Positions 1 through 64,000 of a stretch of 64,000 nt of DNA are shown piece after piece; within the stretch, counting starts at the first letter, position 1, and every line of letters begins with the position of its first letter. Source of the stretch: Octopus sinensis. Its lineage: Eukaryota. The position numbers were made by a program, and so were the translations under genes. The stretch covers positions 10,974,001 through 11,038,000 of the forward strand of contig NC_043023.1 in the NCBI RefSeq assembly GCF_006345805.1, in the 5' to 3' direction. Under the pieces are notes generated by a model, which worked only from the letters and a program-made list of their open reading frames with translations, searched no databases and had not been told where the DNA came from.

Positions 1-2976
1 CTCTCGATGCCAAAGTTCAGGACACTTCCCTCCAGGATCTTCCAGATGTATATTATGGCATATCTTTCCCGCCTACGCTCCAGGGAATATAATTTTAATC
101 TCTTGAGTCTTTCCCAGTAGCTTACATTCTGCATAGAGGCTATCTTCTTTGTGTAGCTTCGTTGGATCGCCTCAAGTTCTGTGATCAACTTGACACTGGA
201 TGGTGACCATAGCTGAGAGCAATAGTCAAAGTGGCTTAGGACAAGTGTCTTCCAGAGGACCATCATGGTTTCTTGTTCTCTTGTTCTAAAGGTTCTAAGA
301 ATCCATCCAGCCAGCCGTCTACATTTCATTGTCAGTTTAGCAACATGTACATGAAAGGTCGCGTCATCACTCATGTGAATACCCAGGTCACGCACTGATT
401 GTGCCTCTGGGATTGCAATCCCTCCGGGTCCAGTGTATTCATTGGGTATTGCATTCAGTTTTGCATGCTGATAGTATAAAGCTTGAAACTTTCCAGCATT
501 GAACTGCATGCTATTCTTTTCAGCCCACTTGTATATTTCGTCCAGCTCACATTGCAGGTGTTTAGTGTCCTCAGGGTTCTGTATTGCCTGTGAAACTTTT
601 GTATCATCTGCATAACTTGTGATCGTGGCTCTCTGCGTGGCTGAGGGCATGTCTGAGAGGGCCATTATGAACAGTAGTGGTCCCAGAACAGTGCCCTGCG
701 GAACACCGCTCACTATTTGTGTGTTAATGGAGGTGGCCCCATTGGCTACTACACCTGACTTCTATCCTTCAGAAAGTCATGAAGCCATTCTCCCAGTTTT
801 CCAACTATGTTGAGATCACGCAGTTTGTGACATATCATTCCATGATCGACTTTATCAAAGGCCTTTGCAAAGTCGAGATATACGACTTCCACATTTGAGT
901 GGTTGAGCAGCCGTTTCAGCACCCAGTCATAGTGTTGTAGGAGCTGAGTTAAACAGCTTCTCCCTGGTCGGAAACCATGTTGGGTGTCGGGCAGCAAGTC
1001 ATTCTCTTCAAGGAAGGTGATCAGCTTCCTTCTGACTATTCGTTCCATGACCTTGCTGATATGTGAGGTCAGAGAGATAGGTCTGTAGTTCTTGGCTTCC
1101 GCTCTGCTACCTCCTTTATGAATGGGGCATATTTTACCTTCCTTCAGTTTTCCTGGAAGTTTGCCAGCTGCAAGGAAGCTCTGAAAGAGGAACTGCAGTG
1201 GTCTTGCTAGGACTCTCTTACATGCTTTTAGGAGGATTGCCGGGAATCCATCGGGGCCAGTAGCTGAGTCTGTTTTCATTTCATCTATAGCCTTGGTTAC
1301 ATCATCTTCCTTTATATCGATGTAATCTATCGTCGCCGCCTCTGATTTATATCTGCAGTGGTAAAAAAGTCAGTTGGATTGGTGATTTGGAGATGCCCAA
1401 GGGGTGGAGTGAAAACACTCTTGAATTGCTCATTCAGTATTTCACTACCCTCATTGGTTTTCCTGTAAGTGTGCCATCCTTTTCGAGGAGTGGCCCTATT
1501 CTACAGTGCACTGTAGCTGTTTCTTTGGCATACCTGTAGAAAGCTCTGGGGTTAGATTTTATGTTTTCTATAGCCCAGGCTTCTTTGTCTGCTCTTTCTT
1601 TTCATGGGAGAGTTGCAGACATTTTTCGATTTCCAACAGTTTTATTTTTAGGCGGGACTTTTCACTGCTTTCAATCTGTTTGTTTAGGCGATTTGAAAAT
1701 TTGTACGCCGTCTCATTAAAATTTTCCTCTCTCTGGGGATTTTGTTCTTGTGTACAGTGGCCTTTCTCTCTGGGACACATTTGTAGCATATGGCTTGCAT
1801 TACAGACATGAATTGTTGAAGTTTCGCGTCGATGTCTGGCGAGGAGAGACATTTAGGCCAGTTTTGTTTGAGGATCTCTTTCTCAATTTGTTTCCAGTTT
1901 GCCTTATGGTAGTTCAAGCTGGAAAGATTTTGAGGGTTTCTTGTAGGCTGCATGTCCGTGCTCTCTTTTGGCCCGTACATGGTCAGCTCTATCATGTTGT
2001 GATCCGAGAGTAGTGTCGGTGTCACTTTCACATTATGGATGAGATCCATGTCATTTGTGAAGCAGAGATCCAGTGTGTTACCTGCCCTGGTTGGTTGGAG
2101 TATTACCTGCTCCATGTACAGGGTGTTGATGAGGTTCAGGAGGGACCTCGCCTGTCCTCGTTCACATCTTGTCATTCCTGGGAGAGAAAGGCCCTCGGGC
2201 CATCTGACATTGGGCAGATTGAAGTCTCCCATAAGAAGCACACCTATGTGTTGTTCTAATGTGGTTAGAATTTCTTCTATTTTTATAAGGCAGTCTTCAA
2301 ACTTGCCCACATGGCTTGGGGCATCTGGAGGGCGATATGTAGCACACACAACTACATCAAGTTGCCTAATATGTACAATTAGTGTGTCACACACCGAGTT
2401 TGAGTATGACAAGAGGACCTGGGGTGTGAGGTCCTCACGGATGTACATAGCAACACCTCCATGACTCCTTTCTTTCCTGTCGGTCCGTAGTACAGCATAC
2501 TGTGGTATGTGTAACTCCGCATCTGCTATGTCCGGTTTCAGGTGCGTTTCTGTAAGTGCTATGCATAAGGCTTGATTGCATGCAACAAAGTCTCTCAGGA
2601 ATGGGATCTTTGTCCTGTTACTGAGTGTTTGCAGTCCTCTGATGTTCAGTAGGAGTATCGAGGTGAGGTGTACGTTGTTGCCGGTGGTGTCCATCCTGGG
2701 TCTGTTTGCTGTGGTGGTGGTCTGGTATATAGTGGGTAGTCCCACCTGCGGGCTTGGGTTTGATGAAGCCAGGTCAGCTGCTGTACAATCTTTTGTGCCA
2801 TGCACAAAAAAGATTGTTGCTCAGCAGCTGCTCTTTCGACAACATCATGTTGGTGGTTTGTGGCGCGCACAACATCTGCGTACCTCCGCTTTGGGGCAAG
2901 TGGTGCGTGGTCCATCCCTTTTCCTTGTGTTGATGGTTTGTCCATCTGCCTCGTGTCTCTGTGGCAGGGTCCCTGC
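1..2976 (-). mobile_element. 5'-truncated, frameshifted CR1/L2-group LINE (ORF1 tail, APE endonuclease, reverse transcriptase); runs off window start
   Basis: ORF 1684-2805 has APE motifs (LLNIRGL, ALTETHL, YRPP, MGDFN, LDLCF, SDH). ORF 749-1279 has RT motifs (GPDG, YRPISLTS, QHGFR, DFAKAFDKVDH). After a frameshift near 750 the frame reads SGVPQGTVLGPLLF, YADD and YSLERRRER. Several frameshifts separate these blocks. Confidence 0.92.
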
Positions 2977-2996
2977 ATATATATTATATAATATAC

Positions 2997-3035
<39 letters not shown>

Positions 3036-3140
3036 ATACATATATATATATTATATACATATATATATACATATAATATATATATATACATATATATATA
3101 CATATATATATAATATATACATATAATATTATACATATAT

Positions 3141-3173
<33 letters not shown>

Positions 3174-3226
3174 CATATACATATATATATATATATATAC
3201 ATAATATATATATACATATATACATA

Positions 3227-3257
<31 letters not shown>

Positions 3258-3305
3258 CATATATATACATATATATATATATATATACATATATATATAC
3301 ACATA
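2977..3305. repeat. (TA)n/(TACA)n microsatellite
   Basis: Interrupted TA dinucleotide run between the LINE 5' end and a SINE head. Confidence 0.95.
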
Positions 3306-3468
3306 TACGAAGGGCTTCTTTCAGTTTCCGTCTACCAAATCCACTCACAAGGCTTAAGTCGGCCCAAGGCTATAGTAGAAGACACTTGCCCAAGGTGCCC
3401 CGCAGTGGGACTGAACCCGGAACCATGTGGTTGGTAAACAAGCTACTTACCACACAGCCACTCCTGCG
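3306..3468 (-). mobile_element. tRNA-derived SINE family A (CORE-like, OR2-like), 5' half
   Basis: Reverse complement of the head GGCGCAGGAGTGGCTGTGTGGTAAGTAGC...CCTTGGGCAAGTGTCTTCTACTATAGC seen in the full copy at 12415-12820. Confidence 0.8.
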
Positions 3469-3469
3469 G

Positions 3470-3625
3470 GTAGGTCAGAAAATTTTCATACGGCTGGAGG
3501 CTCCAATCGAAACAGGGGACCCGAAATGATATGGTTGAGAAACGCTGTTCTAGATTATGCCTAACCGAAAACGATCACAACCACATCATCCAAAGGGACC
3601 GGGTGAAACCGGGCTTAGCTGCTAG
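3470..3625 (+). mobile_element. Helitron-like 3' end
   Basis: Small hairpin CCGGGTGAAACCGG followed by CTAG|T at 3622-3626. Confidence 0.45.
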
Positions 3626-3823
3626 TATTATATAAACAGAAGACCAAGGGAGATAAGCAAGTACACGAGACCAATTTCAGTCAATCAGAATTTGGTCTTT
3701 TGATGGCTTTACGTTTATAACGGTCGGGGGATCTCCACTGTTTAATGGTGATTCAATGGTTTGATAAACTGATTTACCAGCTTCTGAATTTATGTGTATT
3801 TGGTTAAGAATTCCTACTGTTAA

Positions 3824-4052
3824 CCTGGCAGAAACGTTAGCAAGCCGGGCGAAATGCGTAGCCGTATTCCGTCTGTCGTTACGTTCCGAGTTCAAATTCC
3901 GCCGAGGTCGACTTTGCCTTTCATCCTTTCGAGGTCGATAAATTAAGTACCAGTTACGCACTGGGGATCAATGTAATCGACTTAATCCGTTTGTCTGTCC
4001 TTGTTTGTCCCCTCTGTGTTTAACCCCTTGTGGGTAGTAAAGAAATATATTT
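3824..4052 (+). mobile_element. tRNA-derived SINE family B (Nin/Deu-like central domain)
   Basis: CTGGCAGAAACGTTAGC head, GAGTTCAAATTCC B-box-like motif, GCCTTTCATCCTTTCGAGGTCGATAAATTAAGTACCAG central domain, GGGTAGTAAAGAAA tail. Confidence 0.8.
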
Positions 4053-4324
4053 CCTAGGATTATATGGCTGCAGTTGTGACAAAGGTTAAATAGTTTGGTT
4101 TCAATGCTACTGAGGCACTTTGGGTGTCTTTTACTATAGCTCTGAGCCCTGTGAGTGGATTTCACGTGCAAAAACTGAGAGGGGAATATACTGAATAAAA
4201 CCATAATTAACTGAATCCCCTGTATTTTCTTTTACCCAAAGCCAGGAACTTTTCAGGGCTTGTATTGAGAGAAAAATTAGGCATAAAGGGAGTCAGATGT
4301 AGCATGAAAGAAAGGACTGTGATG

Positions 4325-4725
4325 ATCTTTTCTACTCTAGGCACAAGGCCCGAAATTTTTGGGGAGGTGTTGCAGTCGATTAGATCGACCCCAGTATGCA
4401 ACTGGTACTTAATTTATCGACCCTGAAAGGATGAAAGGCAAAGTTGACCTCGGCGGAATTTGAAATCAGAATGTAGAGACAGACGAAATACTGCTAAGCA
4501 TTTTGCCTGGCATGCTAACATTTCTTATTTCTTTATTGCCTTCAAGGGGTTAACCATAGAGAGGACAAAGGGATTAAGTCGATTACATTGGCCCCACTGG
4601 TACTTAATTTATCGACCCCAAAAGGATGGAAGGCAAAGGTGACCTTGGTGGAATTTGAACTCAGAATGTAATGGCAAACAAAATACCACTAAGGACTTGG
4701 CCCTGTGTGCTAACATCTTGCCAGC
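4325..4725 (-). mobile_element. Two adjacent diverged SINE family B copies
   Basis: Reverse-complement matches to the 3824-4052 copy. Confidence 0.7.
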
Positions 4726-4835
4726 TCGCCATCTTAGGACTGTAATGATCTGGTCATGGGGTGTATGGATGAGGAGTGGTAATCATTTAAAGTGGATGGA
4801 ACTTATGGAAGAGGGCTGGATGGATGCGGCCATGC

Positions 4836-5190
4836 TGGGGCACCGCCTTTAGTCGAGCAAATCAACCCCAGGACTTATTCTTTGGAAGCCTAGTACTTAT
4901 TCTATCGGTCTCTGTTGCCGAACTGCTAAGCAACGGTGACGTAAACACACCAGCATCGGTTGTCAAGTGATGTTGGTGGGGACAAACACAGACACACATA
5001 CACACACACATACATATATATGCATATACATATGTACGATGGGCTTCTTTCAGTTTCCGTCGACCAAATCCACTCACAAGGCTTTGGTCGGCCCGAGGCT
5101 ATAGCAGAAGACACTTGCCCAAGTAACCACGCAGTGGGACTGAACCCGGAACCATGTGGTTAGTAAGCAAGCTACTTACCACACAGCCAC
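4836..5190 (-). mobile_element. SINE family A
   Basis: Head, CORE-like segment, internal (CA/TA) tract and 3' body match 12415-12820. Confidence 0.85.
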
Positions 5191-5208
5191 AATTAGCTTG
5201 AAACAATT

Positions 5209-5625
5209 ATCATCATCATCATCATTTAACGTCTGCTTTCCATGCTAGCATGGGTTGGACGATTTTGACTGAGGGTTGGCAAACCAGATGGCTGCACCAG
5301 GCTCCAATCTTGATCTGGCAGAGTTTCTACAGCTGGATGCCCTTCCTAATGCCAACCACTCTGAGAGTGTAGTGGGTGCTTTTTACATGCCACCGGCATG
5401 GGGGCCAGTCAGGCGGTACTGGTAACGACCTTGCTCGAATCTTTTTACATATGCCACCGGCACAGGTGCCAGTAAGGCAATGCTGGTAACGATCACACTT
5501 GAATGGTGCCTTTTACGTGTCACCGGCACAGAAGCCAGTTAGCCGCTCTGGCAACAATCACGCTCGGATGGTGCTCTTAGCACCCTACTAGCACGAGCAC
5601 AAGTGCCAGTAAGGCAACACTGGGA
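5209..5625 (-). mobile_element. RTE LINE 3' end (variant subfamily)
   Basis: (CAT)n tail and reverse complement of TTGGCATTAGGAAGGGCATCCAGCTGTAGAAAC, matching the 3' UTR at 39160-39683. Confidence 0.85.
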
Positions 5626-5869
5626 ATAAATAATCATTATATTTGATAGAATGCATGCTAAAAAGTTAAATCAAGACATTTTTTGTATACAGATAAAAGC
5701 AACAAGTGTAGACACAGATTTAAAAAAATCCTTTATTGTAAAAGATGCAATCTGGAGTATAGTAATAAGTTTTGGGCAATATACCAAAGGGTACTTTCAA
5801 TTCAATATCGAGATGAGGACACCACTTCAACTAATACATAATACAAGGATACTTTGATAAACGATTTTT

Positions 5870-6602
5870 ATAACCCTTTTGTTACTAATCCGGCCAAACC
5901 AGCTCTGGCTCTGAGTACAAATGTCTTGTTTCCATAAGTTTTGAATTAAAATCTTCCACCAAACATTAATCACAATTTATGTTCCTAACACTAGCTGTAT
6001 GGTAACTAAGTTATTTTACTAAATTCTTTGTTATATTTAAAATTAATTGAAAGAAACACAGAGCATCTCAACAGAAATATGGTAACAAAAGGCTTAAAAA
6101 TATATAATAGAGAAACAATTCTTAACCCTTTTGATACCAACCCTGCTGAAACCGCCTCTGACTCTGTGTATAAATGTCTTGTCTTTGTAAGTTTTGAATT
6201 AAAACCTTTCACCAAACCTTAGTCACTATTTATGTTCCTAATACTAGCTTAATGATAACTAAGTTATTTTACTAAATTCTTTGTTATATTTAAAATTAAT
6301 TGAAAGAAACACAGAGCATCTTGACGGAATACAGTAACGAAAGGGTTAAAATATATAATAGAGAAACAATTCTTAACCCTTTTGATACCAACCCTGCTGA
6401 AACTGCCTTTGGCTCTTTAGTACAAATGTCTTGTTTTCATAAGTTTTGAATTAAAATCTTCCACCAAACCTTAGTCACAATTTATGTTCCTAACACTAGC
6501 TTAATGATAACGAAGTTATTTTACTAAATTCTTTGTTATATTTAAAATTAATTGAAAGAAACACAGAACATCTCAACAGAAATACAGTAACGAAAGAGTT
6601 AA
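5870..6602 (+). mobile_element. Tandem array of 3 piggyBac-like MITEs (about 220 bp each)
   Basis: Each unit is TTAA|CCCTTT(T/C)G(T/A)TAC...GTAAC(A/G)AAAGG(G/C)|TTAA; units are separated by the same ~24-bp spacer. Confidence 0.8.
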
Positions 6603-6772
6603 ACTGACCGTATTTGGCTCAAATATTCTACTTGCTTTAAGTTCACACTGGTCAGATCCAGCCTCTCACACCTATCCAAGAGCATCATTTTGAAAATAAA
6701 CAACCAAACCATCAAGGGCTACAAGATAATGCAGGAGTAATTCAAAACAATATCAATATATATATATATAAA

Positions 6773-7274
6773 CTAGCAGTATCGCCCGGCGTTGCTCGGG
6801 TTTGTAAGGGAAATAACTATATAAGCATTTTTAGAGAGTTATAGCCAAAAAATAGCAAAAAAAATGCATTAAAATGGAAAAAAAATTATGGTAAATTTTT
6901 TTTTAAATCGTTGACTCATCGTAGACATTTTTATAGAGTTACTTCCCTCATGTAATAGCGAAAAAAATGCATTAAAATGGAAAAAAAATTATGGTAAATT
7001 TTTTTTTAATCGTTGACTCATCGTAGACATTTTTAGAGAGTTACTTCCCTCATGTAATAGCGAAAAAAATGCATTAAAATGGAAAAAAATGATGGTAACT
7101 TTTTTTTTAAATCGTAGACTCATCGTAGACGCGCGCTTAATACCCAGAAGGGCTCGATATGAATAACGACTATAAGATACCCGGTTTTGGTTAAACTGCA
7201 CCGCAAAATGTGGGAGTAGTTAGGAATCTAAATCGTAGGAGACAGACACACAACTTCACTTTTATATATAAAGA
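6773..7274 (-). mobile_element. Non-autonomous Helitron-like element
   Basis: On the minus strand: A|TC 5' end, 3' hairpin ACCCGAGCAACGCCGGGC followed by CTAG|T; internal ~118-bp tandem repeat. Confidence 0.8.
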
Positions 7275-7454
7275 TTTGACAGTAGTCTGAATGCCAAAGG
7301 GTTATACTACAAGGTGTCTGGGCTAAATTTGACAATATTTGATGCCTCTTTTTTTTTTTTTTTTTTATGTGTTGGAGAGCATAAATGTTAAAGGTGAGTT
7401 GAGAAAAAGATAGCTGACATAGAGGACCGGAAGCGATCTGAATATTCTTTTCTA

Positions 7455-8256
<802 letters not shown>

Positions 8257-9606
8257 TCATCCTGTATGAGTCCGATTGTGTTTAGTTAAACTTCTTCTTT
8301 GAGAGAATGATTTACCACAAATATCACAGTGATATGGTTTCTCAACCGCATGAATATGCTTGTGTTGAGTTAAGTAACCAGCATGCGACAGTGGTTTACC
8401 ACAGACATCACACAGATGTTTCTCTCCGCGATGGGTGTTTGTGTGAATAGTTAGGCTACCTTTATGAGAGAATGATTTATCACAGATGTCACAATGAAAT
8501 GGTTTCTCACCTGTGTGAATGCGTATGTGGGAAGTTAAATGATCCTTTCGAAGGAATGATTTGCCACAAATATCACAGCGATATGATTTTTCTTCTGAAT
8601 GGATACGTTTGTGTTTAGTTAAGTTGCCATTCAGAGTGAATGACTTACCACAGATAGCACAGTGATATGGTTTCTCGCCTGTATGAATGGTCTTGTGTCT
8701 ATCCAAGACTGTACCATCAGAGAATGATTTACCGCAGGTATCACAGTGATATGGTTTCTCTCCTGTATGAATGCGTTTGTGTCGAGTCAAGATTGTAGTG
8801 TCACAGAATGATTTACCACAAATATCACAGTGATATGGTTTCTCTCCAGTATGAATATATTTGTGTTTATTTAAATTGCCATTATGGCAGAAAGCCTTCC
8901 CGCAGATGTCACAGTGAAACGGCTTCTCTTCAGCATGAATGTATTTGTGTCTATTTAAGTCACTTCTTTGAGTGAATGATTTACCACAGGTATCGCAGTG
9001 ATGTTGTCTCTCTCCTGTATGAATATGCATGTGTTTGGTGAAGCGGCTTTCATCAGAGAAAGATTTATCGCAGATATCACAGTGATATGGTTTTTCTACA
9101 GAGTGAATACGTTTATGTTTAGTTAAGGTGCTTTTCTCTGAGAATGATTTACCACAGAAATCACAGACATATGGCTTTTCCCCTGTATGAATGCGTATGT
9201 GGCTAGTTAAGTGATCGCTCTGAGAAAAAGACTGACCACAGACATCACAGTGATATGGTTTTTCTCCTGTATGAGTACGTTTGTGCCTAGATAAGGCACC
9301 ATTTCGAGAGAACGATTTATCACAGACATCACAATGATATGGTTTCTCTCCTGTGTGAATAAACTTATGTTTAGTTACACTGCTACTCTGAGAGAACGAT
9401 TTACCACAGATATTACAGTGATATCGTTTCTCCCCTGTATGGATATTTTTGTGTTTGGTTAGGCTGCTCCTTTTAGAAAATGATTTACCACAGATATCAC
9501 AATGGTATGATGGTTTTCCTTCCTCAGAATTTATATCATCAGGTAACTCAATCTTTTTAGTCTCCGTTTCACATTCAACCTTGATCTCATTTAACTCACA
9601 TTCCAT
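8257..9606 (-). CDS. C2H2 zinc-finger protein, 449 aa, 15 tandem fingers, single coding exon
   Basis: 15 CxxC-x12-HxxxH units with TGEKPY-type linkers. First ATG (MECELNE) at 9606; the longer ORF in the track starts at a TTG inside a SINE. Candidate splice acceptor TTATTTCAG at 10370-10378 (minus strand). Confidence 0.92.
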
Positions 9607-9642
9607 AATTTTTCTTTCCTTACTACAATATACAGACGATTT

Positions 9643-10027
9643 AGTGGAGGCGCGATGGCCCAATGGTCAGGGCAGCGGACTCGCGGTCATAGGATCGCGG
9701 TTTTGATTCCCAGACCGGGCGTTGTGAGTGTTTATTGAGCGAAAACACCTAAAGCTCCACGAGGCTCTGGCAGGGGATGGTGGTGATCCCTGCTGTACTC
9801 TTTCACCACAACCTTCTCTCACTCTTACTTTCTGTTTCTGTTGTACCTGTATTTGAAAGGGCCGACCTTGTCACTCTCTGTGTCACGCTGAATATCCCCG
9901 AGAACTACGTTAAGGGTACACGTGTCCGTGGAGTGCTCAGCCACTTACACGTTAATTTCACGAGCAGGCTGCTCCGTTGATTCGGTTCAACCGGAACCCT
10001 CATCGTCGTAACCGACGGAGTGCTTCC
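9643..10027 (+). mobile_element. tRNA-derived SINE family C with 13-bp TSD
   Basis: tRNA-like head GTGGAGGCGCGATGGCCCAATGGTCAGGGC; TSD ATACAGACGATTT at 9630-9642 and 10028-10040. Confidence 0.88.
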
Positions 10028-10416
10028 ATACAGACGATTTTTTGTTCTAATATCTTACTCTGAACAAATATTAGTGCTGCTATATTTCCATCAGCTGTGA
10101 ATTTTGGTGATTATCTGAAGTTTCTGCAAACTCCTTTGCAATCCAGATTCAATTAAAATGCAAAGTGATTTTGTAAAGTTTTCAGACAGTGAACAAGACA
10201 AACATTGATATTCATTCTTAGTTCTGAAGAAATATTTCTCTGTAGTTCCCCAAACATTTATATAAATAGAATTATATTTGTTCTTTATAACACTTTCCTT
10301 TAGTCTTTAGGATATGATCAATATTGATGATGTATCTGATGAGAACAATCCTTTGCTGTTTTTGATAATCTGAAATAATTGAGAAACAAAAATTATACAG
10401 AGGATACAGAGGATAT

Positions 10417-11222
10417 TTAAAAAGCAGAAACAAAATCAAAATCAAAGTCAAAATCGATCAACATCAATGGAAATTGTAGCTGTGATACCATAAAAAAACC
10501 ATCCAAATGTGGCTGTTGCCAGTGCCGCCCCGACTGGCCTCCATGCCGTTGGCACATAAAAAGCACCATCCGAACGTGGCCGTTGCCAGCCTCGTCTGGC
10601 ACCTGTGCAGGTGGCACATAAAAAGCACCATCTGATTGTGGCTGTTGCCAGCCTTGCCTGGCCTCCATGTTGGTGGCACGTAAAAAACACCATCCGATCG
10701 TGGCCATTGCCAGCCTCGCCTGGCCTCCATGCTGGTGGCATGTAAAAAGCACCATCTGATCGTGGCCATTGCCAGCCTCGCCTGGCCTCTGTGCTGGTGG
10801 CACGTAAAAAGCACCATCTGATCATGGCTGTTGCCAGCCTCGCCTGGCCTCCGTGCTGGTGGCACATAAAAAGCACCATCCGATCGTGGCCGTTTGCCAG
10901 CCTCGTCTGGCACCTGTGCAGGTGGCACATAAAAAGCAACATCCGATCGTGGCCATTTGCCAGCCTTGTCTGGCCTCCGTGCCAGTGGCATGTAAAAAAC
11001 ACCATCCGATCGTGGCTGTTGCCAGCCTCGCCTGGCACCTGTGCCGGTGGCATGTAAAAGCACCCACTACACTCACGGAGTGGTTGGCGTTAGGAAGGGC
11101 ATCCAGCTGTAGAAACACTGCCAGATCAGACTGGGCCTGGTGCAGCCTCCTGGCTTCCCAGACCCCAGTTGAACCGTCCAACCCATGCTAGCATGGAAAA
11201 CGGACGCTAAACGATGATGATG
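10417..11222 (+). mobile_element. RTE LINE 3' UTR with about 9 tandem 62-64 bp units
   Basis: Repeated GCCTCGCCTGGC...GGCACGTAAAAAGCACCATCCGATCGTGGCC units, the conserved terminal segment and a (GAT)n tail. Confidence 0.88.
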
Positions 11223-11501
11223 AAACACAACACAGGAAATTTTACATTTTTATGAAATAAAACCCTAGACATAGCACTTTACTAGAATAATTGAAAGCTA
11301 AAACAATGTGAAGTGCATTGTGAATTTTTGGTTTAAATCCCAAAAGACCCTTAAATGTGTTTACGGGGAGAAAGACATTGAAAAGCATCGATACATCAGA
11401 CTGACAAACAAACGAAGAGAGGTATGAGGTGGTCGTAAGATGTGCTAAAAGTAACAGTTAAATACACCTTAAATCATGCGCTAATTTTTTTTCTAGATGT
11501 A

Positions 11502-12203
11502 CTGTAAATCCTCGAGTATAATCCACATTTTTCTTCCCAAAATTTAAAGGTCAAAATCCCTAGTGCGTACTTGATCACTTTGACCGACCATTCCGTCAGG
11601 CGTCCATTTGACACCGCAGGTCACAGCACGCTGTCCACTCCTCTCTGGATCGTGCCTTTCTCATCTACGTGATCCCAATCGTCCTCCTGAAATTGTAATT
11701 CCACCATCGTGGAGGTTTTCCGGGTGGTCTTTTCCGCTCACGCGGGTACCACTCGACAACTGCGTGCGTCCACCGTACTATACACGAGGTTAAAAATGAA
11801 AATCATTTCCTAAGCAATGTCCGAGACTATTTGCTGTCCGGCAATGTTTATTCAGACGCATTTTGTGATGTCGGGCGTGAAAATACCTTAAGCTAAGCCT
11901 GAAAGCAATGAAGTCATAAAAGAATCATCCATAACTTGCAGTAAGCAACATTTATTAAACGTTATTACTGTTATTTCTTTATTTTCTGCAAACAAAATGC
12001 ACAAAAAAGCTACACGTTTGCATTATGTTATATATACAATAATAATAAAGGACGTTACCGTATACAGTTTTACAAACCAAGGACATTATATCGACCTCCT
12101 TGACTCAAGTTAGAGAAGGGGTGCGTATTATACACAAGGTTTAGGTTTTTCAGAGGTACAGCACCCTAAAAATCCCCTGCGTATTATACTCGAGGATTTA
12201 TGG
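11502..12203. mobile_element. Tc1/mariner (pogo/Tc2-like) MITE with TA TSD, carrying a nested RTE fragment
   Basis: TIRs TA|CTGTAAATCCTCGAGTATAAT and ATTATACTCGAGGATTTATGG|TA; a related copy at about 30092-30345 lacks the nested insert. Confidence 0.8.
11572..11773 (-). mobile_element. 3' end of a second, distinct RTE-clade LINE family
   Basis: 11772-11596 translates WTHAVVEWYPRERKRPPGKPPRWW...IT*MRKARSREEWTACC...*, resembling the RTE RT C-terminus; flanked by a CGTACT duplication. Confidence 0.75.
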
Positions 12204-12414
12204 TATTGATGTTTTTCAATATCTTTCTCCCCATAAAGATATTTAATGATCAATTGTTGAGATTTAGACAAAAAATTCAAACTGTCCTTGGGTGAGAAGT
12301 TTCAGAAAATTCAGAGTCGGTTTTTGTTTCCTCAAAACTTTCGGCAAAAAAATTGTGATATTGAATAAAATTTTCTTCAAATACATTTTAGAGTGTGTAA
12401 ATTATGATTATATT

Positions 12415-12820
12415 GGCGCAGGAGTGGCTGTGTGGTAAGTAGCTTGTTTACCAACCACATGGTTCCGGGTTCAGTCCCACTGCATGGCACCTTGGGCAAG
12501 TGTCTTCTACTATAGCTTCGGGCCAACCAAAGCCTTGTGAGTGGATTTGGTAGACGGAAACTGAAAGAAGCCTGTCGTATATATGTGTATATATGTATAT
12601 GTGTGTGTGCGTGTATGCTTGTGTTTGTCCCCCTAGCATTGCTTGACAACCGATGCTGGTGTGTTTATGTCCCCGTCACTTAGCGGTTCGGCAAAAGAGA
12701 CCGATAGAATAAGTACTGGGCTTACAAAGAATAAGTCCTGGGGTCGAGTTGCTCGATTAAAGGCAGTGCTCGAGCATGGCCGCAGTCAAATGACTGAAAC
12801 AAGTAAAAGAGTAAAAGAGT
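12415..12820 (+). mobile_element. SINE family A, full length
   Basis: tRNA-like head with A/B-box-like motifs, CORE-like CCTTGGGCAAGTG, internal microsatellite, tail GAAACAAGTAAAAGAG. Confidence 0.88.
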
Positions 12821-12924
12821 ATTGGAATTTAATAATGAAAAGAAAATATAGTGGGCACACACACATACCTACTGACACATTAGAATTTGTTTTGAAATTT
12901 CAAGTTTAAATTTGTAGATGTGAT

Positions 12925-13220
12925 GTTGTTTGTTCCTTCTCGAGCCACCCCTGGCTCATAAGGGCCGGTTTCCTGGTTTCCTTGGCGTATAGGTCCCCCA
13001 CCTGGATGTCACGCTGGTCTGTCGCAGGTGAACTGCAAGATGCATGAGGAAAGAGTGAGAGAAAGTTGTGGCGAACGAGTCAGTAGAAGTTCGCCATTAC
13101 CTTCAGCAGGAGCCGCGTGGAGCTTAGGTGTTTGACTCATAAACACACACATTGCCCGGTCTGAGATTCGAACCCATGACCCCTCGACCGTGAGTCCACT
13201 ACTCTAACCACGTGCCTCCA
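12925..13220 (-). mobile_element. tRNA-derived SINE family D (further copies at 13646-13942 and 13978-14198)
   Basis: Head GTGGAGGCACxTGG...TTAGAG...GGTTCGAATCTCAGACCGGGC and tail GGCTCGAGAAGGAACAAACAAC on the minus strand. Confidence 0.8.
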
Positions 13221-13280
13221 CACACACACATACACATATATATATATATATATATAATATTATATATATATATATTATAT

Positions 13281-13341
<61 letters not shown>

Positions 13342-13349
13342 TATATATA

Positions 13350-13614
13350 ATATTATTCGAGACAAAACCACTATTTTAAAACCAAAAGATCGAAAATCCA
13401 CCTGAAGATTGTCGGTAGCAGACATGAAACATTTGTAGTGGCGGTTTATTTAATTTATATTAAAATTTTATGTATTGATTAAGTCTTTCCTTGTTTGGTT
13501 TTAAAATAGTGGTTTTGTCTCGAATTATATTATATAATATTTTACTATAAAATTGGATTTAACCCTAAATCTGATTTTTTCCCTGTAATTTTGGATTCAT
13601 TCCCTAATATTTAT

Positions 13615-13620
<6 letters not shown>
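13350..13620 (+). mobile_element. Penelope-like terminal fragment with a degenerate hammerhead and a 31-bp inverted repeat
   Basis: CCAC-CTGAAGA...GAAAC-ATTT-GTA-GTGG at 13398-13441; perfect inverted repeat at 13356-13386 / 13494-13524. Confidence 0.55.
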
Positions 13621-13646
<26 letters not shown>

Positions 13647-13939
13647 TGTTTGTTCCTTCTCGAGCCATGCCTGGCTCATAAGGGCCGGTTTCCTGGTTTC
13701 CTTGGCGTATAGGTTCCCCACCTGGATGGGACGTCGGTCCGTCGCAGGTGAGCTGCAAGATGCAGGAGGAAAGAGTGAGAGAAAGTTGTGGCGAAAGAGT
13801 CAGCAGAAGTTTTGCCATTACCTTCTGCCAGAGCCACGTGGAGCTTAGGTGTTTCGCTCATAAACACATACATCGCCCGGTCTGAGATTCGAACCCATGA
13901 TCCCCCGACCGTGAGTCCACTACTCTAACCATGTGCCTC

Positions 13940-13979
<40 letters not shown>

Positions 13980-14543
13980 GAGGCTGGTCCGTCACAGGTG
14001 AGCTGCATGATGCAGGAGGAAAGAGTGAGAGAAAGCTGTGGCGAAAGAGTCAGCAGAAGTTTGCCATTACTTTCTGCCAGAGCCGCGTTGAGCTTAGGTG
14101 TTTTGCTCATAAACACACACACATAGCCCGGTCTGAGATTCGAACCCGTGATCCCTCAACCGCGAGTCCGCTGCTCTAACCACTAGGCCATGTGCCTAGA
14201 TGTGATGTGTGTCTGCGTGTCAGTATGTATGTGTATAAGCCTACTAATTTCGTTTTCTCATATTAAATTCCAACATAGGGATTAATGTAGTTTCACACTT
14301 CTCCTCAAAAAATGCATTTTTTTGAAAAAATGTTTTTGGATCCCTACGTTTTAGATGTCGGATATTACGAATATGCAAGAAAAAAAGAATTTTTATTTCA
14401 CACCCCACATCCCTCACCACTTCAATTTTTTTAATTTTGTTTACTCTAAAGAGATGGTAGTAAATTAATGAACATATGCAAATTGAAATTAAATACAGAC
14501 AAAAACATTAAAGTGAAAAGAATTAGCGTTTTGTGTTTGCCTT

Positions 14544-14878
14544 AGGCGCAGGAGTGGCTGTGTGGTAAGTAGCTTGTTTACCAACCACATGGTTCCGGGT
14601 TCAGTCCCACTGCGTGGGCTAGTGTCTTCTACTATAGCCTTGGGCCGACCAAAGCCTTGTGAGTGGATTTGGTAGACGGAAACTGAAAGAAGCCCGTCGT
14701 ATATATGTATATATATGTATGTGTATGTCTGTGTTTGTCCCCCTAGCATTGCTTGACAACCAATGCTAGTGTGTTTATGTCCCCGTCAAAAGAATAAGTC
14801 CCGGGATCGAGTTGCTCGATTAAAGGCGGTGCTCCAGCATAGACGCAGTCAAAATAACTGAAACAAGTAAAAAGAGAA
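14544..14878 (+). mobile_element. SINE family A
   Basis: Matches 12415-12820 with internal deletions. Confidence 0.85.
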
Positions 14879-15425
14879 ATATAGGGACCACTATATTAAA
14901 TGTAAATTAAATATAGGGACCGGGACCACTGTTCTCAAGTAGTACCCGGGGAAACAAAATCGGTTTGGGGGCACATACGTGGAGATATGCCCGTATTTTT
15001 ATAATTAGGCATTCGAAGGATAACTAATTATAATTAAACATTAGGATTATATAAAAAAAAATAATTTAAAATGCTTCGTGCATTGTGGAAGTATAACCAA
15101 TTAATTGTACAGAAATTTTGACAACTAAATCTTACATGGAGTTGTGAAGCACTGGTCTACAATAATAAATATATTAATTTGTCATGTTCTTGATTAAGTC
15201 TGTTTAATTTTGTGGTTTCAGACGATCAGTGCTGGACAAGAGAATTTGGATTTTAAAGTGGGTTTTGTATTATATATGTATCATGCACGTGCGTGTTATA
15301 TTTCAATGAAAATATTATAAATATTAATAAAAAGTATTATAAAATAAATATCGACATTTGACCAGCAACATCAAAAGGTTTTCTGTTACCGATGTTTACC
15401 TTAATTTTAATGTATACATATATAT

Positions 15426-15585
15426 AGGCGCAGGTTAATTAGCTTGCTTATCAACCGCATGGTTCTGGGTTCAGTCCCACTGCGTGGCACCTTGGGCAAG
15501 TGTCTTCTACTATAGCCTCGAGTTAACCAAAGCATTGCGAGTGGATTTGGTAGACGGAAACTGAAAGAAGCCTGTCGTATATATG

Positions 15586-15618
<33 letters not shown>

Positions 15619-15752
15619 CCACCCACCATCGCTTGACAAACGTTGTTGGTGTGTTTACGTTCCCGTAACTTAGCGGTTCGGCAAAGAATAAGTACCGGGG
15701 GGTCGATTCGTTCGACTAAAAGAAAGGCGGTGCTCCAGCATGGCCACAGCCA
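15426..15752 (+). mobile_element. SINE family A
   Basis: Matches 12415-12820. Confidence 0.8.
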
Positions 15753-16036
15753 AACGCGCGAGTACGTGGGTGCGCGCACCGGGACCACTCTTCTTACATA
15801 GTACCTATATATATAAACAGTATATATATATATATAGATATATACGGTTTATATATATGTATATAATATATATATACTGTTTATATATATGTTATATATA
15901 TTATATACTGTTTATATATATGTATATATATATATAACTGTTTATATATATGTATTATATATATTATACTGTTTATATATATGTATTATATATATATATA
16001 CTATATATATATATATATATACTGTTTATATATATG

Positions 16037-16068
<32 letters not shown>

Positions 16069-16180
16069 TATATACTGTTTATATATGTGTATACACCATT
16101 TTTCTCTATCCCTTTCTCATTATGTGGTAAATGAGGAATTTGGGTTTAAGAACCCCCCATATAACCCCTCATTACTGAAA

Positions 16181-16280
16181 NNNNNNNNNNNNNNNNNNNN
16201 NNNNNNNNNNNNNNNNNNNNNNNNNNNNNNNNNNNNNNNNNNNNNNNNNNNNNNNNNNNNNNNNNNNNNNNNNNNNNNNN
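16181..16280. other. Assembly gap (100 N)
   Basis: Run of 100 N. Confidence 1.
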
Positions 16281-16579
16281 GAACCGTCCAACCATGCTAG
16301 CATGGAAAGCGGACGTTAAACGATGATGATGATGATGATGATGATATACTCTCTCTATATATATATATACTATATATATATATATAGTTATATATATATA
16401 TATATAGTATATATATATATATAGTATATTATAAAATATCTATATTATATATATATATATAAATAGTATATATATAAATAGTATATGGCGGTGCCCCAGC
16501 ATGGCCACAGCTCATAAGCTGAAACTAGAATCATCAATCAATCATCATATATATATAGTATATATATATATATATATAT

Positions 16580-17613
<1,034 letters not shown>

Positions 17614-18409
17614 AAATGAGAAAATGGAGAAACAAACCTAAATCAATCATCAACCATCAGATAATATCCAATCAATACTTTATTAAACCATTACACACAG
17701 CAATGACATTATACATAATATATTATAAATACTACTAGACATAGAAATAGAAATAGAAAATACAATTACATTGTAGCTGACAGCTGTGGGTACTACTTGA
17801 GAACAGTGGTCTCTGTGCGCGTAGTCGCGCATCCGCACTAGCTACTCATGACTAATCGATCCTTTGTGTTTTATTTACCTTCCTAGTCGTTGTAGGATCG
17901 ATTGTTCTCAACTAGTACCATATGTGTGTATGTATCTTCATAGAGGCTATCCACATGCTAGAAATGGCAGCCAAATCTCACAAAAATACTTCAATTTCAC
18001 GTGAATTTCTCAGACTTCCGCCCATCCCACCACCAAAAATAAAACCTCAAAAACCATCACAAGACCGGTTTTTTGTTCTTTTGTGCGACAATTCACATGA
18101 TGTCATCATAACCTGAGAATTTGCTTTCGGTACAAGAACACTACAAACCACTGAATGCCGAGCCGTAAGAATGTCAAAGATGCAAGGCTTTTTACTGGCA
18201 TAATTTCGTTTATATCTATATCCCACAACACGTAGATACTTAAAAACAGAACCCGCACACTGTCACGGAGGTCACGAAGATATCCAAAGTGAATTGTCCA
18301 GTTGAAACGAAGGAAAGGCCCCCTTTGCAGAGAGGTTAGTAGGTCCATTATGTTATCACAGTTTTGTGAGATTTGGCTGTTATTTCTAGCAAGTGGATCG
18401 CCTGCTTGA

Positions 18410-18469
<60 letters not shown>

Positions 18470-18659
18470 TGACGTATTTTTGCCATTTCAATATGGCTAA
18501 CCCCTAAGGGTGGATGCTACTGTAGTTTTTAGCCCCAGGAGGACACACTCCTCCAGCTGGCCATAGACACACTTTCTGTGTCCTGTCAGTATTTGCAAAG
18601 GGAAGTCATCCTTCCCGTCTTCAACTTATATATATATATATATATATATATTATCTATC

Positions 18660-18691
<32 letters not shown>

Positions 18692-18716
18692 CATACATAT
18701 ATATATATATATATTA

Positions 18717-18752
<36 letters not shown>

Positions 18753-18821
18753 TATACATATATATATACACACACACATATATATATATATACACACACA
18801 TATATATATACACACACACAT

Positions 18822-18859
<38 letters not shown>

Positions 18860-18940
18860 CTTGTGCCACATATTTACTTCTATGTATAATTTTCCCTCAC
18901 GGGCTATTCTTCACTGGAAAGCAATACTCTCGTATTGCAT

Positions 18941-18986
<46 letters not shown>

Positions 18987-19020
18987 TGCAGCGTGGAAGG
19001 TGTTTGTAAGCCATTTAAGA

Positions 19021-19235
19021 AACACACAAAAGCCGTTCGATTCACTTCAACATTTAAGTTTAATTTGTCAAAAAATATTTTCGTCGCTAAAATCCGCGAC
19101 CTGTTCGCTGACAAAAATCCGTGCTGCGCAGCACGGATTTTTGTCAGTGAACAGGTTGCGGATTTTAGCGACGAAAATATTTTGACAAATTAAAATGAAA
19201 TGTTGAAGTGAATCGAACGGCTTTTGTGTGTTTTT
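19021..19235. repeat. Near-perfect spacerless palindrome (about 215 bp), probably a folded-back Penelope-like end
   Basis: Centre GTGCTGC|GCAGCAC at 19127/19128; arms differ by a few substitutions and indels. Confidence 0.85.
19140..19189 (+). ncRNA. Candidate variant hammerhead ribozyme with G3:C8 core (GUGAACA)
   Basis: TTTGTCA-GTGAACA-G-GTTGC/GCGAC-GAA-AATATT-T-TGACAAA: 7-bp stem I, 5-bp stem II and a palindromic stem III segment. Confidence 0.5.
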
Positions 19236-19715
19236 AGGATCGTAGACAGTCGGTTATTTCTAGTAGAGAGATCATGTCTTCGGGTATTAAGTATATAAAC
19301 AGTGTTACCCAGAAACGAAGTCAAAACAAGAGTGCATCGGGTGTAAAAAAAAAAAAAAGGGCATTCCTTCGATATAACTCGACAAAATCAAAACATTTCA
19401 CTTTGGGTATTTCCATGGGTTGCGAAGTACAGATATAACGAAATTGGCATTCCTTCGATATAGCTCGACAAGGTCGAGACATTTCTCATCTCATTCATAT
19501 TTGTTTTATGTACTGTCCCCTTTGTGGTGTCTTGTTTGGGCCCTTGTGGCTAATAAAGAAACAGAGACATTTCACGGAGTATAGATATAACGAAATTATG
19601 CCAGTTTTGTGAGGTGTGCTAAAAATAACAGCTAAATAACGTTTTTGGATAAATCTTTTAAGTTCGTGCTAACACATTCAATGTATATTGAATGCTTCAA
19701 ACTACAAAAAAAATG

Positions 19716-19945
19716 GGATCTTTTCGGTTTGAACGGCAGTTTTTTCTAGCGGTGTCATATGAAATTGTCACCCATAATTATGACCCTAGTATCGATCTGT
19801 TGCATTTCAATCTGTTTCAGGGTTAGGGGTGGGGGGAAGGATTTCTTTTTTTTTTATTTGGAAATGTAAATAAACCCAATCTGTTTCTTAAACGAGGGAC
19901 ATATTCATATGGCACAGAATGTTTTCACCTCAATAGACGTCCACA
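19716..19945 (+). mobile_element. Partial Merlin-like MITE
   Basis: TIR GGATCTTTTCGGTTTGAACGGCAGTTTTT and internal sequence shared with 24127-24517. Confidence 0.7.
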
Positions 19946-20143
19946 ATTTTTCAGTTAGAGGGCTCGCACTTTCTATGCTCATTCAAAACCATCCAAGGGT
20001 GGTCGTGCGCATCTTTACATTTCCCCAGTCACCCCGCAGAGCCATTAAAAAATCAATAGAAGTGACTTTTTTGTGAATTTTCCATCCCAAACCCAATCAA
20101 AATGCCCGAAACTTGATACGCCAATTGAATGCCAGCTAGCTGT

Positions 20144-20411
20144 TCCTTCTTGAGCCATGCCTGGCTCATAAGGGCCAGTTTCCTGGGACGAGACGCCGGT
20201 CCGTCGCAGGTGAGCTGCAAGATGCAGGAGGAAAGAGTGAGAGAAAGTTGTGGCAAAAGAGTCAGCAGAAGTTTTGCCATTACCTTCTGCCAGAGCCACG
20301 TGGAGCTTAGGTGTTTCACTCATAAACACACACATCGCCCGGTCTGAGATTCGAACCCGCGATCCCTCGACCGCGAGTCCGCTGCTCTAACCACTAGGCC
20401 ATGTGCCTCCA
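20144..20411 (-). mobile_element. SINE family D with 11-bp TSD
   Basis: TSD CAGCTAGCTGT at 20133-20143 and 20412-20422. Confidence 0.85.
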
Positions 20412-20964
20412 CAGCTAGCTGTATGTGATTGGTCGGAGATTTGGACAGTACTCACGTGTATGTGCGCACGCACGCAGCTGTATATGCATGCACTAGCACT
20501 ATGACCTGGCAACACCGGGTTATAATGCTTCTAAATGATAAAAGAAATATGCAGTCAATTTAGCTTTGTGCTTAACTTCCGCAAAAATTTCTTTTAAAAT
20601 ATTTTCCTGAGCAAAATAATATGCACAGTGACAGATCATTGTATTGTTTATTTGTGGATATAGTTTTAATTTAGAGTATATGGCTTGAACCAATTAAGAA
20701 TAGCTTTGTTAATTAGCTTACACTTTCATTATGACGACCAATAAATTGCTTTCACCTTTTTACAACACTAAACTGCGTATTAACCTGTCTGCGTATTAAC
20801 CTGTTTAACTGGATTAACCTGTATAATTGGATTTGCAATTTCCCAGCTATTTTGTCTAGACTTTTAATTAATTAGATATCCGCCATTGGTTCGTTGTCGT
20901 AAACTTGGTGTAACTGAAATAATTTTTGTTGTTTTTCAATTTTAGAAAATTACTTTTACAGATC

Positions 20965-21007
20965 ATGGACATTCTAAAGTTCTTTTGTTGTTTGTCTGCA
21001 TTATTTT
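20965..21007 (+). CDS. Coding exon 1 (signal peptide MDILKFFCCLSALF) of predicted GPI-anchored Ig-like protein
   Basis: Acceptor TTACTTTTACAG at 20950-20961, ATG at 20965, phase-1 donor T|GTAAGT at 21008. Confidence 0.75.
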
Positions 21008-21051
21008 GTAAGTTTTTATTCGTCATTCTTATTCTTAATAATTCATCCTCA

Positions 21052-22600
21052 TTAACCCTTTCATTACCAACCCGGCTGAAACCGGCTCTGGCTCTATAGT
21101 ACAAATGTCTTGTTTTCATAAGTTTTGAATTAAAATTTTCCACCAAACCTTAGTCACAATTTATGTTCCTAACATTAGCTTAATGATAATTAAGTTATTT
21201 TACTAAATTCTTTGTTATATTTAAAATTAATTGAAAGAAACACAGAGCATCTCAACAGAAATATGATAACAAAAGGGTTAAAAATATATAATAGAGAAAG
21301 AATTCTTAACCCTTTCGATACCAACCCGGCTGAAACAGGCTCTGGCTCTGAGTACAAATGTCTTGTTTTCATAAGTTTTGAATTAAAATCTTCCACCAAA
21401 TCTTAATCACAATTTATGTTCCTAACACTAGCTTAATGATAACTAAGTTATTTTACTAAATTCTTTGTTATATTTAAAACTAATTGAAAGAAACACAGAG
21501 CATCTCGACAGAATATGGTAACAAAGGGCTTAAAAATATATAATAGAGAAACAATTCTTAGTCACCATGATATTTTTAACCCTTTTCATACCAACCTGGC
21601 TGAAACTGGCTCTGGCTCTGTAGTACAAATATCTTGTTTTCATGAGTTTTGAATTAAAATCTTCCACTAAACCTTAGTCACAATTTACATTCCTAACACT
21701 AGCTGAATGATAACTAAGTTATTTTACTAAATTCTTTGTTATATTTAAAACTAATTGAAAGAAACACAGAGCATCTCGACAGAATATGGTAACAAAGGGC
21801 TTAAAAATATATAATAGAGAAACAATTCTTAGTCACCATGATATTTTTAACCCTTTTCATACCAACCTGGCTGAAACTGGCTCTGGCTCTGTAGTACAAA
21901 TATCTTGTTTTCATGAGTTTTGAATTAAAATCTTCCACTAAACCTTAGTCACAATTTACGTTCCTAACACTAGCTGAATGATAACTAAGTTATTTTACTA
22001 AATTCTTTGTTATATTTAAAATTAATTGAAAGAAACACACAGCATCTCAATAGAAATATGGTAACAAAAGGGTTCAAATATATAATAGAGAAACAATTCT
22101 TAACCCTTTCGTTACCAACCCGGCTGAAACCGGCTCTGGCTCTGTAGTACAAGTGACTTGTTTTCATCAAGTTTTGAATTAAAATCTTCCACTAAACCTT
22201 AGTCACAATTTACGTTCCTAACACTAGCTTAATGATAACTAAGTTATTTTACTAAATTCTTTGTTATATTTAAAACTAATTGAAAGAAACACAGAGCATC
22301 TCGACAGAATATGGTAACAAAGGGCTTAAAAATATATAATAGAGAAACAATTCTTAGTCACCATGATATTTTTAACCCTTTTCATACCAACCTGGCTGAA
22401 ACCACCTCTGGCTCTGTAGTACAAATATCTTGTTTTCATGAGTTTTGAATTAAAATCTTCCACTAAACCTTAGTCACAATTTATGTTCCTAACACTAGCT
22501 GAATGATAACTAAGTTATTTTACTAAATTCTTTGTTATATTTAAAATGATTGAAAGGAACATAGAGCATATCAAAATAAATACAGTAATGAAAGGGTTAA
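21052..22600 (+). mobile_element. Tandem array of 6 piggyBac-like MITEs (intronic)
   Basis: Same TTAA/CCC...GGG/TTAA unit and spacer as 5870-6602. Confidence 0.82.
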
Positions 22601-22767
22601 GGCATAACTATACAAGTAGACAGAATACTGGAATTGGCTGCCTACATAAGTTTGATTTTCTCTGTTTTGACAGGGATTTTTTGAATTATTTTTTCATGTT
22701 GAAATGCTTAAAATATCTGGCAGAGTATAAACATTTGGGGTTCATGATATGGGTTTGTAATAAGGTG

Positions 22768-22995
22768 GCGAGCTGGCAGAAACGTTAGCACGCCGGGCGA
22801 AATGCGTAGCTGTATTTCATCAGTCGTTACGTTCTGAGTTCAAATTCTGCCAAGGTCGTCTTTGCTTTTCATCCTTTCGGGGTCGATAAATTAAGTACCA
22901 GTTACGCACTGGGGGTCGATGTAATCGACTTAATCCGTGTGTCTGTCCTTGTTTGTCCCCTCTATGTTTAGCCCCTTGTGGGTAATAAAGAAATA
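22768..22995 (+). mobile_element. SINE family B
   Basis: Matches 3824-4052. Confidence 0.8.
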
Positions 22996-23377
22996 AATAT
23001 GGGTTGTATTATTCACCCTTTTGATATGTGGCTTGCGGGACCTCCGTTTGGGGGATATTTCTGAGTCACCATTTCACTCTTTTCTGCACAATTTCACAAG
23101 GCATTGGTCGGCCCGAAGCTATAGTAGAATACATTTGCCCAAGATGCCACGCAGTGGGACTGAACCCGGAACCATGTGGTTGGTAAACAAGCTACTTACC
23201 ACACAGCCACTCCTATGCCTATTTATTCATATTTTTTAAAAGTTAATCATTCATTACCTTGTCGTTTTAAAATTTTCATAATATGATTGTTAATCTTTAG
23301 ACTATCGTAGTGTAGAGTGAGAGGGTGGATGTACCCAGTTTGACTATTAAACAGTTAGAATAATATTTCAGCCACAT

Positions 23378-23925
23378 GAACCAGCCAGGATCCCTGGTCT
23401 GGTGGTACGTAAAAAGCACTATCCGACTCGTGGCCGATGCCAGCGCCGCCTCCACTGGCTTCCGTGCCGGTGGCACGTAAAATACACCAATCTGACCGTA
23501 CGACAGGCACCCATGCCAACCCCCTTTGCTTGCGAAGACATGTTGGGGCAAGCGAAAGCGAAATCGAAATCGAATTGAACCAGCCAGGATCCCTGGTCTG
23601 GTGGTACGTAAAAAGCACTATCCGACTCGTGGCCGATGCAAGCGCCGCCTCGACTGGCTTCCGTGCCGGTGGCACATAAAATACACCAATCCGACCGTGG
23701 CCGTTGCCAGCCTCGCCTGGCACCTGTGCAGGTGGCACGTAAAAAGCACCCACACAATCACGGAGTGGTTGGTGTTAGGAAGGGCATCCAGCTGTAGAAA
23801 CATTGCCAGATAAGACTGGAGCCTAGTGCAGCCTTCTGGCTTCCCTGATCCCCGGTCGAACCGTCCAACCCATGCTAGCATGGAGAACGGACGTCAAACG
23901 ATGATGATGATGATGATGATGATAT
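23378..23925 (+). mobile_element. RTE LINE 3' end with internal duplication
   Basis: UTR repeat units, the conserved terminal segment and a (GAT)n tail; about 23378-23500 is repeated at about 23578-23700. Confidence 0.8.
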
Positions 23926-24039
23926 GGCTAGTTTAACACTTTAGCAATCAAATCACTTTCTAATGTAATGTTAATTTATTCACATTGTTTTGAATTATAT
24001 CATCTTAAAATCAAAAATTTTTGTTTTCTTCTTTTACAG

Positions 24040-24078
24040 ATTTGACGAGTGCAAAAAATTATCGTATCACCCAAAGTG
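24040..24078 (+). CDS. Coding exon 2 ((Y)LTSAKNYRITQS) of predicted GPI-anchored Ig-like protein
   Basis: Acceptor TTTTCTTCTTTTACAG, 39-bp phase 1-1 exon, donor G|GTAAAT. Confidence 0.7.
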
Positions 24079-24126
24079 GTAAATGGATAAACAAACCTTT
24101 TTCCCCTTTTAAATTAGACATTACCT

Positions 24127-24517
24127 GGATCTTTTCGGTTTGACCGGCAGTTTTTTAAAATAATTTCCACGTAACTAAACACTTTTAAACTTCGTATACT
24201 GGTAGAATGTGTTTATAAAACATCATTTTCTCTTGGCTTTATTGAGAAAATTCTATGATTTGTAAGATATTTGTTGTTTTTTTTCTTCAATTTCTGCAAT
24301 TTCAACCAATCACTGACGTCTATTGAGTTAAAAAACATTCTGTGCCGTATGAATAATATGTCCCTCGTTTATGAAACAGATTGGGTTTATTTACATTTCT
24401 GAATACCTAACCCTAACCCAGACTGAAATGCAATAGATCGATACTAGGGTCATAATTATGGGTGACAATTTTATATGACACCGCTAGAAAAAACTGCCGT
24501 TCAAACCGAAAAGATCC
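24127..24517 (+). mobile_element. Merlin-like MITE monomer, 391 bp, 8-bp TSD
   Basis: TIRs GGATCTTTTCGGTTTGA.CGGCAGTTTTT at both ends; TSD CATTACCT at 24119-24126 and 24518-24525. The superfamily call rests only on GG termini plus the 8-bp TSD. Confidence 0.75.
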
Positions 24518-25173
24518 CATTACCTTTTCAGTTCTGTCTTCTATTTCTTTCTCTTAATTCAAAGCTTTTAGTCACTGTTTTGCTTTTGGTTTCTATAAAG
24601 TTTTTATTCTGACCATCGAGAAGGGCTAAAGAGCCAGAAATACACATTGGGGAAACACTAGAGCAGTGGGTTTCAACCAGGGTCAAGATGGCTTGTGGGG
24701 GTACTTATAAAATGGCCACCTTCAATCTTGCCATGGATCCAACAAGCCACAGCATTGTGGCAAGCTCTATTCCAGGCATTGGCAAGGTTTCGATTTCTTG
24801 ATGACCTTCCTAACACTGACCCCTTTACAAAGTGTGGTGGGTGCATTTTTTTTTATTATTGCACCACCACTGAATTGGTTTCCATTTCTCTGGGATTATG
24901 ATTGTCTTTCTAAAGAGGATTAGGGTTATCATGTTTATCCTCCTCATTCAAGGTCTGCGTTCCATGCTGGCATCATTGACCCCTTTTCGGTCCCTATCAT
25001 TTTACAGTGCACTGGAGCCTTTTCTGCACATAACTGGCCACTAGTGAAGTCACCAAATAACGGGAAAAGGCAAAGGAAGAGGAAGGAAACAAACCTTCAC
25101 TGAAGAGCATAGTAGAGAGGGAGATGGCTTTATGTCAGGTGTTGAGAGGTATACCAGGTATGATAGGAAGACA

Positions 25174-25752
25174 GGTGAGCTGGCAGAATCGTTAGCACCC
25201 CGGGCGAAAAGGCTTAGCGGTATTTCGTCTGCCGCTACATTCTGAGTTCAAATTCTGCTGAGGTCGACTTTGCCTTTCATCCTTTCGGGGTCAATAAATT
25301 AAGTACCAGTTACCCACAGGGGTCGATGTAATTGACTTAATACCTATGTCTGCCCTTGATGGTCTCCTCTATGTTTAGCCCCTTGTGGGTAGTAAAGAAA
25401 TAGGTATTTCGTCTGCCACTACGTTCTGAGTCAAATTCTGCCGAGGTCGACTTTGCCTTTCATCCTTTCGGGGTCGATTAAATAAGTACCAGTTACGCAC
25501 GGGGGTCGATGTAATCAACTTAATACCTATGTCTGCCCTTGTTTGTCCCCTCTATGTTTAGCCCCTTGTGGGTAGTAAAGAAATAGGTATTTCGTCTGCC
25601 ACTACGTTCTGAGTTCAAATTCTGCCGAGGTCGACTTTGCCTTTCATCCTTTCGGGGTCGATTAAATAAGCACCAGTTACGCACTGGGGTCAATATAATC
25701 CACTTAATCTGTTTGTCTGTCCCTGTTTTGCCCTTTATGGGTAGTAAAGAAA
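25174..25752 (+). mobile_element. SINE family B with one head and three tandem bodies
   Basis: Units restart at GGTATTTCGTCTG (25219, 25403, 25586). Confidence 0.85.
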
Positions 25753-25992
25753 AGGGTATGATAGAAGGGCAGGAACACGTGTCTCACTGCAGGGACCCTG
25801 CATTATATAAGGGTTGGTGGGAGTGACTGGATAGGGACATGGTTTAATCAGGCGTACACCCATGTCTGATGAAATCATGTCCCAGTAAACATAAATCTCA
25901 TTAAATTAAAACTCGTAATAAGATGTCTAATTTCTTTTGATGGTCTCTATTGCACATTTTCCCTTTTAATTTCCAGGGGCAAAAACTATTAA

Positions 25993-26584
25993 CCCTTTAG
26001 CGTTCAGATTACTCTGTCAAATGTCCTGCTTATTTATTTACATTGTTTTGGATTAATCATGGATTATCTCATAGCTTTGAGATTTCAATGATGTGATGCT
26101 TTATTTCCAGAATGACATTGTAGGTTAGATGGGAGAGGTCAGATATGGCTAGTTTGAACATCAGACAAGTGGAGTATTTGGGTCTGATATCACTAGGCAC
26201 CATTCGAGTGTGGTCATTACCAGCGTGGCCTTACTGGCATTTCTGCCCGTGCTAGTAGGGTGCCAAGAGCACCATCTGAGCGCGATCGTTGCCAGAGCAG
26301 CCAACTGGCTTCCGTGCCAGTGGCACGTAAAAGGCCACCATTCGAGCGTGATCGTTACCAATGTCACCTTACTGGCACCTGTGCCAGTGGCACGTGTAAA
26401 AAGATTCGAGCGAGGTCTTTGCCAGATAATCACACATTATCTCATAGCTTTGAGATTTCAATGATGTGATGCTTTATTTCCAGAATGACATTGTAGGTTA
26501 GATGGGAGAGGTCAGATATGGCTAGTTTGAACATCAGACAAGTGGAGTATTTGGGTCTGATATCACTAGTTTAATGCTAAAGGG
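25993..26584 (+). mobile_element. piggyBac-like MITE (second family) with RTE-UTR insert and 143-bp duplication
   Basis: TTAA|CCCTTTAGC...GCTAAAGGG|TTAA; an uninterrupted 219-bp relative lies at 33076-33294. Confidence 0.8.
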
Positions 26585-26909
26585 TTAAATTTGGATGTGA
26601 GGTGAAGGCCTGGCTGTGATTAGGAACTTTTCTTTCCAAGCGCATGATTTAAGGTCCAGTCCCCTTGTATGGCACCTTGTTTAATTGTCCTCCACTATAG
26701 CCCCAGGCCAACAAAAGCCTTGTGAGTGGATTAGGTAGACAGGAGCTAAAAGGAGCCCACTGTGTGTATATATGGGATGTTATAGCCTTGTTTGGAAACA
26801 GATGAAGGTTTGTGACAGGAAGAGCATCCTACTGTTGAGAATAAAAACTCTTATCCACAAAGCATGGATGAGTGGGCATCATAATGATGCTGATGTTCTG
26901 CCTTGAAGA

Positions 26910-27675
26910 GTTTCTGGTTGAATGAATCGACCCCAGGCCTTATTCTATTGGTCTCTTTTGCTGAACCACCAAGTTACTGGGACGTAGAGACACCAACACT
27001 TGTTGGCAAGTGGTAGTGGGAAACAAACACATATAAATAAACAACAGGCTTCTTTCAGTTTCCGTCTACCAAATCCACACAGGCTGTAGTAGAAGACACT
27101 TGCCCAAGGTGCTATGCAGTGGGACTGAACCCGGAACCATGGGGTTGGTAAACAAACTACTTACCACACAGCCACTCCTGCGCCTATTACTCTTTTACTC
27201 TTTTACATGTTTCAGTCATTTGACTGCAGCCATGCTGGAGCACCGCCTTTAGTCGAGCAACTCGACCCCAGGACTTATTCTTTGTAAGCCCAGTACTTAT
27301 TCTATCGGTCTCTTTTGCCGAACCGCTAAGTGACGGGGACGTAAACACACCAGCATTGGTTGTCAAGCAATGCTAGGGGTACAAACACAGACACACAAAC
27401 ACATACACATACACACATACATACACATATATATACATATATACGACAGGCTTCTTTCAGTTTCCGTCTACAAAATCCACTCACAAGGCATTGGTCGGCT
27501 CGGGGCTATAGCAGAAGACACTTGCCCAAGATGCCACGCAGTGGGACTGAACCCGGAACCTTGTGGTTGGTTAGCAAGCTACTTACCACACGGCCATATA
27601 TATAAACAATGGGCTTCTTTCAGTTTCCATCTATCAAATCCACTCAAGAGCCTTTGAAACACACAAGTGTGTATG

Positions 27676-27713
<38 letters not shown>

Positions 27714-27845
27714 GGGCTTCTTTCAATTTCCATCTAGAAAATCCGCTCACAAGGCTTATGCAGTAGTAGACGACACTTTCCCAAGGTGCTCTGCAGTGGG
27801 ACTGAACCCAGAACCATATGGTTGGGAAGCAAACTTCTTAAGTGA
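26910..27845 (-). mobile_element. Cluster of 3 SINE family A copies
   Basis: Successive minus-strand matches to 12415-12820. Confidence 0.8.
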
Positions 27846-27859
27846 TTTCTTTATTTCAG

Positions 27860-28108
27860 GACCTGCTGTGCTCCATAGAAATGTCACCCTTTCGATAAGG
27901 ATACCGAACATGAAACGACCGGCGGTTTGGAAGTGCCACAATTATAAATATGAATGTGACAGGACATGCGCTGATGGCCCTGACTATAAAGTGACACAGA
28001 AAGAAGATACCTCCACGCTTTGGATCAGAAACATAACTGAGAAATGTTCGACTTGGAAATTTGAAGATGACAACCTTAATGGTGGAAGAATTCATTTGGA
28101 GATAAAGA
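27860..28108 (+). CDS. Coding exon 3: Ig-like domain (83 codons) of predicted GPI-anchored protein
   Basis: Acceptor TTTCTTTATTTCAG, donor A|GTAAGG, phase 1-1. Reads GPAVLHRNVTLSIRI...AVWKC...STLWIRNITEKCSTWKF...RIHLEIK with 4 Cys and 2 N-glycosylation sequons. Confidence 0.8.
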
Positions 28109-28281
28109 GTAAGGAAATGATTTATAATAATTTCTTTATTAACCACAGAGGGCTAACACAAAGCAAAACATTCGGGAGGGTCCAGTGTGGGTTTTAGCAT
28201 GTAAAAAGTCATGCAAAGAAGAAAAGAAATTCAAAGTAAGATCTCTGATAGTGGGGGGACTTTCAAGGGCTACACGTAAAA

Positions 28282-29150
28282 AAAGCCCACAAAATCCATG
28301 GTCTCCCTGACCACCAGGGTGGATGCCCTCTCCCGGTCTTTCCTCTGCAATATACAGGTACACTCTGAGAGAAGGCCCATTCACTCAGGTAATGCTCACC
28401 TCTCTCACCCACCTTTCAACAAACTGCTTGGAAGCCAGCACTTACCTCTCCACCCTGATTTTCCTCTTCAAGTGAAACCTGAAAAAGTTTATTAGGGTTT
28501 TGACAAAATGGCAATTGCTGGTCTTCAGCCCTTTCAGACATGTCCATCACATGATCCCTTTTGCAATGGCAACTAGAGTCACACAGGGAGAAAGCCCACA
28601 AAATCCATGGTCTCCCTGACCACCAGGGTGGATACCCTCTCCAATATACAGGTACACTCTGAAAGAAGGCCCATTCACTCAGGTAATGCTCACCTTTCAA
28701 CAAACTGCTTGGAAGCCAGCACTTACCTCTCCACCCTGATTTTCCTCTTCAAGTGAAACCTGATAAAGTTTATTAGGGTTTTGACAAAATGGCAATTGCT
28801 GGTCTTCAGCCCTTTCAGACATGTCCATCACACGATCCCTTTTGCAATGGCAACTAGAGTCACACAGGGAGAAGGCCCACAAAATCCATGGTCCCCCTGA
28901 CCACCAGGGTGGATGCCCTCTCCCAGTCTACAGGTGCACACTCAGGCAATGCTCACCTCTCTCACCCATCTATCAAGAAACTGCAATGGAAGGCAGCACT
29001 TCCACCCTTATTTTTCTCTTTATCCTTATTTTCTCTTCTTCAAACCTGAAAAAGATTATTTGAGCTTCAACAAAAGGACAACTGCTGGTCATCAGCCCTT
29101 TCAGACATGTCCACCACATGATCCCTTTTGCAGTGGCAACCAGAGAGATA
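28282..29150. repeat. About 280-310 bp tandem triplication (intronic)
   Basis: Units start AAAGCCCACAAAATCCATGGTC at about 28282, 28593 and 28874. Confidence 0.85.
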
Positions 29151-29212
29151 AGGTAACTGCTTGCCCTTCCTGGCTGAAGGAAAGCAGTGGGACTATCATC
29201 AGCTGATGGTTG

Positions 29213-29246
<34 letters not shown>

Positions 29247-29321
29247 TGATGATGATGATGATGGTGATGATGGTGGTGGTGCTGGTGGTGGTGGTGCTGG
29301 TGGTGATGATGAAAAAAAAAT

Positions 29322-29879
29322 AAATGCCCTGATGCAGTACCAGGCAGTGGCTCTCATGACTTCTGATCTTAACTGATTGGAAGTGTTATCATGTACATTG
29401 TTTTGTCTTGGTATAAAAGATGGGCTACAGCAAATATTCTGCTCAATACCACAGATTTGTTTGTCAGTTGTTTGGCCTTAACCAGTTGAGCATGTCCCTT
29501 AGTGGATGACGATATGTGTACCTCTGATCATGAGCAGAAGTAGTGGGGGAGCATCATAGCCATGTGTTGAGAGGGATTCTTTGGGGTTTGAATAATTCAC
29601 CTCTGGAAACATGGGTGGTTCTTTCAACATCCTTAAACAACCCTTATTCAGGGACCTTTTGAGCGGGATGGGCTACTCAACCTGAAGAAAATTCTAACTG
29701 GGCCCCACCTGCAAGGTCATGCGCTGTTTATCTTGATATGAGATCACCATGTCGCGCACATATGGTTGTGATGCATGTGCCTGGTGTACCCTTATCAGAC
29801 TGGTAGTCATGATGGGTATATTGGGCTTCGTATATTTTACCCCAGTGTCACTTTGATGGCATGAACTGCTCTCTCACTC

Positions 29880-29880
<1 letters not shown>
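29322..29880 (+). mobile_element. Unclassified interspersed repeat ending in an (AAT)n tail (probable LINE 3' UTR)
   Basis: Moderately GC-rich non-coding block between trinucleotide tracts, ending CTCTCACTCA(ATA)n. Confidence 0.45.
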
Positions 29881-29947
<67 letters not shown>

Positions 29948-30356
29948 TAATAATAATAATAATAATAATTATAATAATGATGATGATAATAATTACTTTT
30001 ATTTGCCACCAGGGCGAAGGATGTGTCAATACCAAGACAGACATAAAGTGTCTGTCTGTGTGTGTGTGTGTGGTGGGGTGCAGTTTACATATACCCTAAA
30101 TCTTTGAGTATAATCCGCATTTTTTCCCAAAGATTTAAAGATCAAAATCCCTAGTGCATACTATATACGTGGTTAAAAATGAAAAATATTTTCTAAGCAA
30201 TGTCCGAGTCTCTATTTGCTGTCTGGCAATGTTTATTCAGACACATTTTGTGATGTCGGGCACGAAAATACCTTAAGCTAAGCCTGAAAGCAATGAAGTC
30301 ATAAAAGAATCATCCATAACTTGCAGTAAGCAACATTTATTAAAATAAAAGTATTC

Positions 30357-31115
30357 AGAACAAGGTCTCGGAGGAGATAGTGTTAGTTGAAGGCTACCAA
30401 ACCTGCCACACACAGACAACTTCAGCTTTATAAATAGTAACAAATAGGGATTTTCATAGAAAAAAAGCACCTTTTTGATGTAAATAATTTTTGGTGTTAA
30501 CATGGTCCGATTTGAATTTTTTCTTCTACGGAAGGAAGAACAAGCCTTCTTCTATCAAACTCTCAACTTTGGTCAACTTGCGCCGCAGGCTCTCGGAGGA
30601 GATAGTGTTAGTTGAAGGCTACCAAACCTGCCACACACAGACAACTTCAGCTTTATAAATAGTAACAAATAGGGATTTTCATAGAAAAAAAGCACCTTTT
30701 TGATGTAAATAATTTTTGGTGTTAACATGGTCCGATTTGAATTTTTTCTTCTACGGAAGGAAGAACAAGCCTTCTTCTATCAAACTCTCAACTTTGGTCA
30801 ACTTGCGCCGCAGGCTCTCGGAGGAGATAGTGTTAGTTGAAGGCTACCAAACCTGCCACACACAGACAACTTCAGCTTTATAAATAGCAAAAAATAGGGA
30901 TTTTCATAGAAAAAAAGCACCTTTTTTATGTAAATAATTTTTGGTGTTAACATGGTCCGATTTGAATTTTTTCTTCTACGGAAGGAAGAGCAAGCCTTCT
31001 TCTATCATACTCTCAATTTTGGTCAACTTGCGCCACAGGGTCTCGGAGGAGATAGTGTTAGTTGAAGGCTACCAAACCTGCCACACACAGACTACTTCAG
31101 CTTTATATATATAGA
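30357..31115 (-). mobile_element. Helitron-like 5' portion with a 225-bp tandem repeat (3.3 copies)
   Basis: TCTCGGAGGA recurs at 30366, 30591, 30816 and 31041; minus-strand A|TCTATATATATAAAG start at 31115. Confidence 0.7.
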
Positions 31116-31358
31116 TTTAATTAAATAATTTTGTCATCATTAAACTGATTTTTGGAACATAAATTAACATATTTTGATGGAAGGTTTTAATTTAGCTTAC
31201 TTTAAATTAGGGAATTTTCACGATTGGAAACAAGGGCAGTCTTGAGCAAGTTGATATGAAAAGTGTATATAAATGATATGTTTTATTGTTTATCTTTGTG
31301 TGTGATATGACACCAATATCTGTGGCTTATGATGATATCACATTGAAATCTTTTGCAG

Positions 31359-31435
31359 ATGGTGCACAAGGAACCAGCAGCCTCAGAACCAAGTCCATCC
31401 TTGTCATTGGGATGATAATTGCTGTCATCATTTAA
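31359..31435 (+). CDS. Coding exon 4: GPI-anchor-signal-like C-terminus ((N)GAQGTSSLRTKSILVIGMIIAVII*)
   Basis: Acceptor AATCTTTTGCAG, phase 1; small residues, then a polar spacer, then a terminal hydrophobic stretch; TAA at 31433-31435. Confidence 0.75.
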
Positions 31436-32477
31436 ACATTTTAAGAAAGACCAGTAATAATCTCAGGTGCTGGAAAGGCACTTTTTGATATTTAATCTTT
31501 TATTTTTAATCAGTTTCAGTCATTTTGCTGAGTCCATGCTAGAGCAATGTCTTGAAGGGTTTTTAGTTGAATAAATTGAAACCTGAGCATTTTTTTAAGC
31601 CTAGTTATTCCATTGGTCTCTTACTCTAAATCACTTTGTGATGGGGACATAAACACACCAACACCAATTATTAAACGATGATGGGGGACAAATACAGACG
31701 CACAACCAACTTCTTTCAGCTTCCATCTATCAAATCCACTCAAAAGGGTTTGGTCGGCCCAAGGCTATCATAGAAGACACTTGCCCAAGGTGCCACACAG
31801 TGGGACTGAACCCGGAACCATAAGGTTGGAAAGCAAGCTTGATTTGTTCACCTAAAGGCGGTATTCCAGCATGGCTCAAGGTGCCACACAGTGGGACTGA
31901 ACCCGGAACCATAAGGTTGGTAAGCAAGCTTGATTTGTTTGCCTAAAGGCGGTATTCCAGCATGGCTGCAGTCAAATGACTGAAACAAGATATTTTTAAT
32001 TTCATTTATGCCTCCCCCTCTCTTTCAATGAAGGCTCTATCTTTCTTACTTTATCCATAGTCTCTCATCTCTCTCTCGATTTCTACACAAAAATGAAATG
32101 TATAAGTTACCCCATAGGCGCCAAAACTTCCAAAGGGCAACTAAAATTTTATTTTCCTCTAATTCACATGATACCATTTATTCTGCAATTTGGGATTAAT
32201 ATATCCAGAGATGTAAAATATTTGTAGCAGCACCATGCAGGCATAGCATGGATTCGATCTTCAACAGAACTTTTCTCATGGTAAAACAATAGTCTTTCTG
32301 TGACATCAGTTACATTTGCCAGATGCCTTTGCTAAGCAGAATAATATCTTTGCCACCGGGCCCTTCTAACCTCTTCTATATAACCAAGAGTGAAACTGAC
32401 AAGACAATAGACCCCTCCAAACTACTCACTGTTTGGATAACGGTATGTCTCTCTTTCTTGTTATCTTGAGATAGTTA

Positions 32478-32864
32478 TCTCTCTCTATATAAACGGCAGT
32501 TTGTCTGTGCGTGTTTCTGTGTGTCTGTTTGTTTGTACCCTCACTCTGACCACGGCTTTCAACCGATTCTGATGAAACTTGACACACACATAGCCCAATG
32601 TCATAATTCAAAACTAACGCAGCGAAAATTTTGAAAAGTTCCCCCAGTTCAGAAAAAGATCGATAAATTCGACATGGGGTCGACAATCAGAAACACAAAC
32701 CGCAGATGGTGTAGGGGACGCAACTCGGCCTTTTTAACTATCAAAAAAAAATTTACCATAATTTTTTTCCCAATTTTTTTTGCTATTTTTTGGCTATAAC
32801 TCTCTAAAAGTGCTTTATAGTTATTTCCCTTACAAACCCGAGCAACGCCGGGCGATACTGCTAG
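32478..32864 (+). mobile_element. Non-autonomous Helitron-like element
   Basis: A|TC start, 3' hairpin ACCCGAGCAACGCCGGGC and CTAG|T; 3' part shared with 6773-7274. Confidence 0.8.
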
Positions 32865-33075
32865 TAAATACTAAAACACCGTAGGAAAACGAGAATTGGC
32901 AAAAAGGAGATGATGCAGAAGGAGACCACAGGCAGAATCCAGTTAGTGACAACCGTGTCTGGCTGACTGGCTGAGCAAAACGCTGTACCTGAAAGAAAAG
33001 GAACAGAGTGACATCTCTGGAATTAACCAATGAGAGAAGTTGTCTTGTCCCATTTTCTCCTCAACTGCTGTTTAA

Positions 33076-33294
33076 CCCTTTAGTGTTCTGATTATTCAAT
33101 CAAACATAATGCCTATTGATTCCCATTAATTTGAATTAATCATGCATTATCTCATATCTTCAAGATCTTGATGGTGTAATTACTTAATGTAGAATAACAT
33201 TGTAGGGTAGGTGTGAGAGCCTGGATCTGGTTAGTTTGAACATAAAATAGATTAACTATTTTGGCCGGGTATGGCCAGTTTAAATACTAAAGGG
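33076..33294 (+). mobile_element. piggyBac-like MITE, 219 bp
   Basis: TTAA|CCCTTTAGT...ACTAAAGGG|TTAA. Confidence 0.8.
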
Positions 33295-33444
33295 TTAATT
33301 GACAAGCACAGTGAAGGTCTCTTTCTATCAACTTCCTACACTGACATCCAGTCTATCTTCCACTGACCCCTCTTTTAGCATCGAGTAGGAGACCAACATA
33401 AAAACAGCAACAACATTCCAAAAAAGATAACTATATTTTTTATA

Positions 33445-33824
33445 CACTTGCGTCAGAAATTAATTAGCACTTCTCAAATTTTTACATTAAATAGGTTAAA
33501 TCAATTAACCTATGAGCTGTTCAAAACGTCTTACGCGATAAGAAAACTTAGTATGGTGTGATTTCGGTCCTTGCGAGGCGCTACCTATATCTATTAAACA
33601 AAGGAAGATTTGTCTGCATCCGCACTCCAAGTTGTTGTTGCACTGCTATGTCAACATCATAAGGCTGTAGACTCTCAAACTGCTCTGCAAACAAAGTTAC
33701 GTCATCGTTCTGCGCAACAGTGAACTCGCAACAAAGCAATAGTTCGAGATATGGCCACTAGGTGACAGCACATACCTTGAGTGAAGAGCAAATCAAGGGT
33801 GCTAATTAATTTCTGACGGTAGTG
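33445..33824. mobile_element. Tc1/mariner-like MITE, 380 bp, TA TSD
   Basis: TIRs TA|CACTTGCGTCAGAAATTAATTAGCAC and GTGCTAATTAATTTCTGACGGTAGTG|TA. Confidence 0.82.
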
Positions 33825-33958
33825 TATATTATACACCTGCCTGTTGTGGTATGGCATGGATTAGAGTTAAGAGAAATAAATCTAGAGTCAAACATTAACT
33901 TTGTCCACTGTTCTTCTTCATCTTTCACATCTCACAAACATGCCATTACAATTATATT

Positions 33959-34917
33959 AACCTATTTCTCTACTACCCACAGGGGGCTAAACACAGAGGA
34001 GACAAACATGACAGACATAAGTATTAAGTCGATTATATCGACCCCAGTGCTTAACTGGTACTTACTTTATCGACCCCGAAAGGATGAAAGGCAAAGTCGA
34101 CCTCGGTGGAATTTGACCACAATATATCTATTTCTTTACTACCCTCAAGGGGCTAAACACAGAGAGGACAAACAAGGACAGACACAGGTACTAAGTCGAT
34201 TACATCGACACCAGTGCGTAACTGGTACTTAATTTATCGACCCCGAAAGGATGAAAGGCAAAGTCGACCTCGGAGGAATTTGAACTCAGAACGTAACGGC
34301 AGACGAAATACCTATTTCTTTTGTTACCCACGAGGGGCTAAACTCAGAGAGGACAAACAAGGACAGACATAGGTATTAAGTCGATTACATCGACCCCAGT
34401 GCGTAACTGGTACTGAATTTATCGACCCCGAAAGGATGAAAGGCAAAGTCGACCTCGGTGGAATTTGAACTCAGAACTTAACAGCAGACAAAATACCTAT
34501 TTCTTTTATTACCCACAAGGGGCTAAACTCAGAGGGGACAAGCAAGGACAGACATAAGTATTAAGTCGATTATATCGACCCCAGTGCATAACTGGTACTT
34601 AATTTATCGACCCCGAAAGGATGAAAGGCAAAGTCGACCTCGGAGGAATTTGAACTCAGAACGTAACGGCAGACGAAATACCTATTTCTTTTGTTACCCA
34701 CGAGGGGCTAAACTTAGAGAGGACAAACAAGGACAGACATAGGTACTAAGTCGATTACGTCGACCCCAGTGCATAACTGGTACTTTATTTAATCGACCCC
34801 AAAAGGATGAAAGGCAAAGTCAACCTCAGCGGAATTTGAACTCAGAACGTAAAGACAGACAAAATACCGCTAAGCATTTCGCCTAGCGCGCTAACTTTTC
34901 TGCCAGCTTGCTGCCTT
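33959..34917 (-). mobile_element. SINE family B with one head and five tandem bodies, 14-bp TSD
   Basis: About 184-bp units; TSD ATTACAATTATATT at 33945-33958 and 34918-34931. Confidence 0.85.
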
Positions 34918-36045
34918 ATTACAATTATATTGTACTCTTAGTGCTCCACTTAGGGTCCGGGGAATGTCATCGTCAAAAAAAATATTGAACTTTTTGCCTA
35001 GGGCGAGCCCACAGTAATACCATATCTTTTCCACTACGATTCCCTAAAACTTGAGAACTACACAACCAATTCCATTCAAATTTTACACATGCCTTACTTA
35101 GGGTCCATGTAGTTTCATGGGCAAAAAAAATGTTCAACTTCTTGCCTTGAGCGAGCCCATAGCAATATCATATCTTTGAAACAAAAACGTTTCTCTATTT
35201 TATGTCAGATACTTTCACTTTAACAATAAAAATAATAATAACAATTGAATTATATGTAGTAAGTAATAATTAAAATCAAACTAAAGTAACATGACAAAAG
35301 TAAAAATAGCAATTGGTATAAAATTGCATCAATGATTTAAACTTGAATAAGTGGTTTCACATGAATGGAAATAAATTAAAAATAAAATTAGCGTGCAGAA
35401 ATGGAATAGTCCAGATGGATAATAAAAAATTAAATTAAAGAAAAGACTATTGTCTATAAAGTATACAATGTAGAGAAAAAAGAAGATTTGAACACATGGA
35501 GGAAAGCACCTTCGAAAAGTGTCTTGGTGCAACTATGAAAGGTATCTAATCAGAGGCAGTAAATTCGCCACTATAGAAGCAAGGTTCGACTCAACGGAGT
35601 GTGCAAGGGAGTACTCGACTCGAACTTGCAAAGTGGAAATATTTTATTTTTACCTTTATATCTGGGGCGTAGGACGTCCCGGAAAAAAATTTTAAATGTT
35701 CCCTCTCCCCCCCCCCCCCCCCCCGAAGTAGAGGTAGGCTGGATTGTAGCCACACTTCTATACAAGAGGGAGGACAAGATACAATTGATCGAAATTACAA
35801 GAGACGGGCTAACAATTCCAGTCTGTTATGTATTTTGAGTATTGTTATCACTAGCGATATCAAGATATAACTTTGTATTTTGTATTTTATGTGTAGATGT
35901 ATATATATATAGATGTACATGTAATATGTACACATATATATACACATATATACATGCACTAGCACTATGACCCGGCAACGACGGGTCTTTAATGCTAGTA
36001 TATATATATATATAGCGGTTTGAACTTAGGTTTAATTGTCTGTTT

Positions 36046-39000
36046 ATGAATTCTGCCAAACGCGAGTTTTCTTTTCAGGTTCATGATGCTACTAGGTCCA
36101 ATGCTTCCCACTCCCTCAGGATTGGCACCCTCAACGTTGGCACACTGAAAGGCAGATCTGGCGAGATCGTTGAATTGCTTGAACGAAGGTGTGTGGATAT
36201 ATGCTGTGTTCAAGAGGTGAGGTGGAGAGGAGGTTCTGCTAGGTTCCTCACAGGTAAAGGACAGAGGTACAAGATTTTCTGGGCTGGGAATACTGAAGGG
36301 GTCGGGGGAGTAGGTATGCTTATTGCCGAAAAATGGGTAGGTAAGGTAATCGAGGTAGTCAGAGTATGTGACAGAATACTGAAGATTAGTTTAGTGCTCC
36401 ATCATATTTCAGCAACTATTATATCGGCCTATGCCCCTCAGCCAGGGCTACCCGATGGACAGAAAGACTGTTTCTATGACACCCTACTGCAGACCACCTC
36501 ACTGACGAACGACAGGGACCTTCTCTTTGTGGATGGTGACTTCAATGGGCATGTTGGACGATATGCTGAGGGCTTCTATGGCATTCATGGAGGCTATGGT
36601 TATGGTTCTCGCAATGAGGAGGGAACCAGGCTGCTGGAGTTCTGTGATGTGAATAGTCTTATGGTTTGCAACACTAACTTCAGGAAACCGACAAGCCACT
36701 TGGTCACCTACTTTCGGGCCAGCATACTAGCCAAATCGACTACATCCTTACCAGAAAAAGGGAAAGATGGCTGCTTATAAATGCCAAAACCTTCCCAAGC
36801 GAAGAGTGTACCCCACAACATAGACTGGTAGTTAGTGACTTTAGAATCAGGACTAAGAGGACGACTAGAAGACGACCAACATGGAGAAGAAGGGTCTGGA
36901 AGCTTAAAGACCCTGCAAATGGACAGAGATTTAGAGACATGTTACTTGAAGTCTTCCACGAAATAGAAGGGGGTATAGCTACACATGGGGTAGAAGATAA
37001 CTGGGCGCTTCTAAGGGACAACCTGCTGAAAGCCACAGACCAGATCTGTGGCTGGTGCAAAGTCCCCACAAGACCCAAAATAACGTGGTGGTGGAACAAT
37101 ACTGTTGACAGGGCTATTAGACAAAAGAAACAGGCTTGGAAGGACTGGAAGAACGGTGGTAGCAGGGAAGTGTATCAGACTGCAAGAAGGGAGGCTAGGA
37201 GGCAGGTGTATTTAGCCAGAGGGGAAGCAGATAAGAAAAAATTTGCCAATGTCCTGCGCCGTGAAGATGAAAGACTTGAGGTATTTCGTGTTGCAAGACA
37301 GTGTGTGAGAGAGAATCGTGACGTGGTAGGAGAGAAATGTGTTCGCAAGGATGACAGCTCACTTGCGCTAAATGAGGATGCAAAGAGAGAGGTTTGGAGA
37401 CGCCACTATGAAAGGTTGCTGAATGAGGAAAATGAATGGGATAAAGAGAGTCTGCCGAATGTTGACCCAACAGAGGGACCAGCAATCCGAGTTGACAGTT
37501 CCTTAGTAGATAAGGCAATTAGAAGCATGAAAACAGGGAAAGCCCCAGGCCCATCAGGAATTACTGCAGAGATGCTCAAAATATCTGGTAGTGCTGGCTA
37601 TAGCCTAGTCACCCGTATAGTTAACTAGGTGATACACGAAGGAGTCATTCCCAATGACTGGTGTAGCAGCATAATAGTTAACTGCTACAAAGGTAAAGGT
37701 GACGCCCTAGATACAAATAACTACAGGGGTATCAAGCTGCTAGATCAGGTAATGAAGGTAACGGAGAGGGTCATAGCCCAACTAATTAGAGAGAGAGTTA
37801 GTTTAGATGAGATGCAGTTTGGGTTCGTGCCAGGGAAAAGTACTACTGATGCTATTTTCCTGGTAAGACAGCTGCAGGAGAAATACCTAACCAAAGATAA
37901 GCCCTTGTACCTGGCTTTTGTTGACTTGGAGAAAGCCTTTGACAGGGTCCCCCGATCCCTTATCTGGTGGTCAATGAGGAAACTAGGGATAGATGAATGG
38001 TTAGTTAGAGCTGTGCAAGCCATGTACAGAGACACTGCTAGTAAGGTGAGGGTTGGCAACAAGTACAGTGAAGAATTCCGGGTAGAGGTTGGGGTCCACC
38101 AAGGTTCAGTCCTCAGTCCCCTCCTATTTATCATAGTCCTCCAGGCAATAACAGAGGAATTCAAGACAGGATGCCCCTGGGAGCTCCTCTATGCTGATGA
38201 CCTTGCTCTAATTGCTGAGTCACTATCAGAACTGGAGGAGAAGTTTCAGGTGTGGAAACAAGGATTAGAATCGAAGGGCCTTAGAATCAACCTAGCCAAA
38301 ACCAAAGTCCTAATAAGTAGGAAGGTGGACCAATCACAAACGACTTCAGGTAGATGGTCCTGCTCGATCTGTAAAAAAGGTGTAGGTAGAAACTCTATAA
38401 GGTGCACCAAGTGTAAGCTATGGACACATAAGAGGTGCAGCAATGTCAAAGGAAGGCTAACTAGGAAAATAGTTTTTGTCTGTGGCAGATGCTCAGGAGC
38501 AATAAACACCGGAAATGTGCAGAGACCAACTTCTACCACGTTCCAGGGAGACAAACTAGAAGTAGTTGATAGCTTCCGCTACCTAGGAGACCAAGTCAGT
38601 AGCGGGGTGGGTGTGCTGAAAGTGTAACTGCTAGAGTAAGAATAGCCTGAGCAAAGTTTAGAGAGCTCTTACCCCTGTTGGTGACAAAAGGCCTCTCGCT
38701 CAGAGTAAAAGGCAGACTGTATGATGCATGTGTACGTACAGCCATGCTACATGGTAGTGAAACATGGGCCGTGACTGCTGAGGATATGCGTAAGCTCGCA
38801 AGAAATGAAGCCAGTATGCTCCGATGTATGTGTAATGTCAGTATTCATAATCGTCAGAGTGTAAGTACCTTGAGAGAAAAGTTGAACCTAAGAAGCGTCA
38901 GTTGTGGTGTGCAAGAGAGACGGCTGCGCTGGTATGGTCATGTGACGAGAATGGCTGAAGATAGTTGTGTGCAAAAGCGCTACACCCTAGCAGTTGAGGG

Positions 39001-39683
39001 AACCTGTGGAAGAGGTAGACCCAGGAAAACCTGGGACGAGGTGGTGAAGCACGACCTTCGAACTTTAGGTCTCACCAAGGAAATGACTAGTGACCAAGAC
39101 CTATGGAAGTATGCTGTGCGTGAGAAGACCCGACAAGACGAGTCAGGCCATAACCCGTGACCCCTACCTGGGACGTAGTCAGTCCACCTGTGCATACCTT
39201 CCTTCTTGTGACACTTGTGAAGACCTGTTGAGGCAAGTGAAAATCAAAACAAATCAAAATAGATGAACATCAATGGAATTTGTATCTTTGTGGTATCAGT
39301 GCCGGGGGCACACAAGAAAACCATCCGAACGTGGCCATAGCCAGTACCGCATCGACTGGCCTCCGTGCTGTGGGCACGTAACAAACACCATCCGATCGTG
39401 GCCGTTCGCCAGCCTCATCTGGCACCTGTGTCGGTGGCACATAAAAACACCATCCGAGCATGGCCGTTCGCCAGCCTCGTCTGGCACCTGTGTCGGTGGC
39501 ACATAAAATCACCCACTACACTCTCGGAGTGGTTGGCGTTAGGAAGGGCATCCAGCTGTAGAAACACTGCCAGATCTGACTGGCCTGGTGCAGCCTTCGA
39601 GCTCCCCAGACCCCAGTTGAACCGTCCAACCCATGCTAGCATGGAAAGCGGACGTTAAATGATGATGATGATGATGATGATGA
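36046..39683 (+). mobile_element. Near full-length RTE-clade LINE (APE, RT, PHD-like finger, 3' UTR repeat), inactivated
   Basis: APE motifs (GTLNVGTL, QEVRW, YAPQ, GDFNGHVG, IDYIL); RT motifs (NYRGIKL, QFGF, DLEKAFDRV, GVHQGSVLSP, YADD); C-terminal GRGRPRKTW. Lesions: frameshift near 36712, TAG at 37626, frameshift near 38603, TGA at 38648. Ends in a (GAT)n tail. Confidence 0.95.
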
Positions 39684-39737
39684 TATATATATATATACTG
39701 TTTATATATGTGTATACTCATTTTTCTCTTTCACTTC

Positions 39738-40266
39738 ATCATCATCATCATCATCATCGTTTAACATCCGTTTTCCACGCTAGCATGGGTTGGACGGTTC
39801 GACCGGGCTCTGGGAAGCCAGGGGTGCTCCAGGCTCCAGTCTGATCTGGCAGAGTTTCTACGGCTGGATGCCCTTCCTAACGCCAACCACTCTGCGAGTG
39901 TAGTGGGTGCTTTTTATGTGCCACCTGCACAGGTGCCAGGGGGGGGGTCCGGCATCGGCCATGATCAGTTGGAGCTTTTAACATGCCAGCGGCACGGAAG
40001 CCAGCCGAGGCGGTGCTGGCAACGGCCATGTTCGGATGCTGCTTTTTATGTGCCACCGGCATAGAAGCCAGTCGGGGCGGCACTGGCATCGGCCACGTTC
40101 AGATGGTGCTTTTTATGTGCCACCAGCACAGAAGCCAGTCGGGGTGGCGCTGGCAACGGCCACGTTCGGATGGTGCTTTTTATGTGCCACCAGCACAGAA
40201 GCCAGTCGAGGCGGCGCTGGCAACGGCCACGTTCGGATGGCGCTTTTTATGTGCCACCGACACAGG
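39738..40266 (-). mobile_element. RTE LINE 3' end with 44-bp TSD
   Basis: (CAT)n tail at 39738; duplication at 39694-39737 / 40267-40310 (42/44 identical). Confidence 0.85.
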
Positions 40267-40543
40267 TATACTGTTTATATATGTGTATACACATTTTTCT
40301 CCTTCACTTCCTTTCTCATTATGTGGTAAATAAGGAATTCTGGTTTAAGAACCCCCATATTACCCCCTCATTACTTTTTTTATGTTTAGGAATTTTCAGA
40401 ATTGTTTTGAAAATTTGCCTTCTATACACGGGAATTCATATGATTATAATAGAATAAAAAAGCAGTTTAACCCCACTCCCATAAATCCTAAAAGTCTACT
40501 CCTTTTCGATATTAAAAAAAAAATCAATGTTTAAATCCATGTT

Positions 40544-42208
40544 GGATGTTTTCGGTTTGAACGGCAGTTTTTTAAAATAATTTCCACGTAACTAAACACT
40601 TTTAAACTTTGTATACTGGTAGAATGTGTTTATAAAATATCTTTTTCTCTTGGCTTTATTGAGAAAATTCTATAGTTTGTAAGATATTTTGGATCTTTTC
40701 GGTTTGAACGGCAGTTTTTAAAAATAATTTCCACGTAACTAAACACTTTTAAACTTTGTATACTGGTAGAATGTGCTTATAAAACATCTTTTTCTCTTGG
40801 CTTTATTGAGAAAATTCTATAGTTTGTTAGATATTTGGGACCTTTTCGGTTTGAAAGGCAGTTTTTAAAAATAATTTCCACGTAACTAAACACTTTTAAA
40901 CTTCTTATACTGGTAGAATGTGTTTATAAAACATCTTTTTCTCTTGGCTTTATTGAGAAAATTCTATAGTTTGTAAGATATTTGTGACCTTTTCGGTTTG
41001 AAAGGCAGTTTTTAAAAATAATTTCCACGTAACTAAATACTTTTAAACTGTGTATACTGGTAGAATGTGTTTATAAAACATCTTTTTCTCTTGGCTTTAT
41101 TGAGAAAATTCTATAGTTTGTTAGATATTTGGGATCTTTTCGGTTTGACCGGCAGTTTTTTAAAATAATTTCCTTGTAACTAAAAAATTTTAAACTTCGT
41201 ATACTGGTAGAATGTGTTTATAAAACATCTTTTTCTCTTGGCTTTATTGAGAAAATTCTATAGTTTGTAAGATATTTCGTCTTTAATTTCTTGCATTTCG
41301 GCAATTTTAACCAATCACTGACCGTCCATTGAGGTGAAAGCATTCTGTGTGTCATCAATATGTCCTTCGTTTAAGAAACAGATTGGGTTTATTTACATTT
41401 GTGATGAAAAAAAGATACCCTTCCCCCACCCCTAACTCTAAATCTAAAATAGAATGAAATGCAATAGATCGATACTAGCATCATAATTATGGGTGACATT
41501 TTCATTTGACACCGCTACAAAAAACTCCCATTTTCCCTAGCGGTGTCGTATGAAATTGTCACCCATAATTGTAACCCTAGTATCAATCTATTGCATTTCA
41601 ATCTGTTTTAGGGTTAGGGGTGGGGGAAGGGTATCTTTTTTCATCACAAATGTAAATAAACCCAATCTGTTTCTTAAACGAGGGACATATTCATACGGCA
41701 CAGAATGTTTTCACCTCAAATAGACATCATTGATTGGTTGAAATTGCAGAAATGGAAGAAAAAAAACAACAAATATCTTACAAACTATAGAATTTTCTCA
41801 ATAAAGCCAAGAGAAAAAGATGTATTATAAACACATTCTACCAGTATACGAAGTTTAAAAGTGTTTAGTTACGTGGAAATTATTTTAAAAAACTGCCGAT
41901 CAAACCGAAAAGATCCCAAATATCTTACAAACCATAGAATTTTCTCAATAAAGCCAAGAGAAAAAGATGTTTTATAAACACATTCTACCAGTATACGAAG
42001 TTTAAAAGTGTTTAGTTACGTGGAAATTATTTTAAAAAACTGCCGATCAAACCGAAAAGATCCCAAATATCTTACAAACTATAGAATTTTCTCAATAAAG
42101 CCAAGAGAAAAAGATGTTTTATAAACACGTTCTACCAGTATATGAAGTTTAAAATTTTTTTGTTACCTAGAAATTATGTTAAAAACTGCCGGTCAAACCG
42201 AAAACGTC
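40544..42208. mobile_element. Foldback composite of Merlin-like MITE (inverted dimer with reiterated ~146-bp ends)
   Basis: 5 forward terminal units, a palindromic core centred near 41530, then 3 reverse units; TSD TCCATGTT / TCAATGTT. Confidence 0.82.
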
Positions 42209-42535
42209 CTCAATGTTTAAAATAGTCTGATATATTTTTTGTCTAAATCTCTGCAATGGACCGACTTTGGCCCCATCATCATTCCATCAAATGTCTTTAT
42301 GGGGAGGATATATAGGGTGGGGGGAACCTCACTTCTGTACATGCCGGTGACAATTGAAGAAGGTAATCAGTTTGGTCAAGAGATGTGCTAAAAAGAACTG
42401 CAAAATCATCATTAAATCATACACGAAAAAGATTTTTTTTCATAATCGTCTGAATTACCGTGTGTAGATCATAAATTCCCCAAATATAAAAAAGTTATGA
42501 AGGGTTATATGCAGTGTTTAAACCAGAATTCCGCT

Positions 42536-42595
42536 CACATCTATCTATCTATCTGTCTGTCTATCGATCTATCTATCTGTCTGTCTGTCTATCGA

Positions 42596-42629
<34 letters not shown>

Positions 42630-42674
42630 GATCTGTCTGTCTGTCTGTCTATAATCTATCTATCTATCTATCTG

Positions 42675-42720
<46 letters not shown>

Positions 42721-42725
42721 GATCG

Positions 42726-42757
<32 letters not shown>

Positions 42758-42935
42758 GCCTGTCTATAATCTATCTATCTATCTATGTATCTATCTGTCT
42801 GTCTATAATCTATCTATCTATTTATGTATCTATCTATCTATCTATCTGTCTATCTATCTATCTATCTGTCTGTCTATAATCTATCTATCTATCTATCTAC
42901 CTATCTATCTATCTGTCCGTCTGTCTGTATGTCTG
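42536..42935. repeat. (TCTA/TCTG)n tetranucleotide microsatellite
   Basis: Direct reading. Confidence 0.95.
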
Positions 42936-43364
42936 CATATATACTGTCTTATATAACGATTTTATTCACACAAATATGCAACCAAAGAATGACAAGGCTG
43001 TTGACTGGGAGAACACAACGGCTTTATCAATTGCATTCTTACCTGGAATCAATTTTTGTAATTTTTTCAAGACTTATACATGCCCTGATACCGTCGGTAT
43101 CTACAAATCAAATTTGAGCGCAATCGGATGGAGGATGTCCAAGGTCTCAGAAAATAAACACACAGACAGACAGAATGGATTTTATATAATAGGTGTTGTT
43201 GTTTGCACCTAGGTCAGCTGTGATAAGGTAAATGACATTCCAGCCATGACCATCTTGTCTCATTTTCTTCAGCAGGCTTGTTACTCATACTTATTGGAAT
43301 TATTAAATTAATTATCATTAATTGAATAAAATTTGTTTCCATCATTTTTCTTTTTCATTTTTAT

Positions 43365-43633
43365 GTTGATTGCCAGCGCCGCCTCGACTGGCTTCTGTGC
43401 CAGTGGCACGTAAAATGCACCAATCCGACCGTGGCCGTTGCCAGCCTCGCCTGGCACCTGTGCGGGTGGCACGTAAAAAGCACCCACTACACTCACAGAG
43501 TGGTTGGCATTAGGAAGGGCATCCAGCCATAGAAACATTGCCAGATCAAGATTGGAGCCTGGTGCAGCCTTCTGGCTTCCCAGATCCCTGGTCAAACCGT
43601 CCAACCCATGCTAGCATGGAGAACGGACGTTAA

Positions 43634-43665
<32 letters not shown>
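43365..43665 (+). mobile_element. RTE LINE 3' end
   Basis: UTR repeat units, the conserved terminal segment and a (GAT)n tail. Confidence 0.85.
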
Positions 43666-43666
<1 letters not shown>

Positions 43667-44094
43667 CATTAAACATGGTGACAAGTCACTAGGCTATTGG
43701 TTTCAACGCAGATGGAGTCCCTGAGTAACATGTCAGTTGATTATTGTTTAAAACTGTTAAGGGTCCCATTATCTGATGTTCTTAGGTCAATTTTGTTTCC
43801 ATATATTTGAGTTCAAAAGCTCTTCACTCCAATCGAGGAACAAAGAATGGTTGTAAAATGAAACATTATGAAAACCCTTTTCCAAGTGGTACTAATTAAC
43901 CTAGCCATGGGCCAATATCTAAGTATCTAAGTACACACACACACACACACACAAGTCAATCTTATTTGTATCGTTACAATAGTAGGTCTTGTTATACAAC
44001 AATCCCCAAATGTTTATTACATTTTGTAGTTTTCGTTTTTATTTTTCCCTACCTGACATTATTCTTTACTCTCTCTCTCTCACTCTTTCAATCA

Positions 44095-44130
44095 TTCTGT
44101 CTATCTATCTCTCTATCTATCTATCTATCT

Positions 44131-44205
<75 letters not shown>

Positions 44206-44647
44206 GTCTGTCTGTCTCTCTGTTTATCTGTTTGTCTGTCTGTCTGTCTATCTATCTTCTTTTTTTTCTTTTTTGTTCTTTTTTTCCCTTTTACGATCCC
44301 TTTTGATCGAAAACCTACGCCACCTTTTTTTTGTTTCTTTTGTTTTTAGTTTTTTGTTTTTTTTCATCCCCCAAAAGAAAAGCTCTACCTTGTAACTTGT
44401 CCCATCTGTGTGCAGCCCTGTGTGGCCAATAAAGAAACTTATCTATCTATCTATCTATCTGTCTATCCATCCATCCATCCATCCATCCATCTGTCTATCT
44501 ATCTGTCTATCTATTTATCTAGCTAATCTATCTATCTATTTGACTGTCTGTCTATCTATCTATTTATCTATCTATCTGCTTGTCTGCCCATCTATCCATC
44601 TATCTATCTACCTATCTATCTATCTATCTGCTTGTCTGTCTGTCTAC

Positions 44648-44706
<59 letters not shown>

Positions 44707-44800
44707 ACTATCTATCTATCTAATCTAATCTAATCTAATCTAATCTAATCTAATCTAATCTTTCTATCTGTCTGTCTGTCTGCCTATCTATCAATCTATC
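44095..44800. repeat. (TCTA)n/(TCCA)n/(TCTAA)n microsatellite blocks
   Basis: Direct reading. Confidence 0.9.
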
Positions 44801-45188
44801 CCCTTCCCCCCTCTCTCTTCAAACAATCACTATTATATAGTTTGATTGTTGCTGTTATTTTGATTTTATCCTTGCTTTCTCCCTCTTGAGACCTAAAAAT
44901 CCCAAAGCACTCCATAATCCAATCTGTTCGCAACAGATAACGCATTCATTGCACAACTCAAGTGTTTTGCTTTTGCATTGTTCAGTATAATGAGCATCTC
45001 GAGGACCTGAAGCGTCTAGGGTCCCATTTCTGATCTATGTTGTGTCTTATTGTCAATAAATAAATACATTAGGGACAAGTACACTGATTTGTCCTAGGGT
45101 TGAGGGCCCAAGGAACTACTAAGACACCTCTGAGTGTATCAGTACGGAAAAGTGTATATATATATATATACAATCAATTAATAAATAA

Positions 45189-45223
<35 letters not shown>

Positions 45224-45373
45224 TAATTGTGTACAGTGCTCAGGTGCACTACAACTCATCTAAAGTGTATATATAATCAGGTGAGAAAATTGGATACTAA
45301 TTTAATAGTACATCCATTTAACACCAAGTGGCCCAGTGCACAAAAAAACCGGGATTATGATAATATTTTATAC

Positions 45374-45524
45374 ATAAATATAAGAGAGTGGTCAATATGT
45401 GGCTCACTCTGGCACTAGAAATAGATCCAATAGGTTTCAGCCACAAAATAAATTTATTTTGTGGCTGAAACCTATTGGATCTATTTCTAGTGCCAGAGTG
45501 AGCCACATATTGACCACTCTCTTA

Positions 45525-45531
<7 letters not shown>
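45374..45531. repeat. Perfect 158-bp spacerless palindrome
   Basis: Centre AAAATAAA|TTTATTTT at 45452/45453; the 79-bp arms are exact reverse complements. Confidence 0.92.
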
Positions 45532-45584
<53 letters not shown>

Positions 45585-45585
<1 letters not shown>

Positions 45586-45791
45586 TCTTTTTACTCTTTT
45601 ACTTGTTTCAGTAATTTGACTGCGGCCATGCTGGAGCACCGCCTTTAATCGAGCAACTCAACCCCAGGGACTTATTCTTTTGTAAGCCCAGTACTTATTC
45701 TATCGGTCTCTTTTGCCGAACCGCTAAATAATGGGGTCATAAACACACCAGCATCGGTTGTCAAGCAATGCTAGGTGGACAAACACACACA

Positions 45792-45845
<54 letters not shown>

Positions 45846-45852
45846 TATATAT

Positions 45853-45937
<85 letters not shown>

Positions 45938-46110
45938 TATATACATATATACGACAGGCTTCTTTCAGTTTCCGTCTACCAAATCCACTCAAGGCTTTGG
46001 TTGGCCTGAGGCTATAGTAGAAGACACTAGCCCAAGGTGCCACACAGTGGGACTGAACCCAGAACCATGTGGTTGGTAAACAAGCTACTTACCACACAGC
46101 CACTCCTGCG
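45585..46110 (-). mobile_element. SINE family A with expanded internal microsatellite
   Basis: Matches 12415-12820. Confidence 0.85.
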
Positions 46111-46522
46111 CCTCTATATATATCTTTTATCTTTTACTTGTTTAAATCATTTGACTGGAGCACTGCCTTTTTTAGTCGAAAAAGAAATCATCTGCAAGAT
46201 TTATTTTTGTGAGCCTGGTACTTATGTTTCTGTGGCCGAACTGATAAGTTATGGGGATGTAAATATATCAACACCGGGTATCATGCGGTTGTGGGGAGAC
46301 AAACACACACACACTTCTTTTCAATCTCTGGCTACCAAATAAACTCACAAGACTTTGGTTGGGTGGAGGCTATAGTAGAAAACACTAGCACAAGGTGCCA
46401 TGCAGTGGGACTGAACCTGGAACTATGTGGTTAGGATGCAATCTTCTTACCAGTCTACCACGTCTACACCTACAATATATGTATATAAGTGTTTGTGTTT
46501 AATTTTTATTCCCATCATCACG

Positions 46523-46556
<34 letters not shown>

Positions 46557-46572
46557 AATGAATATATATATC

Positions 46573-46636
<64 letters not shown>

Positions 46637-47000
46637 GTGAATGGAAGAAATGGAGTTGAACGAAGATTGTACAGAATTCCTTTTATTACATTCTACACAT
46701 GTTTCAAAGGCCACAATTTTCCAAATTCTGATTAAATAAGGGTACCATATTGCAGCTTTCTCTTCAGGAAAAACCAGGAATTACGGCCTTTGAAACATGT
46801 GTAGAATGTAATAAAAGGAATTCTGTACAATCTTCGTTCAACTCCATTTCTTCCATTCACCAATTATATTGAACTTCAATTATCCACACCAACGCACGGT
46901 TGCAACACCAAATGGTCTTATTTCCAACCGTGCTTTTTTCTGCTGTGATTTTTGCTACCAAGGTATCGGTTAAACTTTTGAATAATCTGTAACAAGAAAA
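46637..47000. mobile_element. Penelope-like terminal repeat with a perfect 76-bp inversion
   Basis: 46637-46712 is the exact reverse complement of 46785-46860; downstream sequence is homologous to 16600-16740. Confidence 0.65.
46690..46772 (-). ncRNA. Type I hammerhead ribozyme candidate
   Basis: TTTC-CTGAAGA-stem II (GAAAGCTGCAAT/ATTGTGGCCTTT)-GAAAC-ATGT-GTA-GAAT; stem I is weak. Confidence 0.6.
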
Positions 47001-47004
47001 TTCA

Positions 47005-47043
<39 letters not shown>

Positions 47044-47269
47044 GAGTGTAGAAATTCGGGGTGAGTACTTGATAATTATAAGCACCTGTGTATACCGTTT
47101 GGTGGTGTAGGTGGTGGAGTAAATTGATCAAAATAAAAATAAAAATAAAAACATGAGGCGAAGGATTCAGCGGTACATATGTTTCGGCAGCAGCATCGAA
47201 TTGAATCGTCCATCTCTTTCTTCTCTCAATGTAGAAATATATATATATATATATATATATACTCTTTCT

Positions 47270-47473
47270 CTCTCTCTTTACTCTTTTACTTGTTTCAGCC
47301 ATTTGACTGTGGCCATGCTGGAGCACCGCCTTTAGTCGAGCAAATCGACCCCGAGACTTATTCTTTGTAAGCCCAGTACTTATTCTATTGGTCTGTTTTG
47401 CCGAACCGCTAAGTGACGGGGACGTAAACACACCACCATCGGTTGTCAAGCAATGCTAGGGGGACAAACACAA

Positions 47474-47504
<31 letters not shown>

Positions 47505-47620
47505 CATATATATATGACAGGCTTCCTTCAGTTTCCGTCTATCAAATCCACTCACAAGGCATTGGTTGGCCCAGGGCTATAGTAGAAGACACTTGCCCAA
47601 GATGCCACGCAGCCACTCCT
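47270..47620 (-). mobile_element. SINE family A
   Basis: Matches 12415-12820. Confidence 0.8.
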
Positions 47621-47807
47621 ATATATATATATATATATACACATACATACACACACACAGATATATATATATATAAATGAAAAAAGATATATATATATAC
47701 ATACACATACACACACACATACACACATATATATATAAATGAAAAAAAAAAATATATATATATATACTTACACACACACCCGTGCACATATATATATATC
47801 TTTTTTC

Positions 47808-47843
<36 letters not shown>

Positions 47844-48454
47844 GAAAAAATATATATATATATGTGTGTGTGTGTGTATGTGTATGTATGTATGCATATA
47901 TATATATATATATGCATACATACATACACATACACACACATATATATATTTTTTCATTTATATATATATATATACATACACACACACACACACATATATA
48001 CATATGCATACACCCACACACACACACACACACATTTGCTGAGTGATGGAACAAAAATAGTAGTGATGTTGGAGATGGCATATCCACAAAAGAAAAGTGA
48101 GTGTAGAAATGAATAGGAGATGGGGGGGGTGATGGTGAAGGAATCTCTTATCCATACAGAGTGTATAATTGTTAGTCGATTTACAATCGTTAAATTATAT
48201 ACACACGACAACATATCCACACATGGGAAGGCACTACAGCATACATGCACTTATATCTAAACAAAGCCACACATACACATATACGTGAGGAGGTAATGCC
48301 CACTTCTTCCTGCTATGTTATAAATACCACGACAGTTGCGAGAGTGTCGCATTCTATTCGTCTTTCAACGAACTGATCTCACGCGACAGAAAGACTTACG
48401 GCCGAACATTCAAACCAAGTCACTGAATCGGGTAAATATTGCGATAATTATTTT

Positions 48455-48865
48455 CTTTAACTCTTTTACTTGTTTCAGTCATTTGACTGCGGCCATGCTG
48501 GAACACCGCCTTTAGTCGAGCAAATCGACCCCGGGACTTATTCTTTGTTAGCCCAGTACTTATTCTATCGGTCTCTTTTGCCGAACCGCTAAGTGACGGG
48601 GACGTAAACACACCAGCATCGGTTGTCAAGCAATGCTGGGGGGACAAACACAGACACACAAATACACACACATACACACATGTACATATATATACATATA
48701 TACGACAGGCTTCTTTCAGTTTCCGTCTACCAAATCCACTCACAAGGCATTGTTCGGCCCGGGGCTATAGCAGAAGACACTTGCCCAAGATGCCACACAG
48801 TGGGACTGAACCCGGAACAATGTGGTTGGTTAGCAAGCTACTTACCACACAGCCACTCCTGCGCC
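48455..48865 (-). mobile_element. SINE family A, full length
   Basis: Matches 12415-12820. Confidence 0.85.
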
Positions 48866-49221
48866 TTAACAAGCATTTTACTAACACATTATTTTTATTA
48901 TTATTGCTATTAATGTGATGAGCCGGCAGAATCGTTACTGTGCTAGACAGAACCCTTTGCATGATTTCTTCCAAGTTTACATTCTGAGTTCAAATTCCAC
49001 CGAGGTTGACTTTGCCTTTCGGGGTCGAAAGGATGAAAGTTGCGTACTAGTGTCGATGTAATCAACTGGGCCCCTCCCCCAAATTTCAGGCCGTGTGCCT
49101 AGAATAGAAAAAATTATTATTATTATTATCATTATTATTATTATTATCATCATTATCATTATTGTTATTATTATTGTTATTATTAGTATTATTATTATTA
49201 TTGTTGTTATTATTATTATTC

Positions 49222-49469
49222 ATTTAGCGTCTGCTTTCCATGCTAGCATGGGTTGGACAGTTCAACTGGGGTCTGGGAAGCCAGAAGGCTGCACCAGGCC
49301 CAGTCTGATCTGGCAATGTTTCTATGGCTGGATGCCCTTCCTAACGCCAACCACTCCGTGAGTGTAGTGGGTGCTTTTTACGCGCCAGAAGTGGCTGGCA
49401 AACAGCCATGGTCGGATGGTGCTTTTTACGTGCCACCGGCATGGGGGCCAGGCGAGGCTGGCAACAGCC
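49222..49469 (-). mobile_element. RTE LINE 3' end abutting the tRNA terminator
   Basis: Reverse complement of the conserved RTE terminal segment. Confidence 0.8.
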
Positions 49470-49479
49470 AAAAAAAATC

Positions 49480-49573
49480 TGCCCCGGGTGAGGATCGAAC
49501 CCACGACCTTCAGATGGCTCAACGATAACTTTAGATTATGAGACTGACGCGCTGCCTACTGCGCTACCGAGGC
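49480..49573 (-). tRNA. tRNA-Met-CAT: Elongator tRNA-Met(CAT) with a 21-nt intron (49516-49536)
   Basis: Mature sequence GCCTCGG TA GCGC AGTAGGCA GCGC G TCAGT CTCATAA TCTGA AGGTC GTGGG TTCGATC CTCAC CCGGGGC A folds into a complete cloverleaf. Intron lies after position 37. T8 Pol III terminator at 49470-49477. Confidence 0.93.
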
Positions 49574-49576
49574 CTG

Positions 49577-49616
<40 letters not shown>

Positions 49617-49617
<1 letters not shown>

Positions 49618-50020
49618 TATGTTAGACTTTTGCTTTATATTTGTACAAGTTGGCTCCAAGTCTCACCCAGAGACCTCAAGAGACAACAGGTTGGAAGTTC
49701 ATGTTGTTGTTATGCCTGGTTTGCTATATATTTGGTTTCGTATTTAGTGTTGTACTAGTGAATGTCAAAAAAGAAAGAAAAAAAAACGAAAAGTATGTTT
49801 GTTTTAAAACTTGAGATTACATAGAAAGTATTTTGCGTAGGATATGAACAGTTCCCATGAGCACTATCTTTTGAATTTCTGCCATTTTTGGGTTTCCTGG
49901 TATCTGAGTTAGGTAGCGATCAGCCCCTTTTGCTATCATTCCCAGGGCACCTATGACAACAGGTATTGTTTTAGTCTTCAGGTTCCACATTTTACTGATT
50001 TCTATTTCAAGATCTTTATA

Positions 50021-50023
<3 letters not shown>
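49617..50023 (-). mobile_element. 3' fragment of a Dong/R4-like LINE (restriction-like endonuclease C-terminus) inside (TAA)n
   Basis: 50023-49817 translates KYKDLEIEISKMWNLKTKTIPVVIGALGMI...IQKIVLMGTVHILRKILSM*; (TAA)n tracts on both sides. Confidence 0.8.
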
Positions 50024-50059
<36 letters not shown>

Positions 50060-50060
50060 C

Positions 50061-50403
50061 AGTGAAGGCGCGTGGCTCAGTGATTAGAGCATCGAGCTTA
50101 CGATCGTGAGGTTGTGAGCTCCAATCCCGGATCGGGTTGCGTGTTGTGTTCTTGAGCAAGACACTTTATTTCACGTTGCTCCAGTTCACTCAGCTGTAGA
50201 AATGAGTTGCGACGTCACAGGTGCCAAGCTGTATCGGCCTTTGTCTTTCCCTTGGATAACACTGGTGGCGTGGAGAGGGGAGGCTGGTATGCATGGGCGA
50301 CTGCTGGTCTTCCATAAAACAACCTTGCCCAGACTTGTGCCTCAGAGGGTAACTCTCTAGGTGCAAACCCATGGTCAGTGTCTGACCGAAGGGGGTCAAC
50401 ACC
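50061..50403 (+). mobile_element. tRNA-derived SINE family E
   Basis: Head GGCGCGTGGCTCAGTGATTAGAGC...CCAATCCCGG followed by TTGAGCAAGACACTT and CACTCAGCTGTAGAAATGAG segments. Confidence 0.7.
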
Positions 50404-50599
50404 TATTATTATCATTATTATTATTACTAAAGGGGCTAGCTGGTAGAATCGTTAGTGCGTAGACGAAATGCTTAGTGGTATTTCGCCCGTCGCTACGTTC
50501 TGAGTTCAAGTCCCTTCGAGGTCGACTTTACCTTTCATTCTTTCGGGGTTGATAAAATAAGTACCAGTTACGCACTGGGGTCGATGTAATCGACTCATC

Positions 50600-51853
50600 G
50601 GATCTTTTCCTTTTGAACGGCAGTTTTCAACACAATTTCTAGTTAACTAATCACTTTTAAACTTCGTATACTGGGTAGAATGTGTCAATTTCATATGACA
50701 CCACTACGGAAAATGGGATTTTTTTCTAGCAGTGTCAAATGAAATTGTCACCCATAATTATAACCCTAGTATCGATCTATTGCATTTCAATCTATTTTAG
50801 GGTTAGGTTTAGAGTTATGGTTAGAGGTGGGGGAAGGGTATCTTTTTTCTTCGCAAATGTAAATAAACCCAATCTGTTTCTTAAATGCGGGACATATTCA
50901 TATGGCACAGAATGTTGTTTACGTCAATGGAGGTCAGCGATTGGTTAAAATTGCCGAAATGCTCAAAATTAAAGTCGAAATATCTTACAAACTATAGAAT
51001 TTTCTCAAGAAAGCCAAGAGAAAAAGATGTTTTATAAACACATTCTACCAGTATACGAAGCTTAAAAGTGTTTAGTTACAAGGAAATTATTTTTAAAAAC
51101 TGCCGTTCAAACCGAAAAGACCCAAATATCTTACAAACTATAGAATTTTCTCAATAAAGTCAAGAGAAAAAGATGTTTTATAAACACATTCTACCAGTAT
51201 ACGAAGTTTAAAAGTGTTTAGTTACATGGAAATTATTTTAAAAAACTGCCGTTCAAACCGAAAAGACCCAAATATCTTACAAACTATAGAGTTTTCTCAA
51301 TAAAGCCAAGAGAAAAAGATATTTTATAAACACATTCTACCAGTATACGAAGTTTAAAAGTGTTTAGTTACGTGGAAATTATTTTTAAAAAACTGCCATT
51401 CAAACCGAAAAGACCCAAATATCTTACAAACTATAGAATTTTCTCAATAAAGCCAAGAAAAAATGATGTTTTATGAACACATTCTACCAGTATACGAAGT
51501 TTAAAAGTGTTTAGTTACATGGAAATTATTTTAAAAAACTGCTGTTCAAACCGAAAAGACCCAAATATCTTACAAACTATACAATTTTCTCAATAAAGCC
51601 AAGAGAAAAAGATATTTTATAAACACATTCTACCAGTATACGAAGTTTAAAAGTGTTTAGTTACGTGGAAATTATTTTAAAAAACTGCCGTTCAAACCGA
51701 AAAGACCCAAATATCTTACAAACTATAGAATTTTCTCAATAAAGCCAAGAGAAAAAGATGTTTTATAAACACATTCTACCAGTATACGAAGTTTAAAAGT
51801 GTTTAGTTAACTAGAAATTGTGTTGAAAACTGCCGGTTAAACGGAAAAGATCC
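50600..51853. mobile_element. Merlin-like MITE with about 6 tandem 145-bp terminal units, 8-bp TSD
   Basis: TSD GACTCATC at 50592-50599 and 51854-51861; each unit ends in the TIR sequence. Confidence 0.85.
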
Positions 51854-51954
51854 GACTCATCCCCTCCACTAAACTTTCTGACCTTGTGGCAAAACTTGAA
51901 AACATTATCTCAAAAATAAACAAATAATGACGATCCCCAAAACGTGTTGTATAT

Positions 51955-52403
51955 CATCATCATCATCATCATCATCAGTTAACGTCCGCTTTCCATGCTA
52001 GCATGGGTTGGACGGTTCAACTGGGGTCTGGGGAGCCCGAAGGCTGCACCAGGCCAGTCAGATCTGGCAGTGTTTCTACAGCTGGATGCCCTTCCTAACG
52101 CCAACCACTCCATGAGTGTAGTGGGTGATTTTATGTGCCACCGACACAGGTGCCAGACGAGGCTGGCGAACGGCCACGCTCGGATGGTGTTTTTATGTGC
52201 CACCGACACAGGTGCCAGACAAGGCTAGCAGACGACCACGCTCGGATGGTGTTTTTATGTGCCACCGACACAGGTGCCAGACGAAGCTGGCGAACGGCCA
52301 TGCTCGGATGGTGTTTTTATGTGCCACCGACACAGGTGCCAGACAAGGCTAGCAGACGACCACGCTCGGATGGTGTTTTATGTGCCACCGACACAGGTGC
52401 CAG
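51955..52403 (-). mobile_element. RTE LINE 3' end with about 4.5 UTR repeat units
   Basis: (CAT)n tail and reverse-complement UTR units. Confidence 0.85.
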
Positions 52404-52637
52404 ATTATATTAAACCTCATCTTTTGATAAGATTTACAATTCAATAAATGTTGCATGGGATAACTGTGCGGACTATACTGAAATGGCAAGAGGTTGACAG
52501 CATTTTTTAGGTTAATAACTGTTTCATCTACAGCTTTATTGATGGCTCTTAATCAAGGTAAAATATGATGGAAAATAAGCCATCCATGACTGTCACATCA
52601 GTCCCACTACATATAATCATTAGTAATACTTATAGTC

Positions 52638-52988
52638 TTACTCTTTTACTTGTTTCAGTCATTTGACTGCGGCCATGCTGGAGCACTGCCTTTAGTCGAG
52701 CAAATCGACCCCTGGACTTATTCTTTGTAAGCCTAGTACTTATTCTATTGGTCTCTTTTGCCGAACTGCTAAGTTTACTCTTTTACTTGTTTCAGTCATT
52801 TGACTGAGGCCATGCTGGAGCACCGCCTTTAGTCGAGCAAATCGACCCGAGGACTTATTCTTTGTAAGCCCAGGACTTATTCCATTGGTCTCTTTCGCCG
52901 AACTGCTAAGTTACAGGGACGTAAACACACCAGCATCGGTTGTCAAGTGATGTTGGGGGGACAAATACAGACACAAACATATACACAC

Positions 52989-53067
<79 letters not shown>

Positions 53068-53232
53068 TACGACAGGCTTCTTTCAGTTTCCGTCTACCAA
53101 ATCCACTCACAAGGCTTTGGTCGGCCCGAGGCTATAGCAGGAGACACTTGCCCAAAATGCCATGCAGTGGGACTGAACCCAGAACCATGTTGTTGGTTAG
53201 CAAGCTACTTTCCACACATCTACTCCTGTGCC
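52638..53232 (-). mobile_element. SINE family A with duplicated ~137-bp 3' end
   Basis: About 52638-52775 is repeated at about 52776-52915. Confidence 0.8.
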
Positions 53233-53277
53233 TACAAAACTTTTCACCATCACTTATCAGATAATAATGTATTTATA

Positions 53278-53640
53278 TTGGGTTGTCCGGAAAGTTTGTG
53301 CCTATTTTTAAAGGAAAGAAAATGGTCAATAACTACTTGCCATTACATTTTTAATCAACCAAATATGAACCATTTTGTTGCACAATGCATCTCCATCTTT
53401 CCTTTAACTTGAAAATACCCTCTTCCCAGAATTGAGGGGCTTTCGTAGCAAAGAATTCATCAAGGCATCTTTTTATATGTCATCCAAAGAATTGAAATTT
53501 TTACCATTAAGCTTATTCTGCTGAGACCTGAATAAGTGGAAATCCGAAGGAGCAATATCTGGTGAATATGGAGGGTGGGGTAACACATCCCAGCCAAGCT
53601 GCAGCAATTTTTGTCTGATTCCCAAATCATCAAGTACTGA
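53278..53640 (-). mobile_element. mariner transposase relic (C-terminus plus TIR)
   Basis: Minus strand reads KLLQLGWDVLPHPPYSPDIAPSDFHLFRS...FWEEGIFKLKERWRCIVQQNGSYLVD*, with a stop and a frameshift; TA|TTGGGTTGTCCGGAAAG end. Confidence 0.88.
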
Positions 53641-54544
53641 AAATGAACTTTCTTATCTTCCATTTTAAAGGGTTACAGAATTAACACAAGTTATAGGAAC
53701 ATAAACCTTTTCCCACGAAAAGATAGCTTAAACTGTGCTCTAAATGGAGGTGTAGTCAAATCCTATTTTATGGATTCAACCATGTTCTAAAATAAATCAA
53801 AAGGTAAGCTACTATAAATTGGCATGAGCTTTCCAGACAACCCAATATCTTCAAGTCTTATTTCTAGTGATTATTATATGGAAAACAATTTGTCTAATGT
53901 AAAGTATACTAGCCATCTCAGTATGGCTAACCACTGAGGGTGGGTGTTACTGTAGCTTTTAGCCCCAGGAGATCATCGTCTCCAGCTGGCTTTAGGCACA
54001 CTTTCTGTGCCCTAATGATATTTGCAAAGGGAGGTCATCCCTCTCTCGTCAACCTAAGTGATACGCATGGACTGCAGTTTCTAGGTATTTGCCTCTTGTC
54101 AACGTACGGTAATCACCAGTTTTCGATGAAAGGGGGACCTGTTTGCAAATATTTAATGTTTTACCGAGTAACCTCTGTCACTGATTTCGAAAAACTGTCT
54201 GCAAGCAATAATAAATCTCTGAACGAGATGTAAACAGTAACCGCTCAACAACGTAAAGTATACTAGCCATCTCAATATGGCTAACCACTAAGGGTGGGTG
54301 TTACTGTAGCTTTATATTTGTCTAATATATTTAATGAAATGTGTGTTTTCAGTGAAATTGTTTGAAAAATGAAGTAAATATTTTATCAAAAACTTTTCAT
54401 GAAACTAATAAATTTTTCTTTTTTAATTTCAGCTTTGGCTTAAAGGGTAGTGAATTGTGAAGACAAATTTTATTCTGAATCAATGAACAAAATTTAGAGA
54501 ATAAATAAATATTTGATAGAGAGAGATAATTCTATATTCGTAAA

Positions 54545-57500
54545 ATGGAGAAGATTAATGAAGAAAACAAAATGTTGGCTCTCACTCTTGTTGCAGACAG
54601 TGATGCAACACTAATTCATAAGGAAACTATACCAATTCTTCCCCGAATATTACATACACAAAACACAAAGAAAACTGAAGGACGGAAAACACAATACACA
54701 ATGACAATTGAAAAACAGGAAATGTCCATATTACCAAATTTTCTTCATATTGTGACATGTTACCTAACAATTATCAAAACAGACCACATCAATACGTTTA
54801 TAGATTTTGTAAAGGATAAATGTAATAACATAGAGTCTATGGGTTTAGACGGATCCTTTATCTTATGTAATATCAAGCATAAAATGCAAAAGTTTCTGGA
54901 ATTTACCAAACAGTATAATGATTTTGTCCACCAAAATCTCGAATGGTTTCAACAAAGACTCTTTGACATTTATGTCACATGTAACCCATACAGCCACAAG
55001 TTTGTTGGGGCACCAAAAATAACAACAAAATTTCGACCACTTTGTCAGATCGTGACACGAGAAGCAAAGATCAATGAATCTCGTAAAGACTCAGGCAACA
55101 ACACAATATCTAATATTGTTATCATACAAACGGGAATAGTAACGTATTCCCATCACTGTATGACAATATCTTGTATCACAAAAGATGGTGACAGAAATGA
55201 TGTTCATTGCCCATCTCCTGTCACCGATTTTACCAGGATCGCTCAAGACACTGTATTGGCCACCCTCCCCTTTAAACAAATGATTCTTATTATCAATTCC
55301 GTAAGCTTTATAATCAAAACACTTCCATTGGGTTTCTATAAAGTTTCTTACGTAGAACTTTCTACATTTATAGGTGTAGAAATGTTCAGTAAAACCATCT
55401 ACCTTGTGGACTGGGTTGATAATAAAATTGTAAGTCAATTCCTAGCCAAAGAGGTACCTACGGATATTGCTGTAGGTGCAGGAAATAAATTACTGTTATC
55501 ATTTCCCAGTATTAGCAGAGTTACCTGTTACAATCTGGCTGGCCTGCAGTTGTTTGAGGTAGAGACACATTATCTGAACTTAGTAATGCAAGTCACGCTG
55601 TACCAAAACCATTTTTATGTCCTCCAAGGACATATCATTTATAGGATTTCAACCACAGGCGGTGTGACCATGAGAGACATTGGCATGAAATGCCGTTCTG
55701 TTTCTGTTTGTAGAGATGCCATTTTTGTAACAGATGATTTTGGTGTACCTCATATGGTTACAACAAATAAAGACTTTTGGCCCAGGCTGTCATATAACCA
55801 TCAGCGGTGTTCCCCCAGTTTGAGCAACCATTTTTATATAGAAGATTGCTACAACATTACAAATATTCTACCTATGGCAACATCTTCTACATTAATAATC
55901 TACAGGAATAAGAAAGCTTTAGTATTCACTGATACTGGAGAAATAATTAGCAAAAATAATTTAACTTTCCTTGAGTTTCCTTCTGTTTTATGTAGAATAA
56001 ACTCAAACAGATTCCTGGTCTTTTATCGTGAAATGAAAGGACTTCAGTATATCACCTATCCTGAACTAACCGAAGGCCCTTTAATAAAGGTCCACACTAA
56101 TTACATTACCATATGTCATATTGTATTAAATAAGTTTTTAGCTCTGACCACCAGTGGAAACAAACATGAGGTACATATCCTATTGATCAAAGAGGACAAA
56201 GTTAACGTGATAGAAAGAATTTCTCTTGGACATTTTAATGTCACCATTGCTGCAACTCCAGTTAATTTTGTTGTCGTAGATGGAAGGGAAAACAAACTGA
56301 TATTTTATTTGACATCTGGTGAAGAACTTTTTGAAAAATACCTTCCATTCTATGGTTCCTCTTATTTCATCTACTCTGATAATATTTATTTTTATGTCCT
56401 GTTCAAGAGACACTCTATTGTGATATGTTATGATATATATGGAGACATTAGATGGCAGTGGAAACTGCCTTTCCCTGTTCACCCTGACATTGCTGTTTTT
56501 CAGGGGACTATTTATGTGCTGGATACTGAACTCAACAGGGTTCTTCTTTACAAGAATCATGACCGGTCGTCTGGCTGTTTTTTACACTTGAAAAATCCTT
56601 ATATCAGAAATCTAAATATACGACTCAAAGAAAAAGGGAATGTCAAACTTCTCATTGCCGAAATATGTCATCTGTCCAATGGGCAGTTGGTGGTGTCTGA
56701 CATCAACCATGATTGCTTGTTATACATTTCTAATGAAGGAGACATTGTGTCTAGATTATCTCTGCCGTCTACAGCTACAGATATATGTCGATGGAACCCT
56801 AATCAAATAGGTGTCATCTTACCCCTAGAGAAACAATTAAGGATTATCGAAAACCTATCAGAGACAGTTAGAACTGTATCATTAAGCCAGCCTTATGTAC
56901 GGGTGTGCAAGCTGGGCAAAGATAAAATTGCTTGTTATTCTGATAAACCATCTCATTTAGATATTTTAGCCATTAAAAATTATAATCAAGTTGAAATAAT
57001 TCATAGGATTAATATCACTTTTGTAGTGAAATCGTTAGCAATAGAAAATGAAACTCAAAAACTATTAATTGTTACTAGAGGAAAGGCTTTTCAGTACAAC
57101 ACTAGTTTCGGTGATGGTTGTCATAGCAGTGGTGATCGTCTTTGTAGTATTAAGATGGTCCCCAGGGTTTTACTGTCCCAAGTGAAATGCCCTCCCAATT
57201 TCTATGCTGGGTCTATTGATAAAACTTTTGTCTATCTGATAGACAACAGCCGTATGTTTGCTATAAACGATTATAATTTGATGGTTAATGATCTCATTAC
57301 AAATAATCAACTTAATATTTATATCGACCTGGTAGATGTATTTTCCAGAAACATTTGTGTCAGTGAAATGTTATCTTCTACATTATATCTACAGGATCTG
57401 ACAGTTTCTGATAAGGCTAGACACATTCCTCTTTCTCAGAGTTTCGGAGACGAACAACCGATGAGGATTCATTGTCTGGTTATTACTGAAAATAACCTGA

Positions 57501-58858
57501 TTGCAGGATATGACTGGCAAAATAAAAACATTAAGATATTCACGTTTGATGGTCAAGTTCTGGATTCTGTCAAATGGAATGCTTTTGGCTTTCTCAAAAT
57601 GTGTCGATGGCAGTCAAACACATTGGTTATTACGGACGGTGATTGCATTGATAATAAATACCAACTGTTGACATTAAAAGTGGAATTTCCATTGTCGTTG
57701 GTAATTTATCAGACAGAAAATAGATATGACTGTATCACTTCTTTATCAAACAATCAACTGGTGTGTAGTAAATGGAGAGATTTATATAGTGTCTATGTTG
57801 TTGAAATCGATGAAATACATTCGACTTTGAATGAAATAAAACAAATAGCCATACCTGAAACATTATCACCAAGAAACGAACTTGGTAATAGAAATTTTAT
57901 CACTGATATACATGATATTACAGTTACTGCTGAAGATATCATCATTGTCTTAAACAAAAGATTCATCATTTTCTTCAACCGTGATGGTCAGTATCTACAT
58001 TCAGTTAGACACTACATAAAGTATGTCGGTCATAATGACATGATGACAGTTGATGACAGTTTATTGTACATTCAAGCAGCATGGGATAAATGTTCTAGTT
58101 ACTTTGGATATAGAAGCATTGTGTGTTTGACACAGGCTGGGGAATACAGCGGAATACTTTTAAATAAAAGAATTCATCGAGCTAAACTAAGTTACCCCAG
58201 TATAAACTGTAAGGGACCAAGGTTTGTTGGAAGCTACTACCCAAGGAATGAATTGTATGTTCAAGGTCTGTTTATTGTTAATCGAGAAAGCTTTTCTGTT
58301 GCTCGTTTACAAACAGACGAATGTCCTGTTGAAGTAAAAGATTTTGATATCTCTGATGAAGGGAAGATAGTTGTGTGTGAAAAAGCCAATAATGGAAATG
58401 TTAAAATATTTTATGAAAGCGGGGAGTTGCTATGTCACAGAAATATTGCAAGTTTAGTTGGTGGTGTGTGTTTTACAGAAGAAAGAGACATAATGACCAC
58501 AGTTTCTAAAACACAAGAAATATTTCAACTGAATCGAAAAGATTTGGAGAAATTTAAAGTTTGGCAAAGTCAAGTACCTTATGGTGTAATATGGAGAAAA
58601 GTGGGAAATATTTACTGGTGTGTACATATTGAATTAACTGAATGTCATTGCATAAAGATTGATGGGGACCAAGTGAACATTCTGGAATCTGTGTCGTTAT
58701 TAAATCTTGATTCTGGTCTTCATTTCTCTTCCATTACATCTCAGATGAACAAGGAAATATTCAGTAATGAATTAATTAATAAGTTGAATTACAGTGCAGG
58801 ATTTGTCAGAGGTGGAAGAAGTGGTAAAACAGGTAAAAAAATTGTAAAAGTAGATTAA
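54545..58858 (+). CDS. 1437-aa protein of tandem beta-propeller-like (NHL/TolB-like) modules
   Basis: 4.3-kb stop-free frame in AT-rich DNA with blade-like motifs (PTDIAVGAGNKLLLS; IAEICHLSNGQLVVSDINHDCLLYISNEGDIVSRLSLPSTATDICRW; VKDFDISDEGKIVVCE). Acceptor TTTTAATTTCAG at 54421-54432 precedes the ATG. Confidence 0.85.
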   Translation: MEKINEENKMLALTLVADSDATLIHKETIPILPRILHTQNTKKTEGRKTQYTMTIEKQEMSILPNFLHIVTCYLTIIKTDHINTFIDFVKDKCNNIESMGLDGSFILCNIKHKMQKFLEFTKQYNDFVHQNLEWFQQRLFDIYVTCNPYSHKFVGAPKITTKFRPLCQIVTREAKINESRKDSGNNTISNIVIIQTGIVTYSHHCMTISCITKDGDRNDVHCPSPVTDFTRIAQDTVLATLPFKQMILIINSVSFIIKTLPLGFYKVSYVELSTFIGVEMFSKTIYLVDWVDNKIVSQFLAKEVPTDIAVGAGNKLLLSFPSISRVTCYNLAGLQLFEVETHYLNLVMQVTLYQNHFYVLQGHIIYRISTTGGVTMRDIGMKCRSVSVCRDAIFVTDDFGVPHMVTTNKDFWPRLSYNHQRCSPSLSNHFYIEDCYNITNILPMATSSTLIIYRNKKALVFTDTGEIISKNNLTFLEFPSVLCRINSNRFLVFYREMKGLQYITYPELTEGPLIKVHTNYITICHIVLNKFLALTTSGNKHEVHILLIKEDKVNVIERISLGHFNVTIAATPVNFVVVDGRENKLIFYLTSGEELFEKYLPFYGSSYFIYSDNIYFYVLFKRHSIVICYDIYGDIRWQWKLPFPVHPDIAVFQGTIYVLDTELNRVLLYKNHDRSSGCFLHLKNPYIRNLNIRLKEKGNVKLLIAEICHLSNGQLVVSDINHDCLLYISNEGDIVSRLSLPSTATDICRWNPNQIGVILPLEKQLRIIENLSETVRTVSLSQPYVRVCKLGKDKIACYSDKPSHLDILAIKNYNQVEIIHRINITFVVKSLAIENETQKLLIVTRGKAFQYNTSFGDGCHSSGDRLCSIKMVPRVLLSQVKCPPNFYAGSIDKTFVYLIDNSRMFAINDYNLMVNDLITNNQLNIYIDLVDVFSRNICVSEMLSSTLYLQDLTVSDKARHIPLSQSFGDEQPMRIHCLVITENNLIAGYDWQNKNIKIFTFDGQVLDSVKWNAFGFLKMCRWQSNTLVITDGDCIDNKYQLLTLKVEFPLSLVIYQTENRYDCITSLSNNQLVCSKWRDLYSVYVVEIDEIHSTLNEIKQIAIPETLSPRNELGNRNFITDIHDITVTAEDIIIVLNKRFIIFFNRDGQYLHSVRHYIKYVGHNDMMTVDDSLLYIQAAWDKCSSYFGYRSIVCLTQAGEYSGILLNKRIHRAKLSYPSINCKGPRFVGSYYPRNELYVQGLFIVNRESFSVARLQTDECPVEVKDFDISDEGKIVVCEKANNGNVKIFYESGELLCHRNIASLVGGVCFTEERDIMTTVSKTQEIFQLNRKDLEKFKVWQSQVPYGVIWRKVGNIYWCVHIELTECHCIKIDGDQVNILESVSLLNLDSGLHFSSITSQMNKEIFSNELINKLNYSAGFVRGGRSGKTGKKIVKVD

Positions 58859-58860
58859 AG

Positions 58861-59940
58861 GTGAGATGTGGTAATTACATAGCGGAGAGTATGTTAGGAA
58901 TTGATGAAATATCAGTGAGGCAACTGCCATATAGAACAGCAATGGTCCCTCTTTCCATTCCTACATTCGATGAACCTGTTAATTATAATTTTATAGACAT
59001 TAAGGACCGGAACAGTAAGCTAATTAAGTTAGATAACGATGTCAGTGTGTTGATGTTTAGAGAAACTCTCACGTTAATCAGTGCAACAGGTGACATACTC
59101 CAACATAAACAACTGCCACAACAACAACCACATCTGGACATATGTCAGTGGAAAGATGAACAGTTCATAGTTGTCTTTGGTAAAGAAATGATGGTCTTCA
59201 ACAGAAATCTCTGTCGTTTAAAAACCATCAAAACAGAGAAATACTATAACACAATTTATAAATACAATGATAATCAAATTGTGTGTGGTGGTCATTATAT
59301 TGGAGATATAACTCAAAACGAGAGAAACAAGAATTACGAAAAAGAAATCTACAACAACAGATTTTATTACTTCTGCAAAGACCCCGATGCCTGCGACTCT
59401 TATTATGTGGATGTAGTTGATATCAATGATGGGGAAATCAAATATGAAGTGTGTCGTGGGAAGACGAAGGTGTTGGGAAAATTAGAGGGAGAGGCAGTCG
59501 TGTTTGATGTAGGAGTCACAACTTTTGGTGATGTTATTGTTGTGAGGAGGGAGACGAAAAAGATGGAGTTGGGAAGGTGGGCTGATTTATGTTTTGTTGA
59601 ATGGTACAGAGAAAAGTCGTTGGTCAGAAGGATAGCGCTAGAAGGAAAATATTACGTCGGAGATAATATTCACAGACCTCGTCTAATCGCAGTTGGTAAA
59701 AATGTTTATATAAGAGACAGAAAAAACAGTATTTATCAAATACCTGGACATATTGAACAAGAAACATCTGAAGATTCTGAAGATCTGACATTAAAAGATA
59801 TTAAAAAATATTCACTCCTTAAGCAGGGTGATAATGAGGTCTTCCACGTTCTTGGTTTTGATATTTCAGAAAATTCTTTCATGGTTTTTGGAATTATTCC
59901 AGGACGTCAATCTTTTGCTTTCTTTTTTTATGACAAATAA
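58861..59940 (+). CDS. 359-codon ORF, probable C-terminal continuation (sixth propeller-like module) of the 54545 ORF
   Basis: Starts 2 nt after the upstream stop, in the -1 frame, and is open from 58837. Contains LTLISATGDILQHKQLP...LDICQWKDEQFIVVF, similar to the upstream modules. AATAAA at 59936-59941. Confidence 0.75.
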   Translation: MRCGNYIAESMLGIDEISVRQLPYRTAMVPLSIPTFDEPVNYNFIDIKDRNSKLIKLDNDVSVLMFRETLTLISATGDILQHKQLPQQQPHLDICQWKDEQFIVVFGKEMMVFNRNLCRLKTIKTEKYYNTIYKYNDNQIVCGGHYIGDITQNERNKNYEKEIYNNRFYYFCKDPDACDSYYVDVVDINDGEIKYEVCRGKTKVLGKLEGEAVVFDVGVTTFGDVIVVRRETKKMELGRWADLCFVEWYREKSLVRRIALEGKYYVGDNIHRPRLIAVGKNVYIRDRKNSIYQIPGHIEQETSEDSEDLTLKDIKKYSLLKQGDNEVFHVLGFDISENSFMVFGIIPGRQSFAFFFYDK

Positions 59941-60179
59941 ATATTTTCATAAATATTAGACTTTGATGTTGTTAACATTATTATTTAATTGGATTAATCC
60001 AGGAATTGAACCTGCATCCCTTACGTTGCATTGTACACATTAACACTTATTCTTGTAACATACTTCAACATGCACACAATCTCTCTATATAAATTTGTAT
60101 ACAATATTTGGTACATGTATATATAAAGTAATGAAAATACCCCTTCGTATGTATGTATATATGTGTGTGTGTGTATACT

Positions 60180-60548
60180 CTCTTTACTCTTTTACTTGTT
60201 TCAGTCATTCGACTGTGGCCATGCTGGAGCACCACATTTAGTCGAGCAAATTGACCCCGGGACTTATTCGTTGTAAACCTAGAACTTATTCTATCGATCT
60301 CTTTTGCTGAACCGCTAAGTGACGGGGAGGTAACCAAACCGACATCGGTTATCAAGCAATGTTGGGGTGTGGGGGGCAAACACAGACACAATCATAAACA
60401 CACACATACATACATACATATATATGCAACGGGTTTCTTTCAGTTTCCGTCTACCAAATCCACTCACAAGGCATTGGTTGGCCCGAGGCTATAGTAGAAG
60501 ACACTTGCCCAAGTTGCCACGCAGTGGGACTGAACCCGGAACCATGTG
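60180..60548 (-). mobile_element. SINE family A
   Basis: Matches 12415-12820. Confidence 0.8.
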
Positions 60549-61039
60549 GTATCTTTTTTTCTTCAGAAATGTAAATAAACCCAATCTGTTTCTTAAACGA
60601 AGGACATATTCATACGGCACAGAATGTTTTCACCTCAATAGACGTCATTGATTGGTTGAAATTGCAGAAAAAGAACAACAAATATCTTACAAACTATAGA
60701 ATTTTCTCAAGAAAACCAAGAGAAAAAGATGTTTTATAAACACATTCTACCAGTATACGAAGTTTTAAAGTGTTTAGTTACGTGGAAATTATTTTTAAAA
60801 ACTGCCGGTCAAACCGAAAAGATCTGAATGTTTTCACCTCAATAGACGTCATTGATTGGTTGAAATTGCAGAAATTGAAGAAAAAACAACAACAAATAGC
60901 TTACAAACCATAGAATTTTCTCAATAAAGCCAAGAGAAAAAGGTGTTTTATAAACACATTCTACCAGTATACGAAGTTTAAAAGTGTTTAGTTACGTGGA
61001 AATTATTTTAAAAAACTGCCGGTCAAACCGAAAAGATCC
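60549..61039. mobile_element. Partial Merlin-like MITE with duplicated end
   Basis: Two copies of the terminal region ending CCGAAAAGATC. Confidence 0.75.
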
Positions 61040-62489
61040 TTCGTTTGCTTCTAGCAAATGAAAAGAAACTTGAAAAACTTGCACCGAATATATTTAATTA
61101 TGGATATTCGTTGAATGTGACTGTCAGGGTATCGGTAGAGTTAAATATCGCCTTTCGGTGAATTACGTTAGGGATTTTTAACTTACTACACCGGTCTATA
61201 TTCAGATGCCTGCTTGGTTTCCACTTAATTAATTCAGCTAATCTAATGATTTTTACGTATAATAATTGTTTATTGTTAAGGTAAACGTTAATGTTTGTGG
61301 ATAAAATATAGCGAGTTACTTATTTCGAAGTCAATGATCCACCCACTTCGTCGTTTTTAATAATTCCCGCAAACAAAATCGTTAATTGGCTTTTTTAATT
61401 GGATTTTTTTACACAAGACCAGGACAGAGGAAAAAGGATTTTCATCTCAGCAAATGAGTAAATAACTTCTCTGAACTTCCTTGATTTTTCAGTTGATCGT
61501 CAAATCAAAAAGAAAAAGAAAATATAATAGAACGCATGGACCTTTGTTTTAATCGTACTGTGCAGTTTCTTGATCTGTTAGTAACACACACACACACACA
61601 CTCACACATCACCTATTAGTTAGTCATCTACATGTGTACCTATGCACATTTTATTTTTCACCTTACACTGTCGTAATAATAATGTAGAAAATGTAATTCT
61701 GTTCGTCAACAAAAACATATGTGTGGAATTTGGAGAAAAAAAAATTACATTGCATAATTTCCGTATTTGTAAGCCGAAACTGATATTCTCGACAAAAAGG
61801 TAAACCGTATATTTACTCAAGACCAGGACAGAGAAGGACCCATTTTAATTACCAACGAATGAGGGAATAGGTTTCCTGATCCTGCTTGACTTTTCTGTTG
61901 ATTGTCAATTCAAAAAAACAAAACAAAAGAAATACAACAGAACACACGGACTTTTCTTTCATCCGCAGTGCACAGTATAAATTCATACATACACGCATAC
62001 TAAGGCACACATATATACATATCAGTTATTAGGCATCTACATGTGTTCATATACACATTTTCTTTCATCTTACACTGCCGTATTGATAATGCAGAAATTA
62101 TAAGTCTTTTCGCCTACAAGAATATATTTTTGTATGGAAATTGGAAAGGACTGAACAAAACTCTTGTGGTCAGTAAAAAATATATCATTCCCACACTTGT
62201 GAACCGAAATCTACGAGTCACGACTAAAAGTTGAACCATTTGAGATAATACTTGACATTTCTCAGATTTTTGTCTCAGATTCCTGAAGAATTGATATGGA
62301 AGACGTAATGATAATGTAGAAAATGTAACAAAAATATATGTGTGGAATTTGGAAAAAAAAAATATACATTGCATAATTTCCACACTTGTAAACCGAAACA
62401 GATAATATTCTCGACAAAAAGCTAAACCGTAAGAAATAATTCTTTAAAACATTTCTCAGATTTTTGTCTCAGATTCCTGAAGAATTGAT

Positions 62490-64000
62490 ATGGAAGACGT
62501 TAAGGACTTGGACACTTCTACCACAACTGATTTTACCGATGTAGATTCAGCAACATCGATAGAGAGAGACGAGAAACCTTTATGGAGTGAACTATTTATT
62601 AATCAAGCATCGATAATTGGAACTATTCCAAAATATTGCTGTGAGATTTGTGGGAAAACCTTCGATTCTGAACAGGATTTCTTCACGCATAAAGACGCAC
62701 ACAATAAGGACAAACCATTCCATTGTGAAATATGTGGGAAATATTTTGCATATAACAGTTATTTCATAAGTCATCAACGAATCCATACAGGGGAAAAGCC
62801 GTATCATTGCGAGATATGTGAGAAGTCTTTCACTCAGAATTCTCACCTTGTTATCCACATACGTAGCCATACGGGGGAGAAACTATTTCGCTGTGAGATA
62901 TGTGATAAATCCTTTGTTTCCAACAGCAATTTAACAAAACATAGGCGAATCCACACGGGGGAAAAACCGTATCATTGTGAAATCTGCTTCAAGTCTTTCG
63001 TCTCAAATTGTAAATTAACCAGACACAAGCGGATTCATACGGGCGAAAGACCGTACCATTGTGAAACGTGCGGTGAATCTTTCATCTGTAGTAGTGTTTT
63101 AAACAGACATAAACGGATCCACACGGATGCCAAGCTTTTTCAGTGTGAAATCTGTGAGAAAACCTTCTTTGATCATGCTAATCTTGTCATTCACGAACGG
63201 ATCCATTCCGGAGAGAAGCCGTTTGCCTGTGAAATCTGCGGAAAAGCATTCATTACTAATTCTAAGGTTACGATCCACAAACGGAGTCACACTGGGGAGA
63301 AACTGTTCCCCTGTGAAATCTGTTGGAAGTCTTTTGTCTCTAATAATGTCTTGACGAAACACAAACGAATTCATACTGGAGAAAAGAACTTCCATTGTGA
63401 AGTGTGTGCGAAAGCGTTTGGTACTAACAGTGATTTAATCAGACACCGACGAATCCACACGGGGGAGAAACCATACCACTGTGACATCTGTGGGAAATCC
63501 TTTACTCAGAATTCTTGCCTTGTTATTCACACTCGTAGCCATTCGGGATTGAAACCGTATCACTGTGAAGTGTGCGGGAAATCTTTTGTTGATAATAGTA
63601 ATCTAAACAGACACAGACAAACACATGCTAAAGAGAAAGCTTTTAACTTTAAAACTGTGGTAGAGGCTAAGCCTTTTAACCATGACACTTCGGCAGAAGC
63701 TAAGGTTTTTATCTATGGAACTTCAGCAGAACCTGAGCCTTTTAACCATGAAACTTCGGTAGAAGCTAAGGCTTTTAACTGTGAAACTTCGGTAGAGGCT
63801 AAGCCTTTTAACTCTGAAACTGTGGTAGAAGCTAAGCCTTTTAACTATAAAACTTCAGTAGAAGCTAAGGCTTTTAACCGTGAAACTTTGGAAGTGGCAA
63901 AGCCTTCAAAATGTGAAACTTCGGTAGAGGCTAAGCCTTTAAACTGTGAAACTTTGGAAGAGGCTAAACCTTCAAACTGTGAAACTTTGGAAGAGGCTAA
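62490..64000 (+). CDS. C2H2 zinc-finger protein (12 fingers plus 11-aa repeat tail), 3' partial
   Basis: Acceptor TTTTTGTCTCAG at 62461-62472 and ATG at 62490 (MEDVKDLD). 12 CxxC-x12-HxxxH fingers at about 62634-63626. No stop before the window end, which is why it is absent from the ORF track. Confidence 0.92.

What the first reader, a model, noticed from the sequence alone, without database searches (positions are those of the whole stretch)
20965..31435. Hidden four-exon gene for a small GPI-anchored single-Ig-like-domain surface protein
Seen: four exons (20965-21007, 24040-24078, 27860-28108, 31359-31435) have consensus splice sites, all phase 1, and join without stops into 135 aa: MDILKFFCCLSALFYLTSA / KNYRITQSGPAVLHRNVTLSIRIPNMKRPAVWKCHNYKYECDRTCADGPDYKVTQKEDTSTLWIRNITEKCSTWKFEDDNLNGGRIHLEIK / NGAQGTSSLRTKSILVIGMIIAVII. 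Established: phase 1-1 domain exons are typical of Ig domains, and small residues plus a spacer plus a terminal hydrophobic tail is the form of a GPI signal. Inference: the domain lacks the canonical B-strand Cys and the DxGxYxC motif but has 4 Cys and 2 sequons (NVT, NIT), so it is a non-canonical Thy-1-like protein. From memory and needing verification, this profile resembles the GPI-anchored squid neural glycoprotein Sgp-1.
Basis: partly seen in the sequence, partly recalled or inferred. Interest (0 to 1): 0.85.

Follow-up and report, generated by a model that had tools for sequence, protein, structure and literature searches.

The report
Annotated octopus Ig-like surface protein gene
The four exons form a real octopus gene for a small, probably lipid-anchored, immunoglobulin-like surface protein; it is already in RefSeq as an uncharacterised protein and belongs to a fast-evolving gene family found only in octopods, so it is correct but fairly ordinary.

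Summary
The four exons have GT-AG borders, all introns are phase 1, and they join into 135 codons plus a stop. The gene is not hidden. The window is Octopus sinensis CM016885.1:10974001-11038000, and the protein is 100% identical over its full length to RefSeq XP_036370213.1, 'uncharacterized protein LOC115225458'. O. bimaculoides and O. vulgaris homologues use the same four exons, and an octopus RNA contig for a paralogue is collinear with them.

The domain folds confidently as an Ig-like (I-set-type) beta-sandwich (AF2 pLDDT 95; Foldseek hits titin, obscurin, VL and vNAR). It keeps the C-strand Trp but lacks the B-F disulfide. Instead it has an invariant C60/C64 pair and a co-varying C53/C90 pair. 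The 19-residue signal peptide and the tail (NGA, a 9-residue spacer, 13 hydrophobic residues ending the protein) fit a GPI signal. No predictor or experiment was available to test this.

The gene is one of at least 18 O. sinensis loci of an octopod-only family. Members carry 1-4 domain copies and end in either a GPI-like tail or a transmembrane segment. The sinensis/vulgaris orthologues differ by 13 nonsynonymous and 1 synonymous change. No sequence link to Thy-1 or to any squid protein was found, and Sgp-1 could not be tested.

The parts
17922..17927 (+). Tentative 3' end of an upstream 5' exon (ATGTGT followed by the donor gtatgt at 17928). Its start is unknown.
   Evidence: The O. vulgaris model P0078 starts MCI+MDILK. 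Its first coding bases ATGTGT|GTATGT are conserved at this window position. This is inferred by homology only.
20962..21007 (+). Start-codon exon. The acceptor cag| ends at 20961 and the ATG is at 20965. It encodes residues 1-14 of the signal peptide (phase-1 donor gtaagt).
   Evidence: The alignment of octopus transcript L002 to the window begins at 20961.
24040..24078 (+). 39-nt mini-exon. It encodes the end of the signal peptide (to 24053, cleavage predicted after T-S-A19) and the A strand (KNYRITQSG). Similar mini-exon-like linkers precede each domain copy in multi-domain paralogues.
   Evidence: An exon of the same size is present in O. bimaculoides.
27860..28108 (+). 249-nt phase 1-1 exon encoding strands B to G of the Ig-like domain (residues 28-110). 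It carries W51, C53, C60, C64, C90, W93, F95 and the sequons NVT35 and NIT85.
31359..31435 (+). Last coding exon. It encodes the GPI-signal-like tail N111-G-A, the spacer QGTSSLRTK, the hydrophobic run SILVIGMIIAVII, and the TAA stop (31433-31435).
   Evidence: This exon is identical in O. vulgaris.
31436..31575 (+). Probable 3' UTR up to the first AATAAA (31570-31575).
   Evidence: Transcript L002 of a paralogue aligns up to 31489. The polyadenylation site is inferred, not shown.

Best explanation
This is the protein-coding gene LOC115225458 of Octopus sinensis. It encodes a 135-aa precursor. Residues 1-19 are a cleavable signal peptide. Residues 20-110 form one Ig-like (I-set-type) beta-sandwich with strands A, B, C, C', D, E, F and G. 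The canonical B-F disulfide is replaced by core residues (I40 and, by inference, F95). Two other disulfides are inferred: C53-C90 between the neighbouring C and F strands, and C60-C64 closing a small loop after strand C'. The last exon supplies a C-terminal GPI-attachment signal whose omega site is most likely N111, or possibly G115. The mature product would be a glycosylated domain of about 92 residues, tethered to the outer leaflet of the plasma membrane by a lipid anchor. It has no cytoplasmic part, so it can only act by binding something outside the cell or next to it in the same membrane. It belongs to an octopod-restricted, tandemly clustered family in which the same domain occurs 1-4 times and ends in either this GPI-type tail or a 23-residue transmembrane helix with a short basic tail. 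Its ectodomain changes amino acids faster than its introns change bases, as is common for recognition molecules. Shown: the gene model, its conservation, family membership, the Ig-like fold at prediction level, and the cysteine co-variation. Inferred: signal-peptide cleavage, the disulfide pairing, the GPI anchoring, and the recognition or adhesion role.
For: Gene model: the exons, splice sites and phases are as stated. The product is 100% identical to XP_036370213.1, and the gene span is the same in GCA_006345805.1. O. bimaculoides has the same exon sizes, with dN/dS 0.34-0.45. The O. vulgaris locus is collinear at 96-99.6% identity with all exons open. An RNA-derived octopus contig (SRR3401912, an octopus meta-transcriptome) encodes the paralogue P0023 with the same layout, and it aligns to exons 1, 3 and 4 in order.

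Fold: AF2 on 35 domain copies gives pLDDT 95 and pTM 0.86 with 8 strands. Foldseek matches titin M1, I27 and I10, obscurin Ig, VL, vNAR and sDscam Ig1 at probability 1.00 and TM 0.5-0.7. An exhaustive profile search reaches obscurin (E 1e-14, 13 stretches), hemicentin-like, FcR-like and CD22-like proteins. hhalign places TLSI on TLKC and W51 on the canonical Trp. Paralogues give weak I-set hits.

Cysteines: C60 and C64 are present in 35 of 35 domain copies. C53 and C90 are both present in 20 copies, both absent in 12, and discordant in 3.

Tail: the 13 hydrophobic residues end exactly at the C-terminus with no charged residue after them. They are preceded by N-G-A and a 9-residue polar spacer. 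Sister genes instead carry 23-28-residue transmembrane segments plus basic tails.

Family and cluster.

Fast evolution: there are 13 nonsynonymous and 1 synonymous differences from O. vulgaris. pN is 0.041, pS is 0.012 and the intron-2 mismatch rate is 0.0056 (Fisher p = 6e-7).
Against: This protein has no Pfam family at E <= 10 and no PDB sequence match. Full-length AF2 with only 7 sequences was poor (pLDDT 50.5). The Ig assignment therefore rests on a model built from family-internal sequences (Neff about 2.9) plus weak profile links. No SignalP, GPI predictor, model coordinates or RNA-seq mapping were available. As a result, cleavage, omega site, disulfide geometry and expression of this particular copy are unverified. 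XP_ accessions are computational models. The hydrophobic tail is short at 13 residues. pN/pS above 1 could also mean relaxed constraint.
Confidence: 0.72

Rival explanations
1. The protein and fold are the same, but the C-terminal hydrophobic stretch is not exchanged for GPI. The product would then be either a type I membrane protein with no cytoplasmic tail, or it would be released as a soluble secreted Ig-like protein.
For: No GPI predictor or experiment was available. The paralogue LOC115225109 has isoforms ending ...TKSILSLG with no hydrophobic tail (P0002 and P0004), so soluble forms exist in the family. Other members use true transmembrane anchors.
Against: Thirteen uncharged hydrophobic residues are too few for a stable membrane span. 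They end the protein with no stop-transfer charge. The N-G-A triad plus a 9-residue spacer fits the omega, omega+1, omega+2 and spacer rule (established knowledge of GPI signals). The tail exon is identical between O. sinensis and O. vulgaris while the ectodomain diverges.
Confidence: 0.17
2. The copy is a young duplicate drifting towards a pseudogene. It is annotated only because its frame is still open, and the excess of amino-acid changes reflects relaxed constraint or patchy gene conversion from neighbouring paralogues rather than function.
For: pN/pS is about 3.4 against O. vulgaris. Changes are clustered and often hit adjacent bases. About half of the differing residues in each species match the states of other family members. 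No transcript with exactly this product was found in the look-up.
Against: The frame, start, stop and all six splice sites are intact in O. sinensis and O. vulgaris. All core positions (W51, C53, C60, C64, C90, W93, F95) are kept. No change falls in the GPI-signal exon, and the signal peptide differs only by a one-codon indel. Against O. bimaculoides, dN/dS is 0.34-0.45.
Confidence: 0.08
3. It is the octopus counterpart (true homologue) of squid Sgp-1 and/or vertebrate Thy-1. That would make it an ancient small GPI-linked neural Ig glycoprotein.
For: Small size, a single Ig-like domain and a GPI-type tail are shared. [quoted passage not shown] What it says about Sgp-1 is known to me only from memory.
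Against: The exhaustive profile search of 1.84 billion representatives returned 43 hits. None was from a squid or was a Thy-1 among those whose source was checked. The strong hits whose source was checked were all octopods (Octopus, Argonauta), apart from two unnamed Logan RNA contigs. The fold and HMM leanings are I-set, not V-set. The canonical Thy-1 B-F disulfide is absent.
Confidence: 0.05

Closest known systems
I-set immunoglobulin domains (titin M1/I27/I10, obscurin Ig domains)
   Same: They are the best structural matches (Foldseek probability 1.00, TM 0.6-0.7). The only non-family sequence-profile links also go to them: obscurin with 12-13 matched stretches at E 1e-13 to 1e-14, and the titin D-E strand motif. 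They share the A-B-C-C'-D-E-F-G strand set and the conserved C-strand Trp, and they fold without a B-F disulfide.
   Different: Those are intracellular, many-domain muscle proteins. This is a single extracellular domain with a signal peptide, N-glycan sequons, its own C-F and C'-loop cysteine pairs, and a lipid-anchor signal. Identity is only 12-18%.
Thy-1 (CD90)
   Same: The architecture is analogous: a small precursor with a signal peptide, one Ig-superfamily domain, and a C-terminal GPI signal carried on its own last exon. The Thy-1 exon layout is recalled from memory.
   Different: Thy-1 is V-set with the canonical B-F disulfide. Here that disulfide is absent, the strand set lacks C'', and no Thy-1 appears in the exhaustive profile search. 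This works like Thy-1 but is not a member of its family.
Squid Sgp-1 (Williams, Tse and Gagnon 1988, Immunogenetics 27:265)
   Same: From memory only: a small, abundant, lipid-anchored cephalopod neural glycoprotein compared to Thy-1.
   Different: It could not be compared, because neither the sequence nor the paper is held. No squid protein was among the hits.
Haliotis rufescens LOC124119024 (XP_048257965.1), a five-repeat Ig-like membrane protein
   Same: It is the closest non-cephalopod hit (E 1e-14 summed over 5 repeats; hhalign E 6.5e-4 for one repeat). It shares the C-x-x-x-C motif after strand C' (TCNPSC versus ECDRTC) and the STLxI E strand.
   Different: It keeps the classical D-A-G-T-W F-strand motif, has extra terminal cysteines, carries five copies plus a transmembrane segment, and passes the Pfam I-set threshold.
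Ig-superfamily genes that exist in both GPI-linked and transmembrane forms (for example NCAM and Aplysia apCAM isoforms, CEACAM family)
   Same: The family mixes GPI-type and transmembrane-type endings on the same ectodomain module, and it is tandemly clustered and fast-evolving. The comparison rests on general knowledge.
   Different: There is no sequence relationship. Here the two endings belong mostly to different genes rather than to isoforms of one gene.

Membership tests
Immunoglobulin superfamily (Ig-like beta-sandwich, I-set type) | Two-sheet Greek-key beta-sandwich of 7-9 strands that matches solved Ig domains | tested here: met
   AF2 gives pLDDT 95, pTM 0.86 and 8 strands. Foldseek PDB top hits are nearly all Ig-type domains, at probability 1.00 and TM up to 0.70. 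This is prediction-level evidence only.
Immunoglobulin superfamily (Ig-like beta-sandwich, I-set type) | Match to a Pfam Ig-clan model (I-set, V-set, Ig_3 and others) above the curated cut-off | tested here: inconclusive
   This protein has 0 families at E <= 10. Paralogues reach I-set at E 1e-5 to 1e-4, and one (P0013) scores 25.5 bits against the 23.7-bit cut-off, but only as a sum of weak stretches. Five of 35 single domains hit I-set, at best E 0.024. In the reverse direction, the family profile finds obscurin, hemicentin-like and CD22-like proteins.
Immunoglobulin superfamily (Ig-like beta-sandwich, I-set type) | Invariant C-strand tryptophan packing in the core | tested here: met
   W51 is invariant in 35 of 35 domain copies. 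It aligns to the canonical Trp of a CD22-like Ig domain.
Immunoglobulin superfamily (Ig-like beta-sandwich, I-set type) | Canonical B-F intersheet disulfide and the D-x-G-x-Y-x-C motif | tested here: not met
   The B-strand Cys position is I40 (TLSI versus TLKC). The F strand reads C90-S-T-W-K-F95. The cysteines present are C53, C60, C64 and C90. This feature is typical of the superfamily but not obligatory, since many I-set domains lack it.
Immunoglobulin superfamily (Ig-like beta-sandwich, I-set type) | Domain exon bounded by phase-1 introns | tested here: met
   Exons of 43, 39, 249 and 77 nt make all introns phase 1. The same holds in O. bimaculoides.
GPI-anchored proteins | Cleavable N-terminal signal peptide | tested here: inconclusive
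   By inspection, M-D-I-L-K is followed by an 11-residue hydrophobic core and T-S-A before K20, which fits the -3/-1 rule. No SignalP was available.
GPI-anchored proteins | C-terminal signal made of small omega, omega+1 and omega+2 residues, a 5-10-residue polar spacer, and a 12-20-residue hydrophobic stretch that ends the protein | tested here: met
   The tail is N111-G-A, then QGTSSLRTK (9 residues), then SILVIGMIIAVII (13 residues, no residue after it). This is a rule-of-thumb check, not a trained predictor.
GPI-anchored proteins | Release by PI-PLC, or chemical proof of the anchor | not testable with these tools
   This needs an experiment.
Thy-1 (CD90) family | Detectable sequence homology to Thy-1 | tested here: not met
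   No Thy-1 was identified among the 43 hits (E <= 1e-3) of the exhaustive profile search. Sources were checked.
Thy-1 (CD90) family | V-set domain with a canonical B-F disulfide | tested here: not met
   There is no C'' strand. The best matches by fold and HMM are I-set. The B-F cysteines are absent.
Squid Sgp-1 | Sequence similarity to the published Sgp-1 sequence | not testable with these tools
   The paper (PMID 2894353) is not held and no paper in the library gives the sequence. Indirectly, no squid protein was among the profile hits.

The most novel reading that the evidence does not exclude
The family could be an octopod-specific, rapidly diversifying recognition system built from a private variant of the Ig fold (C-F disulfide plus C-x-x-x-C loop). 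It would have paired GPI-only and transmembrane members clustered on one chromosome. That would make it functionally comparable to vertebrate paired-receptor or Thy-1-type families, used in immune, gamete or neural/chemotactile recognition and evolving under positive selection.
Probability: 0.15. Interest if true: 0.6.

Novelty: new member of a known kind. Interest (0 to 1): 0.3.

Why it matters
As a gene it is already in RefSeq, so nothing was 'hidden'. What this work adds is a classification. A set of 'uncharacterized' octopod proteins with no Pfam assignment turns out to be a divergent Ig-like (I-set-type) family with its own cysteine pattern. The family has GPI-type and transmembrane members, at least 18 loci in O. 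sinensis (13 of them on one 21-Mb chromosome), and unusually fast amino-acid change between sister species. Lineage-specific surface-receptor expansions are a recurring theme in cephalopod biology, the protocadherin expansion being one example. This family is therefore a reasonable candidate for expression and binding studies. It does not open a long-standing question.

Tried and rejected
- Pfam on the protein itself found nothing, and PDB sequence searches with the protein and with the profile found nothing significant.
- Full-length AF2 with the 7-sequence alignment gave pLDDT 50.5 and was discarded in favour of the 35-copy domain alignment.
- The below-threshold Pfam hit 'Sgo0707_N2' on paralogue P0008 (25.4 bits against a 27-bit cut-off) was treated as chance.
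- I looked for further domain copies, for an alternative transmembrane-type last exon, and for the extra 16-residue exon seen in paralogues. None is in the window.
- Three literature searches for Sgp-1, and an attempt to open PMID 2894353, yielded only the title in reference lists.
- No held paper mentions any of the six LOC identifiers searched. A search for an octopus Ig/GPI family paper found nothing relevant.
- Exact-product look-ups for P0007 and P0079 found no record.
- I chose not to type a Thy-1 sequence from memory, because the exhaustive profile search already covers that question.
- I ran no further search on the unrelated 1437-aa ORF.

Full report

Yes. The four intervals read exactly as described. 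Each intron starts with gtaag or gtaaa and ends in a pyrimidine-rich tract followed by cag or gcag. Exon lengths of 43, 39, 249 and 77 nt put all three introns in phase 1.

The window has 38.4% G+C and is full of LINE-type ORFs, microsatellites and C2H2 zinc-finger genes. It is byte-identical to Octopus sinensis assembly GCA_006345805.1, chromosome CM016885.1, positions 10974001-11038000.

**2. The gene is not hidden.**

The 135-aa product is 100% identical over 100% of its length to RefSeq XP_036370213.1, 'uncharacterized protein LOC115225458 [Octopus sinensis]'.

Independent support comes from three sources:
- **O. bimaculoides.** LOC106883582 (P0006, 62% identical) has exons of exactly 43, 39, 249 and 77 nt with the same splice consensus. 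Its Nei-Gojobori dN/dS against the window gene is 0.45 over the whole CDS and 0.34 over the domain.
- **O. vulgaris.** The orthologous locus (L006) is collinear with the window at 96-99.6% identity through introns and flanks, and it keeps all four exons open.
- **RNA.** A 1,067-nt contig from run SRR3401912, described in PMC11662614 as an octopus meta-transcriptome, carries an uninterrupted ORF for the paralogue P0023 (138 aa). That ORF has the same signal peptide, domain and tail layout. Its DNA aligns to the window in order at exon 1 (from 20961), exon 3 and exon 4 plus 54 nt of 3' UTR. The splicing pattern is thus used in real octopus mRNA, although in a relative and not in this exact gene.

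**3. The gene probably extends upstream.**

A strong acceptor (ttacttttacag|) ends 3 nt before the ATG. The L002 transcript diverges from the window exactly there. The O. vulgaris model P0078 begins MCI-MDILK from a tiny upstream coding piece, ATGTGT|gtatgt, and that piece is conserved at window 17922-17927. A 5' exon about 3 kb upstream is therefore likely but not proven. The first AATAAA after the stop codon is at 31570.

**4. What the protein is.**

*Sequence searches.* The protein alone gives no Pfam hit and no PDB sequence hit. A profile of the first seven relatives found 31 proteins, all from Octopus species, many carrying two or three tandem copies of the same ~92-residue module.

*Structure prediction.* I cut out 35 non-redundant domain copies to make alignment A2. 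With A2, AlphaFold2 gives a confident model with mean pLDDT 95, pTM 0.86 and eight strands. The full-length run with seven sequences reached only pLDDT 50.5.

*Fold comparison.* Foldseek against the PDB returns almost only immunoglobulin-type domains among the top 50 listed. These include titin M1, I27 and I10, obscurin Ig domains, antibody VL, shark vNAR and sDscam Ig1, at probability 1.00 and TM-scores of 0.5-0.7.

*Sequence-level agreement.* An exhaustive HMMER search of 1.84 billion representatives with the A2 profile gave 43 hits. Beyond the octopod family these are:
- a five-repeat Ig-like protein of the abalone Haliotis rufescens;
- Latimeria obscurin, with 12-13 matched stretches at E 1e-13 to 1e-14;
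- hemicentin-like, Fc-receptor-like and CD22-like proteins;
- a few unrelated low-scoring hits.

Paralogues also give sub-threshold or borderline Pfam I-set hits. The PDB profile search picks out the titin D-E strand motif.

*Strand type.* The predicted strand order A, B, C, C', D, E, F, G has no C''. Together with the I-set leanings, this places the domain nearer the I-set than the V-set.

**5.

In an hhalign alignment to a canonical CD22-like Ig domain, 'VTLSI' lies on 'VTLKC' and W51 lies on the canonical Trp. The B-strand cysteine is therefore replaced by I40. The F strand reads C90-S-T-W93-K-F95 instead of D-x-G-x-Y-x-C.

Across the 35 domain copies, C60 and C64 (E-C-D-R-T-C) are invariant. 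C53 and C90 are both present in 20 copies, both absent in 12, and discordant in only 3. Some copies that lack them gain an F-C-D...x-C-S pair instead. From this I infer two disulfides:
- C60-C64, closing a small loop after strand C';
- C53-C90, between the end of strand C and the start of strand F, which are neighbours in the same sheet.

The abalone relative shares the C-x-x-x-C motif but keeps D-A-G-T-W.

The two sequons in this protein (NVT35, NIT85) are not conserved in the O. vulgaris orthologue. The family's most common sequon column (residue 77, in 23 of 35 copies) is not a sequon here.

**6. The two ends of the protein.**

The N-terminus (M-D-I-L-K, an 11-residue hydrophobic core, then T-S-A before K20) has the form of a cleavable signal peptide. 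This is by inspection, with no predictor.

The last exon encodes N111-G-A, a 9-residue polar spacer (QGTSSLRTK) and 13 uncharged hydrophobic residues that end the protein. That is the textbook layout of a GPI-attachment signal, and it is too short for a membrane span.

The family contrast is informative. P0001, P0003, P0006, P0007 and P0023 share this tail. P0008, P0009, P0015 and P0016 instead have 23-28-residue hydrophobic segments followed by basic cytoplasmic tails (P0012 and P0017 have shorter ones of 14-17 residues). LOC115225109 has isoforms with no hydrophobic end at all.

GPI anchoring is therefore the best reading (I put it at about 0.7), but it is untested.

**7. Family, distribution and tempo.**

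The strong hits whose source was checked come from O. sinensis, O. bimaculoides, O. vulgaris and Argonauta hians; two (P0047, P0049) are unnamed Logan RNA contigs. In O. sinensis at least 13 named loci sit on the same 21.3-Mb chromosome as this gene, and at least 5 more lie elsewhere. Only one copy lies in this window. No squid, cuttlefish or Nautilus protein appeared.

Between the sister species O. sinensis and O. vulgaris, the coding sequence differs by 13 nonsynonymous changes, 1 synonymous change and one codon indel. pN is 0.041 and pS is 0.012, while intron 2 differs at 21 of 3,781 aligned bases (0.56%). Fisher's exact test of nonsynonymous sites against intron sites gives p = 6e-7.

All substitutions fall in exons 2 and 3, which encode the ectodomain. 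None falls in the tail exon. Using O. bimaculoides P0003 as a rough outgroup, about half are derived in each species, and many derived states equal those of neighbouring paralogues. Diversifying selection and patchy gene conversion therefore cannot be separated with the present data.

**8. Mechanism proposed.**

The product is a secreted-pathway protein whose signal peptide is removed, whose single Ig-like domain is glycosylated and cross-linked by two non-canonical disulfides, and whose C-terminal peptide is exchanged for a GPI anchor. This leaves a ~92-residue domain on the outer face of the cell.

With no cytoplasmic part, it must work by binding. It could act as a ligand, an adhesion partner, a co-receptor or a decoy for the transmembrane family members. 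Clustering, copy-number variation, mixed anchors and fast ectodomain change are what one sees in recognition families. The partner and the tissue are unknown.

**9. Comparison with known families.**

It works like Thy-1 and other small GPI-linked Ig proteins, but it is not a Thy-1 family member:
- there is no sequence link;
- the strand set is I-set rather than V-set;
- there is no B-F disulfide.

The Sgp-1 idea stays a recollection. Only the title of Williams, Tse and Gagnon (1988) could be confirmed, from reference lists. The paper is not held.

**10. Verdict.**

The gene is an already annotated but uncharacterised member of the Ig superfamily, from an octopod-specific expansion. It is a new member of a known kind, of modest interest.

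Noticed in passing
window 54545-59940 (+): An uninterrupted 1437-aa ORF (54545-58858) is followed, after a single stop, by a 359-aa ORF (58861-59940) on the same strand. Neither has a Pfam-A hit at E <= 1e-3, and the larger has no PDB sequence match. This is an intronless, 5.4-kb, coding-looking stretch of unknown identity in an octopus genome.
   Followed up: partly
window 20965-31435 versus L006 (O. vulgaris OX597842.1:22344214-22362751): The orthologues differ by 13 nonsynonymous changes, 1 synonymous change and a one-codon indel, while introns differ by about 0.6-1.5%. The changes are clustered (residues 20-42, 62, 85-86, 102), often hit adjacent bases, and frequently match paralogue states. 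This suggests positive selection or gene conversion within the cluster.
   Followed up: partly
window 21160-22600 (intron 1) and 5976-6583: There is a tandem array of a unit about 250-270 bp long. The same unit occurs in the 3' UTR of the octopus transcript contig L002 (positions 962-1067), so it is probably a SINE-like or satellite repeat common in octopus genomes.
   Followed up: no
window 7448-9663 (-) and about 62559-63647 (+): Two C2H2 zinc-finger genes flank the region. The first has a 468-aa ORF with about 13 fingers. The second is similar to O. sinensis 'zinc finger protein 239-like'. Both fit the known octopus expansion of C2H2 zinc-finger genes.
   Followed up: partly
window 749-2805 (-) and 36046-39160 (+): These are LINE-type retrotransposon ORFs (endonuclease and reverse-transcriptase-like translations), recognised by eye from the ORF list only. 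A 100-N assembly gap lies at 16181-16280.
   Followed up: no
L005 4979-5194 (-), O. bimaculoides CM046629.1: A degenerate antisense copy of the family's domain exon (32% identical, with an in-frame stop) lies inside intron 1 of LOC106883582. It is a decayed duplicate, which shows turnover within the cluster.
   Followed up: no
window 24079-24119 (start of intron 2): The first ~40 nt of intron 2 read in frame as GKWINKPFSPFKLD. They match the C-terminus of the O. bimaculoides model P0041 (…QNGKWIYKPFPPFKL). That annotated protein therefore looks like a read-through of the equivalent donor, either intron retention or a truncated model.
   Followed up: no

What the first reader, a model, noticed from the sequence alone, without database searches (positions are those of the whole stretch)
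54545..59940. Giant protein built from about six tandem beta-propeller-like modules with no recognisable RING/B-box
Seen: similar blade-1/2 motifs start at about 55100, 55850, 56650, 57460, 58325 and 59010, a spacing of 230-290 codons that continues across the ORF break. Established: this motif pattern resembles the six-bladed NHL/TolB-like propeller usually found as one copy at the C-terminus of mollusc TRIM-like proteins. Inference: a multi-propeller receptor or scaffold of about 1800 aa, encoded in one long exon with highly diverged modules and a ~180-aa N-terminal region of unknown type, possibly for immune recognition.
Basis: partly seen in the sequence, partly recalled or inferred. Interest (0 to 1): 0.8.

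Follow-up and report, generated by a model that had tools for sequence, protein, structure and literature searches.

The report
Octopus protein of six tandem NHL propellers
This 5.4-kb intronless octopus gene, broken here by a one-base frameshift, belongs to an uncharacterised octopod-only family of ~1,800-residue proteins made of six tandem NHL-type beta-propeller modules copied from the propeller of TRIM-NHL ubiquitin ligases, without the ligase part.

Summary
ORF1 (54545-58858) and ORF2 (58861-59940) are one gene split by a single missing T at 58842-58843. About 35 relatives read straight through that point, and restoring the base gives 1,798 aa. A profile of cephalopod RING-B-box-NHL proteins, which are themselves clear TRIM2/3/71 relatives, hits exactly these six regions at 82-99.5% probability; shuffled controls give 0.2% or less. 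Four modules match the whole six-bladed template. Modules 3 and 5 match only its first half and are followed by conserved segments of unknown type. AlphaFold predicts all-beta blocks and Foldseek returns multi-propeller proteins. There is no RING, B-box, signal peptide or transmembrane segment. The N-terminus is disordered plus about 80 helical residues with no detectable relatives. Full-length relatives occur only in octopods (Octopus species and Argonauta), in dozens of single-exon copies. dN/dS is about 0.55, and two deep lineages are conserved at 91-94% between species. The function has not been tested. I infer a non-catalytic, multivalent binding scaffold. This copy may be a young pseudogene, because the O. 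vulgaris counterpart carries two different frameshifts.

The parts
54545..54742 (+). Start codon and disordered, poorly conserved N-terminal tail (aa 1-66). There is an in-frame stop 15 nt upstream of the ATG.
   Evidence: pLDDT is 21-36. Family column conservation is about 0.5. The upstream frame is closed. Paralogues start with the same MEKINEENK or with an alternative MEDQTEN-type N-terminus.
54743..54979 (+). Helical region (aa 67-145, three predicted helices) of unknown type. It may be an oligomerisation element.
   Evidence: AlphaFold predicts helices at 67-94, 104-123 and 127-145 with low confidence. hhalign finds no homology to the B-box/coiled-coil part of cephalopod TRIM-NHL proteins (probability 0.25%). 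Pfam finds no domain.
54980..55078 (+). Linker (aa 146-178) carrying the conserved NPYxHK...KFRPL motif.
   Evidence: K152, I154, K162, F163 and R164 are invariant or nearly invariant across 41 sequences. AlphaFold predicts it as disordered.
55079..55816 (+). Module 1 (aa 179-424), a complete NHL-type propeller.
   Evidence: hhalign to the TRIM-NHL propeller profile covers template columns 19-267 at 93.7%. AlphaFold predicts 23 strands at aa 190-406 with pLDDT 75-89.
55817..56590 (+). Module 2 (aa 425-682), a complete NHL-type propeller.
   Evidence: hhalign gives 94.9% for aa 455-728. AlphaFold predicts 23 strands at aa 425-670. It is an internal repeat with module 1 (offset 260) and module 3 (offset 267).
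56591..57424 (+). Module 3 (aa 683-960). The first half is NHL-type and is the most conserved stretch of the family. The second half (aa 826-960) is conserved but of unknown type.
   Evidence: hhalign gives 96.4%, but only to template columns 7-152. Aa 826-965 have no similarity to NHL or to the other modules. Conservation is 0.84-0.89 at aa 691-810. AlphaFold predicts 17 strands at aa 690-851 and is low-confidence at 856-957.
57425..58324 (+). Module 4 (aa 961-1260), a complete NHL-type propeller and the one closest to TRIM-NHL proteins.
   Evidence: hhalign gives 99.5%, E=8.4e-23, over template columns 20-276. In the exhaustive profile search, the C-terminal propellers of the TRIM-like proteins align here, at profile positions 880-1121. 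AlphaFold predicts 24 strands at aa 959-1240.
58325..58950 (+). Module 5 (aa 1261-1469). The first half is NHL-type. The second half is a conserved helical or low-confidence segment that contains the frameshift.
   Evidence: hhalign gives 81.7% to template columns 28-174. AlphaFold predicts 12 strands at aa 1262-1384, then helices and low pLDDT at 1387-1460. Aa 1385-1475 resemble nothing else.
58842..58843 (+). Frameshift site. The window has TT after an A7 run where the O. vulgaris counterpart has TTT. ORF1 therefore ends at the TAA at 58856-58858.
   Evidence: Pairwise alignment with L003 shows the missing base. P0002 reads GKKICKSRLKVRCGNY. About 35 family members are continuous across this point. 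A 65-nt GT..AG mini-intron was considered and rejected, because the stretch it would remove is conserved coding sequence in the paralogues.
58951..59940 (+). Module 6 (fused aa 1470-1798), a complete NHL-type propeller with insertions, followed by the stop codon. An AATAAA overlaps the stop.
   Evidence: hhalign gives 97.1% over template columns 14-276. AlphaFold predicts 28 strands at aa 1439-1797. The C-terminal ...MVFGIIPGRQSFAFF.YDK is shared by the family. The sequence was read directly.
54316..60125 (+). Duplication unit shared with paralogue L001 (P0004). It is the ORF plus 229 nt upstream and 185 nt downstream, at 80.6% identity.
   Evidence: blastn of the window against L001. The closer pair L001/L002 shares 6.35 kb plus collinear flanks.

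Best explanation
The locus is one copy of an octopod-restricted family of single-exon genes. Each encodes a ~1,800-aa soluble, probably intracellular protein.

The protein has a disordered tail, an ~80-aa helical region and a conserved linker. These are followed by six tandem modules descended from the six-bladed NHL beta-propeller at the C-terminus of cephalopod TRIM-NHL (RING-B-box-coiled-coil-NHL) E3 ligases.

Four modules (1, 2, 4, 6) are complete propellers. Modules 3 and 5 keep only the first half of the template, and each is followed by a conserved segment of unknown fold. The RING, B-box and TRIM coiled coil are absent, so the protein cannot act as a ligase itself.

Shown:
- gene structure
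- the six modules
- homology of the modules to NHL propellers
- the missing domains
- the taxonomic range
- the coding constraint on the family

Inferred:
- The protein works as a non-catalytic, multivalent binding platform. Each propeller face would bind a ligand (RNA or protein, as in Brat, TRIM71 or TRIM2/3).
- Module 3 (invariant) and module 1 (lowest dN/dS) would hold a conserved partner, while modules 2 and 4-6 (dN/dS 0.6-0.96) diversify between paralogues.
- The helical region may oligomerise.

The window copy carries a one-base frameshift at aa 1433. If the shift is real, it removes module 6.
For: Gene and frame:
- ORFs.
- Junction.
- Fused length 1,798 aa.
- Single-exon paralogues.

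Modules:
- Internal repeats up to 95.5%.
- Six hits of an external TRIM-NHL propeller profile at 81.7-99.5% with the next hit at 16%.
- Controls at 0.2% or less.

Link to the NHL family:
- The family profile searched against PDB sequences returns TRIM71, Brat, TRIM3, TRIM2 and Thin as its top 11 hits. All are weak; the best is E=9.5e-4.
- The exhaustive search puts cephalopod RING/B-box/NHL proteins next after the family, at E 7.6e-14 to 3e-8.
- The profile of that TRIM-like group hits TRIM3 at 5e-33, TRIM2 at 1.5e-30, TRIM71 at 2e-29 and Brat at 2e-18.

Fold:
- AlphaFold predicts all-beta blocks of 23, 23, 17, 24, 12 and 28 strands. Mean pLDDT is 62 and 73 for the two halves.
- Foldseek finds more than 1,000 propeller hits with E<1e-3. 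The best are multi-propeller proteins such as IFT-A subunits, DDB1 and LRP4.

Missing parts:
- Pfam finds no RING or B-box in the window protein or in seven relatives.
- No hydrophobic segment has a Kyte-Doolittle mean above 1.8, and there is no signal-like N-terminus.

Range and constraint:
- Full-length relatives come only from Octopus species and Argonauta hians.
- Intact 1,800-codon ORFs persist at dS about 0.3 with dN/dS 0.54-0.61.
- Two deep lineages are 91-94% identical between O. vulgaris and O. bimaculoides.
Against: - The window protein does not reach Pfam's NHL threshold (8.4 bits against a cutoff of 20). NHL membership therefore rests on profile-profile comparison and transitive homology.
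- Foldseek's best hits are WD40-type multi-propeller proteins at 8-11% identity, which shows the fold but not the class.
- Modules 3 and 5 do not match the second half of the template.
- No ligand, expression or localisation data were found.
- This locus has frame-breaking indels in both genomes compared, and dN/dS between them is 0.80. This copy may not make a full protein.
Confidence: 0.8

Rival explanations
1. The window copy is a young pseudogene of this family. The frameshift at 58842-58843 is real and the locus is decaying. This rival concerns the status of this copy, not the nature of the family.
For: The orthologous or allelic O. vulgaris locus (L003, 98.8% identical over 13 kb) has two different one-base indels, at aa 321 and aa 595, with 22 stops between them. 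The annotators spliced that stretch out. Between the two sequences there are 17.3 non-synonymous and 5.7 synonymous changes, giving dN/dS 0.80, which is close to neutral. Many database family members are fragments.
Against: At least two of the three indels lie in short homopolymer runs (T5/T4 and TT/TTT after A7), which is typical of long-read assembly errors. Apart from them, both sequences keep a full 1,798-codon frame with no stop. With only 23 substitutions, dN/dS 0.80 cannot be told apart from the family average of about 0.55.
Confidence: 0.5
2. The ORF belongs to a mobile element, either as a transposon or virus-derived protein or as cargo, which would explain the many intronless copies.
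For: The genome holds dozens of intronless copies. The gene sits between repeats, with same-orientation SINE-like copies at 52637-53236 and 60148-60550. Some gene models fuse family members to hAT-like or zinc-finger domains (P0028, P0014).
Against: - Pfam finds no transposase, reverse transcriptase, integrase or capsid domain.
- No terminal inverted or long terminal repeats bound the unit.
- The flanking SINE-like element is a dispersed family found all over the window and in the other loci.
- Paralogues share collinear flanks beyond the unit, as in segmental duplication.
- About 23 of the protein clusters lie on one 29-Mb chromosome.
- Two lineages have conserved orthologues in three Octopus species.
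- The nearest outgroup is a host TRIM-NHL gene.
Confidence: 0.04
3. The modules are propellers of another class (WD40, YWTD/LDL-receptor or TolB type), and the NHL-like motifs are convergent.
For: The best Pfam hit is the fourth propeller of WDR90 (E=0.004, far below its threshold). The top Foldseek hits are WD40-type and YWTD multi-propeller proteins.
Against: Every sequence-level signal points to NHL. The PDB sequence hits are exclusively TRIM-NHL. The TRIM-like NHL profile gives E=8e-23 to module 4 and hits all six modules. That profile matches TRIM2/3/71 at 1e-29 to 1e-33. No WD40 or Ldl_recept_b repeats, EGF domains or signal peptide were found.
Confidence: 0.04
4. It is a secreted or membrane-anchored pattern-recognition receptor, the literal form of the reader's 'receptor ... 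for immune recognition'.
For: The family has expanded in one lineage. dN/dS is elevated, up to 0.83-0.96 in modules 4 and 5. Arrays of extracellular propellers exist, as in LRP2 and LRP4.
Against: The N-terminus is charged and disordered and does not look like a signal peptide. No 19-aa window reaches transmembrane-like hydrophobicity; the maximum is 1.78, inside a beta strand. There are no EGF or other extracellular domains. The nearest relatives are cytoplasmic TRIM-NHL ligases. An intracellular sensing or restriction role is not excluded.
Confidence: 0.06

Closest known systems
Cephalopod TRIM-like RING-B-box-coiled-coil-NHL proteins (for example Acanthosepion/Sepia pharaonis CAE1315789.1, 656 aa; Argonauta hians GAB1603402.1)
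   Same: Their C-terminal six-bladed propeller is the closest relative of the modules. It matches module 4 at E=8e-23 and shares the motifs GICxW, VTLP and YDCIASLS..LVC.
   Different: They carry one propeller, not six. They also have the RING, B-box and coiled coil, all absent here.
Canonical TRIM-NHL proteins: TRIM2, TRIM3, TRIM71/LIN-41, Brat, Mei-P26, Thin
   Same: They share the NHL six-bladed propeller, linked by transitive homology: family to PDB at E about 1e-3, and the TRIM-like group to PDB at 1e-33. Their propeller face binds RNA or proteins (Brat: PMC4015489). This is the basis of the binding-platform inference.
   Different: They have a single propeller and are E3 ligases or translational repressors with a tripartite motif. 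They are conserved across animals, whereas this family is confined to octopods and evolves fast.
Multi-propeller scaffolds: DDB1/CPSF160/SF3B3 (three propellers), IFT-A WDR19/IFT140, EML-type proteins, UTP proteins
   Same: They place several propellers in one chain and act as non-catalytic platforms. They are the best Foldseek matches.
   Different: Their blades are WD40-like. Identity is 8-11% and there is no sequence relationship. They have two or three propellers rather than six.
LDL-receptor family YWTD propeller arrays (LRP4 with four, LRP2 with eight)
   Same: They hold many six-bladed propellers in one polypeptide. Foldseek gives E about 1e-17.
   Different: They are extracellular, their propellers are separated by EGF modules, and they have a signal peptide and a transmembrane segment. 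None of these features is present here.
NHLRC2 and teneurin NHL domains
   Same: In these proteins an NHL propeller is used outside the TRIM context (one search lists both).
   Different: Each has a single propeller combined with a thioredoxin domain or a YD shell. Neither is a tandem array.

Membership tests
NHL-repeat beta-propeller (Pfam PF01436; TRIM-NHL type) | NHL repeats detected above the curated Pfam threshold | tested here: not met
   The window protein scores 8.4 bits (E=3.1) against a cutoff of 20. Relative P0046 scores 18.5 bits. The repeats are too diverged for the 28-residue model.
NHL-repeat beta-propeller (Pfam PF01436; TRIM-NHL type) | Significant profile-level homology of each module to bona fide NHL propellers | tested here: met
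   Six hits at 81.7-99.5%, the best at E=8.4e-23, with controls at 0.2% or less. The template group matches TRIM3, TRIM2 and TRIM71 at 5e-33 to 2e-29, and its member P0067 passes Pfam NHL at 29.1 bits. The top 11 direct hits to PDB sequences are all TRIM-NHL, with E from 9.5e-4.
NHL-repeat beta-propeller (Pfam PF01436; TRIM-NHL type) | Six-bladed, four-stranded propeller fold | tested here: inconclusive
   AlphaFold predicts all-beta blocks of 23, 23 and 24 strands for modules 1, 2 and 4, about six blades each. It predicts 17, 12 and 28 strands for modules 3, 5 and 6. Foldseek confirms a propeller fold.
TRIM (tripartite motif) proteins | N-terminal RING finger | tested here: not met
   Pfam finds no RING in the window protein or in P0007, P0030, P0046, P0048, P0049 or P0088. 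The N-termini show no Cys/His pattern.
TRIM (tripartite motif) proteins | B-box zinc finger(s) | tested here: not met
   The scans listed for the RING row found no B-box. The TRIM-like outgroup proteins do have one.
TRIM (tripartite motif) proteins | Coiled coil preceding the C-terminal domain | tested here: inconclusive
   Helices are predicted at aa 67-145 with low confidence. They show no homology to the TRIM-like N-terminal region (probability 0.25%).
WD40 / YWTD (LDL-receptor class B) propellers | WD40 or Ldl_recept_b repeats; for YWTD also EGF modules and a signal peptide | tested here: not met
   Pfam finds none. There is only a sub-threshold hit to the fourth propeller of WDR90, at 16.8 bits against a cutoff of 50. 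There is no signal peptide or transmembrane segment.
Transposable-element or viral protein | Transposase, reverse transcriptase, integrase or capsid domain, or terminal repeats bounding the unit | tested here: not met
   No such domain was found. No terminal inverted or long terminal repeats bound the unit. The duplicates share collinear flanks.

The most novel reading that the evidence does not exclude
Octopods evolved a RING-less 'hexa-NHL' protein class by six-fold internal duplication of a TRIM-NHL propeller. In this reading the class is a diversifying intracellular recognition system. An invariant module (module 3) would dock a conserved effector or partner. The fast-evolving modules 2 and 4-6, shuffled between paralogues by gene conversion, would recognise variable targets such as viral or transposon RNAs or capsids. 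Modules 3 and 5, which are half-propellers, might close into one composite propeller around module 4, giving a DDB1-like interleaved architecture.
Probability: 0.12. Interest if true: 0.8.

Novelty: new variant of a known kind. Interest (0 to 1): 0.55.

Why it matters
NHL propellers are known as single C-terminal RNA- or protein-binding domains. A chain of six of them, detached from the E3-ligase machinery and amplified to dozens of fast-evolving intronless copies in a single animal order, is an architecture I found described in no paper of the searched library. The database entries are all 'uncharacterized' or 'hypothetical'.

It is a clear case of domain-level innovation in cephalopods and sits inside their expanded C2H2 zinc-finger gene clusters. 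It is also a candidate lineage-specific recognition or regulatory system. For structural biology it offers a natural array of four complete and two partial propellers.

For annotation, it shows that several current Octopus gene models (P0002, P0014, P0028, P0063) are spliced or fused artefacts around frameshifts in this family.

Tried and rejected
- BLASTP self-comparison found no internal repeat. Profile methods were needed.
- Pfam on the window ORFs and on seven relatives gave nothing above threshold.
- I considered a 65-nt GT..AG mini-intron (58833..58897) that would also join the two frames. I rejected it because the stretch it would remove is conserved coding sequence in about 35 relatives.
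- The N-terminal helical region compared with TRIM B-box/coiled-coil regions shows no homology.
- The second halves of modules 3 and 5 show no similarity to NHL or to the other modules.
- tblastn of the protein against the rest of the window found no second copy.
- Searches for terminal repeats, a poly(A) tail or mobile-element hallmarks around the gene found only dispersed SINE-like copies and microsatellites.
- Four literature searches found nothing on this family. They covered octopus with NHL and family expansion, six LOC identifiers, cephalopod with tripartite motif and NHL, and tandem NHL propellers.
- Foldseek on the two multi-domain models returned only generic multi-propeller hits at 8-11% identity, so it could not assign the propeller class.
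Full report
**1. What is in the sequence**

The + strand carries two long ORFs, 54545..58858 (1437 aa) and 58861..59940 (359 aa). Their length stands out in a repeat-rich eukaryotic window of 35-45% GC. The two ORFs are in different frames.

The Octopus vulgaris protein P0002 is about 99% identical and reads ...GKTGKKICKSRLKVRCGNY... across the junction. Alignment with its locus L003 (OX597842.1, 98.8% identical to the window over 13 kb) shows that the window has TT at 58842-58843 where L003 has TTT, just after an A7 run. About 35 family members are continuous here, with KGRLKVRCGNYIAE conserved.

The break is therefore a one-base frameshift. It is neither an intron nor a natural stop. A 65-nt GT..AG mini-intron that would also restore the frame is excluded, because it would remove conserved coding sequence. 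With one T restored, the product is 1,798 aa.

**2. The six modules**

BLASTP sees no internal repeat. I aligned 46 relatives with the fused window protein and compared 120-aa slices of that alignment with the whole alignment using hhalign. Off-diagonal hits appear at offsets 260, 267, 271, 289, 513, 784 and 1051 aa, with probabilities up to 95.5% (E=1.4e-8). This defines a register at aa ~204, 455, 722, 993, 1282 and 1506.

An independent external probe gives the same answer. I built a 277-column profile from the C-terminal propellers of seven cephalopod TRIM-like proteins found in the exhaustive search. It hits six separate regions:

| Region (aa) | Probability | Note |
|---|---|---|
| 968-1290 | 99.5% | E=8.4e-23 |
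| 1470-1795 | 97.1% | |
| 683-825 | 96.4% | |
| 455-728 | 94.9% | |
| 179-400 | 93.7% | |
| 1264-1406 | 81.7% | |

The seventh hit drops to 15.9%. Reversed or column-shuffled versions of the probe never exceed 0.2%.

**3. Fold**

AlphaFold2 was run with the family alignment on aa 1-1000 (mean pLDDT 62) and on fused aa 940-1798 (mean pLDDT 73, pTM 0.67).
- Aa 1-66 are predicted disordered.
- Aa 67-145 form three low-confidence helices, followed by a disordered linker.
- After the linker come all-beta blocks of 23 strands (aa 190-406), 23 (425-670), 17 (690-851), 24 (959-1240), 12 (1262-1384) and 28 (1439-1797).
- Two low-confidence stretches interrupt the blocks, at aa 856-957 and 1387-1460.

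Foldseek against the PDB gives more than 1,000 hits below E=1e-3 for each half. The best are multi-propeller proteins: IFT-A subunits, DDB1, axonemal EML-like proteins, UTP proteins and LRP4/LRP2. Identity is only 8-11%. This confirms propeller folds but not the class.

Modules 1, 2, 4 and 6 cover the whole six-bladed template. Modules 3 and 5 cover only its first half. The segments that follow them, aa 826-965 and 1385-1475, are well conserved in the family but resemble neither NHL blades nor any other module. 'Six modules' is right. 'Six complete six-bladed propellers' is not established.

**4. Propeller class and origin**

Pfam gives nothing above threshold: NHL scores 8.4 bits and the fourth propeller of WDR90 scores 16.8 bits. 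A family profile searched against all PDB sequences, however, returns only TRIM-NHL proteins as its top 11 hits. These are TRIM71 (E=9.5e-4), Brat, TRIM3, TRIM2 and Thin, matched on the classic 'hhhhD..N..I.hF...G' blade motif.

I then ran an exhaustive HMMER search of 1.84 billion representative proteins with a profile of aa 60-1229. It finds 44 proteins. The strong hits are family members. The next tier (E 7.6e-14 to 3e-8) consists of 550-860-aa cephalopod proteins with RING, B-box and a C-terminal NHL domain. They come from Acanthosepion pharaonis, Argonauta hians and unnamed read assemblies, and their propeller aligns to module 4.

The profile of that group matches TRIM3, TRIM2 and TRIM71 at 5e-33 to 2e-29. 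Its N-terminal part matches the B-box and coiled-coil regions of TRIM28, TRIM2 and TRIM3. These proteins are therefore genuine TRIM-NHL proteins.

By this chain the six modules are NHL propellers. The most economical origin is internal amplification of a cephalopod TRIM-NHL propeller with loss of the tripartite motif. The N-terminal helical region shows no relationship to the TRIM N-terminus.

**5. The family**

The word-indexed search of 5.8 billion proteins found 47 clusters. All are annotated 'uncharacterized' or 'hypothetical', and all named ones come from Octopus vulgaris, O. sinensis or O. bimaculoides. One unnamed hit (P0047) comes from a read assembly. The typical full length is 1,780-1,800 aa. 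The exhaustive search adds Argonauta hians (1,913 and 1,925 aa) and nothing full-length outside octopods.

Paralogues P0003 and P0004 are single uninterrupted 5.4-kb CDSs. About 23 clusters lie on one 29.2-Mb O. vulgaris chromosome. The window's locus corresponds to a different chromosome, OX597842.1.

Homology between paralogous loci covers the ORF plus about 230-660 nt upstream and 185-285 nt downstream. In the closer pair it continues collinearly into the flanks. There is no poly(A) tail, no terminal repeats and no transposon domains. This is the pattern of segmental duplication, not of a mobile element.

dN/dS (Nei-Gojobori) between the window copy and P0004 or P0003 is 0.58 and 0.54 at dS about 0.31-0.33. 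Between P0004 and P0003 it is 0.61. The frames stay open over 1,800 codons at this divergence, so the family is coding and constrained, but loosely. By module:

| Module | dN/dS |
|---|---|
| 1 | 0.34-0.37 |
| 2 | 0.60-0.65 |
| 3 | 0.41-0.43 |
| 4 | 0.65-0.83 |
| 5 | 0.67-0.96 |
| 6 | 0.60-0.65 |

The first half of module 3 is nearly invariant even in members only 32% identical overall. Two deep lineages have orthologues in three Octopus species. These are 91.3% and 93.9% identical between O. vulgaris and O. bimaculoides, although the lineages are only 42% and 32% identical to the window protein. So there are old, conserved members and a young, expanding subfamily. The window copy belongs to the latter.

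**6. Status of this copy**

Within the gene, the window and L003 differ by 23 substitutions and three one-base indels. The indel at aa 1433 breaks the window copy. The other two, at aa 321 and 595, break L003, with 22 stops between them. The annotators hid that stretch as an 'intron', which produced the 1,472-aa model P0002.

Substitutions split 17.3 non-synonymous to 5.7 synonymous, giving dN/dS 0.80. Different lesions in two genomes and near-neutral change suggest a young pseudogene. On the other hand, at least two of the three indels sit in short homopolymer runs typical of long-read errors, and apart from them both sequences keep a full frame. The counts are also too small to tell 0.8 from 0.55. 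I put the pseudogene reading at about one half. Reads would settle it.

**7. How it most likely works**

Shown: the protein is soluble, with no signal peptide and no transmembrane segment. It has no catalytic or zinc-finger domain. It consists of a short helical region followed by six NHL-derived modules.

From established knowledge: NHL propellers bind ligands on one face. Brat and TRIM71 bind RNA (PMC4015489 for Brat). From my own knowledge, TRIM2, TRIM3 and TRIM32 bind proteins.

Inferred: the protein is a non-catalytic, multivalent binding platform. Conserved modules (3, 1) would hold a fixed partner, and variable modules (2, 4-6) would differ in specificity between paralogues. The helical region may oligomerise.

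A defence or transposon-control role would fit the expansion, the fast evolution and the genomic neighbourhood, but it is not tested. A membrane-receptor role is unlikely.

**8. Comparison, novelty and verdict**

The protein works like, and descends from, TRIM-NHL propellers, but it fails the TRIM membership test (no RING, no B-box). As a multi-propeller chain it resembles DDB1-type scaffolds and LRP arrays only in principle. I found no description of tandem NHL propeller arrays or of this family in the searched literature.

I class it as a new variant of a known kind. It is a real and well-supported architecture that is already in databases as unnamed predictions, and its function is unknown. 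Interest is moderate to good (0.55).

Noticed in passing
window 8260-9666 (-) and 62481-64000 (+, runs off the window): Two multi-finger C2H2 zinc-finger ORFs (469 aa with about 14 fingers; more than 506 aa with about 11 fingers) flank the region. The gene therefore lies inside one of the expanded octopus C2H2-ZNF clusters.
   Followed up: partly
window 3-1369 (-) and 36016-39157 (+): Broken ORFs look like non-LTR retrotransposon endonuclease and reverse-transcriptase fragments. They show motifs such as 'GIPQGTVLGPLLF' and a 'YRGIKLLD' type, and are split over several frames. I did not scan them against a library.
   Followed up: no
window 40544-41277, 41770-42204 and 50978-51850: A 146/147-bp satellite occurs in three arrays of 3-6 copies at 94-95% match. 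The first array is inverted relative to the other two. The same satellite is present in the O. vulgaris locus L003.
   Followed up: partly
window 52637-53236 and 60148-60550; also 45523-46474, 47237-47612, 48449-48866: An abundant SINE-like element of about 200-400 bp, ending in a CA/TA microsatellite, brackets the gene in the same orientation. It recurs many times in the window and in the paralogous loci. It accounts for the small 'ORFs' next to the gene.
   Followed up: partly
window 39373-39513, 39906-40265, 52124-52404 (also near 10451-11089): GC-rich tandem repeats of 62-67 bp give spurious ORFs with 'PPTQVPDEAGERPRSDG'-like periodic translations.
   Followed up: no
L003 10001-15397 (O. 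vulgaris OX597842.1), equivalent to window 55507 and 56328: The annotated O. vulgaris model P0002 (1,472 aa) removes aa ~298-623 as an 'intron'. In fact that stretch lies between two one-base indels (+A, -T) that throw it out of frame, producing 22 stops. This looks like an annotation artefact over a possible pseudogene.
   Followed up: yes
window 54545-59940 compared with L001 and L002: Synonymous divergence to the paralogues is very uneven along the gene: dS 0.57-0.75 in module 1 against 0.135-0.19 in module 5. Paralogues also carry one of two unrelated-looking N-terminal variants (MEKINEENK... or MEDQTEN...) on otherwise near-identical bodies. This suggests gene conversion or recombination among copies.
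   Followed up: partly
P0063 / P0115 (O. vulgaris CAJ1099278.1 and CAJ1099277.1, 'MIB2-like'): The ankyrin-plus-RING gene model P0063, named MIB2-like, ends in a 128-aa stretch (aa 197-324) that matches the family's N-terminal helical region, linker and first blade at E=1e-28. P0115 is another model in the same 90% cluster with the same ankyrin and RING domains. It is either a chimeric gene model or an exonised family fragment. P0014 (zinc fingers) and P0028 (DUF4371) are similar fusions.
   Followed up: partly
window 53896-53959 and 54250-54313: A 64-nt direct repeat (95% identical, 354 nt apart) ends exactly where homology to paralogue L001 begins (54316). The paralogue lacks the roughly 395 nt in between. 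It may be a local duplication or insertion in the promoter region.
   Followed up: no
window 16181-16280: A run of 100 N marks an assembly gap. The window 16001-18000 around it has the lowest GC of the window, 29%.
   Followed up: no
P0084 (Mytilus edulis CAG2220238.1, 423 aa): This is the only non-cephalopod animal hit that I identified in the exhaustive search (E=9e-4). It is a bivalve protein with one weak NHL repeat that aligns to the linker plus module 1. It is marginal and may simply be another NHL-like propeller.
   Followed up: partly
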